From Roseibacillus sp. (GTDB lineage Bacteria; Verrucomicrobiota; Verrucomicrobiia; Verrucomicrobiales; Akkermansiaceae): a stretch of 64,000 nt of DNA. How positions within the stretch are numbered: position 1 is the first letter of the stretch; the number at the start of each line of letters is the position of its first letter. Under the pieces are notes generated by a model. The model was not told the origin of the DNA and made no database searches. It saw nothing but the letters and a program-made list of their open reading frames with translations. A program made the translations under genes and the position numbers. Positions 1-64,000 of the stretch are shown here, in pieces. Location of the stretch: contig JBPOGI010000001.1 of assembly GCA_051251855.1 (NCBI GenBank), forward strand, positions 1,056,001 through 1,120,000. Direction: 5' to 3'.

Positions 1-17
1 GGTTGTCAGTGCGATTT

Positions 18-1019
18 TCATGAGTGGTTGATGGTTGTGAGTAGTCTTGGTCGCTTCCACAAAGCGGAGCCAAGATTGTTCCTTTGTGTGATTAAATAGA
101 GAATGAGCGGCAAAGAGGCCAGCAGGAAAGACGCACATGCAAGGATGATGAGGGCATACTCGCGAAGGGTTAGTTCGACCTTTTCGGCGGTGACTTGAAG
201 GGTGCCAAGGCTGCGCAGGACGTTGGTGGGGACGTGCTTGAGGTTGCCGTCATGATACTCGCCACCGAGGCGGTTGGCGATTTCGCGCAGGGTGGAGACG
301 TCTTGGCGTGATTGGCGGCCGTCGATGAAAGAGCCCTTCATGGGGTCGCCGACGCCGACGACGAGGGCGCCTCCGACGGAGGGTGGCATACGTGGCATTC
401 CAGTGGGAGGGACGGTGTCGCCGTCGGAGATGAGAACGAGGGTGGTGGAGTTGGGGAGCCAGTCCTGTGCGATTTTGGCGGCTTCCTCGAGGCCGTCGAA
501 GAGGCGGGTTTTTCCGGTTTCAAATGCGTAGTGCATGGGGAGGTCGCCGAGGATATTGAGAAGGACTTCGCGGTCGCGGGACTCTTTGACGACGGGTTTG
601 GCTGAACTGTAAGTCGCGACTACGGTGAAGTGCATTTTCTCGTCTGAGACGCGTTGCAGGAGAGACTTCACCAAGGCAGAGGCGCGACGGGTGCGGGAGT
701 CGGTTCCGACTTCGCCGGCGTCTTGCAGGCGCATGGAAGGGGAGACGTCGAGGACGAGAAGAAGGTGCTCGCGGTCGGCGGGTTCGATGGTTTCGAGCTT
801 GGAGCGATGAGCCTTGGGTGAAAGGAGGAAGAGGGTGGAGAGAGCCCAGGCGATGATGGTGAGGCAGAGAGTCCTAACAAGAGGAACAATCCACAGGAGG
901 AAGGAAGGGGTTTCTTGGAGCAGTGACTTTACCGCCGAAACGCGCTTCCAGTGCATGACTTCGGCCGCGGCGACAAGAATCGCAACGGCGAGTGAGATGA
1001 GAATGGAGGTGGTCATCAT
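18..1019 (-). CDS. VWA-domain membrane protein (BatB-like)
   Basis: MIDAS motif DVSPSM and ISDGD; N- and C-terminal hydrophobic helices; ATG at 1019 overlaps the upstream TAA (TAATG coupling). Confidence 0.85.
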   Translation of the reverse strand: MMTTSILISLAVAILVAAAEVMHWKRVSAVKSLLQETPSFLLWIVPLVRTLCLTIIAWALSTLFLLSPKAHRSKLETIEPADREHLLLVLDVSPSMRLQDAGEVGTDSRTRRASALVKSLLQRVSDEKMHFTVVATYSSAKPVVKESRDREVLLNILGDLPMHYAFETGKTRLFDGLEEAAKIAQDWLPNSTTLVLISDGDTVPPTGMPRMPPSVGGALVVGVGDPMKGSFIDGRQSRQDVSTLREIANRLGGEYHDGNLKHVPTNVLRSLGTLQVTAEKVELTLREYALIILACASFLLASLPLILYLITQRNNLGSALWKRPRLLTTINHS

Positions 1020-1933
1020 TACCAAGGGTTGTAGCGCAAGCCGAAGAGGGTGAGAAGGTGGAGACCGATGACGGAAAAGGCGGCGAGGACAAAGGGTCTA
1101 AAGTTGTCGACGGGGTCGGGGGTGAGGCGCTTGATGGGCGCTTGTTTCATGGCGTCGATTTGTTTGAAAACAGCCTCGAGTGCTGCGGGGTCACCGGCGG
1201 AAAAGTATTGTCCTCCTGTGATTGAGGAGATGACAGACACCTCTGGAGGGGGTGCGCCTTGGGCGACATGCACTCCGTAGAGAACGATGCCGTTTTCTTT
1301 GAGCGAGTTGGCGATTTCGACATCTTTGCCGTTGTAGAGGTCGAAGGATTGTCCGTCGGTGATGAGGAGAATCATCCGGTCGCCGTCCTCGCGTGAGATG
1401 AGAACTTTTTCGCAGGCTCTCACGGCCTTACCGATTTCGGTGCCACCAAACCAGCGTGGGAGGCTTTGGGGGCGAAGAAAAGGGGGGGCGCAGCGGAAGG
1501 CGGAGACGTCGGAGGTGAGCGGAATCCAGTGTAAATAGTTGTTGCCGAAGATGGTGAGGCCAAAGGCGTCTCCCTTGCGATAGTCAATGAAGCTATTGAC
1601 CGCTTCCATGGCAGCGTCATAGCGGTCCCCGTCGCCAAAGTTGGCGGTCATGGAGCCAGAGACATCGATGCAGAATTGAATGTTGGTCATTTCCTGCGCG
1701 GTGCGTGGTTGTTCGAATTTGCGAGGGCCCGCTAAGATGACGATGGCGAGAGCGAGGATGAGAGCGGGGAGTGAACCTGCGAGGTCGAGTACCCAGGTGA
1801 GGAGGCGTCGGCGTTGATGGGGGTGATTGTCGCTGGGAACGGGAACGGGCTGGGCCTTGAAGCGATGTTGGAAGACAAGCAGTCCGATGGGGACAACAAG
1901 GAGCAACAACACGAATGGATGGGCGAAGAGCAA
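1019..1933 (-). CDS. VWA-domain protein (BatA-like)
   Basis: FAHP..LLLL N-terminus, second TM followed by LAGP, MIDAS DVSGSM, GGTEIG, LITDG; TTG start; MoxR/DUF58 context. Confidence 0.85.
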   Translation of the reverse strand: MLFAHPFVLLLLVVPIGLLVFQHRFKAQPVPVPSDNHPHQRRRLLTWVLDLAGSLPALILALAIVILAGPRKFEQPRTAQEMTNIQFCIDVSGSMTANFGDGDRYDAAMEAVNSFIDYRKGDAFGLTIFGNNYLHWIPLTSDVSAFRCAPPFLRPQSLPRWFGGTEIGKAVRACEKVLISREDGDRMILLITDGQSFDLYNGKDVEIANSLKENGIVLYGVHVAQGAPPPEVSVISSITGGQYFSAGDPAALEAVFKQIDAMKQAPIKRLTPDPVDNFRPFVLAAFSVIGLHLLTLFGLRYNPW

Positions 1934-1939
1934 GGTTGG

Positions 1940-2782
1940 CTAGGTGCGGTAAGGTTCGAGGAGGGTGTCGATTTCGGAGGAGGAGACCTCGCTGGCAGGG
2001 GCGTGGAGCCAATGCTCGAGCTTGCGGAGGAGGGGGGAGGCTTCGGGGTGGTCGCGCAGAAGGGCGAGAGATTTGGCGGGGGGAAGGTCGGTGACTTCGG
2101 GAACACGCTTACGCCAGTGGGCGAGGATGAGGCGCTCGAGTTGCGCTTGTTCTTCGGTGGCGAGTTGGCCTTGGGATGCTTTTTTGAGAATGGGTTCGAG
2201 ACGATCGGCGAGGGTGGGAGGAGGCACTTCGGTTTGGTGGCTTTCCTTTCTTTTGCGGCTGGAAAAGAAGAGCCAAGTGAGCCCCGCTATCCAAACAAGG
2301 CCAAGGATGAAAAGAAGAGCGCGATAGCCTCCAATGCGAGGAGCGGGTTTGGGTTGGAGGGCGGCAGGTTGCGGTAAGCCCGGAGGGAGGCCGGTGGTGA
2401 TGATGAGTGGGATAAAGTGGGATGAGGTTCCGGATTCGGTGGCGGTGGGACGAAGGTAGTCGCCGAGATTGTAGGAACCGGGGTCGAGGCCTTGCACCTC
2501 GAAGGTGTAGCGGAAGCCGTCTTGGGCAGGTTTGGTTTCGACGAGGCGAACGATGAGCGGGACTTCGCGGTCTTTGCGGGGGACGGGTTCCGTGAGTGGG
2601 CCGGTGAGATAGAGGTCTTCGAGGAGGAGGGGGAGGCCGACGCGTTGGGTGGGTGTTTCGGCGTGGAGAGGTAGGGTGCAGAAGAGCGCGAAAAGGAGAA
2701 GGAAGATGATTTTCCCGAAATCCGCCTGAAGTGGGACGGTTCGTTGATGCGGCTTGCAAAGCCACGCTCCTGTTTCTTTCAT
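1940..2782 (-). CDS. MoxR/Bat-operon-associated single-pass membrane protein (hypothetical)
   Basis: Signal-like hydrophobic segment, Pro-rich linker, TM helix; ATGA overlap with the DUF58 stop; position typical of such operons. Confidence 0.7.
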   Translation of the reverse strand: MKETGAWLCKPHQRTVPLQADFGKIIFLLLFALFCTLPLHAETPTQRVGLPLLLEDLYLTGPLTEPVPRKDREVPLIVRLVETKPAQDGFRYTFEVQGLDPGSYNLGDYLRPTATESGTSSHFIPLIITTGLPPGLPQPAALQPKPAPRIGGYRALLFILGLVWIAGLTWLFFSSRKRKESHQTEVPPPTLADRLEPILKKASQGQLATEEQAQLERLILAHWRKRVPEVTDLPPAKSLALLRDHPEASPLLRKLEHWLHAPASEVSSSEIDTLLEPYRT

Positions 2783-3627
2783 CGGGAGAGGAGGTTGCGG
2801 GATTGTAGGAAGAGTCGGAGGGAGGCGAGAAAGGGTTGGTCGGTTTTGAGGAGGAAGTGGTCTACGGAGGCGCCTTGAAGCTCGCTCACGATGTCATCGG
2901 TGGTGGTGAATTGCTGGCGTGCAGGGGCGGTGATGGTGCGGTTGCTTTCGGCATCTTTGGCTCGGAGGAATCCGGCGCCAGCGAGTCCGTCTTCGGCAGG
3001 GTCGCGCAGCAGGATGGTGACCACGTCGTGACGACCGTTGACGAGCTTGAGAGCGGGAATGGCGGAAGGGTCGTGCAGGTCGGTGAGAACGAAGATGAGG
3101 GCGCGTTGTTTGAGAGAGGGATTGAGAGCGAGGAGTTTTTCGCCGAGCTGGGTTTTTTCCACGAAATCGAAGTGCCGGAGCTGGTGCAGCCAGAGCATGA
3201 GGGTTTCGCGGGAGAGGGAGGGGGAGACTTTGAGGTCGCGAGAGCCGGCTGCTAACAAGCCGACGGGAGAAACTCGGTCGAGGCAGGCAAGGGCGAGTCC
3301 GCCGGTGATTTGAACCGCGAGTTGATATTTTGAGAGCTTGGTGGAGCTCAAGGTCATGGAGGCGGAACTATCGACCACGAACCAGACGGGGAGCTGCTTG
3401 GGAGTTTCGTATTCTTTGATGTGGGGAACGCCGGTGCGTGCGGTGACTCGCCAATCGATGGTTTTGACGGGGTCACCGGGGACGTAGGGGCGCGATTGGA
3501 CATACTCTAAACCTGAACCAAGGAAGGGACTGCGGTCGGTGCCGTAGCTGAGGGAGTCAGCCAAGCGCTTGATCGCGATCACGAATTGTCGCGAGTCAAG
3601 AGGATCGGTTTGTTGGAGTTCGGGCAT
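2779..3627 (-). CDS. DUF58 family protein
   Basis: GSGLEY..SRPYVPGD..K.IDW.VTAR and VDSSASM motifs; directly downstream of MoxR. Confidence 0.9.
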   Translation of the reverse strand: MPELQQTDPLDSRQFVIAIKRLADSLSYGTDRSPFLGSGLEYVQSRPYVPGDPVKTIDWRVTARTGVPHIKEYETPKQLPVWFVVDSSASMTLSSTKLSKYQLAVQITGGLALACLDRVSPVGLLAAGSRDLKVSPSLSRETLMLWLHQLRHFDFVEKTQLGEKLLALNPSLKQRALIFVLTDLHDPSAIPALKLVNGRHDVVTILLRDPAEDGLAGAGFLRAKDAESNRTITAPARQQFTTTDDIVSELQGASVDHFLLKTDQPFLASLRLFLQSRNLLSR

Positions 3628-3629
3628 GG

Positions 3630-4634
3630 CTAGCTGACCGAGGCTTCGAGGATCTCATTGAGGACGCCCTTGGGAGTCTTGCCTTCGGCGAGAGCTTCGT
3701 AGGAAAGGCGGATGCGGTGGAGGCAAACGTCTTCGGCGAGGGCAAAGAGGTCTTCGGGGATGACGTAGTCGCGACCGTGGATGAGGGCGCGAGCGCGGGA
3801 GGCCTTGAGGAGAGAGATTCCTGCACGAGGAGAACAGCCGAGTTCGAGGTCGGGGTGTTGGCGAGTGCGCTCGACGACGTCGATGACGTGTTTGAGAAAG
3901 ACGTCCGAGACGTGAATGTCGTGCACGGCTTGGGTAGCGTTGACGAGGTCTTCGGTAGTTCCGACTGCGTCGCCGCCGATGAGATCGAATTCCGTTTTGG
4001 CGACTGCTCCGCCGTCTTTCTTGCTGATGCCTAGCCTCATGTTGCGACGGAGAATTTCTTCCTCTTCCTCAGGGGTGGGGTAAGTGAGGCGGTGACAAAG
4101 CATGAAACGGTCGAGCTGGGCTTCGGGAAGCTCGAAGGTGCCGGATTGCTCGATGGGGTTCTGGGTCGCAATCACGAGGAAGGGGGTGGGAAGGGAGTAG
4201 GTCTCAGCTCCGAGGGTGACCTTACGCTCTTGCATGGCCTCTAGAAGAGCACCTTGAACCTTGGGCGCGGCGCGGTTGATCTCGTCGGCGAGAAGGAGGT
4301 TTGTGAAAATGGGGCCTTTGTGGGTGCGGAAGCTGCCCGACTTTTCATCGAGAATCTCGGTTCCAACGATATCGGAGGGCAAAAGGTCGATGGTGAACTG
4401 GATGCGGCGGAAATCGAGATGAAGCGCTTTGGAGACAGTGTTAACCAGAAGAGTCTTCGCCAGCCCGGGCATTCCTTCGAGGAGAAGGTGACCCGAGGTG
4501 AGAAGGGCGATGAGAGTGCGTTCGACGACCACGTCCTGTCCGACGACAATTTCGCCAGTTCGTTCTCGGATGGATTGGAGCCACGCGGACGTGGCCTCGG
4601 ATGAAGGGTGAGGTGCGCTCATAGAAAGGGTCAT
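3630..4634 (-). CDS. moxR: MoxR-family AAA+ ATPase
   Basis: Walker A GMPGLAKT, RIQFT.DLLPSD, LLADEINRA, ATQNPIEQ.GT..LPEAQLDRF. Confidence 0.95.
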   Translation of the reverse strand: MTLSMSAPHPSSEATSAWLQSIRERTGEIVVGQDVVVERTLIALLTSGHLLLEGMPGLAKTLLVNTVSKALHLDFRRIQFTIDLLPSDIVGTEILDEKSGSFRTHKGPIFTNLLLADEINRAAPKVQGALLEAMQERKVTLGAETYSLPTPFLVIATQNPIEQSGTFELPEAQLDRFMLCHRLTYPTPEEEEEILRRNMRLGISKKDGGAVAKTEFDLIGGDAVGTTEDLVNATQAVHDIHVSDVFLKHVIDVVERTRQHPDLELGCSPRAGISLLKASRARALIHGRDYVIPEDLFALAEDVCLHRIRLSYEALAEGKTPKGVLNEILEASVS

Positions 4635-5233
4635 TGTTCGGGAACTGGTCTACTCTGATGAAAACGAGAGAGGAGGGGAAGTTTGTTTCTTGAAGGGAAC
4701 AGTTCATTTGGTTGATGGTCCCCTGAAGTAGTTTCCACAAAAAGAAAGTTCGCCTCTCAAATTTAGATTCAAGCGAAGTGCAATTTGATGCGATCAGCGC
4801 CGGTAGTATACTCTTGGAATTCTGAAAGTTGTGACTTTTTTTTAGAATACAATTTCTAGCAAGTTGTTAATCAGGAGTTGTTGTCGCGAGGGCGGAATTT
4901 TGATTTTACTCATTTAATTAAAGCGTTTTAATTAAGCGATTTAAGTTTGAATTGCACGTGAAAGAAGCAATCAGGAAACCGGGAGTTTTTCATGATTTCG
5001 CAACAAGATTCTTAGGTCGAGTTAAGCTTCTCGAGCGTCAAGTATGTTAGAAATAAAGCCGTGGAACCCATGTTTTTAAAAGGGCCAAAAAGTTCCCCGC
5101 AAGAAGTGGTTCTAACTCTTGGCCATGTTAGAAAATCCTCCCTAAAACTTCGCTCTCTTCCGGAGAAACCGAGGCCGTGGTCAGTCGCAGTGGCGCCGAC
5201 GTTGATACTGGGAGAGACATTCAATAACGCCCC
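4635..5233. promoter_or_regulatory. AT-rich divergent intergenic region upstream of dnaA and moxR
   Basis: About 600 bp with no credible ORF; AT-rich tract near 4900-4955; ATGTTAGAAA repeated (5044-5053, 5125-5134); only one near-canonical DnaA box seen (GTTTCCACA 4731-4739). Confidence 0.5.
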
Positions 5234-6718
5234 ATGTCCCAACCCTCAACCTCTCAATCCGATGCTTCTTTTCCAGAAAACTTCCCCGGCGCAGCAGCTC
5301 AACCAGAACTCGAAGAAGAGTTCGTAGCCCGTCAGATCGCCGATCCTTGGGCCAAGATCGCTCCAGTATTGAAGTCCCTTGTTCACGAAAACGTTTTCAA
5401 CCGGTGGTTTGCGAATGCTGAGTTGCTGAGAGAAGATGACGGCACTTGGGTGTTAACAGTGCCAACCGATACCCATTGTCTTTGGATTGAGACTAACTTT
5501 ATGCCGGAGCTCTGCACTGCGCTGGGAACAGCGCTCGATCTCGCAGAGGCAGGACAGGTCCGGATTCGAGAGAAAAGCCTTTCAGACCAGCAAACCTCCG
5601 AACCCCATTCCGAGCCGACAGTAGTTGAGCGGGAGCTTTTCGAAGACTTGGCCTCGTCCAGCGCCGACGAAGAAGATTTCCTCAAGCGAATGAAGCGAGC
5701 TCGCCTAAATCCAGCAAACACCTTCGAGCGTTTTGTGGTCGGTGGAAGCAATGAGTTCGCCCATGCGGCATGCCTTGCGGTTGGTCAAGGCCGAGGACAG
5801 GCCTTTAACCCCCTCTTCATCCACGGTGGCTCGGGAATGGGTAAAACGCATCTTGCACAAGCCTTGGGACAGGAGTTCCTTAAGAACCAACCGAAGAAAC
5901 GAGTGGTCTATTTGACCTGTGAGCAGTTCTGCAATGAGTTCATTGATGCCGTTCAAAAGGGAAGTTTGACCCAATTCCGCAACAAATACCGTAAGGCGGA
6001 GGTTCTGATTGTGGATGACATCCAGTTTCTCAAGGGAAAGGAAAAGACGGGAGATGAGTTTTTCCACACTTTCAATGCCCTGCTTGAGCTTCAAGCACAG
6101 ATTATTTTGACCTCGGATCGCCCCGCTTCTGAGATTCAGAGCTTGGAGAATCGACTTATGACGCGGTTCGAGAGCGGTCTTACCGTCGCGCTTGAACCTC
6201 CTTCACTGGAAATGCGGGTCGCGATTCTCCAGAAAAAGATGGAGGAATGGCAGGTTCAGATTTCTCCTGAAATCCTTCACTTTATCGCTGAAAGGGTGCG
6301 CACAAGCGTGCGACGTCTGGAAGGCGCCTTGGTGCGCGTTGCGACTTTTTCGTCGCTGGGATCTGGAGGGCTCACCTTGGCGCGCGTGGAGTCTTTGCTG
6401 AAAGACATTTTTCATGAGGAAGCGAGCCACAAAGTCACCATCGACTCGATTCAGCGCACCGTTGCGGATTACTACGACTTGCGGATCGCAGACATGACAG
6501 GTCGTCGTCGTCCTAAGAAAATCGCCCATGCCCGCCAGGTAGCGATGTATTTGAGCCGTAAGTTGACCAAGAATTCGCTCATGGAGATTGGCGAGGCCTT
6601 CGGAGGTCGGGACCATGGAACCATCATTCATGCAGTGAAAAAGGTGACCACTCTGGTTGAAAGCGAGACCGACACCAAAGAAGAGGTCGATCATCTGGCC
6701 TCACGCTTGAATCGGTAA
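5234..6718 (+). CDS. dnaA: chromosomal replication initiator DnaA
   Basis: NTF..FVVG.SN, NPLFIHGGSGMGKTHL, DDIQFL, FFHTFN, RRLEGAL, FGGRDHGT domain IV. Confidence 0.98.
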   Translation: MSQPSTSQSDASFPENFPGAAAQPELEEEFVARQIADPWAKIAPVLKSLVHENVFNRWFANAELLREDDGTWVLTVPTDTHCLWIETNFMPELCTALGTALDLAEAGQVRIREKSLSDQQTSEPHSEPTVVERELFEDLASSSADEEDFLKRMKRARLNPANTFERFVVGGSNEFAHAACLAVGQGRGQAFNPLFIHGGSGMGKTHLAQALGQEFLKNQPKKRVVYLTCEQFCNEFIDAVQKGSLTQFRNKYRKAEVLIVDDIQFLKGKEKTGDEFFHTFNALLELQAQIILTSDRPASEIQSLENRLMTRFESGLTVALEPPSLEMRVAILQKKMEEWQVQISPEILHFIAERVRTSVRRLEGALVRVATFSSLGSGGLTLARVESLLKDIFHEEASHKVTIDSIQRTVADYYDLRIADMTGRRRPKKIAHARQVAMYLSRKLTKNSLMEIGEAFGGRDHGTIIHAVKKVTTLVESETDTKEEVDHLASRLNR

Positions 6719-6852
6719 CTTCGGCTGAAAGGGCAGATCTGCTGAAAAAGTGAAGAACGACGAGTTTGGAGCGCATCGGGTCATAATTCGATAGGGGCTT
6801 GCAAAAGGTCGGGACTTCTTAGAAACCTAAGGGAGCCTTCGGGCACACCCTT

Positions 6853-7950
6853 ATGAAGTTTCGTATTGCAAAGGAAGCCTTTCTCGATGGTTTGCAGCAA
6901 GTTCAGCATGTTGTCAGCACTCGCACCACGCTGCCTATCCTCTCTAATGTTCTCATTGAAGCCAAAGATGGCGAATTGCGGCTTACCACGACCGACCTTG
7001 ATGTCGGTGTCAGTGGCAGCGTCAAAGCCGAAGTTACAAAAGAGGGTGCGACGACCCTGCCTGCCAAACGTCTGGTGAGCATCATCCGTGAGCTGCCTTC
7101 TGCCGAGATTGAGATCTCAATCGATGCCAAGAACGTTGCGAGCATTTCGAGTGGTCCTAGTTTCTTCAAGATCATTGGGCTCCCGCATGACGAGTTTCCG
7201 CCTTTGCCTGATTTCAATGATGCCAAGGAGTATAAGATTCCGCAGGCGATTTTTAAAGAAGGTCTCAAGAAGACTTCTTACGCAATTTCAACGGATGAGA
7301 CGCGCTATGTTCTCAACGGCATTTTCATCTCCTTTAAGGAAGGGAAGATGACTCTTGTTGCCACTGATGGTCGTCGTCTCGCGATGGTTGAGAACGAGTT
7401 GGAGTTTCCAGCCACACACGAGACCGAAATCATTGTTCCTACTAAGGCTATTCAAGAGCTTGCTCGCCTAAGCAGTATGGAAGGTGAAGTGCAGGTGAAG
7501 TTACAGTCAAACCAGATTTCCTTTGAGATTGGCGATAGCATCATCGTTTCCAAGTTAATTGAGGGGAACTACCCCAATTACCGTCAGGTCATTCCTGGGG
7601 AAAAGAAAGAGCGCCTTGACCTCAATCGCGAGTCGTTCTTCGAAACCGTTCGTCGTGTTTCATTACTCTCTTCGGAAAAGTCCAATTCGGTGAAACTCGT
7701 CTTCGGACCGGACACTCTCGACATCACTGCTAACTCTCCAGATATTGGTGAAGCGAAAGAGTCCATGGCGGTGAAATATTCTGGACCCGAGTTTGCGATT
7801 GCTTTCAATCCAGACTTCCTAATGGCTCCTCTCCGCGCCTTGGATGAGGATGACCTTCATCTAGATCTCATTGATGAGATGAGCCCGGGTGTTCTTCGAG
7901 CAGCAGGGAACTTCCTCTATGTTCTGATGCCCATGCGGGTGACAAACTAG
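6853..7950 (+). CDS. dnaN: DNA polymerase III beta clamp
   Basis: TTLPILSN, DETRYVLNG, VATDGRRL, YPNYRQVIP, C-terminal YVLMPMR; follows dnaA. Confidence 0.98.
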   Translation: MKFRIAKEAFLDGLQQVQHVVSTRTTLPILSNVLIEAKDGELRLTTTDLDVGVSGSVKAEVTKEGATTLPAKRLVSIIRELPSAEIEISIDAKNVASISSGPSFFKIIGLPHDEFPPLPDFNDAKEYKIPQAIFKEGLKKTSYAISTDETRYVLNGIFISFKEGKMTLVATDGRRLAMVENELEFPATHETEIIVPTKAIQELARLSSMEGEVQVKLQSNQISFEIGDSIIVSKLIEGNYPNYRQVIPGEKKERLDLNRESFFETVRRVSLLSSEKSNSVKLVFGPDTLDITANSPDIGEAKESMAVKYSGPEFAIAFNPDFLMAPLRALDEDDLHLDLIDEMSPGVLRAAGNFLYVLMPMRVTN

Positions 7951-8117
7951 GAGAATTCTAGGACTCGAACCTTTAGGTCGTCTGGCACGGCTCTCTGTTT
8001 AGGGAATCATTTTCCGCGTGCAGTCACACTGCTCACGCAGAGATTATGCTGCTCTGGGCGACAGGGCCTAATCTTCAGATGACGGCGTCCTTGAAAGGCT
8101 CGCATTCGAGGTTCCGC

Positions 8118-10502
8118 CTATGGGAGGAGTTTCTTATATTTGGCAGCGGCAGCGAGCGAAGTCGAGTCTCCCTTCTCTTCATACACTTCGATAGCTCGCT
8201 TGATGGCTGAAGTCTTCGTTTCCTCTGTTCCAATGATTTCGGCGACCACCACGTAGTGACTGAGGGCTCCGTCCAAGTCGTCTTGGCGATGAGCGATGTC
8301 GCCCATGGTGATGCGAAGTTCGGCATTGAGTCCACCTTGTGGTTTCAGCTCAAGTGCTTGTTTGGCAACATCGCTTGCTGCTGCGAATTGGCGCAACCCC
8401 AGAAGAGCTTTCGATTTGCGGTGAAGAAGAACTGCACGCAGGTAAGCGCTTTCCTCAATAGGCATGAGAATGTCGCAGGCTTGAACGGTTTCCTTATGAT
8501 AGCCGAGGGCTTCCGCGCTTTGAGCATAAGCTTTCCATACCGCCTTTTTTGTATCAGTGGGCTTGTTAGGTGTGACCGCTTTGGTGAGATACTTCCAAGC
8601 TTGAGCATAGGCGCCATCGGCTGCAAACTTTGCTCCGAGCCATGCATAGACGGGGCGGGGAAGTCCTGAATCGGGAAACTCCTTCATCAACCGATCCAAC
8701 TCGGGCTGGAGAGCCGCTTGGTCTTGGCGCGCGAAGTGAATGAGAGCAAGGTGAATGGAGCTATCTTTCCCGAGCCCGCTAGGATTAAGCTCGCGAGCCT
8801 TAATGAAGGCAGGGAGCGCTAAGTCATGTTCTTCCTGCTTAAAGTGAGACCATCCCAGAATGAAATGAGAAGCGGCAATATCTCGCGCGGCTCGTTTGGG
8901 GAATTCTTTGAGAAGCCGGTGATGGGTGGTGATGAGCTTCGGAAAATTCTCTTTTTTACGATAAAGCTCCGCCATTCCCGAGAGCGCTTGGAGACGAAAC
9001 TCGGCCTCGTTGGTCTTGGATAGCAAGAGTTCGTAATCCGACACTGCAGCTTCTTCCGCACCCAATGCGACGTTGATGGCGCCACGATGCGCGAGGGCCC
9101 GAACAGCATTCTTGTCTTCAGGATGCTTGGTTAGGAAGACGTTGAAGGAATCGAGTGCTCCTTTTCGATCGCCAGTTTTTAGGCGTGAATAAGCTAAGCG
9201 ATAGCGTACCCGAGGAATATTCGCGGCGTCGATTCGGGAGAGGTTTATGTCGCCATATTGGCGAGCAGCCTCGCGATACTTGCGTGCGGACGAATACTTT
9301 TCGGCGAGCATAAGGTGGACATTATCCACCCGGGGATCCTCGTTATGATTCTTCTCGTAGCGTTTGAGGAAATCCTCCCCGGCTTTGAAGAAGCTGGCTT
9401 GCCCTTTTTTGTATTCGCGAGTGAGAACGGCGTAAGCGGCGTCGAAGGCTTGGTTCTTGTTTGTGGAAACTTTGGAGAGACGCTCGTAAAGCTTATTGGC
9501 AGTGTCACCATCGCCAGTTTGGCGGAAGGCTTCGGCGGCCATTGCAATGCGCTGGGCGTCTTGATCACGAGGGAGCTTGTAGTTACCGCTTTGGTAAAGC
9601 TTGACCACGCGAGGCAAGTCTTTGGCGTCGTAGGCCTCCGACATGAGAGTGAGCTGGGCTTTGCCATGCCATTCAGCGAGTTTGGGGGTGGTAAGAATGG
9701 TTTCGAACCATGCGGTGGCTTCGGCGTTCTTACCCAACTCGCGCGCGAGAAGAGCTGATTGCAAAATCGAATCAGAGGCGATCTTAGAATCCTTGGAATC
9801 GGTGAGAATCTTGTAGTTGGCATAGGCGCGACTCGCTTCACCTGTTTTGGCATAGATAGCGGCAATAGCGACGCGTGCTTTCTCCTGATACGGGGATCCT
9901 TCATCAAAAACCACGGCTCGAAGCGCATTCTTGAGGTCGTCAGTACGGTCGAGCTGCTGGAGGCAAAGCGCCCTTTGAAAAAGTGCCACGTGGCGCGTCT
10001 CGGCCTTGGTTGCGACTTTGGCTAAACGCGCGAAGAGGGGCTCGGCGGCTTCATACTTCTTGTTTTGATAATAGGTATTCGCCACTTGCTGGGCAGCTGC
10101 TTCGACTAGTGGACCAGCAGCCCCGGAGTTCGCTAAAGCGGTATAAACCGAGAGAGCTTGGTCCTGATTGCCCAGTTTTTCGTAACAAGAAGCGATATAG
10201 AACTGAGCCTCGGTCGCTCGGCTGTCGTGAGGGAAGGCTTTGCGGAAACGTTCGAAGGTGCGGAGGGAACTCTCGTAGGCAATTTTTCGAACTTCTGCTT
10301 TCTTCGCGGACTTGGCTTCTGCGTAGGCCAGTTGAGCTGCTTCGTAAAGGTCGCGTGCGGGGTCTGCTCGGAGAGGCGCAGGAGGAGCTTCGGCTGGGGA
10401 AGGCTGAGGCTCCTGTGCACTGGCACCTAGAGTTAAGCCACTTGTAATGGCCAAAAAGATGGCTTTGTTGGGCGAGCTGTTGGGGAGGGGGCGAATTTTC
10501 AT
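8118..10502 (-). CDS. exported tetratricopeptide-repeat protein
   Basis: Signal peptide ending ASAQ, then tandem helical repeats (AQFYIASCYEKLG..., VRYRLAYSRLKTG...); co-oriented with exbBD. Confidence 0.85.
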   Translation of the reverse strand: MKIRPLPNSSPNKAIFLAITSGLTLGASAQEPQPSPAEAPPAPLRADPARDLYEAAQLAYAEAKSAKKAEVRKIAYESSLRTFERFRKAFPHDSRATEAQFYIASCYEKLGNQDQALSVYTALANSGAAGPLVEAAAQQVANTYYQNKKYEAAEPLFARLAKVATKAETRHVALFQRALCLQQLDRTDDLKNALRAVVFDEGSPYQEKARVAIAAIYAKTGEASRAYANYKILTDSKDSKIASDSILQSALLARELGKNAEATAWFETILTTPKLAEWHGKAQLTLMSEAYDAKDLPRVVKLYQSGNYKLPRDQDAQRIAMAAEAFRQTGDGDTANKLYERLSKVSTNKNQAFDAAYAVLTREYKKGQASFFKAGEDFLKRYEKNHNEDPRVDNVHLMLAEKYSSARKYREAARQYGDINLSRIDAANIPRVRYRLAYSRLKTGDRKGALDSFNVFLTKHPEDKNAVRALAHRGAINVALGAEEAAVSDYELLLSKTNEAEFRLQALSGMAELYRKKENFPKLITTHHRLLKEFPKRAARDIAASHFILGWSHFKQEEHDLALPAFIKARELNPSGLGKDSSIHLALIHFARQDQAALQPELDRLMKEFPDSGLPRPVYAWLGAKFAADGAYAQAWKYLTKAVTPNKPTDTKKAVWKAYAQSAEALGYHKETVQACDILMPIEESAYLRAVLLHRKSKALLGLRQFAAASDVAKQALELKPQGGLNAELRITMGDIAHRQDDLDGALSHYVVVAEIIGTEETKTSAIKRAIEVYEEKGDSTSLAAAAKYKKLLP

Positions 10503-10508
10503 CGTGGG

Positions 10509-10940
10509 CTAGCTACCACTGGAAGAGCCACCAGCGGTCTGGGTTGCAAAGGAAATATTCCATACTCCGGCACGGGTGCAAACGTCCATCACACGCACCA
10601 CATGTTGGAAGTCGGTATCCGCATCGCCGCGAACACGGACGGGCTGGTCGCGGTCGACTCGGGTAATTGCGGAGAGCTTATCGAAGAGGGCTGTGTCGGC
10701 GACGAGTTCACCATTGACGTAGGTAGTACCGTCCGCGCGGACGTTGATGATGATTTCCAAGTAAGAACGGCTTTCGCGTTCTTTGCTATCAGTGGAAGAG
10801 GGAACGGAAACTTTGAGGTCGAGTTCAGCACGGGAAAATTGCCAAGTGACGATAAAGAAGATGAGCAGCAGAAAGACGATGTCGATCATGGGGGCAAGCT
10901 GGAAGCCTGCAGGCTCGGGTTCTGGACGTTTGAATTTCAC
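10509..10940 (-). CDS. exbD: ExbD/TolR biopolymer transport protein
   Basis: LAPMIDIVFLLLIFFIV TM with conserved Asp; VRGDA..FQ.VV.VMD; GTG start. Confidence 0.92.
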   Translation of the reverse strand: MKFKRPEPEPAGFQLAPMIDIVFLLLIFFIVTWQFSRAELDLKVSVPSSTDSKERESRSYLEIIINVRADGTTYVNGELVADTALFDKLSAITRVDRDQPVRVRGDADTDFQHVVRVMDVCTRAGVWNISFATQTAGGSSSGS

Positions 10941-10961
10941 AAGTAAGAGATGGGAAAAAAG

Positions 10962-11792
10962 TTACTGGCCTTGAGGTAACACCACATCTTGTGCGCCATA
11001 CATTTCGCCAGTAGGGGCGGGCATGGGTGCTTGTTGTGGCACGGGAGCCGTGGCAGGCGTCGCTTTCAACTGAGACGTTAGCAACGAGATGATGTGGGTA
11101 GAGGCGGCTTCGAACTCGTGAAGAAGGCGATTCACACGCCCTTTGAAGAAGGAGTGGAAAACCATAGCGGTGATGCCGATAACGAGACCACTCGCAGTGG
11201 TAACCAATGCCTCCGAGACACCGGAAGCCAATTGCATGGGGAGGTTGCCAGGGCTTCCTCCTTGGGAGATGAGCATGAAGGATTTGATCATACCAATGAC
11301 GGTTCCCAAGAGCCCCAGCATGGGAGCAATGGCACCGATGTCACCGAGCCATGTGATACGCTGAGCGAGAATGCCTGATTGGCGTGAACCTTCGGACTCA
11401 GCCACTTCCTTGATTTCGGTAGCCGAGGCGGCAGGGTTTTCGGTGACGAATTGCAGGGTTTTGGATGTCAACCTCGCGACCATCTCAGAGCGGCGATGGC
11501 TATAGGAAAGAAGGCCCATGAAGTCGCGCTTGCGCAACATTGAGTCTGCGGCATTCATGAAGCGATTGGTCACTACCGTAGGACGTCGAATCGTCAACGT
11601 GTATAGAATGATGAGGATGATAGCAATGAGCGCCATGGCAGCCAAGGGAATCATCATGATGCCACCTTCGCCAAGAATCTCGATGAGAGGGACTTTGGGA
11701 AGGGCTGTGCCGCCTTCGGAGGCCTCAGCAGGGGTGTCTTGAGCCATCGTGAGACCGCTGGACAGAATCAGGAGCAGGGGAAGTGATTTCAT
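10962..11792 (-). CDS. exbB: MotA/TolQ/ExbB proton channel protein
   Basis: IAPMLGLLGTVIGMI and GVSEALVTTA.GL motifs; start moved to ATG 11792 (MKSLPLLL signal peptide) to avoid the uvrC promoter. Confidence 0.92.
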   Translation of the reverse strand: MKSLPLLLILSSGLTMAQDTPAEASEGGTALPKVPLIEILGEGGIMMIPLAAMALIAIILIILYTLTIRRPTVVTNRFMNAADSMLRKRDFMGLLSYSHRRSEMVARLTSKTLQFVTENPAASATEIKEVAESEGSRQSGILAQRITWLGDIGAIAPMLGLLGTVIGMIKSFMLISQGGSPGNLPMQLASGVSEALVTTASGLVIGITAMVFHSFFKGRVNRLLHEFEAASTHIISLLTSQLKATPATAPVPQQAPMPAPTGEMYGAQDVVLPQGQ

Positions 11793-11959
11793 AAAGAAGT
11801 TCAGACCAAAGAATAGCAATTCCCAGCCCGTCTGCAAGAGCAGTGCGTGCTGCGAAGCTGACTGCGTCTTGACACTATTTCGACTGAAAAGCGTCTCTGG
11901 GTATTCAATTTGTCTGACGAGTAGCGGGTCTGTGCTATCGTTGCCTGAGAAAGCAGACA

Positions 11960-13513
11960 ATGGCGGTTGATTTGAAAGAACAGATGCGCACGGTGCCGCA
12001 CAAACCGGGGGTCTACCTCATGAAGGACCGATTGGGCTCAATCATCTACGTTGGTAAGGCGAGAGATTTGAAAAAACGGCTTTCGAGCTACTTCATGCCT
12101 TCAAAAAAAATGCGAGGTGACCTCAAGACACGGGCTCTCATCGACTCCATTTGTGATTTTGAAATTCATGTCGTGCGCAATGAACCCGAGTCGTTACTCC
12201 TAGAGGGCAAGCTCATCAAACAGTATCGTCCGCGCTACAACGTGGCCTTTCGTGATGACAAACGTTTTCTCTTGGTGAGAATCGACTTGGAGGATCCTTG
12301 GCCCAAATTCACCACCACGCGTCTCAAGAAGGAAGATGGCGCGCGCTACTTTGGTCCGTTTGCCCATTCGGGTGCGTTGCGTTCGACCTTGGCTTGGTTG
12401 CATCGTGAGTTTGGATTGCGGACCTGCCAGCCCAAGGTTCCTGGGGAGAAAGATTACAAGCACTGCAACGCGGATGTGATTCGAAACTGCACCGCACCCT
12501 GTGTGGGTAAAATTGAGCGTGCTGCCTATTTGACTCGAGCTGAAGAAGCGTGCTCTCTCCTAGAAGGCAAAGGGAGACGGGAGCGTCTGAAGGGATTGCG
12601 AATTGAGATGGAAGCTGCGGCAGTGAGGATGGATTTTGAGAGAGCAGCCAAGCTGCGTGATGTGATGCAGAACTTGGAAAAAACGCTGAGCCCGACACGA
12701 CAGTTTACGCGGGGTCGTGGAGTGCCGACGACAGTCAAACCGACCGAGGACTTGGAGGAATTGGGACGCTTAATGAGTTTGCCCGGGCCTCCTGAGATTA
12801 TGGAGTGCTTCGATATTTCGAACATCTCGGACACGCACATTGTGGCCAGCATGGTGCGCTTTCGCGGGGGCGCTCCAGACAATCAGAATTATCGCCGATA
12901 TCGGATCAAGACGGTGTCGGGCCAGGATGACTTTGCGAGCATGGCCGAAGTGGTCCGGCGGCGGTATGCGCGGATTTTGGCGGAAAACGGAGAGGCGAAT
13001 CCTGAGATTGCGGAGGCGAGTCAGGAACGACCTTTGGAGGCCTTGCGGCGTCTGGCGAGGGAAGGGAAGAGTCCAATTACGATTCCAGATCTGGTGATTG
13101 TGGATGGTGGAAAAGGCCAGCTCTCTTCAGCGGTAACGGAACTGGAGAGATTGGGGTTGGGAGAATTGACAATTGTGGGATTGGCTAAGCAGCGGGAAGA
13201 GATTTTCTTTCCGGGAGAAAGCGAGCCCCTTTTGCTTTCGCATGATACAGGTGCGCTGAAATTGATGCAGCGAATTCGTGACGAAGCGCATCGATTTGCC
13301 AATGGGTATAACGAATTGTTATTAAGGAAGCGAATGAAGGAGAGTCTACTCGATGAGTGCCCTGGGATTTCGCCGAGACGGAAAGCGGCTTTATTGAAGA
13401 AATTTGGTAGTGTCGCACGGTTACGAGAGTCCACCGCCGAAGAAATAGCGACCTTACCTGGAATTTCCGAGAAGGCCGCTGAGGGGATTTTAGAGTGGCT
13501 GGATAATCAGTAA
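11960..13513 (+). CDS. uvrC: excinuclease ABC subunit C
   Basis: GIY-YIG domain (PGVY..IYVGKA..L..R), Cys cluster, FE.AA..RD, ECFDISN, DGGKGQL, RDEAHRFA, HhH tail. Confidence 0.97.
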   Translation: MAVDLKEQMRTVPHKPGVYLMKDRLGSIIYVGKARDLKKRLSSYFMPSKKMRGDLKTRALIDSICDFEIHVVRNEPESLLLEGKLIKQYRPRYNVAFRDDKRFLLVRIDLEDPWPKFTTTRLKKEDGARYFGPFAHSGALRSTLAWLHREFGLRTCQPKVPGEKDYKHCNADVIRNCTAPCVGKIERAAYLTRAEEACSLLEGKGRRERLKGLRIEMEAAAVRMDFERAAKLRDVMQNLEKTLSPTRQFTRGRGVPTTVKPTEDLEELGRLMSLPGPPEIMECFDISNISDTHIVASMVRFRGGAPDNQNYRRYRIKTVSGQDDFASMAEVVRRRYARILAENGEANPEIAEASQERPLEALRRLAREGKSPITIPDLVIVDGGKGQLSSAVTELERLGLGELTIVGLAKQREEIFFPGESEPLLLSHDTGALKLMQRIRDEAHRFANGYNELLLRKRMKESLLDECPGISPRRKAALLKKFGSVARLRESTAEEIATLPGISEKAAEGILEWLDNQ

Positions 13514-13525
13514 AGTAAGTCACCA

Positions 13526-15643
13526 CTACTCAAGCGACTCGCCGGCTAACTTATCGCTCACCAATTTAATGAGATAGTTAGGAGTCAGTACTTCAGGCGT
13601 GATGTTCGGAACCTTCTTTTCCGGAGAGTAGAGCACATTTACAGGGATGGCTGAGCGACCAAGCTTGGTAAGTTCGGCATCGATTTCTTCGTTAGTCGTA
13701 GTTTTATCGGCCTTGAGGAAAAGAACGTTCCGGTTATTCATTAAGTCGACGACCTCCTGAGTATAAGCGTTCTTTTTGTTCACTTGGCAGGTGAGGCACC
13801 ATTTAGCAGTGAAGTCCACGTAGACAGGACGGCCCTCGGCAAGAGCTTCTTGCTCTTTCTCTTTTGTCCATTTCCCCCATTCGATAGTGACTACTTTCGA
13901 CTCGTCAATTGCTTGCCCTGGCTTGGCAAGAACAAAGCCAGCAAGGAAGAGCGCAAGCGTCACGCCGCGAGCAATCCACTTGGTTTTAGCTTTACGAATC
14001 GGGGTGGTCCAACGACCCCAAACCCATCCTGCTGCCGCAATCAAGGAGAGTCCAATCATCACGAAGAGTCCTTTTTGTCCGTAGTCTTGTTCGAAAACTT
14101 GCGCTGAATAAACCCAAAGCAGGTAACCAACGGTAGCAAACAGGAGGAAGGACATCCCTTGCTTGAAGGATTCCATCCAAGCTCCAGGGCGTGGGAGTTT
14201 TCTCACAAGGCCAGGGAAAGCTGAAAGGGTCAAGTAGGGAAGCGATAGTCCGGCAGCCATCACTGTGAAAGCCATAAAGAACCAGAAGGTTGGCAGGGCA
14301 ACCGCAGCACCGAGAGCGGCACCCAAGAAAGGAGCTGAACAAGGGGTCGCGACTACTGTTGCGAGAACGCCGGAGAAGAATGAACCTCCGAGGCCGTCTT
14401 TGCGGGTCAGATTGGAGCCGACTCCGGTTGCCCCAACTCCGATTTCGAAGACCCCATACATGTTCATGGCCAACAACAGCATCACGATGATGAGGGTGAA
14501 CATGACGTAGGGGTTCTCGAGTTGGCCGCCCCAGTTCTTGATACCTCCTAGAAGCATGATGAGAGTAAGCAGCCAAAAGCTTGCAAAGACGCCACCAGCA
14601 AAGGCGAAGCCATGCATCATGATCTTCTTACGGTCATGACCCGCTTGGTCAACGAAACCCATGATTTTGATTCCAATCACGGGGAAGACACAAGGCATGA
14701 GATTGAGAATCAGTCCGCCGACAAACATTCCAGTGAGGATGGGAAAGAGACTTGAGAAACTGACAGGAGTCTTTTTTTCCTCGGGAGTTCCAATCGAAGT
14801 TTCCACGAGATAGGATTGAGTGCCATCCGTTAGAATTCCTGTAAGTTGGTCTAACACAGGTCCCGGATCAGCGAACTCGTTCCCTTGGTTACGGGGGAGG
14901 TTGAGGGTGATAGTGTCGCCTTCCATGGTCGCGACGTGGGGGGCTTGCACGCTGACTTGGCCATCTTCGTCGAAAAATTTGAGACCGTCGGCATTGAGGT
15001 TTCCAGCAGGAGAAACGGTGACTGTGATGATGTTACTGACTTCGGTAGCCTTGATGTTGAAGTCCTTGGCTTCTGTGGGGTAGTGCGCGCGTGCTTTCTG
15101 GAATTCGGCAGTAAGAGAAGGGTCTGGAGATGATGTTGCGGTGATAGGTAATTTGAGAAATTGTTGTGTCTTCTCAGGGACGCAGCCTTTGTCGTCACAG
15201 ATTTGCCAACGAGAATTCAGGGTGATTTCGGCTGTTCCACCAGCGGTGAGATTTGCTGGGGGGGTGATTTTATAGAGATGGTGAACCGTCCCTTCGTAGC
15301 CGATTGTTTTGAAGCCAAAGGAGCTACTGAGGTGAGGGGTGGGCCATCCCAAGTATTCTGCAGTGAATCCTTCAGGGAGGGTCCACTCGGTGCTGAGGAC
15401 TTCACCAATGAGGCCCGTGTTGAGGTAGTAGCTATGCCAGCCTTCAGGATGGGTGAGCTTAAGAGCGACGGTGAAGGGTTGACCAGATGCGATAGAGGAG
15501 ACTTCAGAAAGGAGGCTAGCCTGGGTTTCCTCTTTCTTAGGTTTGCTCTTGGCACTGGGGAGACTGAAGGGATCGAAGTCATCAGCGGAGAGGAATCCAG
15601 TAAAAGGAATGAGGCTGAAAAGAAGAAGGAAGAGAATTTTCAT
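13526..15643 (-). CDS. dsbD: thiol:disulfide interchange protein DsbD family
   Basis: Signal peptide; N-terminal ICDDKGC; TM motifs NLMPCVFP and TPCSAP; C-terminal thioredoxin FTAKWCLTC. Confidence 0.9.
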   Translation of the reverse strand: MKILFLLLFSLIPFTGFLSADDFDPFSLPSAKSKPKKEETQASLLSEVSSIASGQPFTVALKLTHPEGWHSYYLNTGLIGEVLSTEWTLPEGFTAEYLGWPTPHLSSSFGFKTIGYEGTVHHLYKITPPANLTAGGTAEITLNSRWQICDDKGCVPEKTQQFLKLPITATSSPDPSLTAEFQKARAHYPTEAKDFNIKATEVSNIITVTVSPAGNLNADGLKFFDEDGQVSVQAPHVATMEGDTITLNLPRNQGNEFADPGPVLDQLTGILTDGTQSYLVETSIGTPEEKKTPVSFSSLFPILTGMFVGGLILNLMPCVFPVIGIKIMGFVDQAGHDRKKIMMHGFAFAGGVFASFWLLTLIMLLGGIKNWGGQLENPYVMFTLIIVMLLLAMNMYGVFEIGVGATGVGSNLTRKDGLGGSFFSGVLATVVATPCSAPFLGAALGAAVALPTFWFFMAFTVMAAGLSLPYLTLSAFPGLVRKLPRPGAWMESFKQGMSFLLFATVGYLLWVYSAQVFEQDYGQKGLFVMIGLSLIAAAGWVWGRWTTPIRKAKTKWIARGVTLALFLAGFVLAKPGQAIDESKVVTIEWGKWTKEKEQEALAEGRPVYVDFTAKWCLTCQVNKKNAYTQEVVDLMNNRNVLFLKADKTTTNEEIDAELTKLGRSAIPVNVLYSPEKKVPNITPEVLTPNYLIKLVSDKLAGESLE

Positions 15644-15752
15644 GAAGTGATTGATTACTACTACGATGAATCGAGAGCGATTTCATTCCCTGATTTCTGC
15701 ATTATCTTGCCATCGAGTTAGGAAAAAGTAGGTCTGGCTCAGATGTTCCCAT

Positions 15753-15779
15753 AAAAAAGGCCCGCCGAAGCGAGCCTTT
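15753..15779 (-). terminator. intrinsic terminator of the glycine-zipper lipoprotein gene
   Basis: Minus strand GGCUCGC-UUCG-GCGGGCC followed by U6. Confidence 0.85.
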
Positions 15780-15805
15780 CTAAAAGAGAGAGTTGAGGAA
15801 GGGTC

Positions 15806-16111
15806 CTAGTATTGAGGATAAACCTGCTGGGATTGTCCGTATTGCTGTTGCTGCTGAACGGTATAGCCTCCGCCTTGCTGGAGGTCTTTGTTATTCCCAA
15901 CCGCAGCGCCACCGGCGCCACCAAGAAGTCCGCCAATAGCAGCACCACGGGCACCGTTGCCGTCACCGACGTTGTTACCGATGATTCCACCGAGAATAGC
16001 TCCGCCGGCAGCTCCGACGGCAGCATCACGTTGCAGGTTGTTTTGAGGAGCGCAGTTGCTCAAAGCGATTGCGGCGACGACGGTCAGGGAGGCAGTAATG
16101 GTCTGTTTCAT
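15806..16111 (-). CDS. glycine-zipper lipoprotein
   Basis: Lipobox-like ALSNC; GAAGGAILGGIIG...GAAIGGLLGGAGGAAVG zipper. Confidence 0.85.
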   Translation of the reverse strand: MKQTITASLTVVAAIALSNCAPQNNLQRDAAVGAAGGAILGGIIGNNVGDGNGARGAAIGGLLGGAGGAAVGNNKDLQQGGGYTVQQQQQYGQSQQVYPQY

Positions 16112-16187
16112 AATAAATTTGAATTGTTTAAGGAATGTTAATCAAATACAGCTCGGCGTCAATTGCTTTTCGTGCCTGCTGTCTGGA

Positions 16188-17231
16188 TTATAAAACAGCT
16201 TTGGTTGGGAGTTTATTCAAGATTTCCTGAATCAATTTGGGGCCTTTGTAAATGAAGCCCGTGTAGAGCTGTAAAAGAGTGGCTCCGGCTTCCAGCTTTG
16301 CGAGGGCATCTTCAGCGGTCATGATACCACCGACTCCAATGATTGGAACTGATGAACCTAACTCGGAGTGAAAGGCCGCGATCGTTTTGGTCGAGAGTTC
16401 GGTTTCAGGGGCACCTGAAAGTCCTCCTTGTTCGGCGGCATATCGATGACCTTCCACTTTCTTGCGCTCGATGGTGGTATTGGTCGCAACGAGAGCGTCG
16501 AGGCCCCCGTCTCGAAAAACTTGGGCGAGCTCCTTGATATGATTCGCGTGAAGGTCGGGGGCCACTTTGAAAGCGATGGGAACGTTTCGGCTTGTGGTGC
16601 TCCTTAACTTTTCGCGCTCTTGTTGAAGCGTATCCAAGAGCCGAGCCGTCGAATCTGCAGCTTGGAGGTCCCGCAGACCTGGGGTATTAGGCGACGACAA
16701 GTTGACAGTGATATAGTCGGCCACAGGGTAGGCCGCACGGAAGGCGATGAGGTAATCGTCGACGGCCTTTTCGTTGGGTGTGGCCTTATTTTTCCCAATA
16801 TTGAAGCCGACTGGGCCTTGGAAGGTTCGATGATTGCGGACATTGGCGACTCCGATATCGATACCGGGGTTATTGAATCCCATGCGATTAATGAGTGCTT
16901 GGTGTTCAGGTAGACGGAAGAGTCGTGGTTGGGGATTTCCGGATTGGGGCCGAGGAGTGATGGTTCCGATTTCGATAAAGGAGAAACCGAGACGACCAAA
17001 AGCATCGATAGTGTTGCCTTCTTTATCAAGACCTGCAGCGAGTCCGACTGGATGGGCGAAGGTGAGGCCCATGCATTCCACCGAGTCGGTAGAAGGTAGT
17101 TTGGGAGCCATGGCTCCGAGCAGGCCTGACTTTTCAGCGATCCGAAGACTCGATAGCGAAATGTCATGAGCCTTCTCTGCGTCGAGGGTGAAGAGAAAAG
17201 ATTTGAGGAGAGGGTAGGTCGTCGTGAGCAC
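16188..17231 (-). CDS. pyrD: quinone-dependent dihydroorotate dehydrogenase
   Basis: GLAAGLDK, GNPQPRLFRL, INRMGFNN, NIGKNK, NLSSPNTPGLR, KVAPDL, GGLSG; GTG start. Confidence 0.97.
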   Translation of the reverse strand: MLTTTYPLLKSFLFTLDAEKAHDISLSSLRIAEKSGLLGAMAPKLPSTDSVECMGLTFAHPVGLAAGLDKEGNTIDAFGRLGFSFIEIGTITPRPQSGNPQPRLFRLPEHQALINRMGFNNPGIDIGVANVRNHRTFQGPVGFNIGKNKATPNEKAVDDYLIAFRAAYPVADYITVNLSSPNTPGLRDLQAADSTARLLDTLQQEREKLRSTTSRNVPIAFKVAPDLHANHIKELAQVFRDGGLDALVATNTTIERKKVEGHRYAAEQGGLSGAPETELSTKTIAAFHSELGSSVPIIGVGGIMTAEDALAKLEAGATLLQLYTGFIYKGPKLIQEILNKLPTKAVL

Positions 17232-17301
17232 GTGGCAAAAGCTTCAACAATATTGTCCCAAAAATCCAACCTCGTTTCGAAGAGCTGAGTCAGTAGAAGC
17301 C

Positions 17302-18693
17302 CTACTTGAAGAACTCGCGAAGAGCTTTCTTTTCGTCGGGATGCAGATCAGGAGCGACCTTCCAGATGAGTTCGCCGCCTTCGCCCAAATCTTCGACGGT
17401 TCCTCCGCCGCGCACGCCCACTTTACGCTCATCGACGCGGTGCTCGCCGTCTTGTAATTCGAGAAGGTCTCCGGGAAGAGTGTTTGAGAGGTCGCGCGAC
17501 TCGAGCCCCTCAAGGTCGCCCGCATCAAGTTCATCTCCCTTTTGCCCCAGCACGCCTGGTGCGGTTCCAGGCCCTCGACCGAGGCCTCCGTTGCCAGCAC
17601 CCTCTTGGCCTTCACCATCTTGTCCTTGACCCTGACCAGGGCCTTGTCCGTTGCCTTGTCATCCAGGGCCTCCTTCCTGCATGAGTTCGTCGAGCCACTC
17701 ATCGCCCTGTCCCTGACCTTCGCCGGGCTCTCCTTCGCCCCCTGCGTTTTGCATTTGCTGGGCTTGCTTACGCATGTTTTCGCGTAGCTGATCCATCTGC
17801 TCTTGAGAGAGATTTCCCAGCTTCTTGGGATCCATGCCACCGAGTTGTTTGAGCAACTCTTTATTCGGTTTCATTGCTCCGTTGTTCATCTTCTCAAGCG
17901 ACTGGTCAAACTCATCAAGAAGGCGTTCACGCGTTTCGGGGTTCATGCTTTCGCTATGATTTTGGAGAGCATTGAGGGCGCGCTCGGCTTTGCGTATGTC
18001 GCGTTCCAGTTCTTTGAGCTGCTGCTCGTGAGCCTCCTTAAGGCTATCGGTGGCTTCGAGCGAGGAATGGTCAAACCACTCTTCTTTCGGTTGCTCGCGG
18101 AGCTCTTCAACTTTCTCTTCAATTTCGTCGAGATAGTCCTCGTCAATGATGTCGTCCTTACGAAGCTCATCGATACTGGCCTGAAGTGCTTGCCGGTTGG
18201 CCGGCTCTTCGGGTGGGGCCGCGTTGGGATCGTTTTTAGCTGAAATCGGAAGAAAAAATGCAGCCGAAAGGAGCAGTAAGGTGGCGAGAGGAGGGATGAG
18301 AAGTCGAGGCCAATTCCAGCTCGTGCCATCGCTGGTCTCTTCGGCGACTTGGGGCCAAGGAGCGACCCCTTGTCTAGCTGCGGTGAGAGAGTTGTTTAAC
18401 GCCATAGCAGACTCGATGCGGACCAAGGCATTTTCCGTCGAAGTGAAATGTCGGCGAGCTACGAACCAGGCGATCAAGATCACAATGGCTAGGATACCAC
18501 AGGCCACTGCGAGGGAGGGCATCCAAGGAAAGGCGGCCCACTCTCGGCGAGCGAGCATGACGAGGCCTGCTCCCACGAGACCAGCGATGAGAAGGGGGAG
18601 AGAGAGCTTTTCCAAAAACCACGCCCAATTGAAACGCCGAGCCGTCGCCTTGGCGATTGCGAGCCAGCGTGATTGGACAGAACCTTCAGCCAT
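17302..18693 (-). CDS. membrane-anchored coiled-coil protein with Gly/Gln linker, interrupted by an in-frame TGA at 17659-17661 (recoding or nonsense)
   Basis: ORFs 17659..18693 and 17302..17553 share a frame; reading through TGA gives a continuous 463-aa protein (3 TM, coiled coil, GQG linker, GLGRGPG, C-terminal ALREFFK). Confidence 0.75.
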
Positions 18694-18762
18694 AGTGGAA
18701 ATCTAGTCGGAAATATCGAAAAGTCGAAGGGCTTTTCTTTGGTTAATAGTCACGATTTTGTG

Positions 18763-20628
18763 CTAGAGCCCCATCGGCTGAGCCGACTCCTCCTCTTTAG
18801 ACTTAGGCGCTTCATCAGGGACTAAGGCGTAGATTATAGTTCCGTCCGGCACGCTCGCGGGTTCATCGCTGGACTCGAAGGGCATCAATCCCTTTTCAGG
18901 ATGGTTTAAGAAGAGGACACGCGCAGAAGGCCCGTGCTCTCTGATGAAGTCTTCGAGAGTGAACTGCTCGGTAAGCAAAGTGTTCTTGATGACTGCTCCG
19001 CGTAAGGCAGTGGCTTCGAGATCGCGGAACTTGGGACCATTGAGGAAGCAGAGGCGCGCGCGTTGGCGATGGTCGACGGCCTTGGAGTGGTGGCCATCGC
19101 TATCGTAGGGAGTCAGTTGCCAGCAGTTAGCCTTTCCAAAAAGGTGCCCGAATTCTTGGGCAGCCATGGTGTTAATTTCATCGTTGGGGGTAGCAGCAAT
19201 GAGTTGGCCAATACCAGTGAGTTCGAGATTCTCTTCGGCAAATTCGGAGAGGATGTTGGCGCGAATGGCTGAGAGGCCTTCCATCTTTGCGGAAGATACG
19301 TTTTCGTATTTGGTATCTAACAGAAGCACTGGATGACCGTCTTCTTGGAGCGCTTTGGCGAGCATGCGAGTCCATTTGTCCGCGCCCGCAAAAAGGACCC
19401 CTCGGGTAGATTTGGCAGCGACTCCCAAAGCTCGTGCCATGGGCACCGCGAGTAGTCCGTAGATAAGAACTGTGCCAATAATCACAACGAAAGTCACGGG
19501 CACGAGTTGCTCGGCTTGCTCGGCGATACCTTCTGCTAATTTGTTGTCGTGAGCAGCATGAGAAAACTCGAGAGCGAAGATGGAGGCTACCGCAGCGGCA
19601 ACGATACCGCGAGGAGCCATCGCTGCGAGAAAGAGGTTTTCGCGAAAGGTGGTTTGCTTGGAACCTAGAGTAGCGATGAGAACCGAAGCAGGACGAACCA
19701 CTAGAACCAAAAGCGCTAGGAACATGAGTCCAGGAACGAGGGCGGACCGAAGTTCGCTCAACTCAATACGACCAGACAAGAGGATGAAAAGGAGAGAGAT
19801 GATTAGGACGCGCAGGTGCTCCTTAAACTCGAGGACTTGCTTAACGGAGACGCTTTTTTGATTAGCCAGCAAGATTCCCAAGACCGTGACGGTGAGAAGT
19901 CCAGACTCGGCCTGAATGGCATTCGAAATGGCAAAGGAGGCGGCTACGACTGCGAGGAGAAAGACGGATTCGAGGAAGTCGGGAATGAGGTGCCGCTTAA
20001 GAAGCTGCTCAATAATCTTCCCCAAGAAGAAGGCGAGTCCAAAGCCAACCACCAAAGTTAAGAAGAGCGCTTTTAGGAGATCGCCAATGGCATCCTGCAC
20101 CCCTGAAGAGATGGCAACCTGAAAGACGAGAACAGCAAGAATAGCTCCGATGGGATCAACAACAATGCCTTCCCATTTGACGATGGAAGCGACCTTCCGA
20201 GTGGGCTTAATGAGTCGCAGGAGGGGACCGATGACGGTGGGACCCGTAACGACAAGGATAGCTCCCAATAATGCGCAGACTCGCCAGTCCCAAGCAAAGA
20301 CGAGCTTGGCGGCGATACTGGTGAGAACACCTGCGATGACAACGGTCCATGTGCAAAGCCGTCGCACAGGGCTACCTGCTTCTTTTAGCTCCGAGAATTT
20401 GAGAGTGAGCCCACCTTCGAATAGAATGATGGCCACGAAGAGCCCTGTGATGGCGAGCAAGGTGGGTTCTGGAATGAACTCGTCAATGCGCGTGCCTCCT
20501 GTTGCTGCAGAAAGCCCAAATCCAAAAGCGAGTAGCAAGAGAATCGAAGGCAAGCGAAAACGCCATGCGAGCCATTGAGCTAAAATGCCGAGAGCGAGGA
20601 CTGCGGCGAGATAAGTAAGAGGGGTCAT
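18763..20628 (-). CDS. cation:proton antiporter (CPA1/NhaP-like) with C-terminal TrkA-N/RCK-like domain
   Basis: About 12 TM helices; ILFEGGL, VTGPTVI.P, EG...DPIG, APRGIVAA; soluble Rossmann-like tail. Confidence 0.9.
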   Translation of the reverse strand: MTPLTYLAAVLALGILAQWLAWRFRLPSILLLLAFGFGLSAATGGTRIDEFIPEPTLLAITGLFVAIILFEGGLTLKFSELKEAGSPVRRLCTWTVVIAGVLTSIAAKLVFAWDWRVCALLGAILVVTGPTVIGPLLRLIKPTRKVASIVKWEGIVVDPIGAILAVLVFQVAISSGVQDAIGDLLKALFLTLVVGFGLAFFLGKIIEQLLKRHLIPDFLESVFLLAVVAASFAISNAIQAESGLLTVTVLGILLANQKSVSVKQVLEFKEHLRVLIISLLFILLSGRIELSELRSALVPGLMFLALLVLVVRPASVLIATLGSKQTTFRENLFLAAMAPRGIVAAAVASIFALEFSHAAHDNKLAEGIAEQAEQLVPVTFVVIIGTVLIYGLLAVPMARALGVAAKSTRGVLFAGADKWTRMLAKALQEDGHPVLLLDTKYENVSSAKMEGLSAIRANILSEFAEENLELTGIGQLIAATPNDEINTMAAQEFGHLFGKANCWQLTPYDSDGHHSKAVDHRQRARLCFLNGPKFRDLEATALRGAVIKNTLLTEQFTLEDFIREHGPSARVLFLNHPEKGLMPFESSDEPASVPDGTIIYALVPDEAPKSKEEESAQPMGL

Positions 20629-20715
20629 ACGGTGAAGGAACTGTAGGAAAACAAGTTCTCTACGCGAGACCTAATCGGGTATCGCAGATTGTCTGTAATA
20701 TTCCCACTAGGACAC

Positions 20716-20740
20716 AAAAAAACCGCAGGATAAACTGCGG
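20716..20740 (-). terminator. intrinsic terminator downstream of tRNA-Glu
   Basis: CCGCAG-N6-CTGCGG stem followed by U7 on the minus strand. Confidence 0.75.
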
Positions 20741-20769
20741 CTTCTTTTGAATTACTCTTTATGAAAGAG

Positions 20770-20844
20770 TGGCAACCCGTAGGGGGATCGAACCCCTATT
20801 GCCAGGATGAAAACCTGGAGTCCTAACCATTAGACGAACGGGTC
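20770..20844 (-). tRNA. tRNA-Glu (anticodon UUC)
   Basis: 75 nt GACCCGT...ACGGGTTGCCA; anticodon arm CCAGG-TTTTCAT-CCTGG; T arm with GTTCGA; encoded CCA. Confidence 0.97.
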
Positions 20845-20957
20845 ATTTTCGGTGGGGCGGGAAGATTGTCTGAAAAACGCTATATGGCAAGATGTTTTTG
20901 GCGGGGCAGAGCAAAAAATTGTCATGATATCGACTTCGACGGTCTTCGTTATTGTAT

Positions 20958-20990
20958 AAAACAAGAGAGGGCACCCTGTGGGTGCCCTCT
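20958..20990 (-). terminator. strong hairpin terminator after the BlaI-histone gene
   Basis: Perfect 11-bp inverted repeat AGAGGGCACCC-tgt-GGGTGCCCTCT with T-rich flanks on both strands. Confidence 0.8.
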
Positions 20991-21066
20991 TTTGAGTAAT
21001 TAAAGAAGTTGGAACTCCCTAAAACACACGCTTTGCAGAAGTCGCTCTGCGCGTATTAGGAGAGGT

Positions 21067-21816
21067 CTAACGCTTCTTGCGACGGACGATTTTCTTCTTC
21101 GCCACTTTCTTGGTAGCCTTTTTAGCCTTCTTTTTAGAAGCCTTCTTGGCAGTCTTTTTCTTAGCAACCTTCTTCTTCGCTACTTTCTTTTTGGCGACCT
21201 TCTTCTTGGAAGCCTTTTTCGCTACTTTCTTCTTGGCCGCTTTCTTAGCTACTTTTTTCTTCGCTACCTTCTTCTTGGCCGCCTTTTTCACTGCTTTTTT
21301 AGCAGCTTTTTTGGCGACCTTCTTTTTACCAGCCTTTTTCGCTGCTTTCTTAGCTACCTTCTTGACTGCTCTTTTAGCAGCCTTCTTGGCAACTTTCTTC
21401 CGCGCGGGGGCGGCCTTTTTCTTTGCTGTTTTCTTTTTCGCCATAGCTTTATGTGCTGTGAGTTCGCGCCCGAGGGCGGCTTTCTCTTCCGGGGTGAGAG
21501 GTCCGGTCGAGAGAATGGAACGGGCAGCGTCACCGACACTTCCCGCAAAAGCGTGATTTACCAATTCGCGCATCAGGGGAGCCATCACTGATGATTGGTC
21601 TTTTGTCGCAGAGTAAGTATTAGCCCTGCCGCTTCGAGCTGACTTCACCAGCTTCTTTTTTTCAAGACTCTGTAACACCGACAGAATGGTGGTGTAGGCT
21701 CGGTCTTTGCCATCAGGAAACATCTCGATGATCTCACTAACGGTAGAAGGACCCTGACTCCAGAGAACGGAGAGGGCCTGAACTTCTAGGTCAGATGGAG
21801 CTATCGACTGATTCAT
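21067..21816 (-). CDS. BlaI/MecI/CopY-family regulator fused to a histone-H1-like Lys/Ala-rich tail
   Basis: N-half SDLE...LSVLW..GPSTV.EI...AYTTILSVL..LEKKKLV (BlaI winged helix); C-half 125 aa of KKAAK/KKVAK repeats. Confidence 0.85.
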   Translation of the reverse strand: MNQSIAPSDLEVQALSVLWSQGPSTVSEIIEMFPDGKDRAYTTILSVLQSLEKKKLVKSARSGRANTYSATKDQSSVMAPLMRELVNHAFAGSVGDAARSILSTGPLTPEEKAALGRELTAHKAMAKKKTAKKKAAPARKKVAKKAAKRAVKKVAKKAAKKAGKKKVAKKAAKKAVKKAAKKKVAKKKVAKKAAKKKVAKKASKKKVAKKKVAKKKVAKKKTAKKASKKKAKKATKKVAKKKIVRRKKR

Positions 21817-21960
21817 AATGGGAAGAGACTATTTAGTAAATCCTAAAAGTAAGGGGAAGTGCAAGGTTAATATGTCTAAAGTAATACTGTTTGGCGTTGC
21901 CAAGTTGTGGTGATAGGAGCCTTACGAGTTCTACGAGAGTCCAAGTAATTGAGAGAGGTT

Positions 21961-22407
21961 CTAGCGTGGAATGTTCAAAGATTGTCCGGTGATAATTACA
22001 TCGCTCGTTAATCCGTTGGCTTGTCGAATCTCGTCTACGCTCACTCCATACTTGCGGCTCAGTCCCCAAAGGGTGTCTCCGCCACCCACAGTGTGACTAC
22101 TTCCTCCGCTCGATGAGGTGGGGGCGCTCGTTACGGGGGGAGTGTAACTTGGAATAGTTGCTGGAGGATTAATGGGGCTTGTTGGGATGGATTGATAGGG
22201 GGCGCTTTGAGCTGGTGCTTGGTAAGGTGCTTGTGCCGCAGGAGCATAACCTCCTTGAGTCGTCACTCCAGGAACAGCGTAAGGATTGTTGGGATCTTGA
22301 TAGGTGCCACCCTGTGCGGCACCGCCTTGTTGAGATACCGGAGCCATACAACTGACAACGAGAAGGGGGACGCTTGCGAAAACAAAAGTTGTAGTAACAA
22401 ATTTCAT
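21961..22407 (-). CDS. LysM-domain lipoprotein
   Basis: Lipobox-like LVVSC, Pro/Gln/Tyr-rich linker, C-terminal HTV..GDTLWGLSRKYGVSV.EI...NGL LysM; ATG at 22407. Confidence 0.9.
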   Translation of the reverse strand: MKFVTTTFVFASVPLLVVSCMAPVSQQGGAAQGGTYQDPNNPYAVPGVTTQGGYAPAAQAPYQAPAQSAPYQSIPTSPINPPATIPSYTPPVTSAPTSSSGGSSHTVGGGDTLWGLSRKYGVSVDEIRQANGLTSDVIITGQSLNIPR

Positions 22408-22526
22408 GTGGCGTTCTTTGTACAAAAAACAAGTCGTTAAAGAATCGTAATGTGCGTCTGCAATAAATAAGAGCGTGAAAAAAAATCGGAAGAAATCTTC
22501 ATAACTTAGCGTAAATTCTCAATATC

Positions 22527-23855
22527 ATGGAAACAACTTCTCGACGACGCTTCTTACTTGGGCTAGGTGCTGCGGTTAGTTTGCCATCCTTCGAATCTTC
22601 GCGAAACCTTATGGCTGCGAACTCTAACGTTCGTCCCTTGGCAACTACTGCAAGCGGCGCGCCTCTGCGGATGGCTTATCTTTACGTCCCCAACGGAGTG
22701 AATGTTGGGAAGTGGAAATCAGGGGAAACTCTCTCTCCCCTAAAAAATCTCCGCGAAAATTTTTCAGTCATCAATGGCCTCGAATGCGAAAAGGCGACCT
22801 CCGGAGGCGACGGCGGAGGAGACCATGCACGTGGCAACGCTGCGTTTCTAACAGGTGTGCGTCCCAAAAAAACAGCTGGAGCCGACATCGCTTTGGGTCA
22901 ATCTATCGACCAATTCGCGGCAGAACGTTTGGGTGGAACGACTCGATTTCGTTCGCTTGAGTTGGCAACCGATGGAGTCAGGAAATCAGGTGCTTGTGAT
23001 TCAGGTTATTCATGCGCCTATCAGTTCAACCTCTCTTGGCGTTCAGAAACGTTACCGATGACTCCTGAGTCTAATCCTCGTCTTCTCTTTGAACGCCTTT
23101 TTGGAAAAGGCTCGGGCAAAGAACGTGAGGAAGGACGTGCTCGCCGTTTGGCAAGTGAACGGTCGATTCTTGATTTCGTAACTGAGGATGCCAAAGCCTT
23201 GCAAAAGGAACTCGGACGGGGTGACCAAATGAAGCTCGATGAATATCTTACTAGTGTTCGTGAGATCGAGCGGCGCATTGAGCAGTCGGAAAAGTGGTCT
23301 TTGCCCAACATCGAGGGAGTGGATGTTCCAAACGGGATTCCACCCAGCTATAAGGAGCATTTGAGGTTGATGTTTGATATGATGCTTCTCGCTTTCGAGA
23401 CAGATTCAACTCGCGTCGCGACCTTTGCTCTCGCGCATGAAGGCAGTAACCGTAACTTTAATCACATTGGAGTCCCAGAAGGACATCATTCGCTATCTCA
23501 TCATGATCGCCAGAAAGAGAAGCTGGCGAAGATTGCCAAGATTGACCTCTTTTACGCCGAGCAGCTTGCTTACTTTTTAGAGAAGGCCAAGACGAAGAAG
23601 GATTTTGATGGGAAATCAATTTTAGACAATTCGATGTTCCTTTATGGCAGCGCGATTGAGGATGGAAATCGCCACGCTCATAACAACTTACCCATTGTCT
23701 TGGCCGGGGGAGGGGGAGGTGTTCTCGCACCGGGTAAAGACATCACTCTTCCAAGTGATACCCCGATTACCAATCTTTACCTGCGAATGCTGCAAGAAAT
23801 GGGGGTGTCCGCAGAGCGTTTTGGAGACTCAACGGGAACATTGAAGCTCACTTAG
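22527..23855 (+). CDS. DUF1552 (HXXSHH) family Tat-exported protein
   Basis: SRRRFL Tat motif, YVPNG, CDSGYSCAY, NPR.LFERLF, HHSLSHH, GNRHAH.NLP. Confidence 0.9.
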   Translation: METTSRRRFLLGLGAAVSLPSFESSRNLMAANSNVRPLATTASGAPLRMAYLYVPNGVNVGKWKSGETLSPLKNLRENFSVINGLECEKATSGGDGGGDHARGNAAFLTGVRPKKTAGADIALGQSIDQFAAERLGGTTRFRSLELATDGVRKSGACDSGYSCAYQFNLSWRSETLPMTPESNPRLLFERLFGKGSGKEREEGRARRLASERSILDFVTEDAKALQKELGRGDQMKLDEYLTSVREIERRIEQSEKWSLPNIEGVDVPNGIPPSYKEHLRLMFDMMLLAFETDSTRVATFALAHEGSNRNFNHIGVPEGHHSLSHHDRQKEKLAKIAKIDLFYAEQLAYFLEKAKTKKDFDGKSILDNSMFLYGSAIEDGNRHAHNNLPIVLAGGGGGVLAPGKDITLPSDTPITNLYLRMLQEMGVSAERFGDSTGTLKLT

Positions 23856-23890
23856 CAACTCACACCAGACTTGTTCTTTTACTCAAAAGA

Positions 23891-24886
23891 GTGTCGCTAG
23901 GGGCGGTGATATCTTTCGCAACAGTTCTTGAGGCCGTTCTACCTGTCTATCTCCTGACAGGAGCAGGAGTCGTTTTGAGGCGCTTTAAAGTCCTCACCCC
24001 TGATCTGGATAAGGGGATGCTGAAGCTTGTGATACACGTGCTCTATCCTTGTCTCATTCTCGACAAGGTCTTGGGCAACGATTTACTCCGGTCTCCTTCG
24101 GTGGTTGGTTGGGGGATTGGATTAGGTTTCGGCCTCATTATGTTGGGGTATGGTGTTGCCTGGCTGGTCAGCAGAATGTTGGGGATGAAAAAAGGGTCGG
24201 GAAGTCGAAGCTTCACCCTCGCTGGCGGCTTGCAAAACTTTGGCTACGCCGCCATTCCAGTATTACTGGCTTTGTTCGCGACTGAATTCACCGGTGATAA
24301 AGTGCTCGGGGTTCTCTTTGTACACAATCTTGGGGTGGAGATTGCGATTTGGGTGGTTGGAGTGATGATTCTTACGGGCCAATTCTTGAAGTCGGCAAAG
24401 GTTCTTTTGAATGGACCATTGATTGCGATTTTCTTGGGCTTGGTGGGTGTCTATACTGGGGCTGGAAGGTTCTTTGATCACGAAGAGGGTCCATTGATCG
24501 GCTCTATCCTTCGCACGGGAATGAGTTGGATGGGTGGTTGTGCCTTCCCAATGGCTCTCCTTTTGATCGGAGCAACGATTGGCGACCTCTTTGGAAAAGA
24601 ACGGATTGATTGGAAGGTAGCGACGGGCGCGGTTCTGGTTCGCAATGTCTTGATGGCCTTTTTGATTCTTTGCGCTGCAAAATACTTACCGCTGATTACC
24701 GAGCTCAAGCAGGTGCTCGTGGTGCAGGCGAGTATGCCGGCGGCAGTGACTCCAATCATTCTCGCTCGCGTCTATGGAGGAAAGCCGCAAGTGGTCATGC
24801 AAGTGGTCATGGCGACGAGTATTGTATCCTTGTTCACGATGCCCTTCGTTGTGGCGTGGGGTGTCTCGTGGGTCGGATTACTCTAA
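23891..24886 (+). CDS. AEC (auxin efflux carrier/malonate permease) family transporter
   Basis: About 10 TM; PCLI, N.GYAAIP, P.ALLLIG, ASMPAA motifs; GTG start. Confidence 0.85.
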   Translation: MSLGAVISFATVLEAVLPVYLLTGAGVVLRRFKVLTPDLDKGMLKLVIHVLYPCLILDKVLGNDLLRSPSVVGWGIGLGFGLIMLGYGVAWLVSRMLGMKKGSGSRSFTLAGGLQNFGYAAIPVLLALFATEFTGDKVLGVLFVHNLGVEIAIWVVGVMILTGQFLKSAKVLLNGPLIAIFLGLVGVYTGAGRFFDHEEGPLIGSILRTGMSWMGGCAFPMALLLIGATIGDLFGKERIDWKVATGAVLVRNVLMAFLILCAAKYLPLITELKQVLVVQASMPAAVTPIILARVYGGKPQVVMQVVMATSIVSLFTMPFVVAWGVSWVGLL

Positions 24887-27800
24887 CTCGATACGGAAGC
24901 GGAAGAACTGTTTTGATTCTGCTGGGAGAGGGATTTCCAAACGATAGACATCGTTCCCGACATCGTTGGCTTCGGAACCGGATACTCTTTGAAATGAAAG
25001 AGCTAAGTCAGATTGGGTGAGAAGAGCGAAGCGAATGTCCTCACTATAAAGAGAGGGAAACTCAGTCTCCAGTTGCAGGTTGCCGTTCGAGAGCTTCGAG
25101 ATCACGATACAAGGAGGAGTGAGAGCAATAGCTGGGCCGGTTGGTGAGCTCCCATTGAGCGTTGGGTTGGTGTCTTCGAGGAGTTCTTGCAGATTGGAGT
25201 AACCATCACCATCGGCATCGTCAAAGGGGTCGGTTGGTTGCCCAAAGAAAAAGAGCTCCCACTCGTCATCAAGTGCATTAAAATTGCTATCAACAAACGA
25301 TGGTCGCGGAACGACAACAAGCTCGGCGGAAATGACATCAAGAGAATTACCCAGTTTTGCGGGAAGATGGTCACGATCAGTAAAGGCGTGGACTTCTAAC
25401 TCGGCACCCACGGGAAGAGGCTCTTGAAAGAGGTAGGGAGTGCCATCACTGCGGAAGAGTTCGTAGGGAGTGCCACCTGCGGTGAAGAGCAGAGGAATCT
25501 TCCCTTCCTGGAAGGAGTCCGGACCAACTGCAAGAGTGAGAGTCGTGGTGGGCCGAGCAGGGAAGGCAGCCATAAGTTGTACCAGAAGAGCGTCAGCTGC
25601 AGCAAACTCAGCTGCAGATAAAGTGATATCTTGTGCGTAGCCGACTCCATTCTCTGAACCTGGCAATGCAATCTGTCCGTCGATGGAGCTACTCGTTGCT
25701 TCTAGTTGAGCAATGACTCCTCGCAAAGTGTCGAAAGGGTTTGGATAAAGGCCCGGGGTCGAGTTGGGATCGACGAAGTCAGAGTAGAAGGCGATCTCCG
25801 AGGAGAGTTTTTTCATTGCTGTCACCTCTGGAGTTGCCGAGAGGATGAGGCCTTTGAGAATTCCAGCATACACGTCTTGCAGAAGATGCCCTGAGTCGGA
25901 GGGCGAAATCCAATCTTGCAGAGCTAAGAGCTCGTCTTTTCCAACTGAAAAGGGATGTCCTGCGGTTGCCTCGGCCAAGGGCGTAGGAATCTCGGCATCA
26001 CGAAAGGCGGTCAAACTCAGTTGGCTATTGAGGGGCAAAGTTTGACGGTCTTGCAGATACTCTTGTATGAGTCTTTCGAAGAGAAGAAAGGCGAGGCTAT
26101 CGTCGGGGGTGAGGCTTTCATCAATAGTTGACCGAGTAAGCGAGAGGTAGTGATTCTGCGCTGCGGAGAGCCAATCGGCAGCAGCGGTGGCTGTTGAGCT
26201 CACGCCGTCGTATGTGAAGTCAAACTCTCCCACTGTTTGATGAGGAACAGGAATGAGCGCAACGAGTTCGCGCCCATGGTCCGAAGTGACCACAGGCTGA
26301 ATGGGAAAGGTAGGACTCGTTGAAACGATGACGAACAAGTCGCGATCACTTGCAGGGACTTTTTCGAAAAGAGCGGTGGGATGAAGGTAGCCTGAGATGT
26401 TGCGAGTGACCTCATGGCCAAGAAGTGTTCCATCGAGCGCATGTAGATAGAGGTCAGCGGGGGATTCGGAAGCTCCATCCGGATAGGCGAGCCCAGGAGT
26501 GTTGAGGGCAGTCGGTGCAAAGGGTGTGACGGCGAGATCGAAGACGTTTTGAAGGTTGAGAGAGAGCGGGGTAGTAGGGGTGCTATTGATGTCGGCAGGG
26601 TCGGTTCCGAGGAGAAGTTCATATAAGTCATCGACGGCATCGAGGTCTGCGTCTTTGCCTGCGGTGGGGTCGAGTCCGTTGGCAATCTCAACAAAATCAG
26701 GAACACCATCGCCATCTGAGTCGAGGTTGCCGGGCTCCCCGTAGTATGAGTAGCTCGCTTGGTAGATCGGGGAGCGCCCGCCGCTCGCACTGGTGGCATA
26801 GTATTGCAGAGTGAATGGCGAGAGGGTGTCTCCCACTGCCTCAATGGCGGCACCCGGAGTGGCGCTTTGCCAATCACTATCACCTGCAAAGCGATAGAAG
26901 ACTGAGGTGCTTCCGTCTACGGTGCTGAGGACGGGCGAAACTTCAGTGGTGAACTTTCCAGGCAGTGGAGAGACCGATACTTGGGGGGGGAGCTGTCCGA
27001 CGAAAGTTTGCAAGCTCAAGAGAGAGACGGCGCCTTCGCTTTGATTACCGAGGACATGTGTCGGGCTGGTATCAGGACTGAGGGTGAGGGCACTGCCTGC
27101 GCTTAGACCTCCAGTCTCGGAAGTGAATGTTTCCGGAGTAACCATAACGTTGCCCCCAGATGTGATGCTGAGAGAGCTCGTCCAGTCTGGGACCTGAATG
27201 GTTTCAATCAGTTTAGCCCCTGGGTCGATGAGAGGTTCGCCGTCGTAGAGAAGGATATTGGTGAGAGCAACTTGGCTACCCACTGCTGGCAAGGGAGTGC
27301 TGCCAGTTTGCTTCCATTCATTACCATTGTGCTCGTAGTCCAAAGCAAGGTTAGCGGCATCACCGAAAGGTCCCGCAAGAAGTGACATCTTGTTGTCATT
27401 CAGTGCCACGAGACCAGTGAATCGCGAGTCCAAAGGTGCGACAAATCCTTGCCCAGCGATTGGAGCTCCGCCTGTCGTTAAAGTGTAGAGACGAGCATAT
27501 TCGAAACCATCATAGATAACGAGAAAGGAGCCTGAACCGAGTGGTGAGATGCTTGCGATGGGCGCTTCTAAAGTGTGAGAGACTTTGGCGAGGAGGCTGA
27601 GGCCATTGCTACGGCTCACTTGGAGAACAGGACTACCCTTCACATAGATAAGGACGTGTTGCAAAGGTGAACCGCTAAAGGAGCCTGCAAGAAACTCCGC
27701 GTTTTGAGGAACGTAGATGGTTTGTTTGTTCGAGAGGACGGTGTTGCTATTGTATACCCGAAGACGGGGGGAGGACCCTCTCAGCATGGCAGCGTAGAAC

Positions 27801-28396
27801 TGAGAGCCTCCTTCGGTATAGCGATAGCGCGTTCCTCTTTCAGCAACGAACACCGGATCGGCAGTGAGGACTTCGGAGGTGTCGCCAGAGAGGGATCGGA
27901 AGAGATGGCGTTGGTCTTCGTCGGGGGCATTGTTCTCACTGGTATGAACGACTAAGTCCATCAAAGCAGGGTCATTGCCTGCTACGGGGAGCTCTAACGC
28001 AGCTACTGAGCTGGGTGCAATGCCGCTGGGAAGGATTTGTTCCGTCGTGCTTGTCGCGGCAGAGAGAGAGGGTTCGACGAGGACCATCTGATTCGCGAGG
28101 CGACCAGCCAAGACGACAGCGTCTTTTCCTGCGACACGAATCGGCCCACAGGTCATGGCATCGACCGATGGGAGGCCACTAGGGCGGGTCTGACTCCATT
28201 GCACGCTGCCGTCAGGTTGCTGAAATGCGACACGATAAAGTCCGTTAGCTCGCTGGACGAAAATAGCATCGAGGTCACCATCGGCATCGAAGTCGCCATA
28301 GCCGGAGATTTCGGCAGGAGTAACGATCACTTGTCGCGAGTTGACAGCGTGAAGAATTCCGCAAGTCGCAAAGAGGAAGAGAAAAGGAGAGCGCAT
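24878..28396 (-). CDS. large secreted protein (FG-GAP-like N-terminus, FN3-associated domain, DxDxDG Ca-binding repeats, conserved C-terminal domain)
   Basis: Signal peptide; GDFDADGDLD; VSVSPLPG.F; DSDGDGVPD, DADGDGYSN; ends KQFFRFRIELE. Confidence 0.75.
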   Translation of the reverse strand: MRSPFLFLFATCGILHAVNSRQVIVTPAEISGYGDFDADGDLDAIFVQRANGLYRVAFQQPDGSVQWSQTRPSGLPSVDAMTCGPIRVAGKDAVVLAGRLANQMVLVEPSLSAATSTTEQILPSGIAPSSVAALELPVAGNDPALMDLVVHTSENNAPDEDQRHLFRSLSGDTSEVLTADPVFVAERGTRYRYTEGGSQFYAAMLRGSSPRLRVYNSNTVLSNKQTIYVPQNAEFLAGSFSGSPLQHVLIYVKGSPVLQVSRSNGLSLLAKVSHTLEAPIASISPLGSGSFLVIYDGFEYARLYTLTTGGAPIAGQGFVAPLDSRFTGLVALNDNKMSLLAGPFGDAANLALDYEHNGNEWKQTGSTPLPAVGSQVALTNILLYDGEPLIDPGAKLIETIQVPDWTSSLSITSGGNVMVTPETFTSETGGLSAGSALTLSPDTSPTHVLGNQSEGAVSLLSLQTFVGQLPPQVSVSPLPGKFTTEVSPVLSTVDGSTSVFYRFAGDSDWQSATPGAAIEAVGDTLSPFTLQYYATSASGGRSPIYQASYSYYGEPGNLDSDGDGVPDFVEIANGLDPTAGKDADLDAVDDLYELLLGTDPADINSTPTTPLSLNLQNVFDLAVTPFAPTALNTPGLAYPDGASESPADLYLHALDGTLLGHEVTRNISGYLHPTALFEKVPASDRDLFVIVSTSPTFPIQPVVTSDHGRELVALIPVPHQTVGEFDFTYDGVSSTATAAADWLSAAQNHYLSLTRSTIDESLTPDDSLAFLLFERLIQEYLQDRQTLPLNSQLSLTAFRDAEIPTPLAEATAGHPFSVGKDELLALQDWISPSDSGHLLQDVYAGILKGLILSATPEVTAMKKLSSEIAFYSDFVDPNSTPGLYPNPFDTLRGVIAQLEATSSSIDGQIALPGSENGVGYAQDITLSAAEFAAADALLVQLMAAFPARPTTTLTLAVGPDSFQEGKIPLLFTAGGTPYELFRSDGTPYLFQEPLPVGAELEVHAFTDRDHLPAKLGNSLDVISAELVVVPRPSFVDSNFNALDDEWELFFFGQPTDPFDDADGDGYSNLQELLEDTNPTLNGSSPTGPAIALTPPCIVISKLSNGNLQLETEFPSLYSEDIRFALLTQSDLALSFQRVSGSEANDVGNDVYRLEIPLPAESKQFFRFRIELE

Positions 28397-28417
28397 GATA
28401 TCGGAGTAGGGCTTGAG

Positions 28418-31400
28418 CTAATTTTGATAAAAAGGAATCGTGAGAGGGTTGGTCGGAATGGTGCGATCGACCTCACCATCCTCTCGAAAGCGAACGAGGA
28501 GATAAACATAGGTGTAGCCCTCGACCACGCCTTGAGAATCGATGAGATAGATCCCGAACTCTTTGGGTGACTCTGGGTCTTTGACGATGGTGATGAGAGG
28601 GTCTTGAATCTCGAGATAATCCTTTCCACTCTCGTTCACCTCATGGGTGCGGAGCTTTTCTAAAAGAGGAGCCACCTGCGCTACATCCCCAGAGACGAGA
28701 GGGAAAAAGGCATTGGGAACCTGATAACGATAGAGAGTGAAGGGGAGGAGAGACTCTCCTTCCTCGGTTGTGAATATATTATAACTGTAACCTGGGGAGT
28801 CTAAGATCCGGGAGGGGATGTGATTAATCCCGCCATCAGAGAGGATGCGACCTGACTCCACTTCACTTTCTTCCTCATAGTCGACGGAACCAATCTTAAT
28901 CATCGCCGCAGGATCGGTAAAGTTACCGACGTCAATCATCTGGGCCTTCACTTCGGGGATGAAGTCTTCGTCAATAGGAGGGAGCGAACGCGCAGGCCAG
29001 GGGACTTGGGGGCCTGTGGGTGGTCCAGACTCGGTCCAAGTAAAATTGACGATATTACTGGGTTCTCCGACGTCCCCCGCTGGGGACATGGACTTAACGT
29101 AGAACTGATATTCGCGACCTGGAAGAAGGTCGACGGTTAACTCGTATTGGCCAGGGAGGGCAGGATTCCCAAAGTTGCCTCCAACACGACCTGTTTTGAA
29201 ATCGTGATGCTGCACGCCATTGATGAGCTCTCCAGTTTGTCTTTCAACAGTCACCAAAGCTCCTCCATTAAACGGATTGATGTAGCTGAACGAAATGATA
29301 CGCGGGGCAAGTTCCGTTGAGTATTCCATCTCGATGGAGGAGAGGCCGTCACCGATACCCACGAGGAAGCGCTCCACCCCATTGGGTTCGCAACTCCACC
29401 GCAAGGTTCCTTGAGGAGAATTGGTGTCTCCGGCATGGTCCACTTGGGCGAGAAGGGGAGTGGGCATCTCGACTCGACTATGCATTCGAATGCAACGCAC
29501 AAGGCTCATGGGCGAAGGATTGCCGTGGCGATCGAAAAGCTGTAAAAAGTAACAGACTACTGAGGCATAGGCAGGGTGGTCATAGTCTGGGACGGTGACT
29601 TCGCTTCCGACAGGATCGACGATGCCTTGCTCAATCATGACTAGCGGCCCAGCGTCAATACGCTCGTAGAGTTTGTATTCTTGAGTTTCGGGAGTCGCGG
29701 TGAAGGTGAATTCAATCGGATTAGGATCTCCGTTGGGTTTGGTTGGATTATGGAAGCCCGACCCGCCACCAGAGACGTCAAAGGCTTCTTCGGTGATGAC
29801 TTCGACTTGGCAGACTTCGAAGCAAACTTGCAAGGCAATAGGAGGATCCATATTTGGGTAGTCGATCCCAGCAATAGAGAAGCGCTCGCAAACTTTTTTT
29901 CCTTGTTTGTTTTTGGCACAGATTTCCACCATCGCCTTAGAGTCTGGCTGGGTCTGTTTATAAGGCACAAAGTGATGGACATTGAGGTCGGTCGCCCCTG
30001 GTTTGAGCGCTCTTTGACCAATGACTTGTTCGCCAATCACGACGCCGTCATTAACGAGGATCAGCTTAACTTGCAGAGAGGCAATGCCGGGGTCGACCGC
30101 ATCAACTTTGAAGATGAGTGGGACACCTCCCTTTCGAGTGCCCGTAAAGAGGTCAAGCAAAGGCGTAAGTTGAGGAGTTGCCACCTCACCCACTTTTTTG
30201 ATTTCAGGACAAAGTTGAGAGGTCAGCACTGTTCCGCCAGCCTGAACAGGGCCTTGCCTATCACGCAGCACGCCCCAACCGGGAGCAGAATGCCCTGACG
30301 GCAGGTCCCCGCACGAGGTCTCCAAAACTGCTTTCACTGAATACCATACCGTGACGCCCGCTTGCGCAGGAAGAGCAGGGGCTCCTGTCCCACCATCGAG
30401 AAACTCATAGTCTTCCACACCACTCACATGCGGGATTTCACCAGAAACGAGATGGCCTGCTTCTATTGTAGAATGATTCACGGCGAGCTTCATCTCTTCG
30501 AGGCTATCCCAACGATAGACGAGGTAATGACTTGGCTCAGGAATTGATGGCGGAGGGGACCATGAGACGGCGAGACGGGTGCTGCCGCTATTAGTCGCAG
30601 TGTTGTAACTGTATTGATTTTCCACATCGACAGCCACAGGCACGAGAGGGGGATGGCGATGACAGAAGGTGACGATTGTTCCATCGGACACCGCTGCAGG
30701 ACGTCCAAGGATATCTAAGGTAGCAACGAAGTAATAGAGCTGCTGCCCATCTTGAAACGCTGGCTTGTTCTCCGCCTGCGCTTGGTTGTCGTCAAGGATG
30801 AAGTAAGGATCTGGGACGGGAGGGTCAGCACCAGGATAAAGCGGAATGGTAGCAGCCTGAGTGAGAGTAAGGAGTTGAGTCGGCAGGACTGGGAGAAGGT
30901 TGACCTGTTGAACAAGGCTAGACTGATTAACGAGATAGTTATTCAGCTGAGAAGGTGTTGGAGGGGTAGTGTTATGGTTGTTTGACTCCGCAAAAGTCTT
31001 TTCCATACGATAGACACCATATCCATAAGTGAGGGGCGTATCGCGTTTCAAGTTGTCGGGAACTCCCCAGCGTAGGGCGACGTTGAGGTGACCTTTAGGT
31101 GAGTCATCAGGAATGACAACGGGTGGCCCCGGCGCCGTGATGGGTGAGGGATTATTGCGGTCCAAAGTAATGCGACCGACGACTTGGGAAAATGCGGTTC
31201 CGGGAGTATTGCTTCCATCGGGTTGAGTGCGAACCTCGAAGGTCGAAACCGCGGAGGCCATGGGCACAAGCGCCCCAGTCCCCATGGCTACCGCGACAGC
31301 GGGTTCGGTCCGCGACAAAAAGTAGAGTCGATTGAAAAGCTCAGGTTCTTGCGCTGTAATTTGGAGGAGAGCCGACAGCTTATTTCCGAGTGAGAGACCT

Positions 31401-31765
31401 ACTGCCGGCATGACATCACCGAACAGTCCATCGAGGGTTTCATCGACCATAGCTTTATTTGCTAAAACGGGAGGGAGACTATCAATGCGCGCATCCAGAA
31501 AGACGGAACGGGTGGTCGGTTGCACGAGGGCGACTTGGGAAAAAGCATGACCCGAATTGGGCTGACCATTTTTACGATAGATTGCGTAGGTGCGCCCCTG
31601 AAGGAGAGATGTGTCCTGAGCCTGCCAGAGCAGCCAGGCATGGTTGCCATTCTCAACATAGGTGGTTCCAGCAAGAAAAAGGAGCGAGTCCTCGGGTGCT
31701 CGGTTCTGAGAAAAACTACTGCCTAAGCAACTCAACCAAGCGAGAAATATGTAAAAGACCTTCAT
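28418..31765 (-). CDS. large secreted beta-sandwich/FN3-like repeat protein (hypothetical)
   Basis: Signal peptide MKVFYIFLAWLSCLGSSFSQ; repeated W...Y.VYR...Y.V strand patterns; start could be 31765, 31771 or 31780. Confidence 0.7.
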   Translation of the reverse strand: MKVFYIFLAWLSCLGSSFSQNRAPEDSLLFLAGTTYVENGNHAWLLWQAQDTSLLQGRTYAIYRKNGQPNSGHAFSQVALVQPTTRSVFLDARIDSLPPVLANKAMVDETLDGLFGDVMPAVGLSLGNKLSALLQITAQEPELFNRLYFLSRTEPAVAVAMGTGALVPMASAVSTFEVRTQPDGSNTPGTAFSQVVGRITLDRNNPSPITAPGPPVVIPDDSPKGHLNVALRWGVPDNLKRDTPLTYGYGVYRMEKTFAESNNHNTTPPTPSQLNNYLVNQSSLVQQVNLLPVLPTQLLTLTQAATIPLYPGADPPVPDPYFILDDNQAQAENKPAFQDGQQLYYFVATLDILGRPAAVSDGTIVTFCHRHPPLVPVAVDVENQYSYNTATNSGSTRLAVSWSPPPSIPEPSHYLVYRWDSLEEMKLAVNHSTIEAGHLVSGEIPHVSGVEDYEFLDGGTGAPALPAQAGVTVWYSVKAVLETSCGDLPSGHSAPGWGVLRDRQGPVQAGGTVLTSQLCPEIKKVGEVATPQLTPLLDLFTGTRKGGVPLIFKVDAVDPGIASLQVKLILVNDGVVIGEQVIGQRALKPGATDLNVHHFVPYKQTQPDSKAMVEICAKNKQGKKVCERFSIAGIDYPNMDPPIALQVCFEVCQVEVITEEAFDVSGGGSGFHNPTKPNGDPNPIEFTFTATPETQEYKLYERIDAGPLVMIEQGIVDPVGSEVTVPDYDHPAYASVVCYFLQLFDRHGNPSPMSLVRCIRMHSRVEMPTPLLAQVDHAGDTNSPQGTLRWSCEPNGVERFLVGIGDGLSSIEMEYSTELAPRIISFSYINPFNGGALVTVERQTGELINGVQHHDFKTGRVGGNFGNPALPGQYELTVDLLPGREYQFYVKSMSPAGDVGEPSNIVNFTWTESGPPTGPQVPWPARSLPPIDEDFIPEVKAQMIDVGNFTDPAAMIKIGSVDYEEESEVESGRILSDGGINHIPSRILDSPGYSYNIFTTEEGESLLPFTLYRYQVPNAFFPLVSGDVAQVAPLLEKLRTHEVNESGKDYLEIQDPLITIVKDPESPKEFGIYLIDSQGVVEGYTYVYLLVRFREDGEVDRTIPTNPLTIPFYQN

Positions 31766-31862
31766 GACCATTGCGTTCACTAGGGCTTACCCGTTTGAAT
31801 CTCCGGTCTGACAGTCAGGAGTGAGAAAGTTGAGAAAAGCGACGATTCCTCGACTTCAGCCG

Positions 31863-32738
31863 TCAATATACCTGGGCCTCAACCCCTGCGGGCAGAGCCG
31901 TAATAAGCTCAAGCTCCAAAGAAACAATCGTCGCCCAAGCATCGGCAGTAGTGGCATCTGGAGCCGAAACTACAACGGTGCGCAGGGCAGGGGGGCTTTG
32001 ACCTGAGAGAGGTGAGAGGAGATGATTATCCTTCCCCGCCGCACTCAGCCGATGCCCTGATCCTGATGAGACAGCTAAGCTGCGGCTTTGCAGGGAGAAT
32101 GACTGGAGAACTCTCTTTGTTGCTGAAGGATGTCGAATCTCGATTTCGAAAGGGCCTCCTATGGCGCGATACTCGCCCAGATTCACTAAGGCAGAGTGCA
32201 CCCCTTGGCTTTTTAGGAAGAGAGCCAATCGGTCGGTGGCGAATCCCTGAGCAACTGCGTTGAGGGTGAGCTGAGTCCCATTGAGTTCAACTCTACTGGG
32301 ACTGATTCCGACTCTCGCAAAATCCACCTTCCTGCGTGCTTGAACTCGTTCCACCTCGGTCGGCTCATTGCCCAATCGATTCCTTTCACTCAGCCAACTC
32401 CAGTAGCTTTGAACTGTAGGATCAAAGAGGCCCTTGCTGAGGCGGTGAAGGCTGCTGCATTTTGCTAGAATCTCTAGCAGTTCATTGGAAGGTGACGACG
32501 AGCTACCCGTCGAGTTCAAAAGAGCGAGTTCGGACGAAGGCTCATAGAGAGAAAGTATCAGCTCAAGCTTCCTGACCTCCGCCGTGATCGCCTTGTTGAG
32601 ACTACGATCAGAGTGATAGCGAATACTGACTGGGTTATGAAACAAGACTCCTTTCCAAATGGTCTCAGCTACCTTTTCACCGCATCCGTAGTAGAACGGA
32701 GTGGTGGCGAGTAAGGGCAGCAGTCTTCGACGCGTCAT
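31863..32738 (-). CDS. apbE: FAD:protein FMN transferase ApbE
   Basis: TRRRLL Tat-like signal with lipoprotein Cys; SEL..LN, G.FDPTV, LNAVAQGFATD, SSG, H.LSP.SG, ADAWAT. Confidence 0.9.
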   Translation of the reverse strand: MTRRRLLPLLATTPFYYGCGEKVAETIWKGVLFHNPVSIRYHSDRSLNKAITAEVRKLELILSLYEPSSELALLNSTGSSSSPSNELLEILAKCSSLHRLSKGLFDPTVQSYWSWLSERNRLGNEPTEVERVQARRKVDFARVGISPSRVELNGTQLTLNAVAQGFATDRLALFLKSQGVHSALVNLGEYRAIGGPFEIEIRHPSATKRVLQSFSLQSRSLAVSSGSGHRLSAAGKDNHLLSPLSGQSPPALRTVVVSAPDATTADAWATIVSLELELITALPAGVEAQVY

Positions 32739-33460
32739 GAGGAAGTCCTAGTTCTTTTTTTTCGAGAAAGTGCCAGCCCTGTGAGAGAAACAACGATAAG
32801 CCCCACAGTTGATAGAGTAAGAACCCATTTTCCAAACCCACCTAAGAAGGCAAACTTATGAAGATCTAGCAGAACGCGGCTAAAGGAAATGGGTGTTTCT
32901 GAAGCCAGAGTCCTCTGAAGATCGTTGCGGTCTTCTTTCGACAAAGGGACCAGTCGCGCCCCTATAACAACACCTGAAGATTGCGGCGAAAATTCGAGTA
33001 AATCTTCATCAAATCGGAAGACGCCCTGAGCGGTCTTGAGCGTTCGTGAAGGTTCCGTCTGGATGGCCTCGATTGGGATGCCTGGAAGAGAGGCTTCATC
33101 AAGGCTATCAATCAGTTCGCCTTGTGGTCCAAGAAGATAAAGATGCTCCCTAGTGGCGACGAGAAGGTCGGGGCCAAGCTCCGACGCTCCGACTAACTTG
33201 CCAGAGAAAGGGAGGAGGCCCGCATCGAGAAAAAGACTTCCTCCCCATCCCGAGATACGACGGCTGCCCACTTCGCACCGAAATCCCGGTTCGGAAGGAG
33301 GCTCGAGGTAGAAGGAAGTGAGAAATGGGGAACTGAGATAACGCTGATCCAATCTCAGCTCCGCACTGTGATTAAGAATAACACCCGTGAGACACAGCCA
33401 CAAAAGCGGTAGGGCAAGGATAAGCCCGAGGAGTCGATGGTAGCGTCTTCTAGCTCTCAC
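32735..33460 (-). CDS. PepSY-associated TM helix membrane protein
   Basis: YHRLLGL...TGVILNH at the N-terminus and LLDLH...LTG at the C-terminus (candidate heme-ligand His); overlapping start/stop with both neighbours. Confidence 0.85.
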   Translation of the reverse strand: MRARRRYHRLLGLILALPLLWLCLTGVILNHSAELRLDQRYLSSPFLTSFYLEPPSEPGFRCEVGSRRISGWGGSLFLDAGLLPFSGKLVGASELGPDLLVATREHLYLLGPQGELIDSLDEASLPGIPIEAIQTEPSRTLKTAQGVFRFDEDLLEFSPQSSGVVIGARLVPLSKEDRNDLQRTLASETPISFSRVLLDLHKFAFLGGFGKWVLTLSTVGLIVVSLTGLALSRKKRTRTSS

Positions 33461-33966
33461 TTTATAGCATCAAGATAGAGCGCTACTCGGCCCAATCGGT
33501 CAAGAGCGCGAACCGAAAGAGTGGCTCCCGCGATATTTCGAATTTGCTGAGTGAGCCGACCACTCGAATCGAGAGAAGCCCCTTTGAACTGTTTGCAAAA
33601 ACCTTTGCCGGCAACTTCGTAACCGTGGCTTTCGCGATAGATGAGTACTTTGACTTGTTCAATGCGATTACCACTCACCACGTATCCCGTGGTAATAGGT
33701 TCGGTCTTTCCAATTTCTTCCAAGATCCAAGCCGTTTTCTGCCCCTGACTCCAGTAGCGCACCTTGGAAGTGCGATAGGAGTGACCGAGTAAACGCTGGA
33801 TACGTGTTTGGTGCTTGGAGCCTAAAGTGAGGGCTTGGGTGGGTGGGAGACTGGCTCCAAAGACAGACTTAAGAAAGTCAGACGGCTTCTGATAGACGCG
33901 CTCGCCCGCGAAAATCGACGCAGAAGAAACAAGTAAGAAGAGGAGAATTTTTCGGCAAAAGGTCAT
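33457..33966 (-). CDS. FMN-binding (flavinylated) domain protein
   Basis: Signal peptide; IGKTEPIT, YRESHG.EV, NIAGATLS flavinylation-like motif. Confidence 0.88.
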   Translation of the reverse strand: MTFCRKILLFLLVSSASIFAGERVYQKPSDFLKSVFGASLPPTQALTLGSKHQTRIQRLLGHSYRTSKVRYWSQGQKTAWILEEIGKTEPITTGYVVSGNRIEQVKVLIYRESHGYEVAGKGFCKQFKGASLDSSGRLTQQIRNIAGATLSVRALDRLGRVALYLDAIK

Positions 33967-33992
33967 GAGAAAAAATGGGGTGTAGAACGCTG

Positions 33993-34032
33993 AAAAAGCG
34001 GCCCGCTCTCTCGGAAGAAAAGCGAGCTGCTT
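33993..34032 (-). terminator. imperfect hairpin plus U-tract between porin and FMN-binding gene
   Basis: Minus strand AAGCAGCUCGCU...AGCGGGCCGCUU-UUU (12 bp, one mismatch). Confidence 0.5.
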
Positions 34033-34057
34033 GGAATAACAAGAGAATCAGGCTGAG

Positions 34058-35398
34058 TTAGAAGCTGTATCCAACGCCGAGGTTGAGGAGGCTCTCCACC
34101 TTATCTTCTTCGTCGATGATGTGGCTGTAGTCAGCTTTCAGAACAACGTTGTCAATAGGCCAATAGTTGACCCCGATATCGAACTGGTCAAAGGCTCCGC
34201 CTCCATTGTTGTTATTGAAGCCAACGCCCATGCTATCAGTTCCCACATTGCGCCGTGCAAACTCATAGTGACTATAGCGAGCAAAGACCCCCACCTTTTG
34301 GTCACCCGCAAAGTTCCAAGTGTAAGAAGGCTCAATATAGCCACCCCATTGATGGTCGGCGTCATTAGCCTCGAAGGAATCTCCATCAATATGCCAAGAG
34401 GCGAGCAGGGCCTTGAGACCGAAGCCACCGCTTTGATAAACAGCAGTTCCACCCACAAGTAACGCTGAGTTATCTTCGTCTGATGTGGTTTGAGTGATGT
34501 CGTTTTGATACTGGGCGAAAGCACTCAACGAGAGACCCGGAACGCCATTGTAACGAATACGTGCTGTGACAGCGGGATCTTCGGCGGCGGCTTCCGCTAC
34601 TTTTTGACGACCGGAACGAATGCGGAAAGCACTGCTACCTGTGGTTGAGACATTCAAGCCCGAGTGCACAGCAAGGTCCCAGCCCAGTCCGCTGTCTAAA
34701 GTTTGAGAAGCGCCTGCTCCTGCTTCCCACCAAGTGGTCGGGATGATGTTGCTCTCCACACGGTTTCGTTCCACTCCAAAAAAGGTGTTCGGCTCGTGTG
34801 TCTCGTTGAGCAATCCGATAGGCAGAAGAAAGAGACCAGCCTTCGCGCTGAGACCATGGTCAAGGGTGAAGTCAATATAGGCTTGTTCTAACTCAACTTC
34901 TCCCGGCTTTCCCTCACCAGCCAGCGAGTGCTCTAGCTCAAATTCGGAGTAAAGTTTGATGCGGTCAGAAAAGGAATGATTCACGAAAAGAACCCAACGA
35001 TGAAAGTCGATCTGATTGTTATCTCCACCACCGAGGTCGCGATTAAGATGAAGCTCACCATAGCCTCCGATCTGGGTGTTGCGTGCCCAATCGAGCCCAA
35101 AATCACGTGTTGCGCCGCTTGCTCCAAAATCAGTAGTTGCGGTAGGATTTGTGGCTCCTGAAGACGAAGGTGTTGCGGCACCGTAAAGCGAATCAATATC
35201 ATCATCAGACGATGGCTCACTGATGGATTGGCTTAGATCAGAACTTTGTTTTTCAAGCGGTCCATATTTCTGTTCGTAAGCGTTTACTTTGCCTTCGAGC
35301 TTTTCAAGACGAGCGGCGAGCTCCTCTACCGTCACCGCCGAAGTCGGCAGCGTGGCGAGCAAGAAAGCCAATAGCGTGTGTTGGGTGGCTAATTTCAT
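34058..35398 (-). CDS. outer-membrane porin (OprO/P-like, flavinylation-cluster associated)
   Basis: Signal peptide, short coiled coil, IGGYGELH, ELEHS, ELEQAY, HEP.TF.GVER; C-terminal LGVGYSF beta-signal. Confidence 0.85.
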   Translation of the reverse strand: MKLATQHTLLAFLLATLPTSAVTVEELAARLEKLEGKVNAYEQKYGPLEKQSSDLSQSISEPSSDDDIDSLYGAATPSSSGATNPTATTDFGASGATRDFGLDWARNTQIGGYGELHLNRDLGGGDNNQIDFHRWVLFVNHSFSDRIKLYSEFELEHSLAGEGKPGEVELEQAYIDFTLDHGLSAKAGLFLLPIGLLNETHEPNTFFGVERNRVESNIIPTTWWEAGAGASQTLDSGLGWDLAVHSGLNVSTTGSSAFRIRSGRQKVAEAAAEDPAVTARIRYNGVPGLSLSAFAQYQNDITQTTSDEDNSALLVGGTAVYQSGGFGLKALLASWHIDGDSFEANDADHQWGGYIEPSYTWNFAGDQKVGVFARYSHYEFARRNVGTDSMGVGFNNNNGGGAFDQFDIGVNYWPIDNVVLKADYSHIIDEEDKVESLLNLGVGYSF

Positions 35399-35410
35399 AA
35401 GCTGCTGAAC

Positions 35411-35437
35411 TGCTATTGAGACTCGGTATCAATAGCA
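35411..35437. promoter_or_regulatory. Fur-box-like operator upstream of the porin operon
   Basis: TGCTATTGA-N9-TCAATAGCA perfect 9-bp inverted repeat; core TTGAGACTCGGTATCAA resembles a 7-1-7 Fur box. Confidence 0.65.
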
Positions 35438-36196
35438 AGCGGAAACAAAAGAATTGAGCAAATAAAATGAGTCCTGAGAGCGAACTACCGGACTCTAAGC
35501 GCTCTCTGTGGCTAAAATCTTCGCCTTTTGCAGAGCTAGGACACAGATAAGGAACTCTAGGACAATTATATCGAGGGTGAGAATTCTTGAAAAATTGTCG
35601 CTTGAGTGCGTAAGCCGCAAAAACGCCAGTTCTATGAGGGTCAAAGTCTGATTCCAAAAGCCACTCGAAGGTGGCGGTATCTAGATAATCCGCACTAGTC
35701 GCGAAACATCATGCATTCACGTTCAGGAGTTCTGAACAAGGCTGGGCAAAATTGAGCAAAAGATTCAGGCAGGCACTTCTTGAGCTGAAACAATGGCTTC
35801 GCCAACATTATCAACATCTAGTCGACGAGTTGCGACATTGCATCCGATCGATGCGTTTCTTAACAGCATTAACAGCAGTCGCAATGGCCTTGCACTTGCA
35901 AACGGTTCGCGAAGCCAATGTGATTTCTCCAAAGGTGTCTAAAGCCATGCCATAGCGCAGTTGTGATTAACTGCACCAGACACCGGCGACGCTAATAATG
36001 CGAACGTGATTCATGGCGGAACATTCAGGAAGAGTGTGGAGCCGTGGTAAGAACTGAGTGCGGGGACAACACCGAATTCCTTAAGAGCCTTTGAAAGCAG
36101 ATTGGAACTGGAGGAGACACTTCGGAAGAGGGGAAATTAAATTGAGAGCGCTTGAGGAAAAGAGGAGCCCACTTCTTGGCTATTCGCCAATTATCA

Positions 36197-36224
36197 ATTC
36201 CGCATTACATTTATTATGCGAAGT
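36197..36224 (-). other. dif-like Xer (tyrosine recombinase) site
   Basis: Minus strand ACTTCGCATAA-TAAATG-TAATGCGGAAT: 11-6-11 layout, left arm ends in CGCATAA like the E. coli XerC arm; intergenic; lies in the GC-skew switch zone. Confidence 0.7.
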
Positions 36225-36395
36225 TATTAAAGCGGCAGTTGGATCAGAGGTGTAGCGAGAAACCCTTTTAGAATCGGCGCTCAGGGCTCTTTCCGTCAAC
36301 TCGTCCTGAAGCTGTCATAACATTACGCCAGCTTTTCGCGCACCCAAGTAGAGCTTGTCTTGTGAGTGGCTTTAACGTCAGGTGTCTGGGCTCAC

Positions 36396-37190
36396 ATGAA
36401 AGTTGTCGCTATTGCGAATCAGAAAGGCGGCGTTGGCAAAACGACGACTTCAATCAATCTCTCTTCCGCACTCGCGCGTGAAGGTCAGCGCGTGCTGCTC
36501 ATCGATCTCGATCCTCAGGCCAACGCGACCAGCGGACTCGGATTTCCTGCGGACGAGCATGAGTCAATTTACGCCACGCTGGTCGGTGATGACTTACTGG
36601 AATCCAAGATTCTGACTACGAGTCAGGAAAACCTTCATCTGATACCTGCTGAGATGGACTTGGCCGGTGTCGAGGTCGAATTGGTTCGATTTGACAACCA
36701 CCTGACACGCTTAACCGAAGTGTTCGAGAACTCCGAACGCGTTCAAGCGGCCTACGATTACTGCATTCTAGATACACCTCCGTCACTGGGAATTCTCATG
36801 ACCTCAGCACTGGCGGCTTCAGATGAAATTCTCATTCCGCTGCAATGCGAGTGGTTTGGCCTCGAAGGCTTGGCAAAAATCACTCGGGTTGTGAGTCAAA
36901 TTCGGGAAGCAGGCGTGAACGAGAACGTCTTTATCGAAGGGATTTTGATGACTATGTATGACGGTCGGACGAACCTCTCGCGGAGCGTAGTCGAAGAAGT
37001 TCGTAATTTCTTCCCAAGTGAGCTCTACAACACTGTGATTCCACGCACCATTCGTTTAGGCGAAGCTCCCAGCCACGGGCTGACCATTTTTGACCACGAT
37101 GGCAGCGGAATCGGCGCCCGAGCTTACCGCGAACTCGCAACCGAGTTCCTTAGGCGCCACGAGACCGAATTAAGCGCTGCTGAGCAATAA
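36396..37190 (+). CDS. parA: ParA/Soj family ATPase
   Basis: NQKGGVGKTTT, DLDPQANAT, DTPPSLG, IPR.IRLGEAPSHG; ATG at 36396. Confidence 0.95.
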   Translation: MKVVAIANQKGGVGKTTTSINLSSALAREGQRVLLIDLDPQANATSGLGFPADEHESIYATLVGDDLLESKILTTSQENLHLIPAEMDLAGVEVELVRFDNHLTRLTEVFENSERVQAAYDYCILDTPPSLGILMTSALAASDEILIPLQCEWFGLEGLAKITRVVSQIREAGVNENVFIEGILMTMYDGRTNLSRSVVEEVRNFFPSELYNTVIPRTIRLGEAPSHGLTIFDHDGSGIGARAYRELATEFLRRHETELSAAEQ

Positions 37191-37454
37191 CTCTTTGTGA
37201 GTCTCGGATGGGTTTTAATCAAAGAGCATCTTTGCTCGGCGAGATATCACAGACACCGCTCAAACCCTCTTCGTGACAGCATTGCAGCTTGCCGCAAGGG
37301 GCTGCGGCTTCGATAGTTGCCGCACACGGAACGCTGTCCGAATAGCTTGTTTGCGTAATTTTGCGCTTTAACTCGTTTTCCGAGAGTGTTTTAAGTGAGT
37401 TTCTGACTACTTAAATGCTAGTTTTTCCACCCTTATAAAATAGACGCCCTTCAT

Positions 37455-38495
37455 ATGATTTTTTCAAAGTTTTTTGGTCTGTTGTCGAATGACATCGGCA
37501 TTGACCTTGGCACCGCCAACACCTTGGTGAACGTCAAGGACCATGGAATCGTGCTTCGCGAACCCTCTGTGGTCGCCGTGAAAGCAGGAACAAACGAGGT
37601 GCTCGCCGTAGGTGATGATGCGAAACGGATGCTAGGCCGGACGCCTGGTAATATCGTCGCAATTCGCCCCCTTAAGGACGGTGTCATTGCCGACTTCGAG
37701 GTCACTGAAGCAATGTTGCGTCACTTTATCCGCAAGGTGAACAACAAGCGCCGCGCACGCCCACGGGTGGTGATTGCGATTCCTTCAGGAATTACCGAGG
37801 TAGAGCGCCGAGCAGTCAAAGAGTCTGCAGAGCAAGCAGGAGCCCGTGAGGTTTATCTTATCGAGGAGCCCATGGCTGCGGCAATTGGAGTCGGACTGCC
37901 AGTGCAAGACGCCTCGGGAAACATGATTGTAGATATCGGCGGCGGCACAACGGAAGTGGCTCTCATTTCTCTCTCGGGAATTGTTTATGCACGAAGTGTT
38001 CGCACCGCTGGCGATGAGCTCGACGAAGCCGTCATTCAATACATGAAGCGTGGCTACAACCTCATGATCGGAGAACGCACCGCCGAGGATATCAAAATCC
38101 GTATTGGTTCTGCTTCTGCCTTGCCAAAGGAAATCAGCATGGAAGTGAAAGGCCGCGACCTCGTTTCAGGTCTCCCCAAAACCGTGACCATTACCTCCGA
38201 AGAAATTCGCGAAGCGATGGCCGATCCCTTGGCCACTATCGTCGATGCCGTTCGAACGACTTTGGAGCGATGCCCACCAGAACTTGCCGCCGACCTCGTG
38301 GACCGCGGATTGGTTCTTGCAGGTGGTGGCGCTCTGTTGAAAGGCCTCGACAAGTTACTACGCGAGGAAACGGGACTACCGGTTCATATCGCGGAAGACC
38401 CTTTAAGCGCGGTAGCAGAAGGAACGGGCAAGGCGCTGAGCGAACTCGCCTTCTTGAAGCGTGTTACCAATACGGATTATCACTCCACTCGCTAA
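37455..38495 (+). CDS. mreB: rod shape-determining protein MreB
   Basis: [45 protein letters not shown]. Confidence 0.98.
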
Positions 38496-38525
38496 AGAAT
38501 CGCCTGACGCGTCTCCGAAAGCTCT

Positions 38526-39362
38526 ATGAAACCACTCACGCTACTTGTTTTGCTGATTTTTCTCGGCGCAGGTACTTGGGTACTCACTTGGAGCCCAATG
38601 ACGGTCCGCAAAGTTCAGGAAACCTATTTCCGAGCGATTAGCCCTTTTCTAAAAAGCGGTTCTAATATTGAAAAATTCAGTCGCGAATTTGTTCGTGAAG
38701 TTGAGCACTCGGAGAATCTGCAAAGAAAGCTCGAAGCTATTCAGTCTGACTATGGTGAACTCAAGATCATTGAAGGCCGCTTTCGAGAATTAGAGCGCGA
38801 GAACATTCAGCTCAACCAAGCTCTCGGATTCAAAAAGCGCACGACCTTCGAAGTGAAGGCCGCCAAGGTCATCAAACGTCAACCGTCAACGTGGTGGGAT
38901 ACTTTAACGATCAACCGAGGAGAAAAAGACGACTTGGGAACTCAGCTCACGGTACTTGCAGAAGGCGGTTTGGTGGGGCGCATTGATCAAGCATTCGAAG
39001 ATGTAGCGAACGTCATTCTAGTGACTGACGAGAGCTGCCAAGTATCGGTCTATGTTGAAGGTTCTCCAGAGAAGGGCATTTTGAGTGGAGAGCCTGGGGA
39101 ATACGGCACCACTCCCCTTCTCCGTTTGCGCTATTTGAGCCGCAACGCAGTTATCCAACAAGGAATGAAGGTTTTCACCACGGGGCGAGGAGGGATTTTT
39201 CCTCCTGATATTCAGGTGGGAACAATCACTGAAGTCATCTCTGGAAGCTACGAGAGTGAGGCTCTTGTGAAGCCGAGCGTAGAGTTACAAAATTTGGCCG
39301 TTGTCTTTGTCCTCGCCGGAGACCAATCGGCGGCCATTAAGGAGGAAGAGCCCGAAGAATGA
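38526..39362 (+). CDS. mreC: rod shape-determining protein MreC
   Basis: N-terminal TM, coiled coil with EN..L, GLVGRI, TTG.GGIFPP.I.VG. Confidence 0.93.
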   Translation: MKPLTLLVLLIFLGAGTWVLTWSPMTVRKVQETYFRAISPFLKSGSNIEKFSREFVREVEHSENLQRKLEAIQSDYGELKIIEGRFRELERENIQLNQALGFKKRTTFEVKAAKVIKRQPSTWWDTLTINRGEKDDLGTQLTVLAEGGLVGRIDQAFEDVANVILVTDESCQVSVYVEGSPEKGILSGEPGEYGTTPLLRLRYLSRNAVIQQGMKVFTTGRGGIFPPDIQVGTITEVISGSYESEALVKPSVELQNLAVVFVLAGDQSAAIKEEEPEE

Positions 39363-39937
39363 TTCGCTATCTCCTGACGGTTTTGGTGCTGCTGTTAGTT
39401 GCCTTTATTCTGAGGCAATTCATCCCAGTGTTTCCCGAGTTTCATCATGTGCGCTTCTTTCTGGTTCCACTGATCTTCATTTGTGCCGCAGTGACCCTTG
39501 ATGTCATCGGGATGCTTCTGCTTTCCTTCGTCTGCGGGCTTCTCTGGGATGCACAGCATATCATTATGCCCGTCGTGGGCGATCCCGAGGTTTACCCAGA
39601 GATTGCAGCGACGCTGAAGTTTGGATACTCGATCTTTCTCTTCGCAATCGCTGGATTCGTGATGCAGGGGGTACAGCCTCTTTTTCGTGAGGGCAAATGG
39701 CAGGTTTCGGTCTTGGTGACGGGAGTCGCTCTCTTTCTTTACCTCTTCGTTGAAATGATGCTTCTCTCTTTTGTACGAGGTCGGGTCGCATTGACGGGAG
39801 ACACCTTGAGGTTTATCTTTTTCAGTTCGGTTCTCACCATGTTGTTCTCTCCTCTTGTCTTTCTCGTTTTATTCAAACTCGCAGATTCGTTTCAGTATCG
39901 AATGAGCTACAAAGGCCTGCGCAAAGGCCATCACTAA
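39359..39937 (+). CDS. mreD: probable rod shape-determining protein MreD
   Basis: Small polytopic membrane protein with GLLWD motif between mreC and pbp2; ATGA overlap. Confidence 0.75.
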   Translation: MIRYLLTVLVLLLVAFILRQFIPVFPEFHHVRFFLVPLIFICAAVTLDVIGMLLLSFVCGLLWDAQHIIMPVVGDPEVYPEIAATLKFGYSIFLFAIAGFVMQGVQPLFREGKWQVSVLVTGVALFLYLFVEMMLLSFVRGRVALTGDTLRFIFFSSVLTMLFSPLVFLVLFKLADSFQYRMSYKGLRKGHH

Positions 39938-39940
39938 AAT

Positions 39941-42034
39941 ATGGAATCACGTTTTCGGTTTCGTCTCTACCTCCTCACCGCGCTCATTTTGTTGGGGACG
40001 GTTTCATTGCTGCATCGCTTGCATCAATTTCAGATCAAAGATCAGCATTACTACATTCGTAAAAAACCCGGCTTTAGTGTGGTGGCTATTCGCGAGCCAG
40101 GCGTTCGGGGTGAAATCAAGGACCGCAATGGAGTCCCGCTGGCCGAGAATTATCGCATCTACGAGTTGGTCGTCAACTTGGGCGAGATACGAGAATCATG
40201 GGTCCGCCAATGGAAGGTTGAAAAAGCCAATAGCGATGAAGAGGATACCAAGCCTCCTGAAATCGATGAGATTGTCGAACAGCTCATTATCCCTCGCCTC
40301 AAAGAACTAGGGGTTGAACCAAGGTTGAATCGAACAGCGATCAAGACGCACTTCATTACCCATGGCGACCTCGTTCCTTACGTCTTTCCCGGGGAGTTGG
40401 ATTTCGATCAATTCTCGCGTCTCGCAGAGCACAAATTGGGTCTACAAGGAGTCTATGTGAACTCGCGGCCCCAGCGCCGATACCCATTAGGCACCTTGGC
40501 TGGCCATGTGGTAGGTTACGTTCAGCAGTGGAAAAAAGGAACTTACACCGCCGCAGAGAAGGCTGAATTCGCCCACTATTTTGGAGATAGCAAGGGCGTG
40601 AGTGGAGTCGAAAAAGCTTATAACGATATTCTCACCGGGCAACACGGGAAGCGCAGCCTCTACAAAGACGAAAAGGGACAGATCATTGGGCGCACAGTAG
40701 ATTCCCGCCCCCCTGCCCAAGGCGCTGATTTGACCCTTACGATTGACGCGGGAATTCAATGCCTGACTGAAAACATCCTGAGAAAGGCTGGTCGTGCAGC
40801 AGCAGTGGTCATGGACGTCAACACTGGTGAAGTTCTCGCCCTAGCCTCTGTCCCAAACTACGATCCCAACGACTACATACCCTCCCTTTCGCAAGCCTCT
40901 GCCGACTACTATTTTCAAAATAAGGGTCACCCTTTTACCAACCGCGCAGTCTCGAGCTTCATGTCTGGCTCTACGACAAAGCTTCCTGTTGCCTTGACTG
41001 CTGCGATGAACGGCCAAGTCGGCTTCGTCGATAACTGCCGTGGCTATGTCGCCTTTGGGCCCCGCACGAGGATCCACTGCCACAGGACTTCTGGCCATGG
41101 TTCTTTAGGAATGGAGTCTGCAATCCAGCGTTCTTGCAATCCCTACTTCATGGACTTGGCCAACAAAATGGGTCGTCGGAAGATTGTCGAAGGCTTTTCA
41201 ATTCTCAATCTTGGACGACGAACAGGGGTCGGCCTTCCCGACGAAAGTCCCGGAGTCCTGCCGGGCAGCGAGCTGTGGCTTCAAAGACAAGAGCCAGGCT
41301 CGATTGTCACCGCTTCTCAACTTGCTCAAACTGCTATCGGCCAATGGCACATGGAGGCCACCCCCCTTCAGATTTGCGCAGTCACTGCCTGTATCGCTAA
41401 TGGAGGAAAATACTACCGTCCTCGCCTCCTCAAGGAAGCAAAGCTGCAGAATGATATTATCGAACAGGATCGCCCCCAATTAGAGGTCGATTTAGTTGCC
41501 GAAAAGGGTGTTTCCCCTTCGGATATCAAGCGAATCCAGCGAGGTATGTGGCTCGCAGCCAACCAAGCAGGCGGAACCGCACAAAGAGTTACCGTGCAGG
41601 GGTTTATCGCTGCAGCCAAAACTGGAACCGTTCAGCTCGGGACAAAAAACAATCGAAAAAATAACGCTTGGGTGACCGCCTACGCCCCCTTCGACAAGCC
41701 TCGCTACGCAGTTACCGTCTTTGTTGAAGGAGGAGGAAGTGGCGGAAAAGTAGCAGGTCCCCTCGCCCACATGCTCTTACGTGGAATTGCCGCCACCGAG
41801 AAGGGCTTGAGGCTGCCAGTGAAGCGAATGGGAAAATTCGCTGGTCATTTCGATGCAATCGAAGAGATTGAGCTTCCAGAAGATTCACTTCTCTCCATTA
41901 CCTTGGAAGAAGAGGGAGAGACGGCGGATACGATCATTGAGTCGTCTGACGAAAGTCAGCCAGTGAAAGTGAAGCCTCGCATTATCCCTCTGCCAGGTAC
42001 TGGCAGAGACCAATCTGAGGACGCAGGCGAGTAA
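39941..42034 (+). CDS. mrdA: penicillin-binding protein 2 (class B transpeptidase)
   Basis: RGEIKDRNG, G.SGVEK, catalytic STTK, SCN and KTGT motifs; mre operon context. Confidence 0.9.
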   Translation: MESRFRFRLYLLTALILLGTVSLLHRLHQFQIKDQHYYIRKKPGFSVVAIREPGVRGEIKDRNGVPLAENYRIYELVVNLGEIRESWVRQWKVEKANSDEEDTKPPEIDEIVEQLIIPRLKELGVEPRLNRTAIKTHFITHGDLVPYVFPGELDFDQFSRLAEHKLGLQGVYVNSRPQRRYPLGTLAGHVVGYVQQWKKGTYTAAEKAEFAHYFGDSKGVSGVEKAYNDILTGQHGKRSLYKDEKGQIIGRTVDSRPPAQGADLTLTIDAGIQCLTENILRKAGRAAAVVMDVNTGEVLALASVPNYDPNDYIPSLSQASADYYFQNKGHPFTNRAVSSFMSGSTTKLPVALTAAMNGQVGFVDNCRGYVAFGPRTRIHCHRTSGHGSLGMESAIQRSCNPYFMDLANKMGRRKIVEGFSILNLGRRTGVGLPDESPGVLPGSELWLQRQEPGSIVTASQLAQTAIGQWHMEATPLQICAVTACIANGGKYYRPRLLKEAKLQNDIIEQDRPQLEVDLVAEKGVSPSDIKRIQRGMWLAANQAGGTAQRVTVQGFIAAAKTGTVQLGTKNNRKNNAWVTAYAPFDKPRYAVTVFVEGGGSGGKVAGPLAHMLLRGIAATEKGLRLPVKRMGKFAGHFDAIEEIELPEDSLLSITLEEEGETADTIIESSDESQPVKVKPRIIPLPGTGRDQSEDAGE

Positions 42035-42067
42035 GTCGCTTGCAAACAACGAATTTCAAAGACACAC

Positions 42068-43654
42068 ATGTTGAAACAAATCAAAAGAGCCTTTGGCTTC
42101 GGGGAAGTTGACCCCCGCCAAGGTAATACCATCGTCATCAACGCCGAGACCCTCGAGCGCCGCGTCGCGCTGCTCGAGAACGGTCAGTTGGAAGAGTATA
42201 ATATTGAACGCGAGGGCGAAGTGAACCTTGTGGGCAGTATTTTCAAAGGCCGCGTCAAGAATATCGAGCAAGGCCTCAAAGCCATGTTCGTTGACATTGG
42301 CATGGAAAAGAACGCCTTCCTTCACTTTTGGGACGCCATCCCAGCTGCACTCGACAACTCCATGGAGGAAATTCAGCGCAGCGACCGGCCGCGCAAGAAG
42401 CAAAAGAAAATCAGCTCCAAAGATATTCCGAGTATCTATCCCATTGGCTCGGAAATCATGATTCAAGTATCCAAGGGGCCCATTGGTACCAAGGGACCTC
42501 GCGTCACCACCAATGTCTCATTGGCAGGCCGTTACCTTGTGCTGATGCCCTTCTCTGAGCAGTTCGGTATTTCTCGCAAGATCGACGACCCCAAAGAGCG
42601 TGATCGCCTCCGGAGCATCATGCAGAAGCTCGATGTCCCTGAAGGAATGGGCATCATTATGCGTACCGTGGCTCAAGGCCAACGTGCGCGCCACTTTATG
42701 CGGGACCTCGACATGCTTCTCGATCAGTGGGAAGCGGTCGAAGACAAGCGCGACGCCAATCCTGCGCCCGTTTGCGCCTTCCAAGAACCCGGGATCATTG
42801 AACGCACCGCGCGCGACTTCCTCACTGAGGACATCGACAACGTCATTTGTGATGACCTCGAGACCACCGAATTGATGCGCGGCATTGCTGAGAAAATTTC
42901 TCGGCGGGCGAAGCGTCGCATTCATCACTACCCCACTCGCTCAGCCATTTTCGACAAGCTCGGAGTGCAGAAGCAGATCGATGAAGCCTTTCATCGCCAA
43001 GTGTGGATGCCCTGCGGGGGCTACATCGTGATTGATGAGACTGAAGCTCTCATTGCGGTGGATGTAAACTCGGGTCGCAACCGGGGTGGCAAGGACGTCG
43101 ACAAGACCTTGTTGCAAACAAATATCGAAGCGGCCGAAGAAGTGGCCCGCCAACTTCGCTTACGTAACATCGGCGGATTGGTTGTCGTCGACTTCATCGA
43201 CATGCGTCACCGCCGTGATCAGATGGCGGTTTACCGCGTTATGAAGGATCGCATGAACCGTGATAAGGCCAAGACTCAGGTCCTCCAGATTTCATCGGTC
43301 GGCCTCATGGAGATGACCCGCCAGCGTCTGAATGAAAGTCTGCAAGAGACACTTTCGGAGCCTTGTGAATATTGCGAAGGTCGTGGCCGCGTGAAGACTT
43401 CCTTTACGCTTAGTGTCGAAATTCAGCGTGCACTTAACACCGTGATTGCACGTCATCAGGAGGAAGCGGGCGACCTCGTCGTCATCGTTCATCCTGTCGT
43501 ACTCGAACGCTTCAAAAAAGAGGATTCTCACATCCTCATGGACCTAGAGAGAAAGCACACTGGCCGCCTCATTTTCCGCACCGATTCGACGCGCCATCGC
43601 GAGCGCTACGACATCATCGATGCCGCTACTGAGAAGTCCTACGCTTCGGCTTAA
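42068..43654 (+). CDS. Rne/Rng family ribonuclease
   Basis: S1 domain (AMFVDIG), KGPRVT, TEALIAVDVNSG, QLRLRNIGG..VVDFIDM, EMTRQR, CEYC.GRG. Confidence 0.95.
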   Translation: MLKQIKRAFGFGEVDPRQGNTIVINAETLERRVALLENGQLEEYNIEREGEVNLVGSIFKGRVKNIEQGLKAMFVDIGMEKNAFLHFWDAIPAALDNSMEEIQRSDRPRKKQKKISSKDIPSIYPIGSEIMIQVSKGPIGTKGPRVTTNVSLAGRYLVLMPFSEQFGISRKIDDPKERDRLRSIMQKLDVPEGMGIIMRTVAQGQRARHFMRDLDMLLDQWEAVEDKRDANPAPVCAFQEPGIIERTARDFLTEDIDNVICDDLETTELMRGIAEKISRRAKRRIHHYPTRSAIFDKLGVQKQIDEAFHRQVWMPCGGYIVIDETEALIAVDVNSGRNRGGKDVDKTLLQTNIEAAEEVARQLRLRNIGGLVVVDFIDMRHRRDQMAVYRVMKDRMNRDKAKTQVLQISSVGLMEMTRQRLNESLQETLSEPCEYCEGRGRVKTSFTLSVEIQRALNTVIARHQEEAGDLVVIVHPVVLERFKKEDSHILMDLERKHTGRLIFRTDSTRHRERYDIIDAATEKSYASA

Positions 43655-43808
43655 GAACGAGGCGGCACCTTATCCTTTAATTATAGGACTCAGTTCGATT
43701 CGCTTCTTTTGGCGCTTCGCTTCTGGGTCCTCTTTTTTGCTGGGAGGCTTCCGCATTTTGGGACTCTCCGAGTTCGTAGACCTTCAATCGACAACGAAGA
43801 AAAGAAAA

Positions 43809-43883
43809 TGGTAGGCCCACCAGGAATCGAACCTAGATCTACGGTACCGGAAACCGTCGTTCTATCCATTGAACTACAGGCCC
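43809..43883 (-). tRNA. tRNA-Arg (anticodon CCG)
   Basis: 75 nt GGGCCTG...GGGCCTACCA; anticodon arm ACGGT-TTCCGGT-ACCGT; GGTTCGATTCC T arm. Confidence 0.95.
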
Positions 43884-43896
43884 TACGCGGGCGCGG

Positions 43897-43926
43897 AGAA
43901 TGCACTGCTCTCCCTGCTCCTGTCAA
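43897..43926 (-). promoter_or_regulatory. sigma70-type promoter of tRNA-Arg
   Basis: TTGACA-N18-CATTCT followed by a GC-rich discriminator just upstream of the tRNA. Confidence 0.6.
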
Positions 43927-43997
43927 TCGACAATGAGCCCTTTAGTTGCTTCTCTGCTGGACGAGGCGGCCTAGATTCGGGAACCTTCATTCGACGA

Positions 43998-45827
43998 ATG
44001 ATTCTCACCAATCCATGGGGCCTCCTTGCCCTTCTCGGAATTCCTGCGGTCCTGCTGATTCACTTTCTGCAAAGACAAGCTCAGGTCATTCCCGTCTCCA
44101 CTCTTTTTCTTCTAGAGCAAACCCAGCGCGAATCTACTTCAGGCCGTCGCTTTGACCGCCTCACCAACTCCATCCCTCTGTGGCTCCAACTTCTGATGGT
44201 GCTCTTGCTGACCTGGCTACTCGCTGAACCACGTTACAAAAGTAAAACATCGACTCAACAAGTCGCCATCGTCATCGACTCTTCGGCCTCGATGTCAGTC
44301 TTCCGTGACGAACTCAAGACGACCCTAGAAACAGAACTCCCCAACCTCAAGGGCCCGGCTTCGAAGCTCCAAATTTATCTCCTCACTTCTGATCCTGATG
44401 AACCGATCCTTTACTCTGGCGACGACCAAAAGGAAGCCTTAGCCGCTATCGCAGAATGGAGCCCTACTGCAGGGGCGATGGACCCGAACGCGGCCCTGCG
44501 CCTTGCTCGTTCACGAATTCGTAGCGAAGGCCTCCTCATCTATCTCACCGATAATTTGGAACGCACCGAACTCCCCTTTGACGCTCAACTTCTCGCCATC
44601 GGAAAGCCCACCGACAACCTCGGTTTCACGGGCCTCAGCTTTTCCGAAGACGGGAAGTCCTGGCAAGCCACCGTCCGCAACTATTCCGACACTCAAGCAG
44701 AACGCGGCTGGCAGGTGCTATTTCCCGACGGGTCTCTCTCCGAAAAGCGCGAGCTCGTCCTTTCCGCCGATGGAATTAGCACCATCACTGGCACCTTTCC
44801 CACTGGCGCAGACTACCTCACCGTCAAACTCGACTCCGACTCCTTAGCTCTCGATGACCACCTCCCTATCATCAACCCTCAGCCCAAAACCCTCAATACT
44901 CTCTCCGAACTCCCTCCCAAGTTCAATGACTTCGAAAAACGCTTCCTCTCCTTTTTCCCCAATCTCGAAACGAAAACAAGTTCCACTCCCGACCTCACTC
45001 TTTCTTCCTACGATCCTCTTCTCCCCATCATTCCGGAGACTCATTCAATCATCACCATTAACGAGACCGCTCGCTCGCGAAAATTCCTTTCCGGCGGCAT
45101 CGTCTCCGAACCTCACCCATTGACCCAAGGCCTCAATTGGCAAGCCCTCCAGTCTCGCGAGACCATCCCCTTCCCTGTTACGTCTTCGGACAAAGTTCTT
45201 CTCTGGCAAGGTCAGCGTCCTCTCATCGTGCTTCGTGAAGTTCTCGCTATCGAAGGCGAAACCTCCTCTAGCCCCAAAGAGCATCTTATTTTCAACTTCG
45301 ACCTCTCACTCTCTAACGCTCTCAAGCTGCCTTCTACTGTCATTCTCCTCCATCGCTTTACGAGTGGACTTCGCGAACAAAAAATAGCTTTCGAAGCTAT
45401 CAATACCGAGACGAACCAAGAACTCGACCTCGCCCACGATCCTTCTCAGCAACTCATCATCAAACAACTGGCGGCAGAAGGAGCCTTTCTAACCCGCGAA
45501 ATGCCTCTTAATGAAATCCTTCACACCCCTAGTCAACCTGGCTATTTCGAAGTGTTTCAAGGCGAGACCCTCCTCCTCAAATCAGCTAGCCATTTCGCAG
45601 ACACTCGGGAAGCTGACCTTCGCAAGGCAGCCACTCAAAACGAACTGACTCGTCTCACGGCTTCCGCAGTGGACCAGAATACCAACGAGGACAAGTGGTG
45701 GCCGGTTTGGGTCCTCCTCACCATTACGGCCCTTCTTGCCGCATGGCACTTCACTAAGACGAAAGCCAACGAAGAGGATACCAAGGAAGCCACATCCATT
45801 GGTCCAAGCTCTCACCCCACGGGTTAG
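43998..45827 (+). CDS. BatA-type double-TM N-terminal domain plus VWA protein
   Basis: NPWGLLALLGIP..LIHFL, LL..LLAEP, MIDAS IDSSASM, LTD, C-terminal TM; ATG at 43998. Confidence 0.85.
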   Translation: MILTNPWGLLALLGIPAVLLIHFLQRQAQVIPVSTLFLLEQTQRESTSGRRFDRLTNSIPLWLQLLMVLLLTWLLAEPRYKSKTSTQQVAIVIDSSASMSVFRDELKTTLETELPNLKGPASKLQIYLLTSDPDEPILYSGDDQKEALAAIAEWSPTAGAMDPNAALRLARSRIRSEGLLIYLTDNLERTELPFDAQLLAIGKPTDNLGFTGLSFSEDGKSWQATVRNYSDTQAERGWQVLFPDGSLSEKRELVLSADGISTITGTFPTGADYLTVKLDSDSLALDDHLPIINPQPKTLNTLSELPPKFNDFEKRFLSFFPNLETKTSSTPDLTLSSYDPLLPIIPETHSIITINETARSRKFLSGGIVSEPHPLTQGLNWQALQSRETIPFPVTSSDKVLLWQGQRPLIVLREVLAIEGETSSSPKEHLIFNFDLSLSNALKLPSTVILLHRFTSGLREQKIAFEAINTETNQELDLAHDPSQQLIIKQLAAEGAFLTREMPLNEILHTPSQPGYFEVFQGETLLLKSASHFADTREADLRKAATQNELTRLTASAVDQNTNEDKWWPVWVLLTITALLAAWHFTKTKANEEDTKEATSIGPSSHPTG

Positions 45828-46100
45828 CTCAGAATTTCTCGCTTCGTATCTTTCTCTGTCCGCTTTTCCGTGAAGCGAAGTGCCATAAACAGGCCTTTTT
45901 CGCAGCGGAAACGACGGAATCGGACATTGGTATGTAAGAAAATCAACAGGAGAGGAGCTTGAGCTGACTTGTCCCAAGGGGGATTTGTCTTTGAGGCGGG
46001 GATATCTTGGGCTCTTCCCAGCACGACATGCTGCCTCGCCCAAGCTTTTTTAGTTCGGTTTTCAATTTAATCTGATAGGTTGAAGCGATCAGTTCTTTAA

Positions 46101-46697
46101 ATGTCGTTAAAAACTAAGCTGTTAGTAATTTTTGTGCTCGTTGGAGTCCTTTCTTTAGGACTGCAAATTCTGCGCCCTGATACGAAAGACTTCCCTGATT
46201 CTTCGAAAACAGCAGTTAACGGGCCAAAATCTAGCAACCAAATCTCCACTCCAAATCTCCTCGAAACCGAAAAGCAGATCGCTAGTAAAGGCTCTTATGC
46301 TACTTCGCAGATCGAGAGAGTTGAGCCCGTCACTTTGGATGATATCTCCACCGATCTTACGCCAGAAGAAGCAACTGGACTTTTTCAACGCCTTTCTACC
46401 GAGCTGATTATTGAAGTTAATAAACTGGCTGAGAATAACGATCGAGCTCAGATAGAAAGCCGACTCTCTCCAATCGTCCAAAAGTTCTACTACCTTAACC
46501 GGACCACTCCACCGACCGAAGACGTGATTCAAGGGCGACTCCCCTCTAGCTACCAATCCGATATTCGAAATCTGGAAGAGCTTTGGACCAACAACCCTGA
46601 ATTGGCCACCGCCGTTGATGATCTCTTTGCCCGCTTCGATTTACTCGATCACGAGCATGTCCCCTATCAGCTCAGAAATGAGCTGACGTTGCATTAG
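46101..46697 (+). CDS. hypothetical protein with N-terminal signal/anchor
   Basis: 198-aa ATG ORF with hydrophobic N-terminus, 29 bp upstream of the large secreted gene. Confidence 0.65.
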   Translation: MSLKTKLLVIFVLVGVLSLGLQILRPDTKDFPDSSKTAVNGPKSSNQISTPNLLETEKQIASKGSYATSQIERVEPVTLDDISTDLTPEEATGLFQRLSTELIIEVNKLAENNDRAQIESRLSPIVQKFYYLNRTTPPTEDVIQGRLPSSYQSDIRNLEELWTNNPELATAVDDLFARFDLLDHEHVPYQLRNELTLH

Positions 46698-46726
46698 AAA
46701 ACACCCCATTAAAACCCGATCCGCCC

Positions 46727-49700
46727 ATGTTTAAAATAATCCCACGTTTCCAGTCTTCATTTGGAACGACCACAACTTTCTTGGTTTGCGCCCTCGCCTT
46801 TACTGAGACCCTGATGGGGCAGCTCTCAAGTGATCTGACAGCCTACTGGACCTTCGACAACAGCCTTGATGATGTCGCAGGAAGCTATCTCGGAAATGCG
46901 AACACCAACGACGACAACCTCACTTTCCAAGGAACGGGAGCTCAATATGGCACAGGTCTTTTTGGCGCGGCAGGCTATACGAGCGCTGGACAAGGTTATG
47001 CAAGCACTCCCGACAGTGTAGATGTCGATGCGAATAACAATACCATCTCCATATCAGTCTGGACCCGTGTCGAAAACTTCAACAAAAATTGGCAGACCTT
47101 ACTTTCGAAAGGGGAAGGTTCTAATTTCCGGATTTCACGTTATCAGAGTTCAAACTTTGTCAACTGTCGGGTAGGAAGCGGCGACTTCTCCAGTAATCCG
47201 TTCGGAATTAATGACGGCCAATGGCACCATATTGTGACGACTGGAGGCCCTTCTGGCTCCCTTCTCTACATCGATGGCGTACTAGCCAACAGCAATACGA
47301 GCCCTGCCGTTCTTTCGAATGATAACACTGACTTTTGGATTGGTGACAACCCCGAGGCAACCGGCCGTCAATGGGATGGCGAAATCGATGATGTTGCTCT
47401 TTGGCATCGGGAGCTTTCAGCTGCTGAAGTGACTTCAATCTACCAAGCAGGAACCGATGCTCAAGGCCCTCAGTCTCTTGGTCAACTCATCATCGCCTCC
47501 TCCGATGGTGACAATGATGATGACGGCCTCCCCGATGAATGGGAGTTCACCCATGGTCTCAGCTTCAGCGCCGCCAGTGGCGCCCTTGGTGACGATGGAG
47601 CCAGCGGCGACCCAGACGGTGACTCACTCTCGAACCTTGACGAATACTTGGCAGGAACCAATCCCGTCTTAAGCGATACTGATCAGGATGGCTTGTGGGA
47701 TGGTGCAGAAGTAAACACTTATCTTACCGACCCGACCTTGGCCGACTCCGACAGCGACGGTTCCCCCGATGGCGAGGAGATTTTGTTCTCTTCAGACCCT
47801 AATGACGACTCATCCCTCCCAGCGGCCAACGAGAACGCTTCCGGTCTGACTAGCGTGGGAGGAATCGGCCCCTATTTAGATGGAAATCTTCCATCCCTGA
47901 CTCCCAATAATGGAAATGCTACCGGAGACCTTTGGTCCACAGCCAACGCCTTCCCGGCTTTGGGTAACTTTGGTTCCTTGAAGGGACTCGTCTCGGAGCC
48001 TCTGTCTAACAATCTGCATGTGATTGAGCGTGGAGGTACCATCCAGCGTGTTGATGTCACCAATCCAACAGCCAAGGTGGAAGTGCTCAATATTTCTGCT
48101 CTCACCGTTAATGGAGACAACGGTGGTCTTCGCAGTGTCGTTTTTCACCCCGAATTCAATGAAGTGGGCTCTCCGAACCGCAATTACATGTATTGCTTCT
48201 ATTCCACCGACGCAGACGCTTCGCGCGGGTTCACAAACGGAGATGGCAATTTCTTCTATCGTCTTTCGCGCTTCACCCGAAATGAAAGCAGTGGACTCTT
48301 CCCTTCCTCTTCTGAACTCGTTCTTATTCAGCAGAGTTCGCCTGACGAGGGCCAACACTTCGGAGGAAGTCTAGGTTTCGACCCTGATGGCTTCCTCCTT
48401 ATCGGATGGGGTGATATGGAGTTTAATAGTAGCCGTGTCGGGGTCGATTTCTATCAAGACGCGCAACGGGTGGATCGCATTTTTCAAGCTGCTGTCCTGC
48501 GTATTGATGTCGATATGCAAGGGGGCGCAATTAGCAGCCCTCCGACTCGAACCCTACAAGGCTCTTCTGGTCCTAACGCGGCTGCAGGCACCGACCAGAG
48601 CTGCCCCACCGGTCACGCCTACTACCATGTCGATAACTTCTCGGGAATCGATTACTATATTCCTAGTGACAACTACTTTGTCCTTAATCCGCCTGCTCCT
48701 GGGGATGGTTCTTTTGCTAACACTCCTTTACATGGCGACGCACTCGGCGAACACATGGCCTTGGGCACCAGAAATCCATGGAGAATGGCAGTAGACCCCG
48801 TTGATGGTGACATTGCCCTTTTCAACGTTGGTTCCAATTCTGGTGACGATTTTGAAGAAGTGGAGCTTGTCAGCCAAGGCTACAATGGTGGCTGGCCCTA
48901 CCTCGAAGGTCTGACTTCCCAGACTTCCGAAACAGGACGCAATACTCCTCCTTCACAATATGCTCCAACAGCCCTAGGCACCGAGACCAGTCCCATCACC
49001 TATTGGGCCCATGGAACAGGAAGAGTCGCGTCGGGAGGCCTCTTCTATCGTGGCTCAAAGTGGTCCACTATCGACAAACATCTCATTTTTGGAGATCACG
49101 GGAACGGTAAGATTTGGGCTCTCGACTATAAGGACTTCGGCGCTGCTGCCTCCACCTATACCGAGACCGATGGCGCGCTTGCTCCCTCCAACTATACCCT
49201 TCGGGAGTTGGTGGACTCCACTGGCAACATCCGTCAGATGGCAGCTGGACCAAGCGGTGAAGACATCTACATCGCCACCAGCAACCAGATTCATATTCTT
49301 ACCAATGCAGCCGCACCCAACCCCGAGCCACCAGCACTCCTTTCTGCCACGGGAGCCTTCACCGACCTTGCTAATCTGGTTCCCCGAGGCGGACTAATTC
49401 CATATCAACCGGCCTCTCAATTGTGGTCAGACCGCGCTGCTAAGCTTCGTTGGATTGCCGTTCCTAACAACGAAGGTGTCAGCGGTGAGTATGATGATGC
49501 CAGCCAGAAGATCACCTATTCCGAAGAGGCAGAATGGGCCTACCCGATTGGCACCGTCTTCATTAAACACTTTGCACTCCCGTCTGATCTTCGTGACCCA
49601 GGCAACGCCGCCCTTTTGACTCCAGTCGAAACTCGCTTTGCGGTGAGAAACGAAGACGGAGACTATTATTACTTTAGCTATCGCTGGAGAGCTGATGGTT

Positions 49701-50725
49701 CGGATGCGGATTTGATCCCTTCGGCCGCCGAAACTGCAGCTATTCCTATTATCTCTGAAACGGGTCAACAGATTGACCAGATTTGGGAATACCCGTCGCG
49801 ACCGCAGTGCTTCGAATGCCACCAAACGAACGCCGGCAACGTTCTGGGAATGAAATCCCGAATGCTGAATTCGCTTCTTCACTACCCATCGACCTCCACG
49901 ACGGCCAACCAACTGACCACCTTCGCCAGCTTAGGACTCTTTGACCAAGGACCAGACTTCACCACTCTTTCTACTGCTTTGAAATCGGTAGCCATCGACG
50001 ACCTGGATGCAACTTGGGAACACCGAGTTCGTTCTTACCTTGATTCTAATTGTTCCTACTGTCACCGCCCCGGTTCCGATTCTGGACGAGCGGAATTTGA
50101 CGCGCTTCTAACAACGCCTCTTGGACTCTCAGGCATTATTGATGGCGAGCTATTTGCCGGACATTTAGGAGTTCCTGGTTCATTGAACGTAACTCCCGGT
50201 GCACCGTCTTCATCCGTCTTGTATCTACGAGACAGCTCCACCGATCCCAGCGTAATGATGCCACCTCTAGGGCGCTCGATTACTGATGAAGTTTATATTG
50301 AAGTTCTCAAAACTTGGATCGAAACCATGGACCACACGAACTACATTGCTTGGGCCCAAGCCAACAATATTGACACCGGCTTCACCGGAGATGCCGATGG
50401 GGATGGTTACCCTAACGTATTCGAGTTCTTGTTTCTTCAAGACGGCAAGAATCCTGATATCTCGACGCTCCCCGAGGTCGTGGTTCCTGGAGCATCCACT
50501 CCTCTCATTCAAATCCCCGTATCAGGATCAGCTCTTTCCGACGGATTCCAAGTCGTCGTTCAAGGTTCAACTGACTTGGAGAATTGGTTTCCGGTCGGAC
50601 ATGCTCAAAGCGGCTTGGCGCTCTCAAGCAACACTTCAGCCCCAGAAACCAATGGCATGATGGAAATAGAGATTTCCACTGATGCAGACAAACAGTTCAT
50701 TCGATATGGAGTCACACTCCCCTAG
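46727..50725 (+). CDS. secreted LamG lectin + Ca-binding repeats + PQQ-type sugar dehydrogenase + diheme cytochrome c protein
   Basis: LamG (DGQWHHIV, LYIDG, G.IDDVALW.REL); DxDxDG repeats; GSDH-like propeller (FHPEF, HFGG.LGF, G.RNPWR, GWPY.EG); CFECH and CSYCH; MPPLG. Confidence 0.85.
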   Translation: MFKIIPRFQSSFGTTTTFLVCALAFTETLMGQLSSDLTAYWTFDNSLDDVAGSYLGNANTNDDNLTFQGTGAQYGTGLFGAAGYTSAGQGYASTPDSVDVDANNNTISISVWTRVENFNKNWQTLLSKGEGSNFRISRYQSSNFVNCRVGSGDFSSNPFGINDGQWHHIVTTGGPSGSLLYIDGVLANSNTSPAVLSNDNTDFWIGDNPEATGRQWDGEIDDVALWHRELSAAEVTSIYQAGTDAQGPQSLGQLIIASSDGDNDDDGLPDEWEFTHGLSFSAASGALGDDGASGDPDGDSLSNLDEYLAGTNPVLSDTDQDGLWDGAEVNTYLTDPTLADSDSDGSPDGEEILFSSDPNDDSSLPAANENASGLTSVGGIGPYLDGNLPSLTPNNGNATGDLWSTANAFPALGNFGSLKGLVSEPLSNNLHVIERGGTIQRVDVTNPTAKVEVLNISALTVNGDNGGLRSVVFHPEFNEVGSPNRNYMYCFYSTDADASRGFTNGDGNFFYRLSRFTRNESSGLFPSSSELVLIQQSSPDEGQHFGGSLGFDPDGFLLIGWGDMEFNSSRVGVDFYQDAQRVDRIFQAAVLRIDVDMQGGAISSPPTRTLQGSSGPNAAAGTDQSCPTGHAYYHVDNFSGIDYYIPSDNYFVLNPPAPGDGSFANTPLHGDALGEHMALGTRNPWRMAVDPVDGDIALFNVGSNSGDDFEEVELVSQGYNGGWPYLEGLTSQTSETGRNTPPSQYAPTALGTETSPITYWAHGTGRVASGGLFYRGSKWSTIDKHLIFGDHGNGKIWALDYKDFGAAASTYTETDGALAPSNYTLRELVDSTGNIRQMAAGPSGEDIYIATSNQIHILTNAAAPNPEPPALLSATGAFTDLANLVPRGGLIPYQPASQLWSDRAAKLRWIAVPNNEGVSGEYDDASQKITYSEEAEWAYPIGTVFIKHFALPSDLRDPGNAALLTPVETRFAVRNEDGDYYYFSYRWRADGSDADLIPSAAETAAIPIISETGQQIDQIWEYPSRPQCFECHQTNAGNVLGMKSRMLNSLLHYPSTSTTANQLTTFASLGLFDQGPDFTTLSTALKSVAIDDLDATWEHRVRSYLDSNCSYCHRPGSDSGRAEFDALLTTPLGLSGIIDGELFAGHLGVPGSLNVTPGAPSSSVLYLRDSSTDPSVMMPPLGRSITDEVYIEVLKTWIETMDHTNYIAWAQANNIDTGFTGDADGDGYPNVFEFLFLQDGKNPDISTLPEVVVPGASTPLIQIPVSGSALSDGFQVVVQGSTDLENWFPVGHAQSGLALSSNTSAPETNGMMEIEISTDADKQFIRYGVTLP

Positions 50726-51067
50726 GCCTCTTTCGTACATTTCCTTCACCAGGTGATTTGATTGCCTTTCTTTTTGGGCAACATTGGCAGCCTAGGTCCT
50801 TTCGCCCAACGATTACCGGGCCTGAGTTTGTCGGGAAGGAGGACTACCCAGCCCACTTTGTGACAAAGGAGGTTATTAGATATGCGCTACGAATCATCGC
50901 AATTCACTTCCTTGTTAGAGGGAGATTGCATTTCCCCCAGACTCTTGCGGAAGGAGCGACTACTGCGCCTCTTTTATTCCCCCGAGCACAGCTAGCCTGG
51001 TAGGCGAGAGGCAGCTGAGCAGTCTCTCTCAGTCCGACTACAGAATCTATCCTGCTAAGCGCGCCCC

Positions 51068-54000
51068 CTACTCCTCTGCTCTCAGGCGGATGAACTCTTT
51101 ACCGGAAATTCTATCTCCGACAGGCAATGCACTACGATAAATAACAGTACTGGTGCCGTCCAAGTTATCTGTCTCGGAGACCAAGACGACGTCCGGCAAT
51201 CCATCCCACATCACGAGATCTTCCGAAACTTCCGCCTCGATATTCACCGAGTTGACTGTGTGGAGATTCCTGCGATAGCGAATTGTGAGATAATTTTCGG
51301 TCGAGCCCTCCACGAGGAAGGAGTTGATTGTTGCGACAATCGTCGAATCACCAGCTACGGAATCACTCGAACTTAGGGCATACTCTAACAAAGCGACAAG
51401 ACCGTCGCCATCGGCATCAGCAGAAGGATCTCCCACGAAGCCAACCGAATCAACTGTGCCTGGACTCCCACCGTCTTGACCGCTCGCTGCCCAGTTGGTT
51501 GCGACAGTATGGTCAGGAAGTTCCAATGGAGAAATGAGCACAAGTGAGAAACCTCCATTGTCAGGGGCTGGCGGCCAAGGAAGGACATCGTCGTATGTGA
51601 AATCCTGAATTACTGAACCCGCCGCATCCTGTATCAGTAGGCGTTCTCCGCCATTGGAGAGCTTTCCTCCATATTGAACCAGACCTAAGCTGTCGGAGCC
51701 GAAAGCTATTCCATTAGCCAAGCCGCCATACCTCACTTCGAAGGCATCTCGGTTTTCGACAATCACCAACCTTTCTCCACTAGGCAAAATATTGTTCGGC
51801 CCAAAGGTGAAGCTAATCCCGACTGAAATTGTCACTCCCTCCAAATCGATCGGCTGTCCGCCCACATTCATCAACTCAAGAAACTCAAACTCGTCGCCAT
51901 CCGCAGCGACAGCTTCCTCTGCTGAGCCTGAAGGGCCTACGGGATTGTAGTGAAACTCAGAAACCACGAGATTATCAGCATCCGCTGGGATCGGCTCTGG
52001 CGTGAAGAATGCAGCATTGAGAGCACTCCACTCTCCCGTCGTCGTATTGTAAGTCCTCGAAAGCAACCAACCTGGAAAAGTTACGGGAATAGGTTCTGAC
52101 ACGGGGCCGCCACTACTTCCGGGGGGATTACCGATCAGCTCGATATCAAAGCTAATATCCGAACTTGTTGCAGACCGATTGTGAATCTCTGCCGCAATCG
52201 TGTTGTTTCCGGCGACAAAGGCAGTCGAAGGAAGAGTAACGGATCCAAACTGATTCTCGGAGCTTGTCGCAGTTGAGTAATCGTCATAGGCCGCATTTAA
52301 GGCCACATTCTCACGAGCTACGGGAATGGCATTTCCGTTGAGATAGATCGTCACGCCATCATCGAAGACATAGTTGAGAGTGAAATCCTCGAACATCGAC
52401 GGATCCGGAATATTGATATCTGACTTTCGAAAATAGGTCGTCGGATTCTTCTGAATGCCAGAAGTTCCCGGATCAGAATCGACAAACCCAACGTCGGTCG
52501 CCTCGTCGCCGTCACCGTATCCAAGAGGAGATGCTCCACTGCCCCAAGAAGTCGCGTCGAAGCTCACATCTCGCCAAGTCGTCCCCTGATTCGAGCCGTC
52601 AGCGAGATAGGACCAATTATCGCCCTCCTGAACGAAGCTTACTGGATTCGCCCCTCCTCCATCAAAAGAAATCATCGTCGCCGCTGAGCTAACAACTCCC
52701 CCAGGAAGACGTGGGTCGAGTGAATTCACATACTCATCAAGATTGGTATCCGCTGAATCAAAGAGGTAATAGACCTCCAGATTAGAGTCGCTTACCGAGA
52801 TTGTAGGGCCAGTCCCCGTTACGAACTCTCCCCCGTGCTGACTGTAGACCGGAGCTTCTTGCGAAGGATACATCCCCGCAGCCACAAACTTAGCTATCAT
52901 ATCCGCGGTCTGGCTCGGGTTCCCCTGTAGTTCAGGGAAAAAATTGTCGGTAAGATTCGCGTGATACGAGAAAAATGACGCCGGTGAACGATATCCCCAA
53001 CGCGCAGCTTCTGTGAGAAAAGAAAGCGCAGTTTCATCCACTCGGTCTTGGAGCCGTTCAATATTCTTCTCCGGGGTGAGGGCTCCATTGTTGAAAAAGT
53101 GCTTATGAATTCGATCCGCGACCAAAGTGGTGAAGTCAGGATCGCCTTCATCACGCAGTTCCCTCATCAAATCCACAGGACCGTCGTCCAAAACATTGCG
53201 TCCACCAGGATTGCGAAGATAGCCATCGGCATCCTTCAGGAAAAACTTGAAGGGAACCTCCCGCGATTCCGAGCCTGCTGCCCGAAACTCGCTTTCGCAG
53301 CTTCCATTCACATAGAGGAGGATGAAATCAATGGCGTTGATGACATCGATATGACTCCGGACATTGGTAAAGGGCGCGGCACCGGCAGCGAGCACTTCCC
53401 CCGCCCTCCAAAAGTCCCCGCTCCCGTCATAAACGGTGAGTTGTGCTTGGAAGTTGTCATTGGCATCGACCGCTTCGTAATCTTCCTTACTCCCACCGTA
53501 ATATTCCGAAATCATGGAAGCATCCCACCCTTCTCGCAGGTGATACTGCCCCCAGTATTCCCCCCTGATATAGACGTGAACGAAACGACCGTGCGGCGCG
53601 ATGTGCCCCATATCCAAGGTGGCATCATCCGAGTATCGATTCGAGAGGTAAGCTCCTCGCGCAGCCATGTCGTGGTTGCCTGCACGCAGGTCAAAGGAGT
53701 TCACCTCATTCGCCGGTTGAAAGCTGCTGTATTCATGCCCCCCCCATAGCTGGAAGTCGAGCTTCCCTGGCCCATACTCACTTCGAAAAGTGAAGCGCAT
53801 ACTATTCTTGTCGAAATTGGTCACGAGACCTCCAAAGCGCGAAAACCCAGCATCTGCCTGGGTATCTCCATCCTCAAAGCCAATCATCTCGACGGATACT
53901 TCTTTCTCGTCACGACTGACCGAGCCATTGAATTCCCCATCAAAGTTCAGCGAGATTGTCGGTATCGAAATCAGGGCTGCCTCGAGGTCGGGCGCATATT

Positions 54001-55792
54001 GCGGGTCCTGAGTCACTCCAACATCCATCTCCGGCTGCGTGATAACGTCGGTAGGGAAAATATAAGTGTGAGTATCCACATTGGTAGCACCGAACCCATC
54101 TTTGAAAGCCGCGGCCCGCAAAACGGTCGTCTCGGAGATATCGATAGGCCCAGTATAAAGAATGCCAGTCGTAGCAGTCGGTTTGGAACCATTGAGAGTA
54201 TACCTGATGTTGGCATCGGTGGTGAGGGAAGAAACGGTCACCTGAATGGGAGTTGAGTAGAAACCTCGGTCTAAGCTGAAGCTCGTGTCTGCCACAAAGC
54301 CGAGTACCGATGCCTCATTCGCCGCGCCTGGAGTCGGGGTGGCTAAATACCCTTCCGTTCCCCGCACTCCGTCGAATCCATAGGAGACATCGATTTCCTG
54401 CTCGGGATAGCTCGGGGCGTATTCCGTGATAATCGAAACTCCGTCCGTTTTGGTCAAAGCAAGATACTCCCCAGCCGATGAAAGCAAAAAATTGGTGTGC
54501 AGTTCAGAAGTTGGATCGGGGGCAACCCGATTCTTACCTGACGCAAATACGACTAAATACTCCCCAGCAGCGAGGGTAACGTTAGGCAGCATCCACTTTG
54601 TCAAATCAGTGACGTCGTCGGATAAAAAATATCCAGCTAAAGACAAGGAGCTGGTGCCTGGGTTGTATAGTTCAATCCAATCCGAAGGGTCACCATCTTC
54701 ATCGAGTATGCCTTGGTCATTTGATGCCAAGAACTCAGAAATAATCGGCACTCCGTCCTCCACGGGTCTCAAAAACAGGGTGCGACTTACGGTGCCATTG
54801 CTGTTGCTCGCTTCTAACAGGTACTCGGTCTCTTCAGTAGGAGAGACACTGATTCCATTGCTTCCCAAAACGTCCGTTCCATTCAAGGTAAGGCTGGTGG
54901 CGTTGCTTCCCACTTCCCAACTGAGATTCACATTGGTGCCTGCTTCGACAAATAAGCTATCTCCGGCATCGGAATCGTAAGAGTAGATGAGTGGTTGATT
55001 CGTGACCTCAATGGTCGCGATAGCCGTGGAGGTCCCGCTCGGGTTAATCGCGGTCAACTCGTAGTCAGTGGTCGCTGACGGTGCTATGACGTCAACACTT
55101 TCATCCGGATCTGTAAGAACGTCGCCTACTCCGTTGTTAATCTGAAGAGAAGTGAGATTGTCCGACACTTCCCAACTCAAGGACACCGTATCACCCGAGG
55201 TCACTAGAGTCCGGTCGGACTCAAAGGAGATGATACGTTCAGGGTCTTCAGCAGTGACCTCGTTCAAAGAGAGAACCCTAGCATTGTTAGATATCTCCGC
55301 TTCTGGCGTCCGCTTGACTCGAATCATGTTTCCGGTTGCGCCGCCAGCGTCCACAATGATCTCCGTGACTGTGTCCGCATTGGGGCCGGGATTTTGGAGC
55401 TCTGAAGTATACACAATAGTGCCCCCGTTGAAATCACTCCCCAAATTTCCATTGAATTCCACCACATAGACCGTGATATCTCGCAAACGAGGCGCCGCGC
55501 CACCATTACGATTCAGGAGCTTGATTTCCCCAAAACTTTTGCTCTCTGGCAACAAGACCTGCCAAGTCGGATCATCGTCGGTCGCTCTGGTATGGGTAAA
55601 GTTGTTGGTCACCCCATCGATCGCTAAACTTGCCGGAAACTGATCCTCATTCCCTGTTTCATAGCCAGTACTATGTGCTGCAGTGCCAACGGTGAGATCG
55701 ATTGGCTCAGCAGTCAAAGAAGAGGTCAGAAGGCTTAGGCTGGCAAGTAGCGGACATGCGACTGCGGGTTCAGTCAAAAACTTAAGGGTCAT
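51068..55792 (-). CDS. secreted CotH-kinase-like / lamin-tail-domain protein with N-terminal F-type-lectin-like domain
   Basis: FTHT...NR......R discoidin; ISEFLASN...DWIELYN and SEFHYNP...EFLEL.N lamin tail domains; FN3-associated IRYTLNG; CotH-like FVHVYIRGEYWGQY.LRE. Confidence 0.8.
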   Translation of the reverse strand: MTLKFLTEPAVACPLLASLSLLTSSLTAEPIDLTVGTAAHSTGYETGNEDQFPASLAIDGVTNNFTHTRATDDDPTWQVLLPESKSFGEIKLLNRNGGAAPRLRDITVYVVEFNGNLGSDFNGGTIVYTSELQNPGPNADTVTEIIVDAGGATGNMIRVKRTPEAEISNNARVLSLNEVTAEDPERIISFESDRTLVTSGDTVSLSWEVSDNLTSLQINNGVGDVLTDPDESVDVIAPSATTDYELTAINPSGTSTAIATIEVTNQPLIYSYDSDAGDSLFVEAGTNVNLSWEVGSNATSLTLNGTDVLGSNGISVSPTEETEYLLEASNSNGTVSRTLFLRPVEDGVPIISEFLASNDQGILDEDGDPSDWIELYNPGTSSLSLAGYFLSDDVTDLTKWMLPNVTLAAGEYLVVFASGKNRVAPDPTSELHTNFLLSSAGEYLALTKTDGVSIITEYAPSYPEQEIDVSYGFDGVRGTEGYLATPTPGAANEASVLGFVADTSFSLDRGFYSTPIQVTVSSLTTDANIRYTLNGSKPTATTGILYTGPIDISETTVLRAAAFKDGFGATNVDTHTYIFPTDVITQPEMDVGVTQDPQYAPDLEAALISIPTISLNFDGEFNGSVSRDEKEVSVEMIGFEDGDTQADAGFSRFGGLVTNFDKNSMRFTFRSEYGPGKLDFQLWGGHEYSSFQPANEVNSFDLRAGNHDMAARGAYLSNRYSDDATLDMGHIAPHGRFVHVYIRGEYWGQYHLREGWDASMISEYYGGSKEDYEAVDANDNFQAQLTVYDGSGDFWRAGEVLAAGAAPFTNVRSHIDVINAIDFILLYVNGSCESEFRAAGSESREVPFKFFLKDADGYLRNPGGRNVLDDGPVDLMRELRDEGDPDFTTLVADRIHKHFFNNGALTPEKNIERLQDRVDETALSFLTEAARWGYRSPASFFSYHANLTDNFFPELQGNPSQTADMIAKFVAAGMYPSQEAPVYSQHGGEFVTGTGPTISVSDSNLEVYYLFDSADTNLDEYVNSLDPRLPGGVVSSAATMISFDGGGANPVSFVQEGDNWSYLADGSNQGTTWRDVSFDATSWGSGASPLGYGDGDEATDVGFVDSDPGTSGIQKNPTTYFRKSDINIPDPSMFEDFTLNYVFDDGVTIYLNGNAIPVARENVALNAAYDDYSTATSSENQFGSVTLPSTAFVAGNNTIAAEIHNRSATSSDISFDIELIGNPPGSSGGPVSEPIPVTFPGWLLSRTYNTTTGEWSALNAAFFTPEPIPADADNLVVSEFHYNPVGPSGSAEEAVAADGDEFEFLELMNVGGQPIDLEGVTISVGISFTFGPNNILPSGERLVIVENRDAFEVRYGGLANGIAFGSDSLGLVQYGGKLSNGGERLLIQDAAGSVIQDFTYDDVLPWPPAPDNGGFSLVLISPLELPDHTVATNWAASGQDGGSPGTVDSVGFVGDPSADADGDGLVALLEYALSSSDSVAGDSTIVATINSFLVEGSTENYLTIRYRRNLHTVNSVNIEAEVSEDLVMWDGLPDVVLVSETDNLDGTSTVIYRSALPVGDRISGKEFIRLRAEE

Positions 55793-55998
55793 TTTAAGGA
55801 GGAATTTTTGGCGGATCTGAACAGACTTTGTGAGCCTGAGCCGATCTTTTCGGCTATCCAGTCAAACTATCAGGTCTAAAACACCTTGAGAACACGAAAA
55901 AACACTCCAATCCAAAAGCAATGTCACTTATAAAGTAGTGACTATTAGGAATTTAAACATTCCCCGCAAACTTAATATACGCGGGGGAAATCGAGAAT

Positions 55999-56271
55999 CT
56001 AGCCCTTGGAATGAGCTCCGTTGCCGCTTCGTCCTTCTCCGAAATACTTCTCGCTCCGGTAACGCAGCCACACCCGTAAAGTTTGAGGAACCTTCTCTTT
56101 CTCAACTTGGGTTAAGGTTTCATAGAGTTCCAGAGCTCTCAAGCGTTCCCTTCGACAGGCTCCATTATTGTGGTCGTCCCAATGCTTGCGTGCGAGCCGG
56201 ATACGCCGATTCACTTCCTTAACAAGATTGTTTCCCACCAAGGGCTTATTCATCTTTTTTTTGGCAGGCAT
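55999..56271 (-). CDS. small basic hypothetical protein downstream of clpB
   Basis: 90-aa ATG ORF (RRIRLAR.HWD.HNN.AC, LRVWLRYRSEKYFG) co-oriented with clpB. Confidence 0.7.
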   Translation of the reverse strand: MPAKKKMNKPLVGNNLVKEVNRRIRLARKHWDDHNNGACRRERLRALELYETLTQVEKEKVPQTLRVWLRYRSEKYFGEGRSGNGAHSKG

Positions 56272-56346
56272 ATGATTCGGATTACCGCGTCGGCGCCTGA
56301 AAGAATACTCCCCTTGAACACAAAAGTCCAAGGGGAGTTTCCAGTC

Positions 56347-58923
56347 TTAAGCCTTCGCAAAGACGACCTTACCATCGTCGACCTCAGCCTTGATGACATC
56401 TCCGGACACAAAACCTCCCTCGAGCACCTGCAAGCTGAGTTCATCCAAAAGATACTTCTGAATTGCTCGCTTCAGCGGGCGGGCGCCATAGACAGGGTCG
56501 TAACCTTGATTGCCAATGAATTCCTTGGTCTCTTCTGAGAGAGCCAACCCCAGCCCTTGCTTGGCAAGACGCTTCCGAACCCTCTCTAGTTGAATATCCA
56601 CAATGGTCGTCAACTCGGCTCTATCGAGGCGGTCAAAGATCACGGTCTCATCAATGCGGTTCAAGAACTCGGGTCGGAAGTGACCTCGGAGGGCTTCCGT
56701 CACCTTCGCTTCCCTTTGTTCAACATTCGACTCATCCATGATGAATTGGCTTCCGATATTAGAAGTCATAATGAGAACGGTATTGCGGAAGTCCACCGTC
56801 CGTCCCTGTCCGTCCGTAATGCGGCCATCATCCAACACCTGCAAAAGCACGTTGAAGACATCGGGATGTGCTTTCTCAATCTCGTCGAAAAGAACCACCG
56901 AATATGGCTTGCGACGCACATGCTCACTAAGCTGTCCGCCCTCTTCATAACCGACGTATCCTGGAGGTGCTCCAATCAAACGCGAGACGGCGTGCTTCTC
57001 CATGTATTCCGACATATCGATGCGCACCATCGCGTTCTCGTCATCGAAGAGGAACTCTGCCAAAGCTTTAGAGAGCTCAGTCTTACCCACGCCAGTAGGT
57101 CCCAAGAAAAGGAACGAGCCAATGGGCCGATTTTCATCCTGTAGCCCTGCTCGAGCTCGACGCACGGCGTTAGAGACAGCCTCAATCGCTTTGCGCTGGC
57201 CAATCACGCGTTCGCCCAGACGGCTCTCCATCTGAACCAACTTAGCGCGTTCGCCCTCTTGGAGCCGACTCACCGGAATCCCAGTCCATGCCGCCACCAC
57301 TCGAGCAATATCCTCCTCGGTCACTTCCTCTTTCAAAAGCCCATTGCTTCCCTGCAACTCAGCCAGACGCGCATTGGCATCTTCGAGGTCCTTCTCGGCA
57401 TCAGGAATCTGCCCATAAGTAATCTCCGATGCACGGGTCAGATCTCCAATGCGTTGCGCCTGCTCAATCTCAGTCCGCAGGCCATCGAGACGGCCTTGCA
57501 CTTCACGTACCGCGTCGATGACCTCCTTCTCATTTCTCCAACGCGCCATTAGCCCTGAAGACTCTTCTTTCAAGTCTGCCATCTCGGCCTCAACCTTATC
57601 CAAGCGCTTCTTACTAGCCTCATCAGTTTCCTTGATTAGAGCCTGGCGCTCCATTTCCAGCTGCATCACTTGACGCTCAATTTGGTCAATCTCAGTGGGC
57701 ATAGAATCGAGTTCGATCTTAAGTCGGCTAGCTGCCTCATCGATTAAATCCACTGCCTTGTCAGGAAGAAATCGGTCAGTAATATAGCGGTCACTCAATG
57801 TCGCCGCAGCTACGATGGCACTATCCTGAATCCGCACCCCATGGTGGACTTCATAGCGCTCCTTCAGCCCTCGCAAAATGGCAACGGTATCCTCCGTGCT
57901 TGGCTCGCCCACCTTGACCGGTTGAAAGCGACGTTCGAGAGCTGCATCTTTTTCAATATACTTACGATACTCATCCAAGGTGGTGGCTCCTACCGTACGT
58001 AACTCGCCACGAGCCAACTGAGGTTTCAACAAGTTGGAAGCGTCGACCGCACCCTCGCTGGCACCAGCACCTACGATGGTATGCAACTCATCGATAAAGA
58101 GGATAATCTCTCCATCCGATGCCGTCACCTCCTTCAAGAACGCCTTGAGACGCTCCTCGAATTCACCACGATATTTTGCTCCCGCAAGCATGCTTCCGAG
58201 GTCCAATGAAACCACGCGCTTGTTCTTCATGCCCTCTGGCACATCTCCGCTCACGATACGTCGTGCCAAACCTTCCACAATGGCGGTCTTACCCACCCCA
58301 GGTTCACCAATTAGCACCGGATTGTTCTTCGTGCGTCGAGAGAGCACCTGCAAGACTCGACGAATCTCTTCATCTCGTCCAATCACAGGGTCAATCTTTC
58401 CTTCCCTCGCTCGCGCCGTCAGGTCGGTGCCATACTTTTCAAGAGCCTCGTATTTTCCTTCCGGATCGTCGTCGGTCACCTTTTGGGCCCCTCGAATATC
58501 CTTCAAAGCTGCATCAAAGTTCTCCTGAGTGAGCCCCGCGTCTTTCAAGAGCTTTCCAGCAGGAACATCTGCCTTTAGCGCTCCTGCCAAGAAGTGCTCC
58601 ACACTCAAATAATCATCCTCCATCGACTCCCGCACCTCATCAGCGGCATCCAAGCTTGCTCGAAGACCATAGCTCATCTGCGGCTGACTTCCCGAACCCT
58701 GAACACGCGGTTCCGAGCCCAGCGCAGTTGCTACCGAAGCCTTTAAACGTGGCACATCCACCCCAGCCTTTTCTAAAATCGGAACCACGATCCCCCCCTC
58801 CTGAGTAAGAAGGGCCAAGAGCACATGATTCCCCTTCAACTCGGGGTGTGCGGACTTCGCGGCGGTCTGCTGCGCTTGTTGGAGCGCTGCCTGTAATTTT
58901 GCAGTTAATTTATCTAATCCCAT
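56347..58923 (-). CDS. clpB: ATP-dependent chaperone ClpB
   Basis: Two AAA modules ([16 protein letters not shown]), coiled-coil middle domain, [11 protein letters not shown] at 58923. Confidence 0.98.
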
Positions 58924-58934
58924 ACCCTCTCTTT

Positions 58935-58950
58935 TGCAGTTTCCTAGCCA
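58935..58950 (-). promoter_or_regulatory. candidate sigma54 (-24/-12) promoter of clpB
   Basis: TGGCTAGGAAACTGCA has exact GG-N10-GC spacing; inverted repeat further upstream at 59013-59035. Confidence 0.45.
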
Positions 58951-59118
58951 ATCCAGAACCAACAAAAACCTTCGTAATTACAAGGGTTTTCAAGACCCCT
59001 TTTTTTCAATGCGTCACATTGCCCCCCAAAGTGACACACCTTGTGCCGAAGTGTCCCAAACCTTTTCACGACAGGGCTTTTCCTTTCAGCTCTCCCTCGA
59101 TTCAGTAGCCTGAGCACC

Positions 59119-59874
59119 ATGAGCAAGTTCGCGGTCATTCTCTCTCTCATCTGCCTCCTCTTCGGAGGAATGCTGGGATACTCTCTCGCATACGGCAAAA
59201 TATTCCGCCACCTCAAAGAACAACGCCAACAATCCTTCCCAAGCCAACCTCCAGCGCCAACCCCTTCAAAAACCCTTCCCTCTGGTGCCGCGCCCTTCTG
59301 GCAAGTCATTGAAGAAGCGAGCGGAAACAAAGTTCTTCCTCTCGACAGCGTCTGCGAGTCTGTTCTTGATGCCATTGGACAAGCGGCCGATGCCACCTTG
59401 GAAAAACTCAACAGCCCCACCTCGCCCATTGTTGGTCTCCGGCGTATCAACGAGGCTTCCCGGCATTTTGAGGACTCATTGCTGATTCTCCTCGATGCTA
59501 GGCCCGACCTCCGTTGCCAAATTCCTCTCACTCGCGAAGGCAAAGCCCAACGCTCTGGCTACCCTGATCTTGTCATCACTCACATACCGACGGGGCGCAC
59601 TTACTACCTCGACCCCAAACTCTACGAAGCCTCTTCGCAAACTTCCAGTCTTCGCACCTTTTACTACACTCCTCGTTACGAGACTTCCAAAATCCTGAAG
59701 TCTGGCCATCATCTCCTCATCGGCTTCGCACACGATGGCAAAGATGGTCAATGGACCTTTCAATCTTGGAGACTCGTGGACCTCTCGAAGACTCACCTCA
59801 AGTTAAAGTCCGAATACAACTCGTCCAACAAGGACCTCTATCAAGAAGAGAACATTGTGAGGAACAGTCAGTAG
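59119..59874 (+). CDS. membrane-anchored PD-(D/E)xK restriction-endonuclease-like protein
   Basis: N-terminal TM (FAVILSLICLLFGGMLGY); GYPD-x14-DPK catalytic-like motif; ATG at 59119. Confidence 0.6.
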   Translation: MSKFAVILSLICLLFGGMLGYSLAYGKIFRHLKEQRQQSFPSQPPAPTPSKTLPSGAAPFWQVIEEASGNKVLPLDSVCESVLDAIGQAADATLEKLNSPTSPIVGLRRINEASRHFEDSLLILLDARPDLRCQIPLTREGKAQRSGYPDLVITHIPTGRTYYLDPKLYEASSQTSSLRTFYYTPRYETSKILKSGHHLLIGFAHDGKDGQWTFQSWRLVDLSKTHLKLKSEYNSSNKDLYQEENIVRNSQ

Positions 59875-59939
59875 AGAAGCGGAAACACTCCTGCCGCCGA
59901 AAGCTTCACAGACAGGGACAGCAATGCCCCTGCTCCACT

Positions 59940-60320
59940 CTAGACCTTCACTGTCAACCAATCCCCGTTGGCCACAACCTCATAATCGGCTACCCCCAAC
60001 TGCCACTCGTAGATCCAACACTCTAACTCACATCCATCGTCCAATAGGACGACCGCCGACACTCTCTTATATTCATCGTTCCGTTCGTCTTCGATACCAA
60101 TTCCCTCGAACACATCGAGCTCCCCAATGGTCTGCTCATCCACCTCATAGACCTCGCCATTCACCTGACCATCCCCCTCTAACACCAGCCCAGGATACCA
60201 GTCCACTTTGACGAGAGTGCCTAGAACAGTAGCCTCGCCCACGAAGGTGGCTCTCTTCATCCGCCATGCATTCGAAGCTCCCTTTCGCAGTGCTCCGTAT
60301 ACGAAAACACGCGCGCTCAT
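59940..60320 (-). CDS. gamma-glutamylcyclotransferase (AIG2/YtfP-like)
   Basis: VFVYGALRKG, YPGL, GEVYEV, LD.FEG, Y.R; TAATG coupling to obgE. Confidence 0.9.
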   Translation of the reverse strand: MSARVFVYGALRKGASNAWRMKRATFVGEATVLGTLVKVDWYPGLVLEGDGQVNGEVYEVDEQTIGELDVFEGIGIEDERNDEYKRVSAVVLLDDGCELECWIYEWQLGVADYEVVANGDWLTVKV

Positions 60321-61402
60321 TACTTCTCTTCTGCAGTATCCTTAACGATGATAGAGTCTCGGGGTTGTTGACCCACTTCCTCACAAAGTCGTTTCTTTAG
60401 CTCTTCTAAGCCCTCTTCCTCTTTCGCCGAAATCGGAATAATCTCGACCTTAGGAAAACGCTGCTTCAGATACTCGAGATTCTGCGCCGATTCGGGAAGG
60501 TCCATCTTGTTGGCTAGAATCTTCCAAGGAAACTTCGCCAAGTCCTCGTCATACATTTTGATTTCGGTACGCAAGATCTGTAAATCCTCAATCGGGTCGC
60601 GGCCTTCTAGCCCCGACATATCGACCACGAACATCAGCAAGTGGCAGCGTGTGATATGCCGCAAAAACTCGTGCCCGAGACCCCGATTTTCGTGCGCTCC
60701 CTCGATCAGCCCCGGAATATCGGCAATGGTGCACCGCTTAAATCCTGGGAAATCAATAACACCCACCGAAGGAGTCAGCGTTGTAAACGGATAGCTCCCA
60801 ATCTTCGGCTTGTTGGCCGACAACGCTCCTACAAGAGTCGATTTTCCAGCATTGGGAAACCCTACCAAACCCACATCAGCAATGCGACGAAGCTCTAAAA
60901 AATAGACCCCCTGCTCGCCATCAGTACCCATCTCACGCTCTTCGGGTGTTTGATTGGTCGAACTCCGGAAATGCCAATTTCCCCGACCACCTTCACCTGG
61001 CTTACAAAGAACAATTCGGTCTCCCGTCTTCATCAGGTCAGCAATAGGTTCCGCATCGATACCTTCCCCGTGCTGCATCTCGAGAGCCTCCGCCACCGTC
61101 TTGGCATCGGTGCGATAAACGACCGTGCCAGGCGGGACTTTACCCACCGCAGGGCGCCCCCGTTTTCCGGTTTTCTTATACTTCTTCCCTGCTTCACCGT
61201 CTTGGGCAATGAGCTTGGGACTGTAAGAAAACGCCTTAAGATTATCAACGTGCTCGCTCACTTCGAGAACCACCTCGCCCCCATTAGCACCATCGCCTCC
61301 ATCCGGCCCCCCCTCGGGCACGAACTTTTCACGGCGGAAGGAAACAGCTCCATTTCCACCGTCGCCGGCTTTGCAGAAAATTCGAATACGGTCAACGAAC
61401 AT
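60320..61402 (-). CDS. obgE: GTPase ObgE/CgtA
   Basis: FVD...AGDGGNG..SFRREK, GFPNAGKST, YPFTT, DIPGLIEGA, NKMD, ISA. Confidence 0.98.
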   Translation of the reverse strand: MFVDRIRIFCKAGDGGNGAVSFRREKFVPEGGPDGGDGANGGEVVLEVSEHVDNLKAFSYSPKLIAQDGEAGKKYKKTGKRGRPAVGKVPPGTVVYRTDAKTVAEALEMQHGEGIDAEPIADLMKTGDRIVLCKPGEGGRGNWHFRSSTNQTPEEREMGTDGEQGVYFLELRRIADVGLVGFPNAGKSTLVGALSANKPKIGSYPFTTLTPSVGVIDFPGFKRCTIADIPGLIEGAHENRGLGHEFLRHITRCHLLMFVVDMSGLEGRDPIEDLQILRTEIKMYDEDLAKFPWKILANKMDLPESAQNLEYLKQRFPKVEIIPISAKEEEGLEELKKRLCEEVGQQPRDSIIVKDTAEEK

Positions 61403-61481
61403 GCCCTTCCATGCGCCAAGACCCGTCCAGATGCAATTCTGTTCTCGCTTGCACCGCTTTCATTCCGAGGCACCTTGCTCA

Positions 61482-62729
61482 ATGTTTGCCCACACTCGCG
61501 AAGCAGCTCTCGCTCAGCTCCAAGATTTTATTCCCGCTTCCGGCAAGTATTCCCGCGACCGAAACCACGTTTCCCCCTATCAAAATCCCAACGTCTCTCG
61601 TCTCTCACCCGCCATTCGCCATCGACTCATCACTGAAGAAGAAGCGGCCGCAGCCCCCCTCGTCCGCTACGCACCCTCCACCCTCGAGAAATACACCCAA
61701 GAAGTCTATTGGCGCCGCTATTGGAAATCCTGGCTCTCGCTCCGTCCTCAAGTCTGGCACGAATATCTCGCTGAGCACTCCTCAATCCAACTTTCCGGAA
61801 CCGACCAGATACGTTACCAGCAAGCAATCGTCGGCAAATCAGGGCTCGCCATCATGGACCTTTTCACACGTGAATTGTTAGAGACCGGCTACCTCCACAA
61901 TCATGCTCGGATGTGGTGGGCTGGTTGGTGGATTCATGTTGCACGTCTCCCATGGCAACTTGGCGCCGATTTTTTCTACCAAAACCTGCTCGATGCCGAC
62001 CCAGCTTCCAACACTCTTTCGTGGCGTTGGGTGGCCGGACTACAGACTCCTGGAAAAGCCTATCTCCCTCGTCGTAGCAACTTAGCAAAGTATCTCCCCG
62101 CCGAAGTTCTCACCGAGCATTCCTCCGGATTAGAAAAACTAGAACACCCGCAACCCTTCCTTCCCGCCGAAATTCCACCCAAACCTTCCGTCACGCAACC
62201 AGACTTGGAACCCTCCCGATTCAAGGCAGACTTAAAAACAGTCTTCCTCATCCACGAAGAAGACCTGTCTCCCGAGACGAGCCCCGCTCTAAATCACGCC
62301 TTCGACGAAATCTGGTGCCTCGCCGACCGCAATAATTGGAAAAACTACCAATACTCTGCACTTAAAAAAACATGGACGGAATCGGCACTCAAAGACGCCC
62401 AAGCAAGGACATGTCAGAACTTTCCGAATACCACTCTGCGAGCAGACATTCTCACCCTTGAAGCAGAGAACATTATCTCTGAACTCAAGGATTCCGAGGT
62501 TCAACAAATTTCCACCCTACGTCCAGAAGTAGGCCGCCTCGCAACCTCCCTTGAGAGCCTCTCAAAACTCTGGCAAGAGTCCGGCGGCTTCTGGCACTGG
62601 ATTGACCGGCCTGAAGACCTCACTCTTAGACCCTTAGCCACCGCGGGCTTCTTTGGTTTTTGGAAAAAGGTTCAGTCTAAAGGACTTCTGCCGTCCAAAG
62701 AAGCCGACTCGCAGGCCGAACTCCTCTAG
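61482..62729 (+). CDS. photolyase/cryptochrome-family FAD-binding protein with inverted domain order
   Basis: VSRLSP.IRH, QEVYWR.YW, TGYLHNHARM, LLDAD.ASN..SWRWVAG in the N-terminal half; alpha/beta-like C-terminal half; ATG at 61482. Confidence 0.85.
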   Translation: MFAHTREAALAQLQDFIPASGKYSRDRNHVSPYQNPNVSRLSPAIRHRLITEEEAAAAPLVRYAPSTLEKYTQEVYWRRYWKSWLSLRPQVWHEYLAEHSSIQLSGTDQIRYQQAIVGKSGLAIMDLFTRELLETGYLHNHARMWWAGWWIHVARLPWQLGADFFYQNLLDADPASNTLSWRWVAGLQTPGKAYLPRRSNLAKYLPAEVLTEHSSGLEKLEHPQPFLPAEIPPKPSVTQPDLEPSRFKADLKTVFLIHEEDLSPETSPALNHAFDEIWCLADRNNWKNYQYSALKKTWTESALKDAQARTCQNFPNTTLRADILTLEAENIISELKDSEVQQISTLRPEVGRLATSLESLSKLWQESGGFWHWIDRPEDLTLRPLATAGFFGFWKKVQSKGLLPSKEADSQAELL

Positions 62730-64000
62730 GGGCTGACAGCCTCAATGGCATCTTCGACCACTCCCTCAGGAACTTCGTCGGTGAAGAACGCCTGATCCTC
62801 TGCCGGCAGATTCTTCTTCCATGCTTCCGCTCCATCAGCATCGTCACCATTCCACTCGTCATACAGCCGAGTATAATTTTGTTTTCGCTGGTCCTCATCC
62901 AGAATCTGCCCGAACCATTCTGCCGAGCGCTCATACTCATCATTATGCATCAGCTGATTACCAGAGTCTCGGAAAACCGCATCGGTCTTGAATTCATCAG
63001 GCTGACCCGCGAGCCACTTCGCAGCCTCAGCTTCATCTTGCCGAACCCAATTGCCGAACGTGCTGGAAATCTCATCTCCCGCATTTTCTTTCCCTTTCAA
63101 ATCCTCACTCATGTGCTCAATCGCCGCCTTGGGGTCCGAGTGCGACCACATGGAGGTCGCGTTTTGCGTCAGTTCCACCTTGGTTTCCGCATCCAGATTT
63201 TCACTCTCGATGAATGCAAGCGCTCCCTTGGGATCCTGCCACGCCATCTGTTGCACAATACTCTGCCGCGCGTCTTTCAAGAGCGAATCGTCACCACTCT
63301 GTTTCAAGTAATCAAGGAGCTCCGTCCGGCGCTCTTCATCCATTCCTGCTGATTGAGCAAGTTGCTGAATGACCGCCTTCTGGGTTTTACTCTCCATTCC
63401 ATCGAGCTGAGCCATCGTGCCTTCGAAGTCGGTCTTCGCTTTACTCGCAAAATACATCGCTTCAAATTGCGCCTTCCCCATCCCCATCGCACCACCACCC
63501 AGGCGGTCTCCATTTTCTTGGAACCACGCATAGGCCTGTTCGGGATCGGTTCGCATCCAACCCATCATCGCTCCCATCGCGTTTATATTTTGCATCATCC
63601 CCTTATCCCCCTCAAAGACATTCTCCATCGCGGCAGGGCCGTCTTTCGCTGCCCAGCGGTTTAACAGCATCATGCGCACCGCCATCATCTCCTGACCGCC
63701 TCCCATCTCATCCAACCCAGCCATCAGGGCTTCCAACTCATAAGCGTCTAGATACTGCACCATGTCCCAAATCCCAAACATCGCTTCGAAGTCCATCTGC
63801 GACATCGGCGATTGACGTAATTCTTCAATGAGGGTCTCCAGCCCCGCTCGCGGATTCCGCGACAGTTCATACCCTCGGATATTCGGTTCCACCGATCGTC
63901 CACCCAAGCCAAGCCCCTTCGCCGGAGTAGTAGCCCCTCCCGACTTGGAACTGAACACTTCAACGCTCTCTCCGTCGTCCCCCCCTCCCGAACCTTTTCC
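62726..64000 (-). CDS. hypothetical alpha-helical repeat protein (5' end outside window)
   Basis: Frame open to the window edge; repeated W...DP..A..W motifs. Confidence 0.75.
   Translation of the reverse strand, partial: GKGSGGGDDGESVEVFSSKSGGATTPAKGLGLGGRSVEPNIRGYELSRNPRAGLETLIEELRQSPMSQMDFEAMFGIWDMVQYLDAYELEALMAGLDEMGGGQEMMAVRMMLLNRWAAKDGPAAMENVFEGDKGMMQNINAMGAMMGWMRTDPEQAYAWFQENGDRLGGGAMGMGKAQFEAMYFASKAKTDFEGTMAQLDGMESKTQKAVIQQLAQSAGMDEERRTELLDYLKQSGDDSLLKDARQSIVQQMAWQDPKGALAFIESENLDAETKVELTQNATSMWSHSDPKAAIEHMSEDLKGKENAGDEISSTFGNWVRQDEAEAAKWLAGQPDEFKTDAVFRDSGNQLMHNDEYERSAEWFGQILDEDQRKQNYTRLYDEWNGDDADGAEAWKKNLPAEDQAFFTDEVPEGVVEDAIEAVSP

Follow-up and report, generated by a model that had tools for sequence, protein, structure and literature searches.

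Our analysis of a 64,000-nt window (G000:C1:1056001-1120000), taken from the 4.96-Mb, 13-contig assembly (G000) of a marine Roseibacillus-like verrucomicrobium whose DnaA is 79% identical to Roseibacillus persicicus DnaA, identified what is very probably a true dif at a true replication terminus, beside a displaced dnaA, together with a testable origin candidate for the family. The original prediction, namely that the site is dif, that the region is the terminus, and that oriC is uncoupled from dnaA, is supported by evidence that does not depend on skew polarity: (i) the likeness of the site to a predicted dif, (ii) the presence of xerC-, xerD-, and ftsK-like genes, and (iii) the occurrence of parS, gidA, and an oriC-like element at the opposite skew switch. 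The features concerned are given below in coordinates of the window, that is, of the whole 64,000-nt stretch.

4188..31992, + strand: six GGGNAGGG octamers pointing toward the site (4188, 10482, 11697, 13059, 23707, and 31985)
5234..6718, + strand: dnaA, the sole copy in the assembly, scoring above the TIGR00362 cut-off
6853..7950, + strand: dnaN (beta clamp)
36133..36697, no strand: G-to-C skew switch at third-codon and intergenic positions, with its maximum at 36259 and within 10 counts of it across the interval
36197..36224, - strand: dif-type site, 11-6-11, ACTTCGCATAA-TAAATG-TAATGCGGAAT, with arms symmetric at 8/11 positions
36396..37190, + strand: parA/soj-type ATPase gene, matching a Firmicutes origin-cluster ParA at 48% and split from parB
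37455..42034, + strand: mreB, mreC, an ORF of 192 aa where mreD would be expected, and a penicillin-binding protein gene
40711..59280, - strand: three GGGNAGGG octamers pointing toward the site (40711, 45168, and 59273)

The site has the structure of a dif, with imperfect inverted 11-bp arms flanking a 6-bp spacer; its letters had been given correctly, and what had been left unsaid is its location on the minus strand. A dif had already been predicted in Verrucomicrobia (PMC3025954), and the site is identical at 25/28 letters to the one listed for A. muciniphila, ACTTCGCATAATATATGTAATGCCAAAT (Kono 2011, PMC3025954 supplement 2), the mismatches comprising one spacer letter and two right-arm letters. 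Unlike that predicted A. muciniphila dif, the site lies 171 nt upstream of parA, which is a genus-level arrangement, and 30 kb from dnaA. A search for the best dif match in G000 returned the 28-mer as a single copy, with a runner-up carrying 9 mismatches. A generic proteobacterial dif core was set aside, as it had 4 mismatches at the site and many equal matches, a family-specific sequence being needed; a phage search with the site gave only matches of E 3-9.

A degenerate dif core pattern, derived from the earlier matches, was present in 65/174 genomes of the order and single in 64 of these 65, with 1 match in the control. The pattern was unmatched in 18/18 g8, 24/27 g5, and 27/27 f5 genomes, where the dif sequence presumably differs. 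Among the genus relatives, five of eight carry dif as a conserved island in otherwise unconserved DNA, 170-190 bp upstream of parA (the island was seen in G001, G003-G006, and G016). The site is therefore single-copy, non-coding, and kept in kin, except in the three genus relatives (G002, G007, and G008) in which the dif core was not found. Conservation reaches position 36227 in all 7 aligned copies, which is three letters (36225-36227) beyond the 28-bp site, and the arm extended in this way may resemble that of phage P1 loxP. The recombinase genes that the original prediction proposed to look for are present in G000, together with a translocase gene: there is an XerC-like gene at C1:751 kb, an XerD-like gene at C11:193 kb, and an ftsK-like gene at C10:306 kb; the two Xer proteins score above the subfamily cut-off and slightly below the TIGR equivalog cut-offs (318 vs 335 and 302 vs 330). 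With the known dif/XerCD/FtsK system, the site thus shares its 28-bp length, the 11-6-11 organization, single-copy and non-coding status, position at a G-to-C switch, and accompanying xerC, xerD, and ftsK-like genes.

The base composition of contig C1 agrees with the claim that the plus strand is G-rich to the left and C-rich to the right of the gap that holds the site: 1.097 Mb of G-rich sequence (about +0.2) is followed by 0.80 Mb of C-rich sequence (about -0.18), and the four hand counts on 60-mers offered for the claim are all exact. C1 turns from G to C within the window, the all-base cumulative skew reaching its maximum at window 40690, on a plateau, and the skew from third-codon and intergenic positions, as delimited by a crude ORF caller, reaching its maximum at window 36259, only 35 bp from the site. 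All six octamers first reported proved to be real and to point toward the site, as do three that had been overlooked (+11697, +13059, and -40711). Over C1 as a whole, GGGNAGGG occurs +201/-5 to the left of the site and +6/-135 to its right, with the polarity flipping between window 31985 and 40711. The caution that this polarity is not independent of the skew was justified, because 96% concordance was observed and 93% is expected from 5-mer composition. The site accordingly lies at the G-to-C switch, where the octamers converge, and stands opposite gidA in all eight single-contig relatives with a dif match, the gidA-dif separation there being 0.95-0.99 of the half-genome (several genome sizes were rounded). 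We hold with high confidence that the site is the chromosomal dif and the region the replication terminus, at which XerCD is predicted to act.

The GC skew is very strong genome-wide (about 0.2), yet a leading-strand gene bias is absent: 1541/3235 ORFs (47.6%) lie on the G-rich strand and 52.4% on the C-rich strand, so that the strong skew is not driven by gene orientation. The median reported for this gene-strand share in Verrucomicrobia is 49.9% (PMC11040001).

Skew alone cannot tell an origin from a terminus, and independent markers were therefore sought. Within the large contigs, the skew changes from C to G just once, at C7:41.7-42.0 kb. Five parS-like sites were found in G000 with a parS search motif, a consensus also being given in PMC10197239, and four of them are at C7:72.9-75.2 kb, in and around gidA (mnmG); the parS-gidA link recurs in relatives among the matches listed. 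Moreover, gidA/parS marks the change from C to G in the sampled skew of G012, G033, and G029, the last of which shows a skew of -0.17 to -0.20 on both flanks of dnaA and its switch at gidA/parS, while the weakly skewed G176 and G193 have an octamer polarity that agrees with a gidA/parS origin. An inverted skew in G176, raised by a local G-to-C trend at gidA, was rejected on its conventional octamer polarity. The G-rich strand carries the main ribosomal-protein/fusA cluster (C6:15-31 kb), rpoB, and gyrBA. Taken together, the parS/gidA position at the C-to-G switch, the placement of gidA opposite dif, and the genes on the G-rich strand indicate that the polarity is conventional and that the window is the terminus.

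In many relatives, gidA carries parS-like sites within its coding sequence, at a constant spacing of 831 bp (G000:C7:72853-75188, L001), and one parS-like site falls inside the small gene found downstream of rnc. The downstream flank of gidA was rejected as an origin, as it is occupied by a small conserved gene that itself contains a parS-like site. parA, parB, and parS occupy three separate places.

The candidate origin near the C-to-G switch is the following.

G000:C7:42985-43198: candidate oriC, ~200 bp, non-coding, upstream of ribD (C7:41929-42984)

This ribD-upstream gap is located 30 kb from gidA and the four parS-like sites. Its features are an AT-rich tract and TTC repeats, a variant of the DnaA box along with additional boxes, and two spaced GTTCC motifs. 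On sequence, the element conforms to the rule available for the unwinding system in PMC8287927, namely a DnaA box with ≤2 mismatches within 16 bp of ≥3 NAN triplets and beside an AT-rich tract: its box has 2 mismatches and is accompanied by a 2-bp spacer and four NAN triplets, and a 40-bp segment of its AT-rich tract is 82% A+T. The element is single-copy and sits at the C-to-G switch, 1.1 kb from the neutral-site switch in G000. In relatives, the skew minimum and the element are at 958534 and 958570-958790, respectively, in G044, where the minimum falls on a three-box cluster upstream of ribD, at 2050293 and 2050536 in G156, and 4 kb apart in G119; they are 17 kb apart in G150 and 21 kb apart in G105, whose skew is flat. 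Standard DnaA-box clusters were sought in G000, and nothing was found at either skew switch.

The element lies upstream of ribD in G000 and in 7/7 genus relatives with a ribD match, and an HMM built from 8 genus members has one strong match in G000. This model also locates the element by gidA in held-out genomes, even where ribD has moved, as in G012, which has the element at 1.293 Mb, near gidA/parS, and ribD at 2.02 Mb; a wider origin model had no match anywhere in 0.94 Mb of sequence flanking dnaA or dif (61 loci). A fixed-spacing pattern, run on 48 whole genomes chosen for having few contigs, matched 21/48, with 0 in the control. Sixteen of the 21 matches share a contig with gidA and are no more than 17 kb from it (14/19 without the two training genomes), 4 are on a contig other than that of gidA, and 1 is near dif. 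The pattern was unmatched in 8/9 genomes of genus g3 and in 13/13 outside the family. The g3 form of the element, aligned separately (G044 is excluded from alignment A4), carries several boxes and is kept by gidA in G041, G044, G045, G048, and G050; no convincing element was found in G082. The G045 pattern match 2.6 kb from dif was dismissed as chance, because the G045 element adjoins gidA, and a second match in G124 was likewise taken as chance.

From these sequence features, we consider the C7 element quite likely to function as oriC. The terminus could also be correctly placed with the origin lying elsewhere near gidA/parS, or being DnaA-independent, in which case the element would be a promoter or regulatory site: it heads a gene in most genomes, the G000 boxes differ from TTATCCACA by 2 letters, and the octamer polarity on C7 is mixed up to about 70 kb, closer to gidA than to ribD. 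This is unlikely, however, given that the element keeps to gidA/parS where ribD has moved away (G012), that the neutral-site switch is so close to it, that it bears several boxes in genus g3, and that the DnaA Walker A/B and domain IV helix-turn-helix motifs are intact.

While the candidate oriC is on C7, dnaA and dnaN end 29.5 kb and 28.2 kb from dif, respectively, and 171 nt separate the site from the conserved parA ATG at 36396, values that match the ~30 kb and 171 bp first claimed. No DnaA box with ≤1 mismatch was found upstream or downstream of dnaA. The former origin gene cluster is broken up in this order, and its other genes are scattered in G000, with recF at C7:279 kb, gyrBA on C9, rpmH at C7:528 kb, yidC at C7:407 kb, mnmE at C1:1.445 Mb, and parB at C1:764 kb. 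As an origin marker, parA is of little use here, since it is split from both parB and parS. The 192-aa ORF has no family match, and the name mreD derives from its position alone. Porin, PepSY-TM, and ApbE genes (window 31863-35398) adjoin dif and are missing at the corresponding place in G001; this block is probably a later insertion at the terminus. Further to the left, a BlaI-type repressor domain is encoded at window 21067-21816, and the repetitive stretch that follows it, near 21150-21370, is also matched by contigs of other organisms.

The position of dnaA varies widely among relatives. Its separation from gidA is 0.22-0.92 of the half-genome (median 0.66) in 19/19 single-contig relatives, which are not independent, six of them belonging to genus g3; its distance from dif is 350-590 kb in 8/8 single-contig relatives with dif found, and 74 kb in G147. 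Within the family, G155 is an exception, its dnaA being separated from the element and from gidA by only 55-63 kb (G155:C1:998346-1063694). In G000, dnaA is at least 0.87 Mb from the C7 element by any contig path, and about 2.4 Mb from it if the chromosome is symmetric as in the relatives. The uncoupling of dnaA from oriC is thus borne out, but it is not peculiar to this genome: it extends across the sampled Verrucomicrobiales, with G000 as the extreme case. The wide spread of dnaA positions suggests drift by rearrangement, and the closeness of dnaA to dif in G000 (within 30 kb) probably represents the far end of such drift, not a fixed design. In a synteny check, the genes upstream of dnaA in G001 and G005 had their G000 orthologues on the far side of dif, at a distance of 33-37 kb from it, a hint that dnaA is at the terminus in part of the genus.

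A more ambitious reading, which we find doubtful, is that Verrucomicrobiales possess an undescribed origin anchored to parS in gidA (AT tract, GAA repeats, TTATTCACA boxes, and paired GTTCC) in combination with selection, in Roseibacillus-like lineages, for a terminus location of dnaA, dnaN, parA/soj, and mreBCD. If that selection were real, the gene dose at the terminus would double only at the end of a replication round, acting as a cell-cycle gene-position clock and offering a natural test of whether dnaA dosage timing matters, and the undescribed origin type would include the gut genus Akkermansia.

It is very unlikely that the site is dif at the terminus and the proximity of dnaA a misassembly of G000. 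Public contigs cover window 4500-24400 in overlapping pieces with breaks near 15.76 kb and at the 20.8-kb tRNA, and no 31 bridging letters were found at either break, in runs that may be the source of the assembly itself. These breaks fall at two short repeats. Over 20 kb, the public-contig depth is flat per contig, with small opposite trends in X1 versus X3 and X4 (X5 covered 7/30 bins, and small-share runs were left out of the comparison), and yielded no usable ratio of origin to terminus. The depth is, however, about equal across both breaks in X1, X3, and X4. Moreover, the skew is G-rich throughout, the G001 and G005 genes upstream of dnaA map past dif in G000 as described above, G005 retains TPR and exbB genes behind dnaN, G001 retains window 22.5-31.8 kb beside dif, and G147 has its own dnaA in the vicinity of dif. 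A misjoin between dnaA and the site is, therefore, unlikely.

The gap at 35399-36395 is ~1 kb long, as originally described, but is not wholly free of ORFs, holding part of one 117-aa ORF without a Pfam match. The divergence of genes from it, raised as a sign of an origin, holds locally (30/38 window ORFs of ≥150 aa, 74/121 within 100 kb, and 211/388 within 300 kb). The gap contains 3 DnaA-box-like 9-mers (shuffle P 0.008, for motifs picked after viewing), whose counts in five relatives are 0, 0, 0, 1, and 1. No conserved DnaA-box cluster with an unwinding element was found in the gap, the origin model had no match there, and parS and gidA are found on C7, where the element is separated from the gap by at least 0.87 Mb whichever way the contigs are joined. 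That the gap is oriC with a C-rich leading strand, the dif likeness being chance and dnaA, dnaN, and parA lying near the origin as usual, is extremely unlikely, for while the local ORF divergence, the 52.4% of ORFs on the C-rich strand, the three box-like 9-mers, and the nearby genes would fit it, the site is the predicted dif of the family and single-copy in 64/65 matched genomes, it is the opposite switch that has parS, gidA, and the oriC-like element, the gap boxes are unconserved, dnaA is 350-590 kb from dif in the eight single-contig relatives, and the G-rich strand is the one that carries rpoB and the ribosomal-protein cluster.

With the window as the terminus, forks would start at the C7 element, on which DnaA, a diffusible protein made from its terminus-located gene, would act in trans by binding TTATTCACA-type boxes, spreading from them over the adjoining trinucleotide repeats, and melting the AT-rich tract. 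The origin region would be organized by an SMC and by ParB bound to the gidA parS sites. The forks would meet near window 36-41 kb, where the G-rich octamers may steer FtsK to dif, and XerC and XerD may resolve chromosome dimers. The origin function of the element, the direction of the forks, and the action of XerCD are all read from sequence in this scheme. At the terminus, dnaA, dnaN, parA, and mreBCD would be the last to double in copy, presumably with a small effect in slow growers.

Several known systems resemble parts of this arrangement. In the Chlamydiales, as described for Waddlia (PMC2878342), dnaA is likewise unlinked to the cumulative GC-skew minimum; these bacteria carry two dnaA copies, whereas the single dnaA of G000 is found together with dnaN at the terminus end. 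The E. coli oriC is also separated from dnaA (PMC8287927) and, like the C7 element, lies in the gidA region, although the distance in G000 is far larger. The box, spacer, triplets, and AT-rich tract of the C7 element are shared with the DnaA-box and DnaA-trio system (PMC8287927); its triplets are GAG/AAG, as opposed to the 3'-GAT-5' DnaA-trio consensus given there, and, unlike that system as presented in the same source, it conserves two further spaced GTTCC motifs. Methylacidiphilum, of the same phylum, has a similar predicted dif (PMC3025954), and skew analysis placed its origin 250 nt and 6.6 kb away from dnaA (PMC2474590, PMC4210602); the link between dnaA and the origin is kept there, and the uncoupling is thus not phylum-wide. 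According to SkewDB, >80% of chromosomes have dnaA within 5% of the skew shift (PMC8941118). Some mouse-gut OMM12 strains, a collection that includes A. muciniphila YL44, have dnaA away from the origin (PMC10197239); the main account of that study leaves the species with a displaced dnaA unnamed and presents neither an origin sequence nor an order-wide survey. In the literature searched, the origin element, the order-wide uncoupling, and a terminus dnaA are undescribed; DoriC, the Ori-Finder 2022 indicator-gene table, and the PMC10197239 supplement were outside this search and may hold an Akkermansia origin.

The candidate provides the family of Akkermansia with a concrete, testable origin, none having been given in the literature searched. 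In this group, dnaA would mislead origin placement: the records of 8/19 single-contig relatives start at dnaA, which is 0.49-1.86 Mb away from the probable origin region there, and dnaA fragments are assigned to the origin by GRiD (PMC7852909), so that growth-rate and strand-bias work on the order can be mis-oriented. In G000, dnaA and dif would show equal coverage.

Several further observations concern the assembly itself. No rRNA operon or 16S rRNA gene is assembled in the 13 contigs, and overlaps between contig ends consist of cassette repeats only, from which no contig order was obtained. An Rfam search returned two tRNAs and nothing else. A selenocysteine tRNA was called at G000:C1:329166-329259, and ten same-strand tRNA genes, several with anticodons duplicated elsewhere in the genome, cluster at G000:C10:114076-115599, which may be a mobile tRNA array. 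Two integron integrases score above the TIGR02249 cut-off (G000:C7:1-7313, L003, and G000:C6:12910-14325, L004). The one on C7 adjoins an array of at least 11 repeat copies with 300-775 bp spacing, which is common to C2-C5 and the start of C10 and lies ~36 kb from the origin candidate; such integron-type repeat arrays are the likely cause of the breaks in the G000 assembly.
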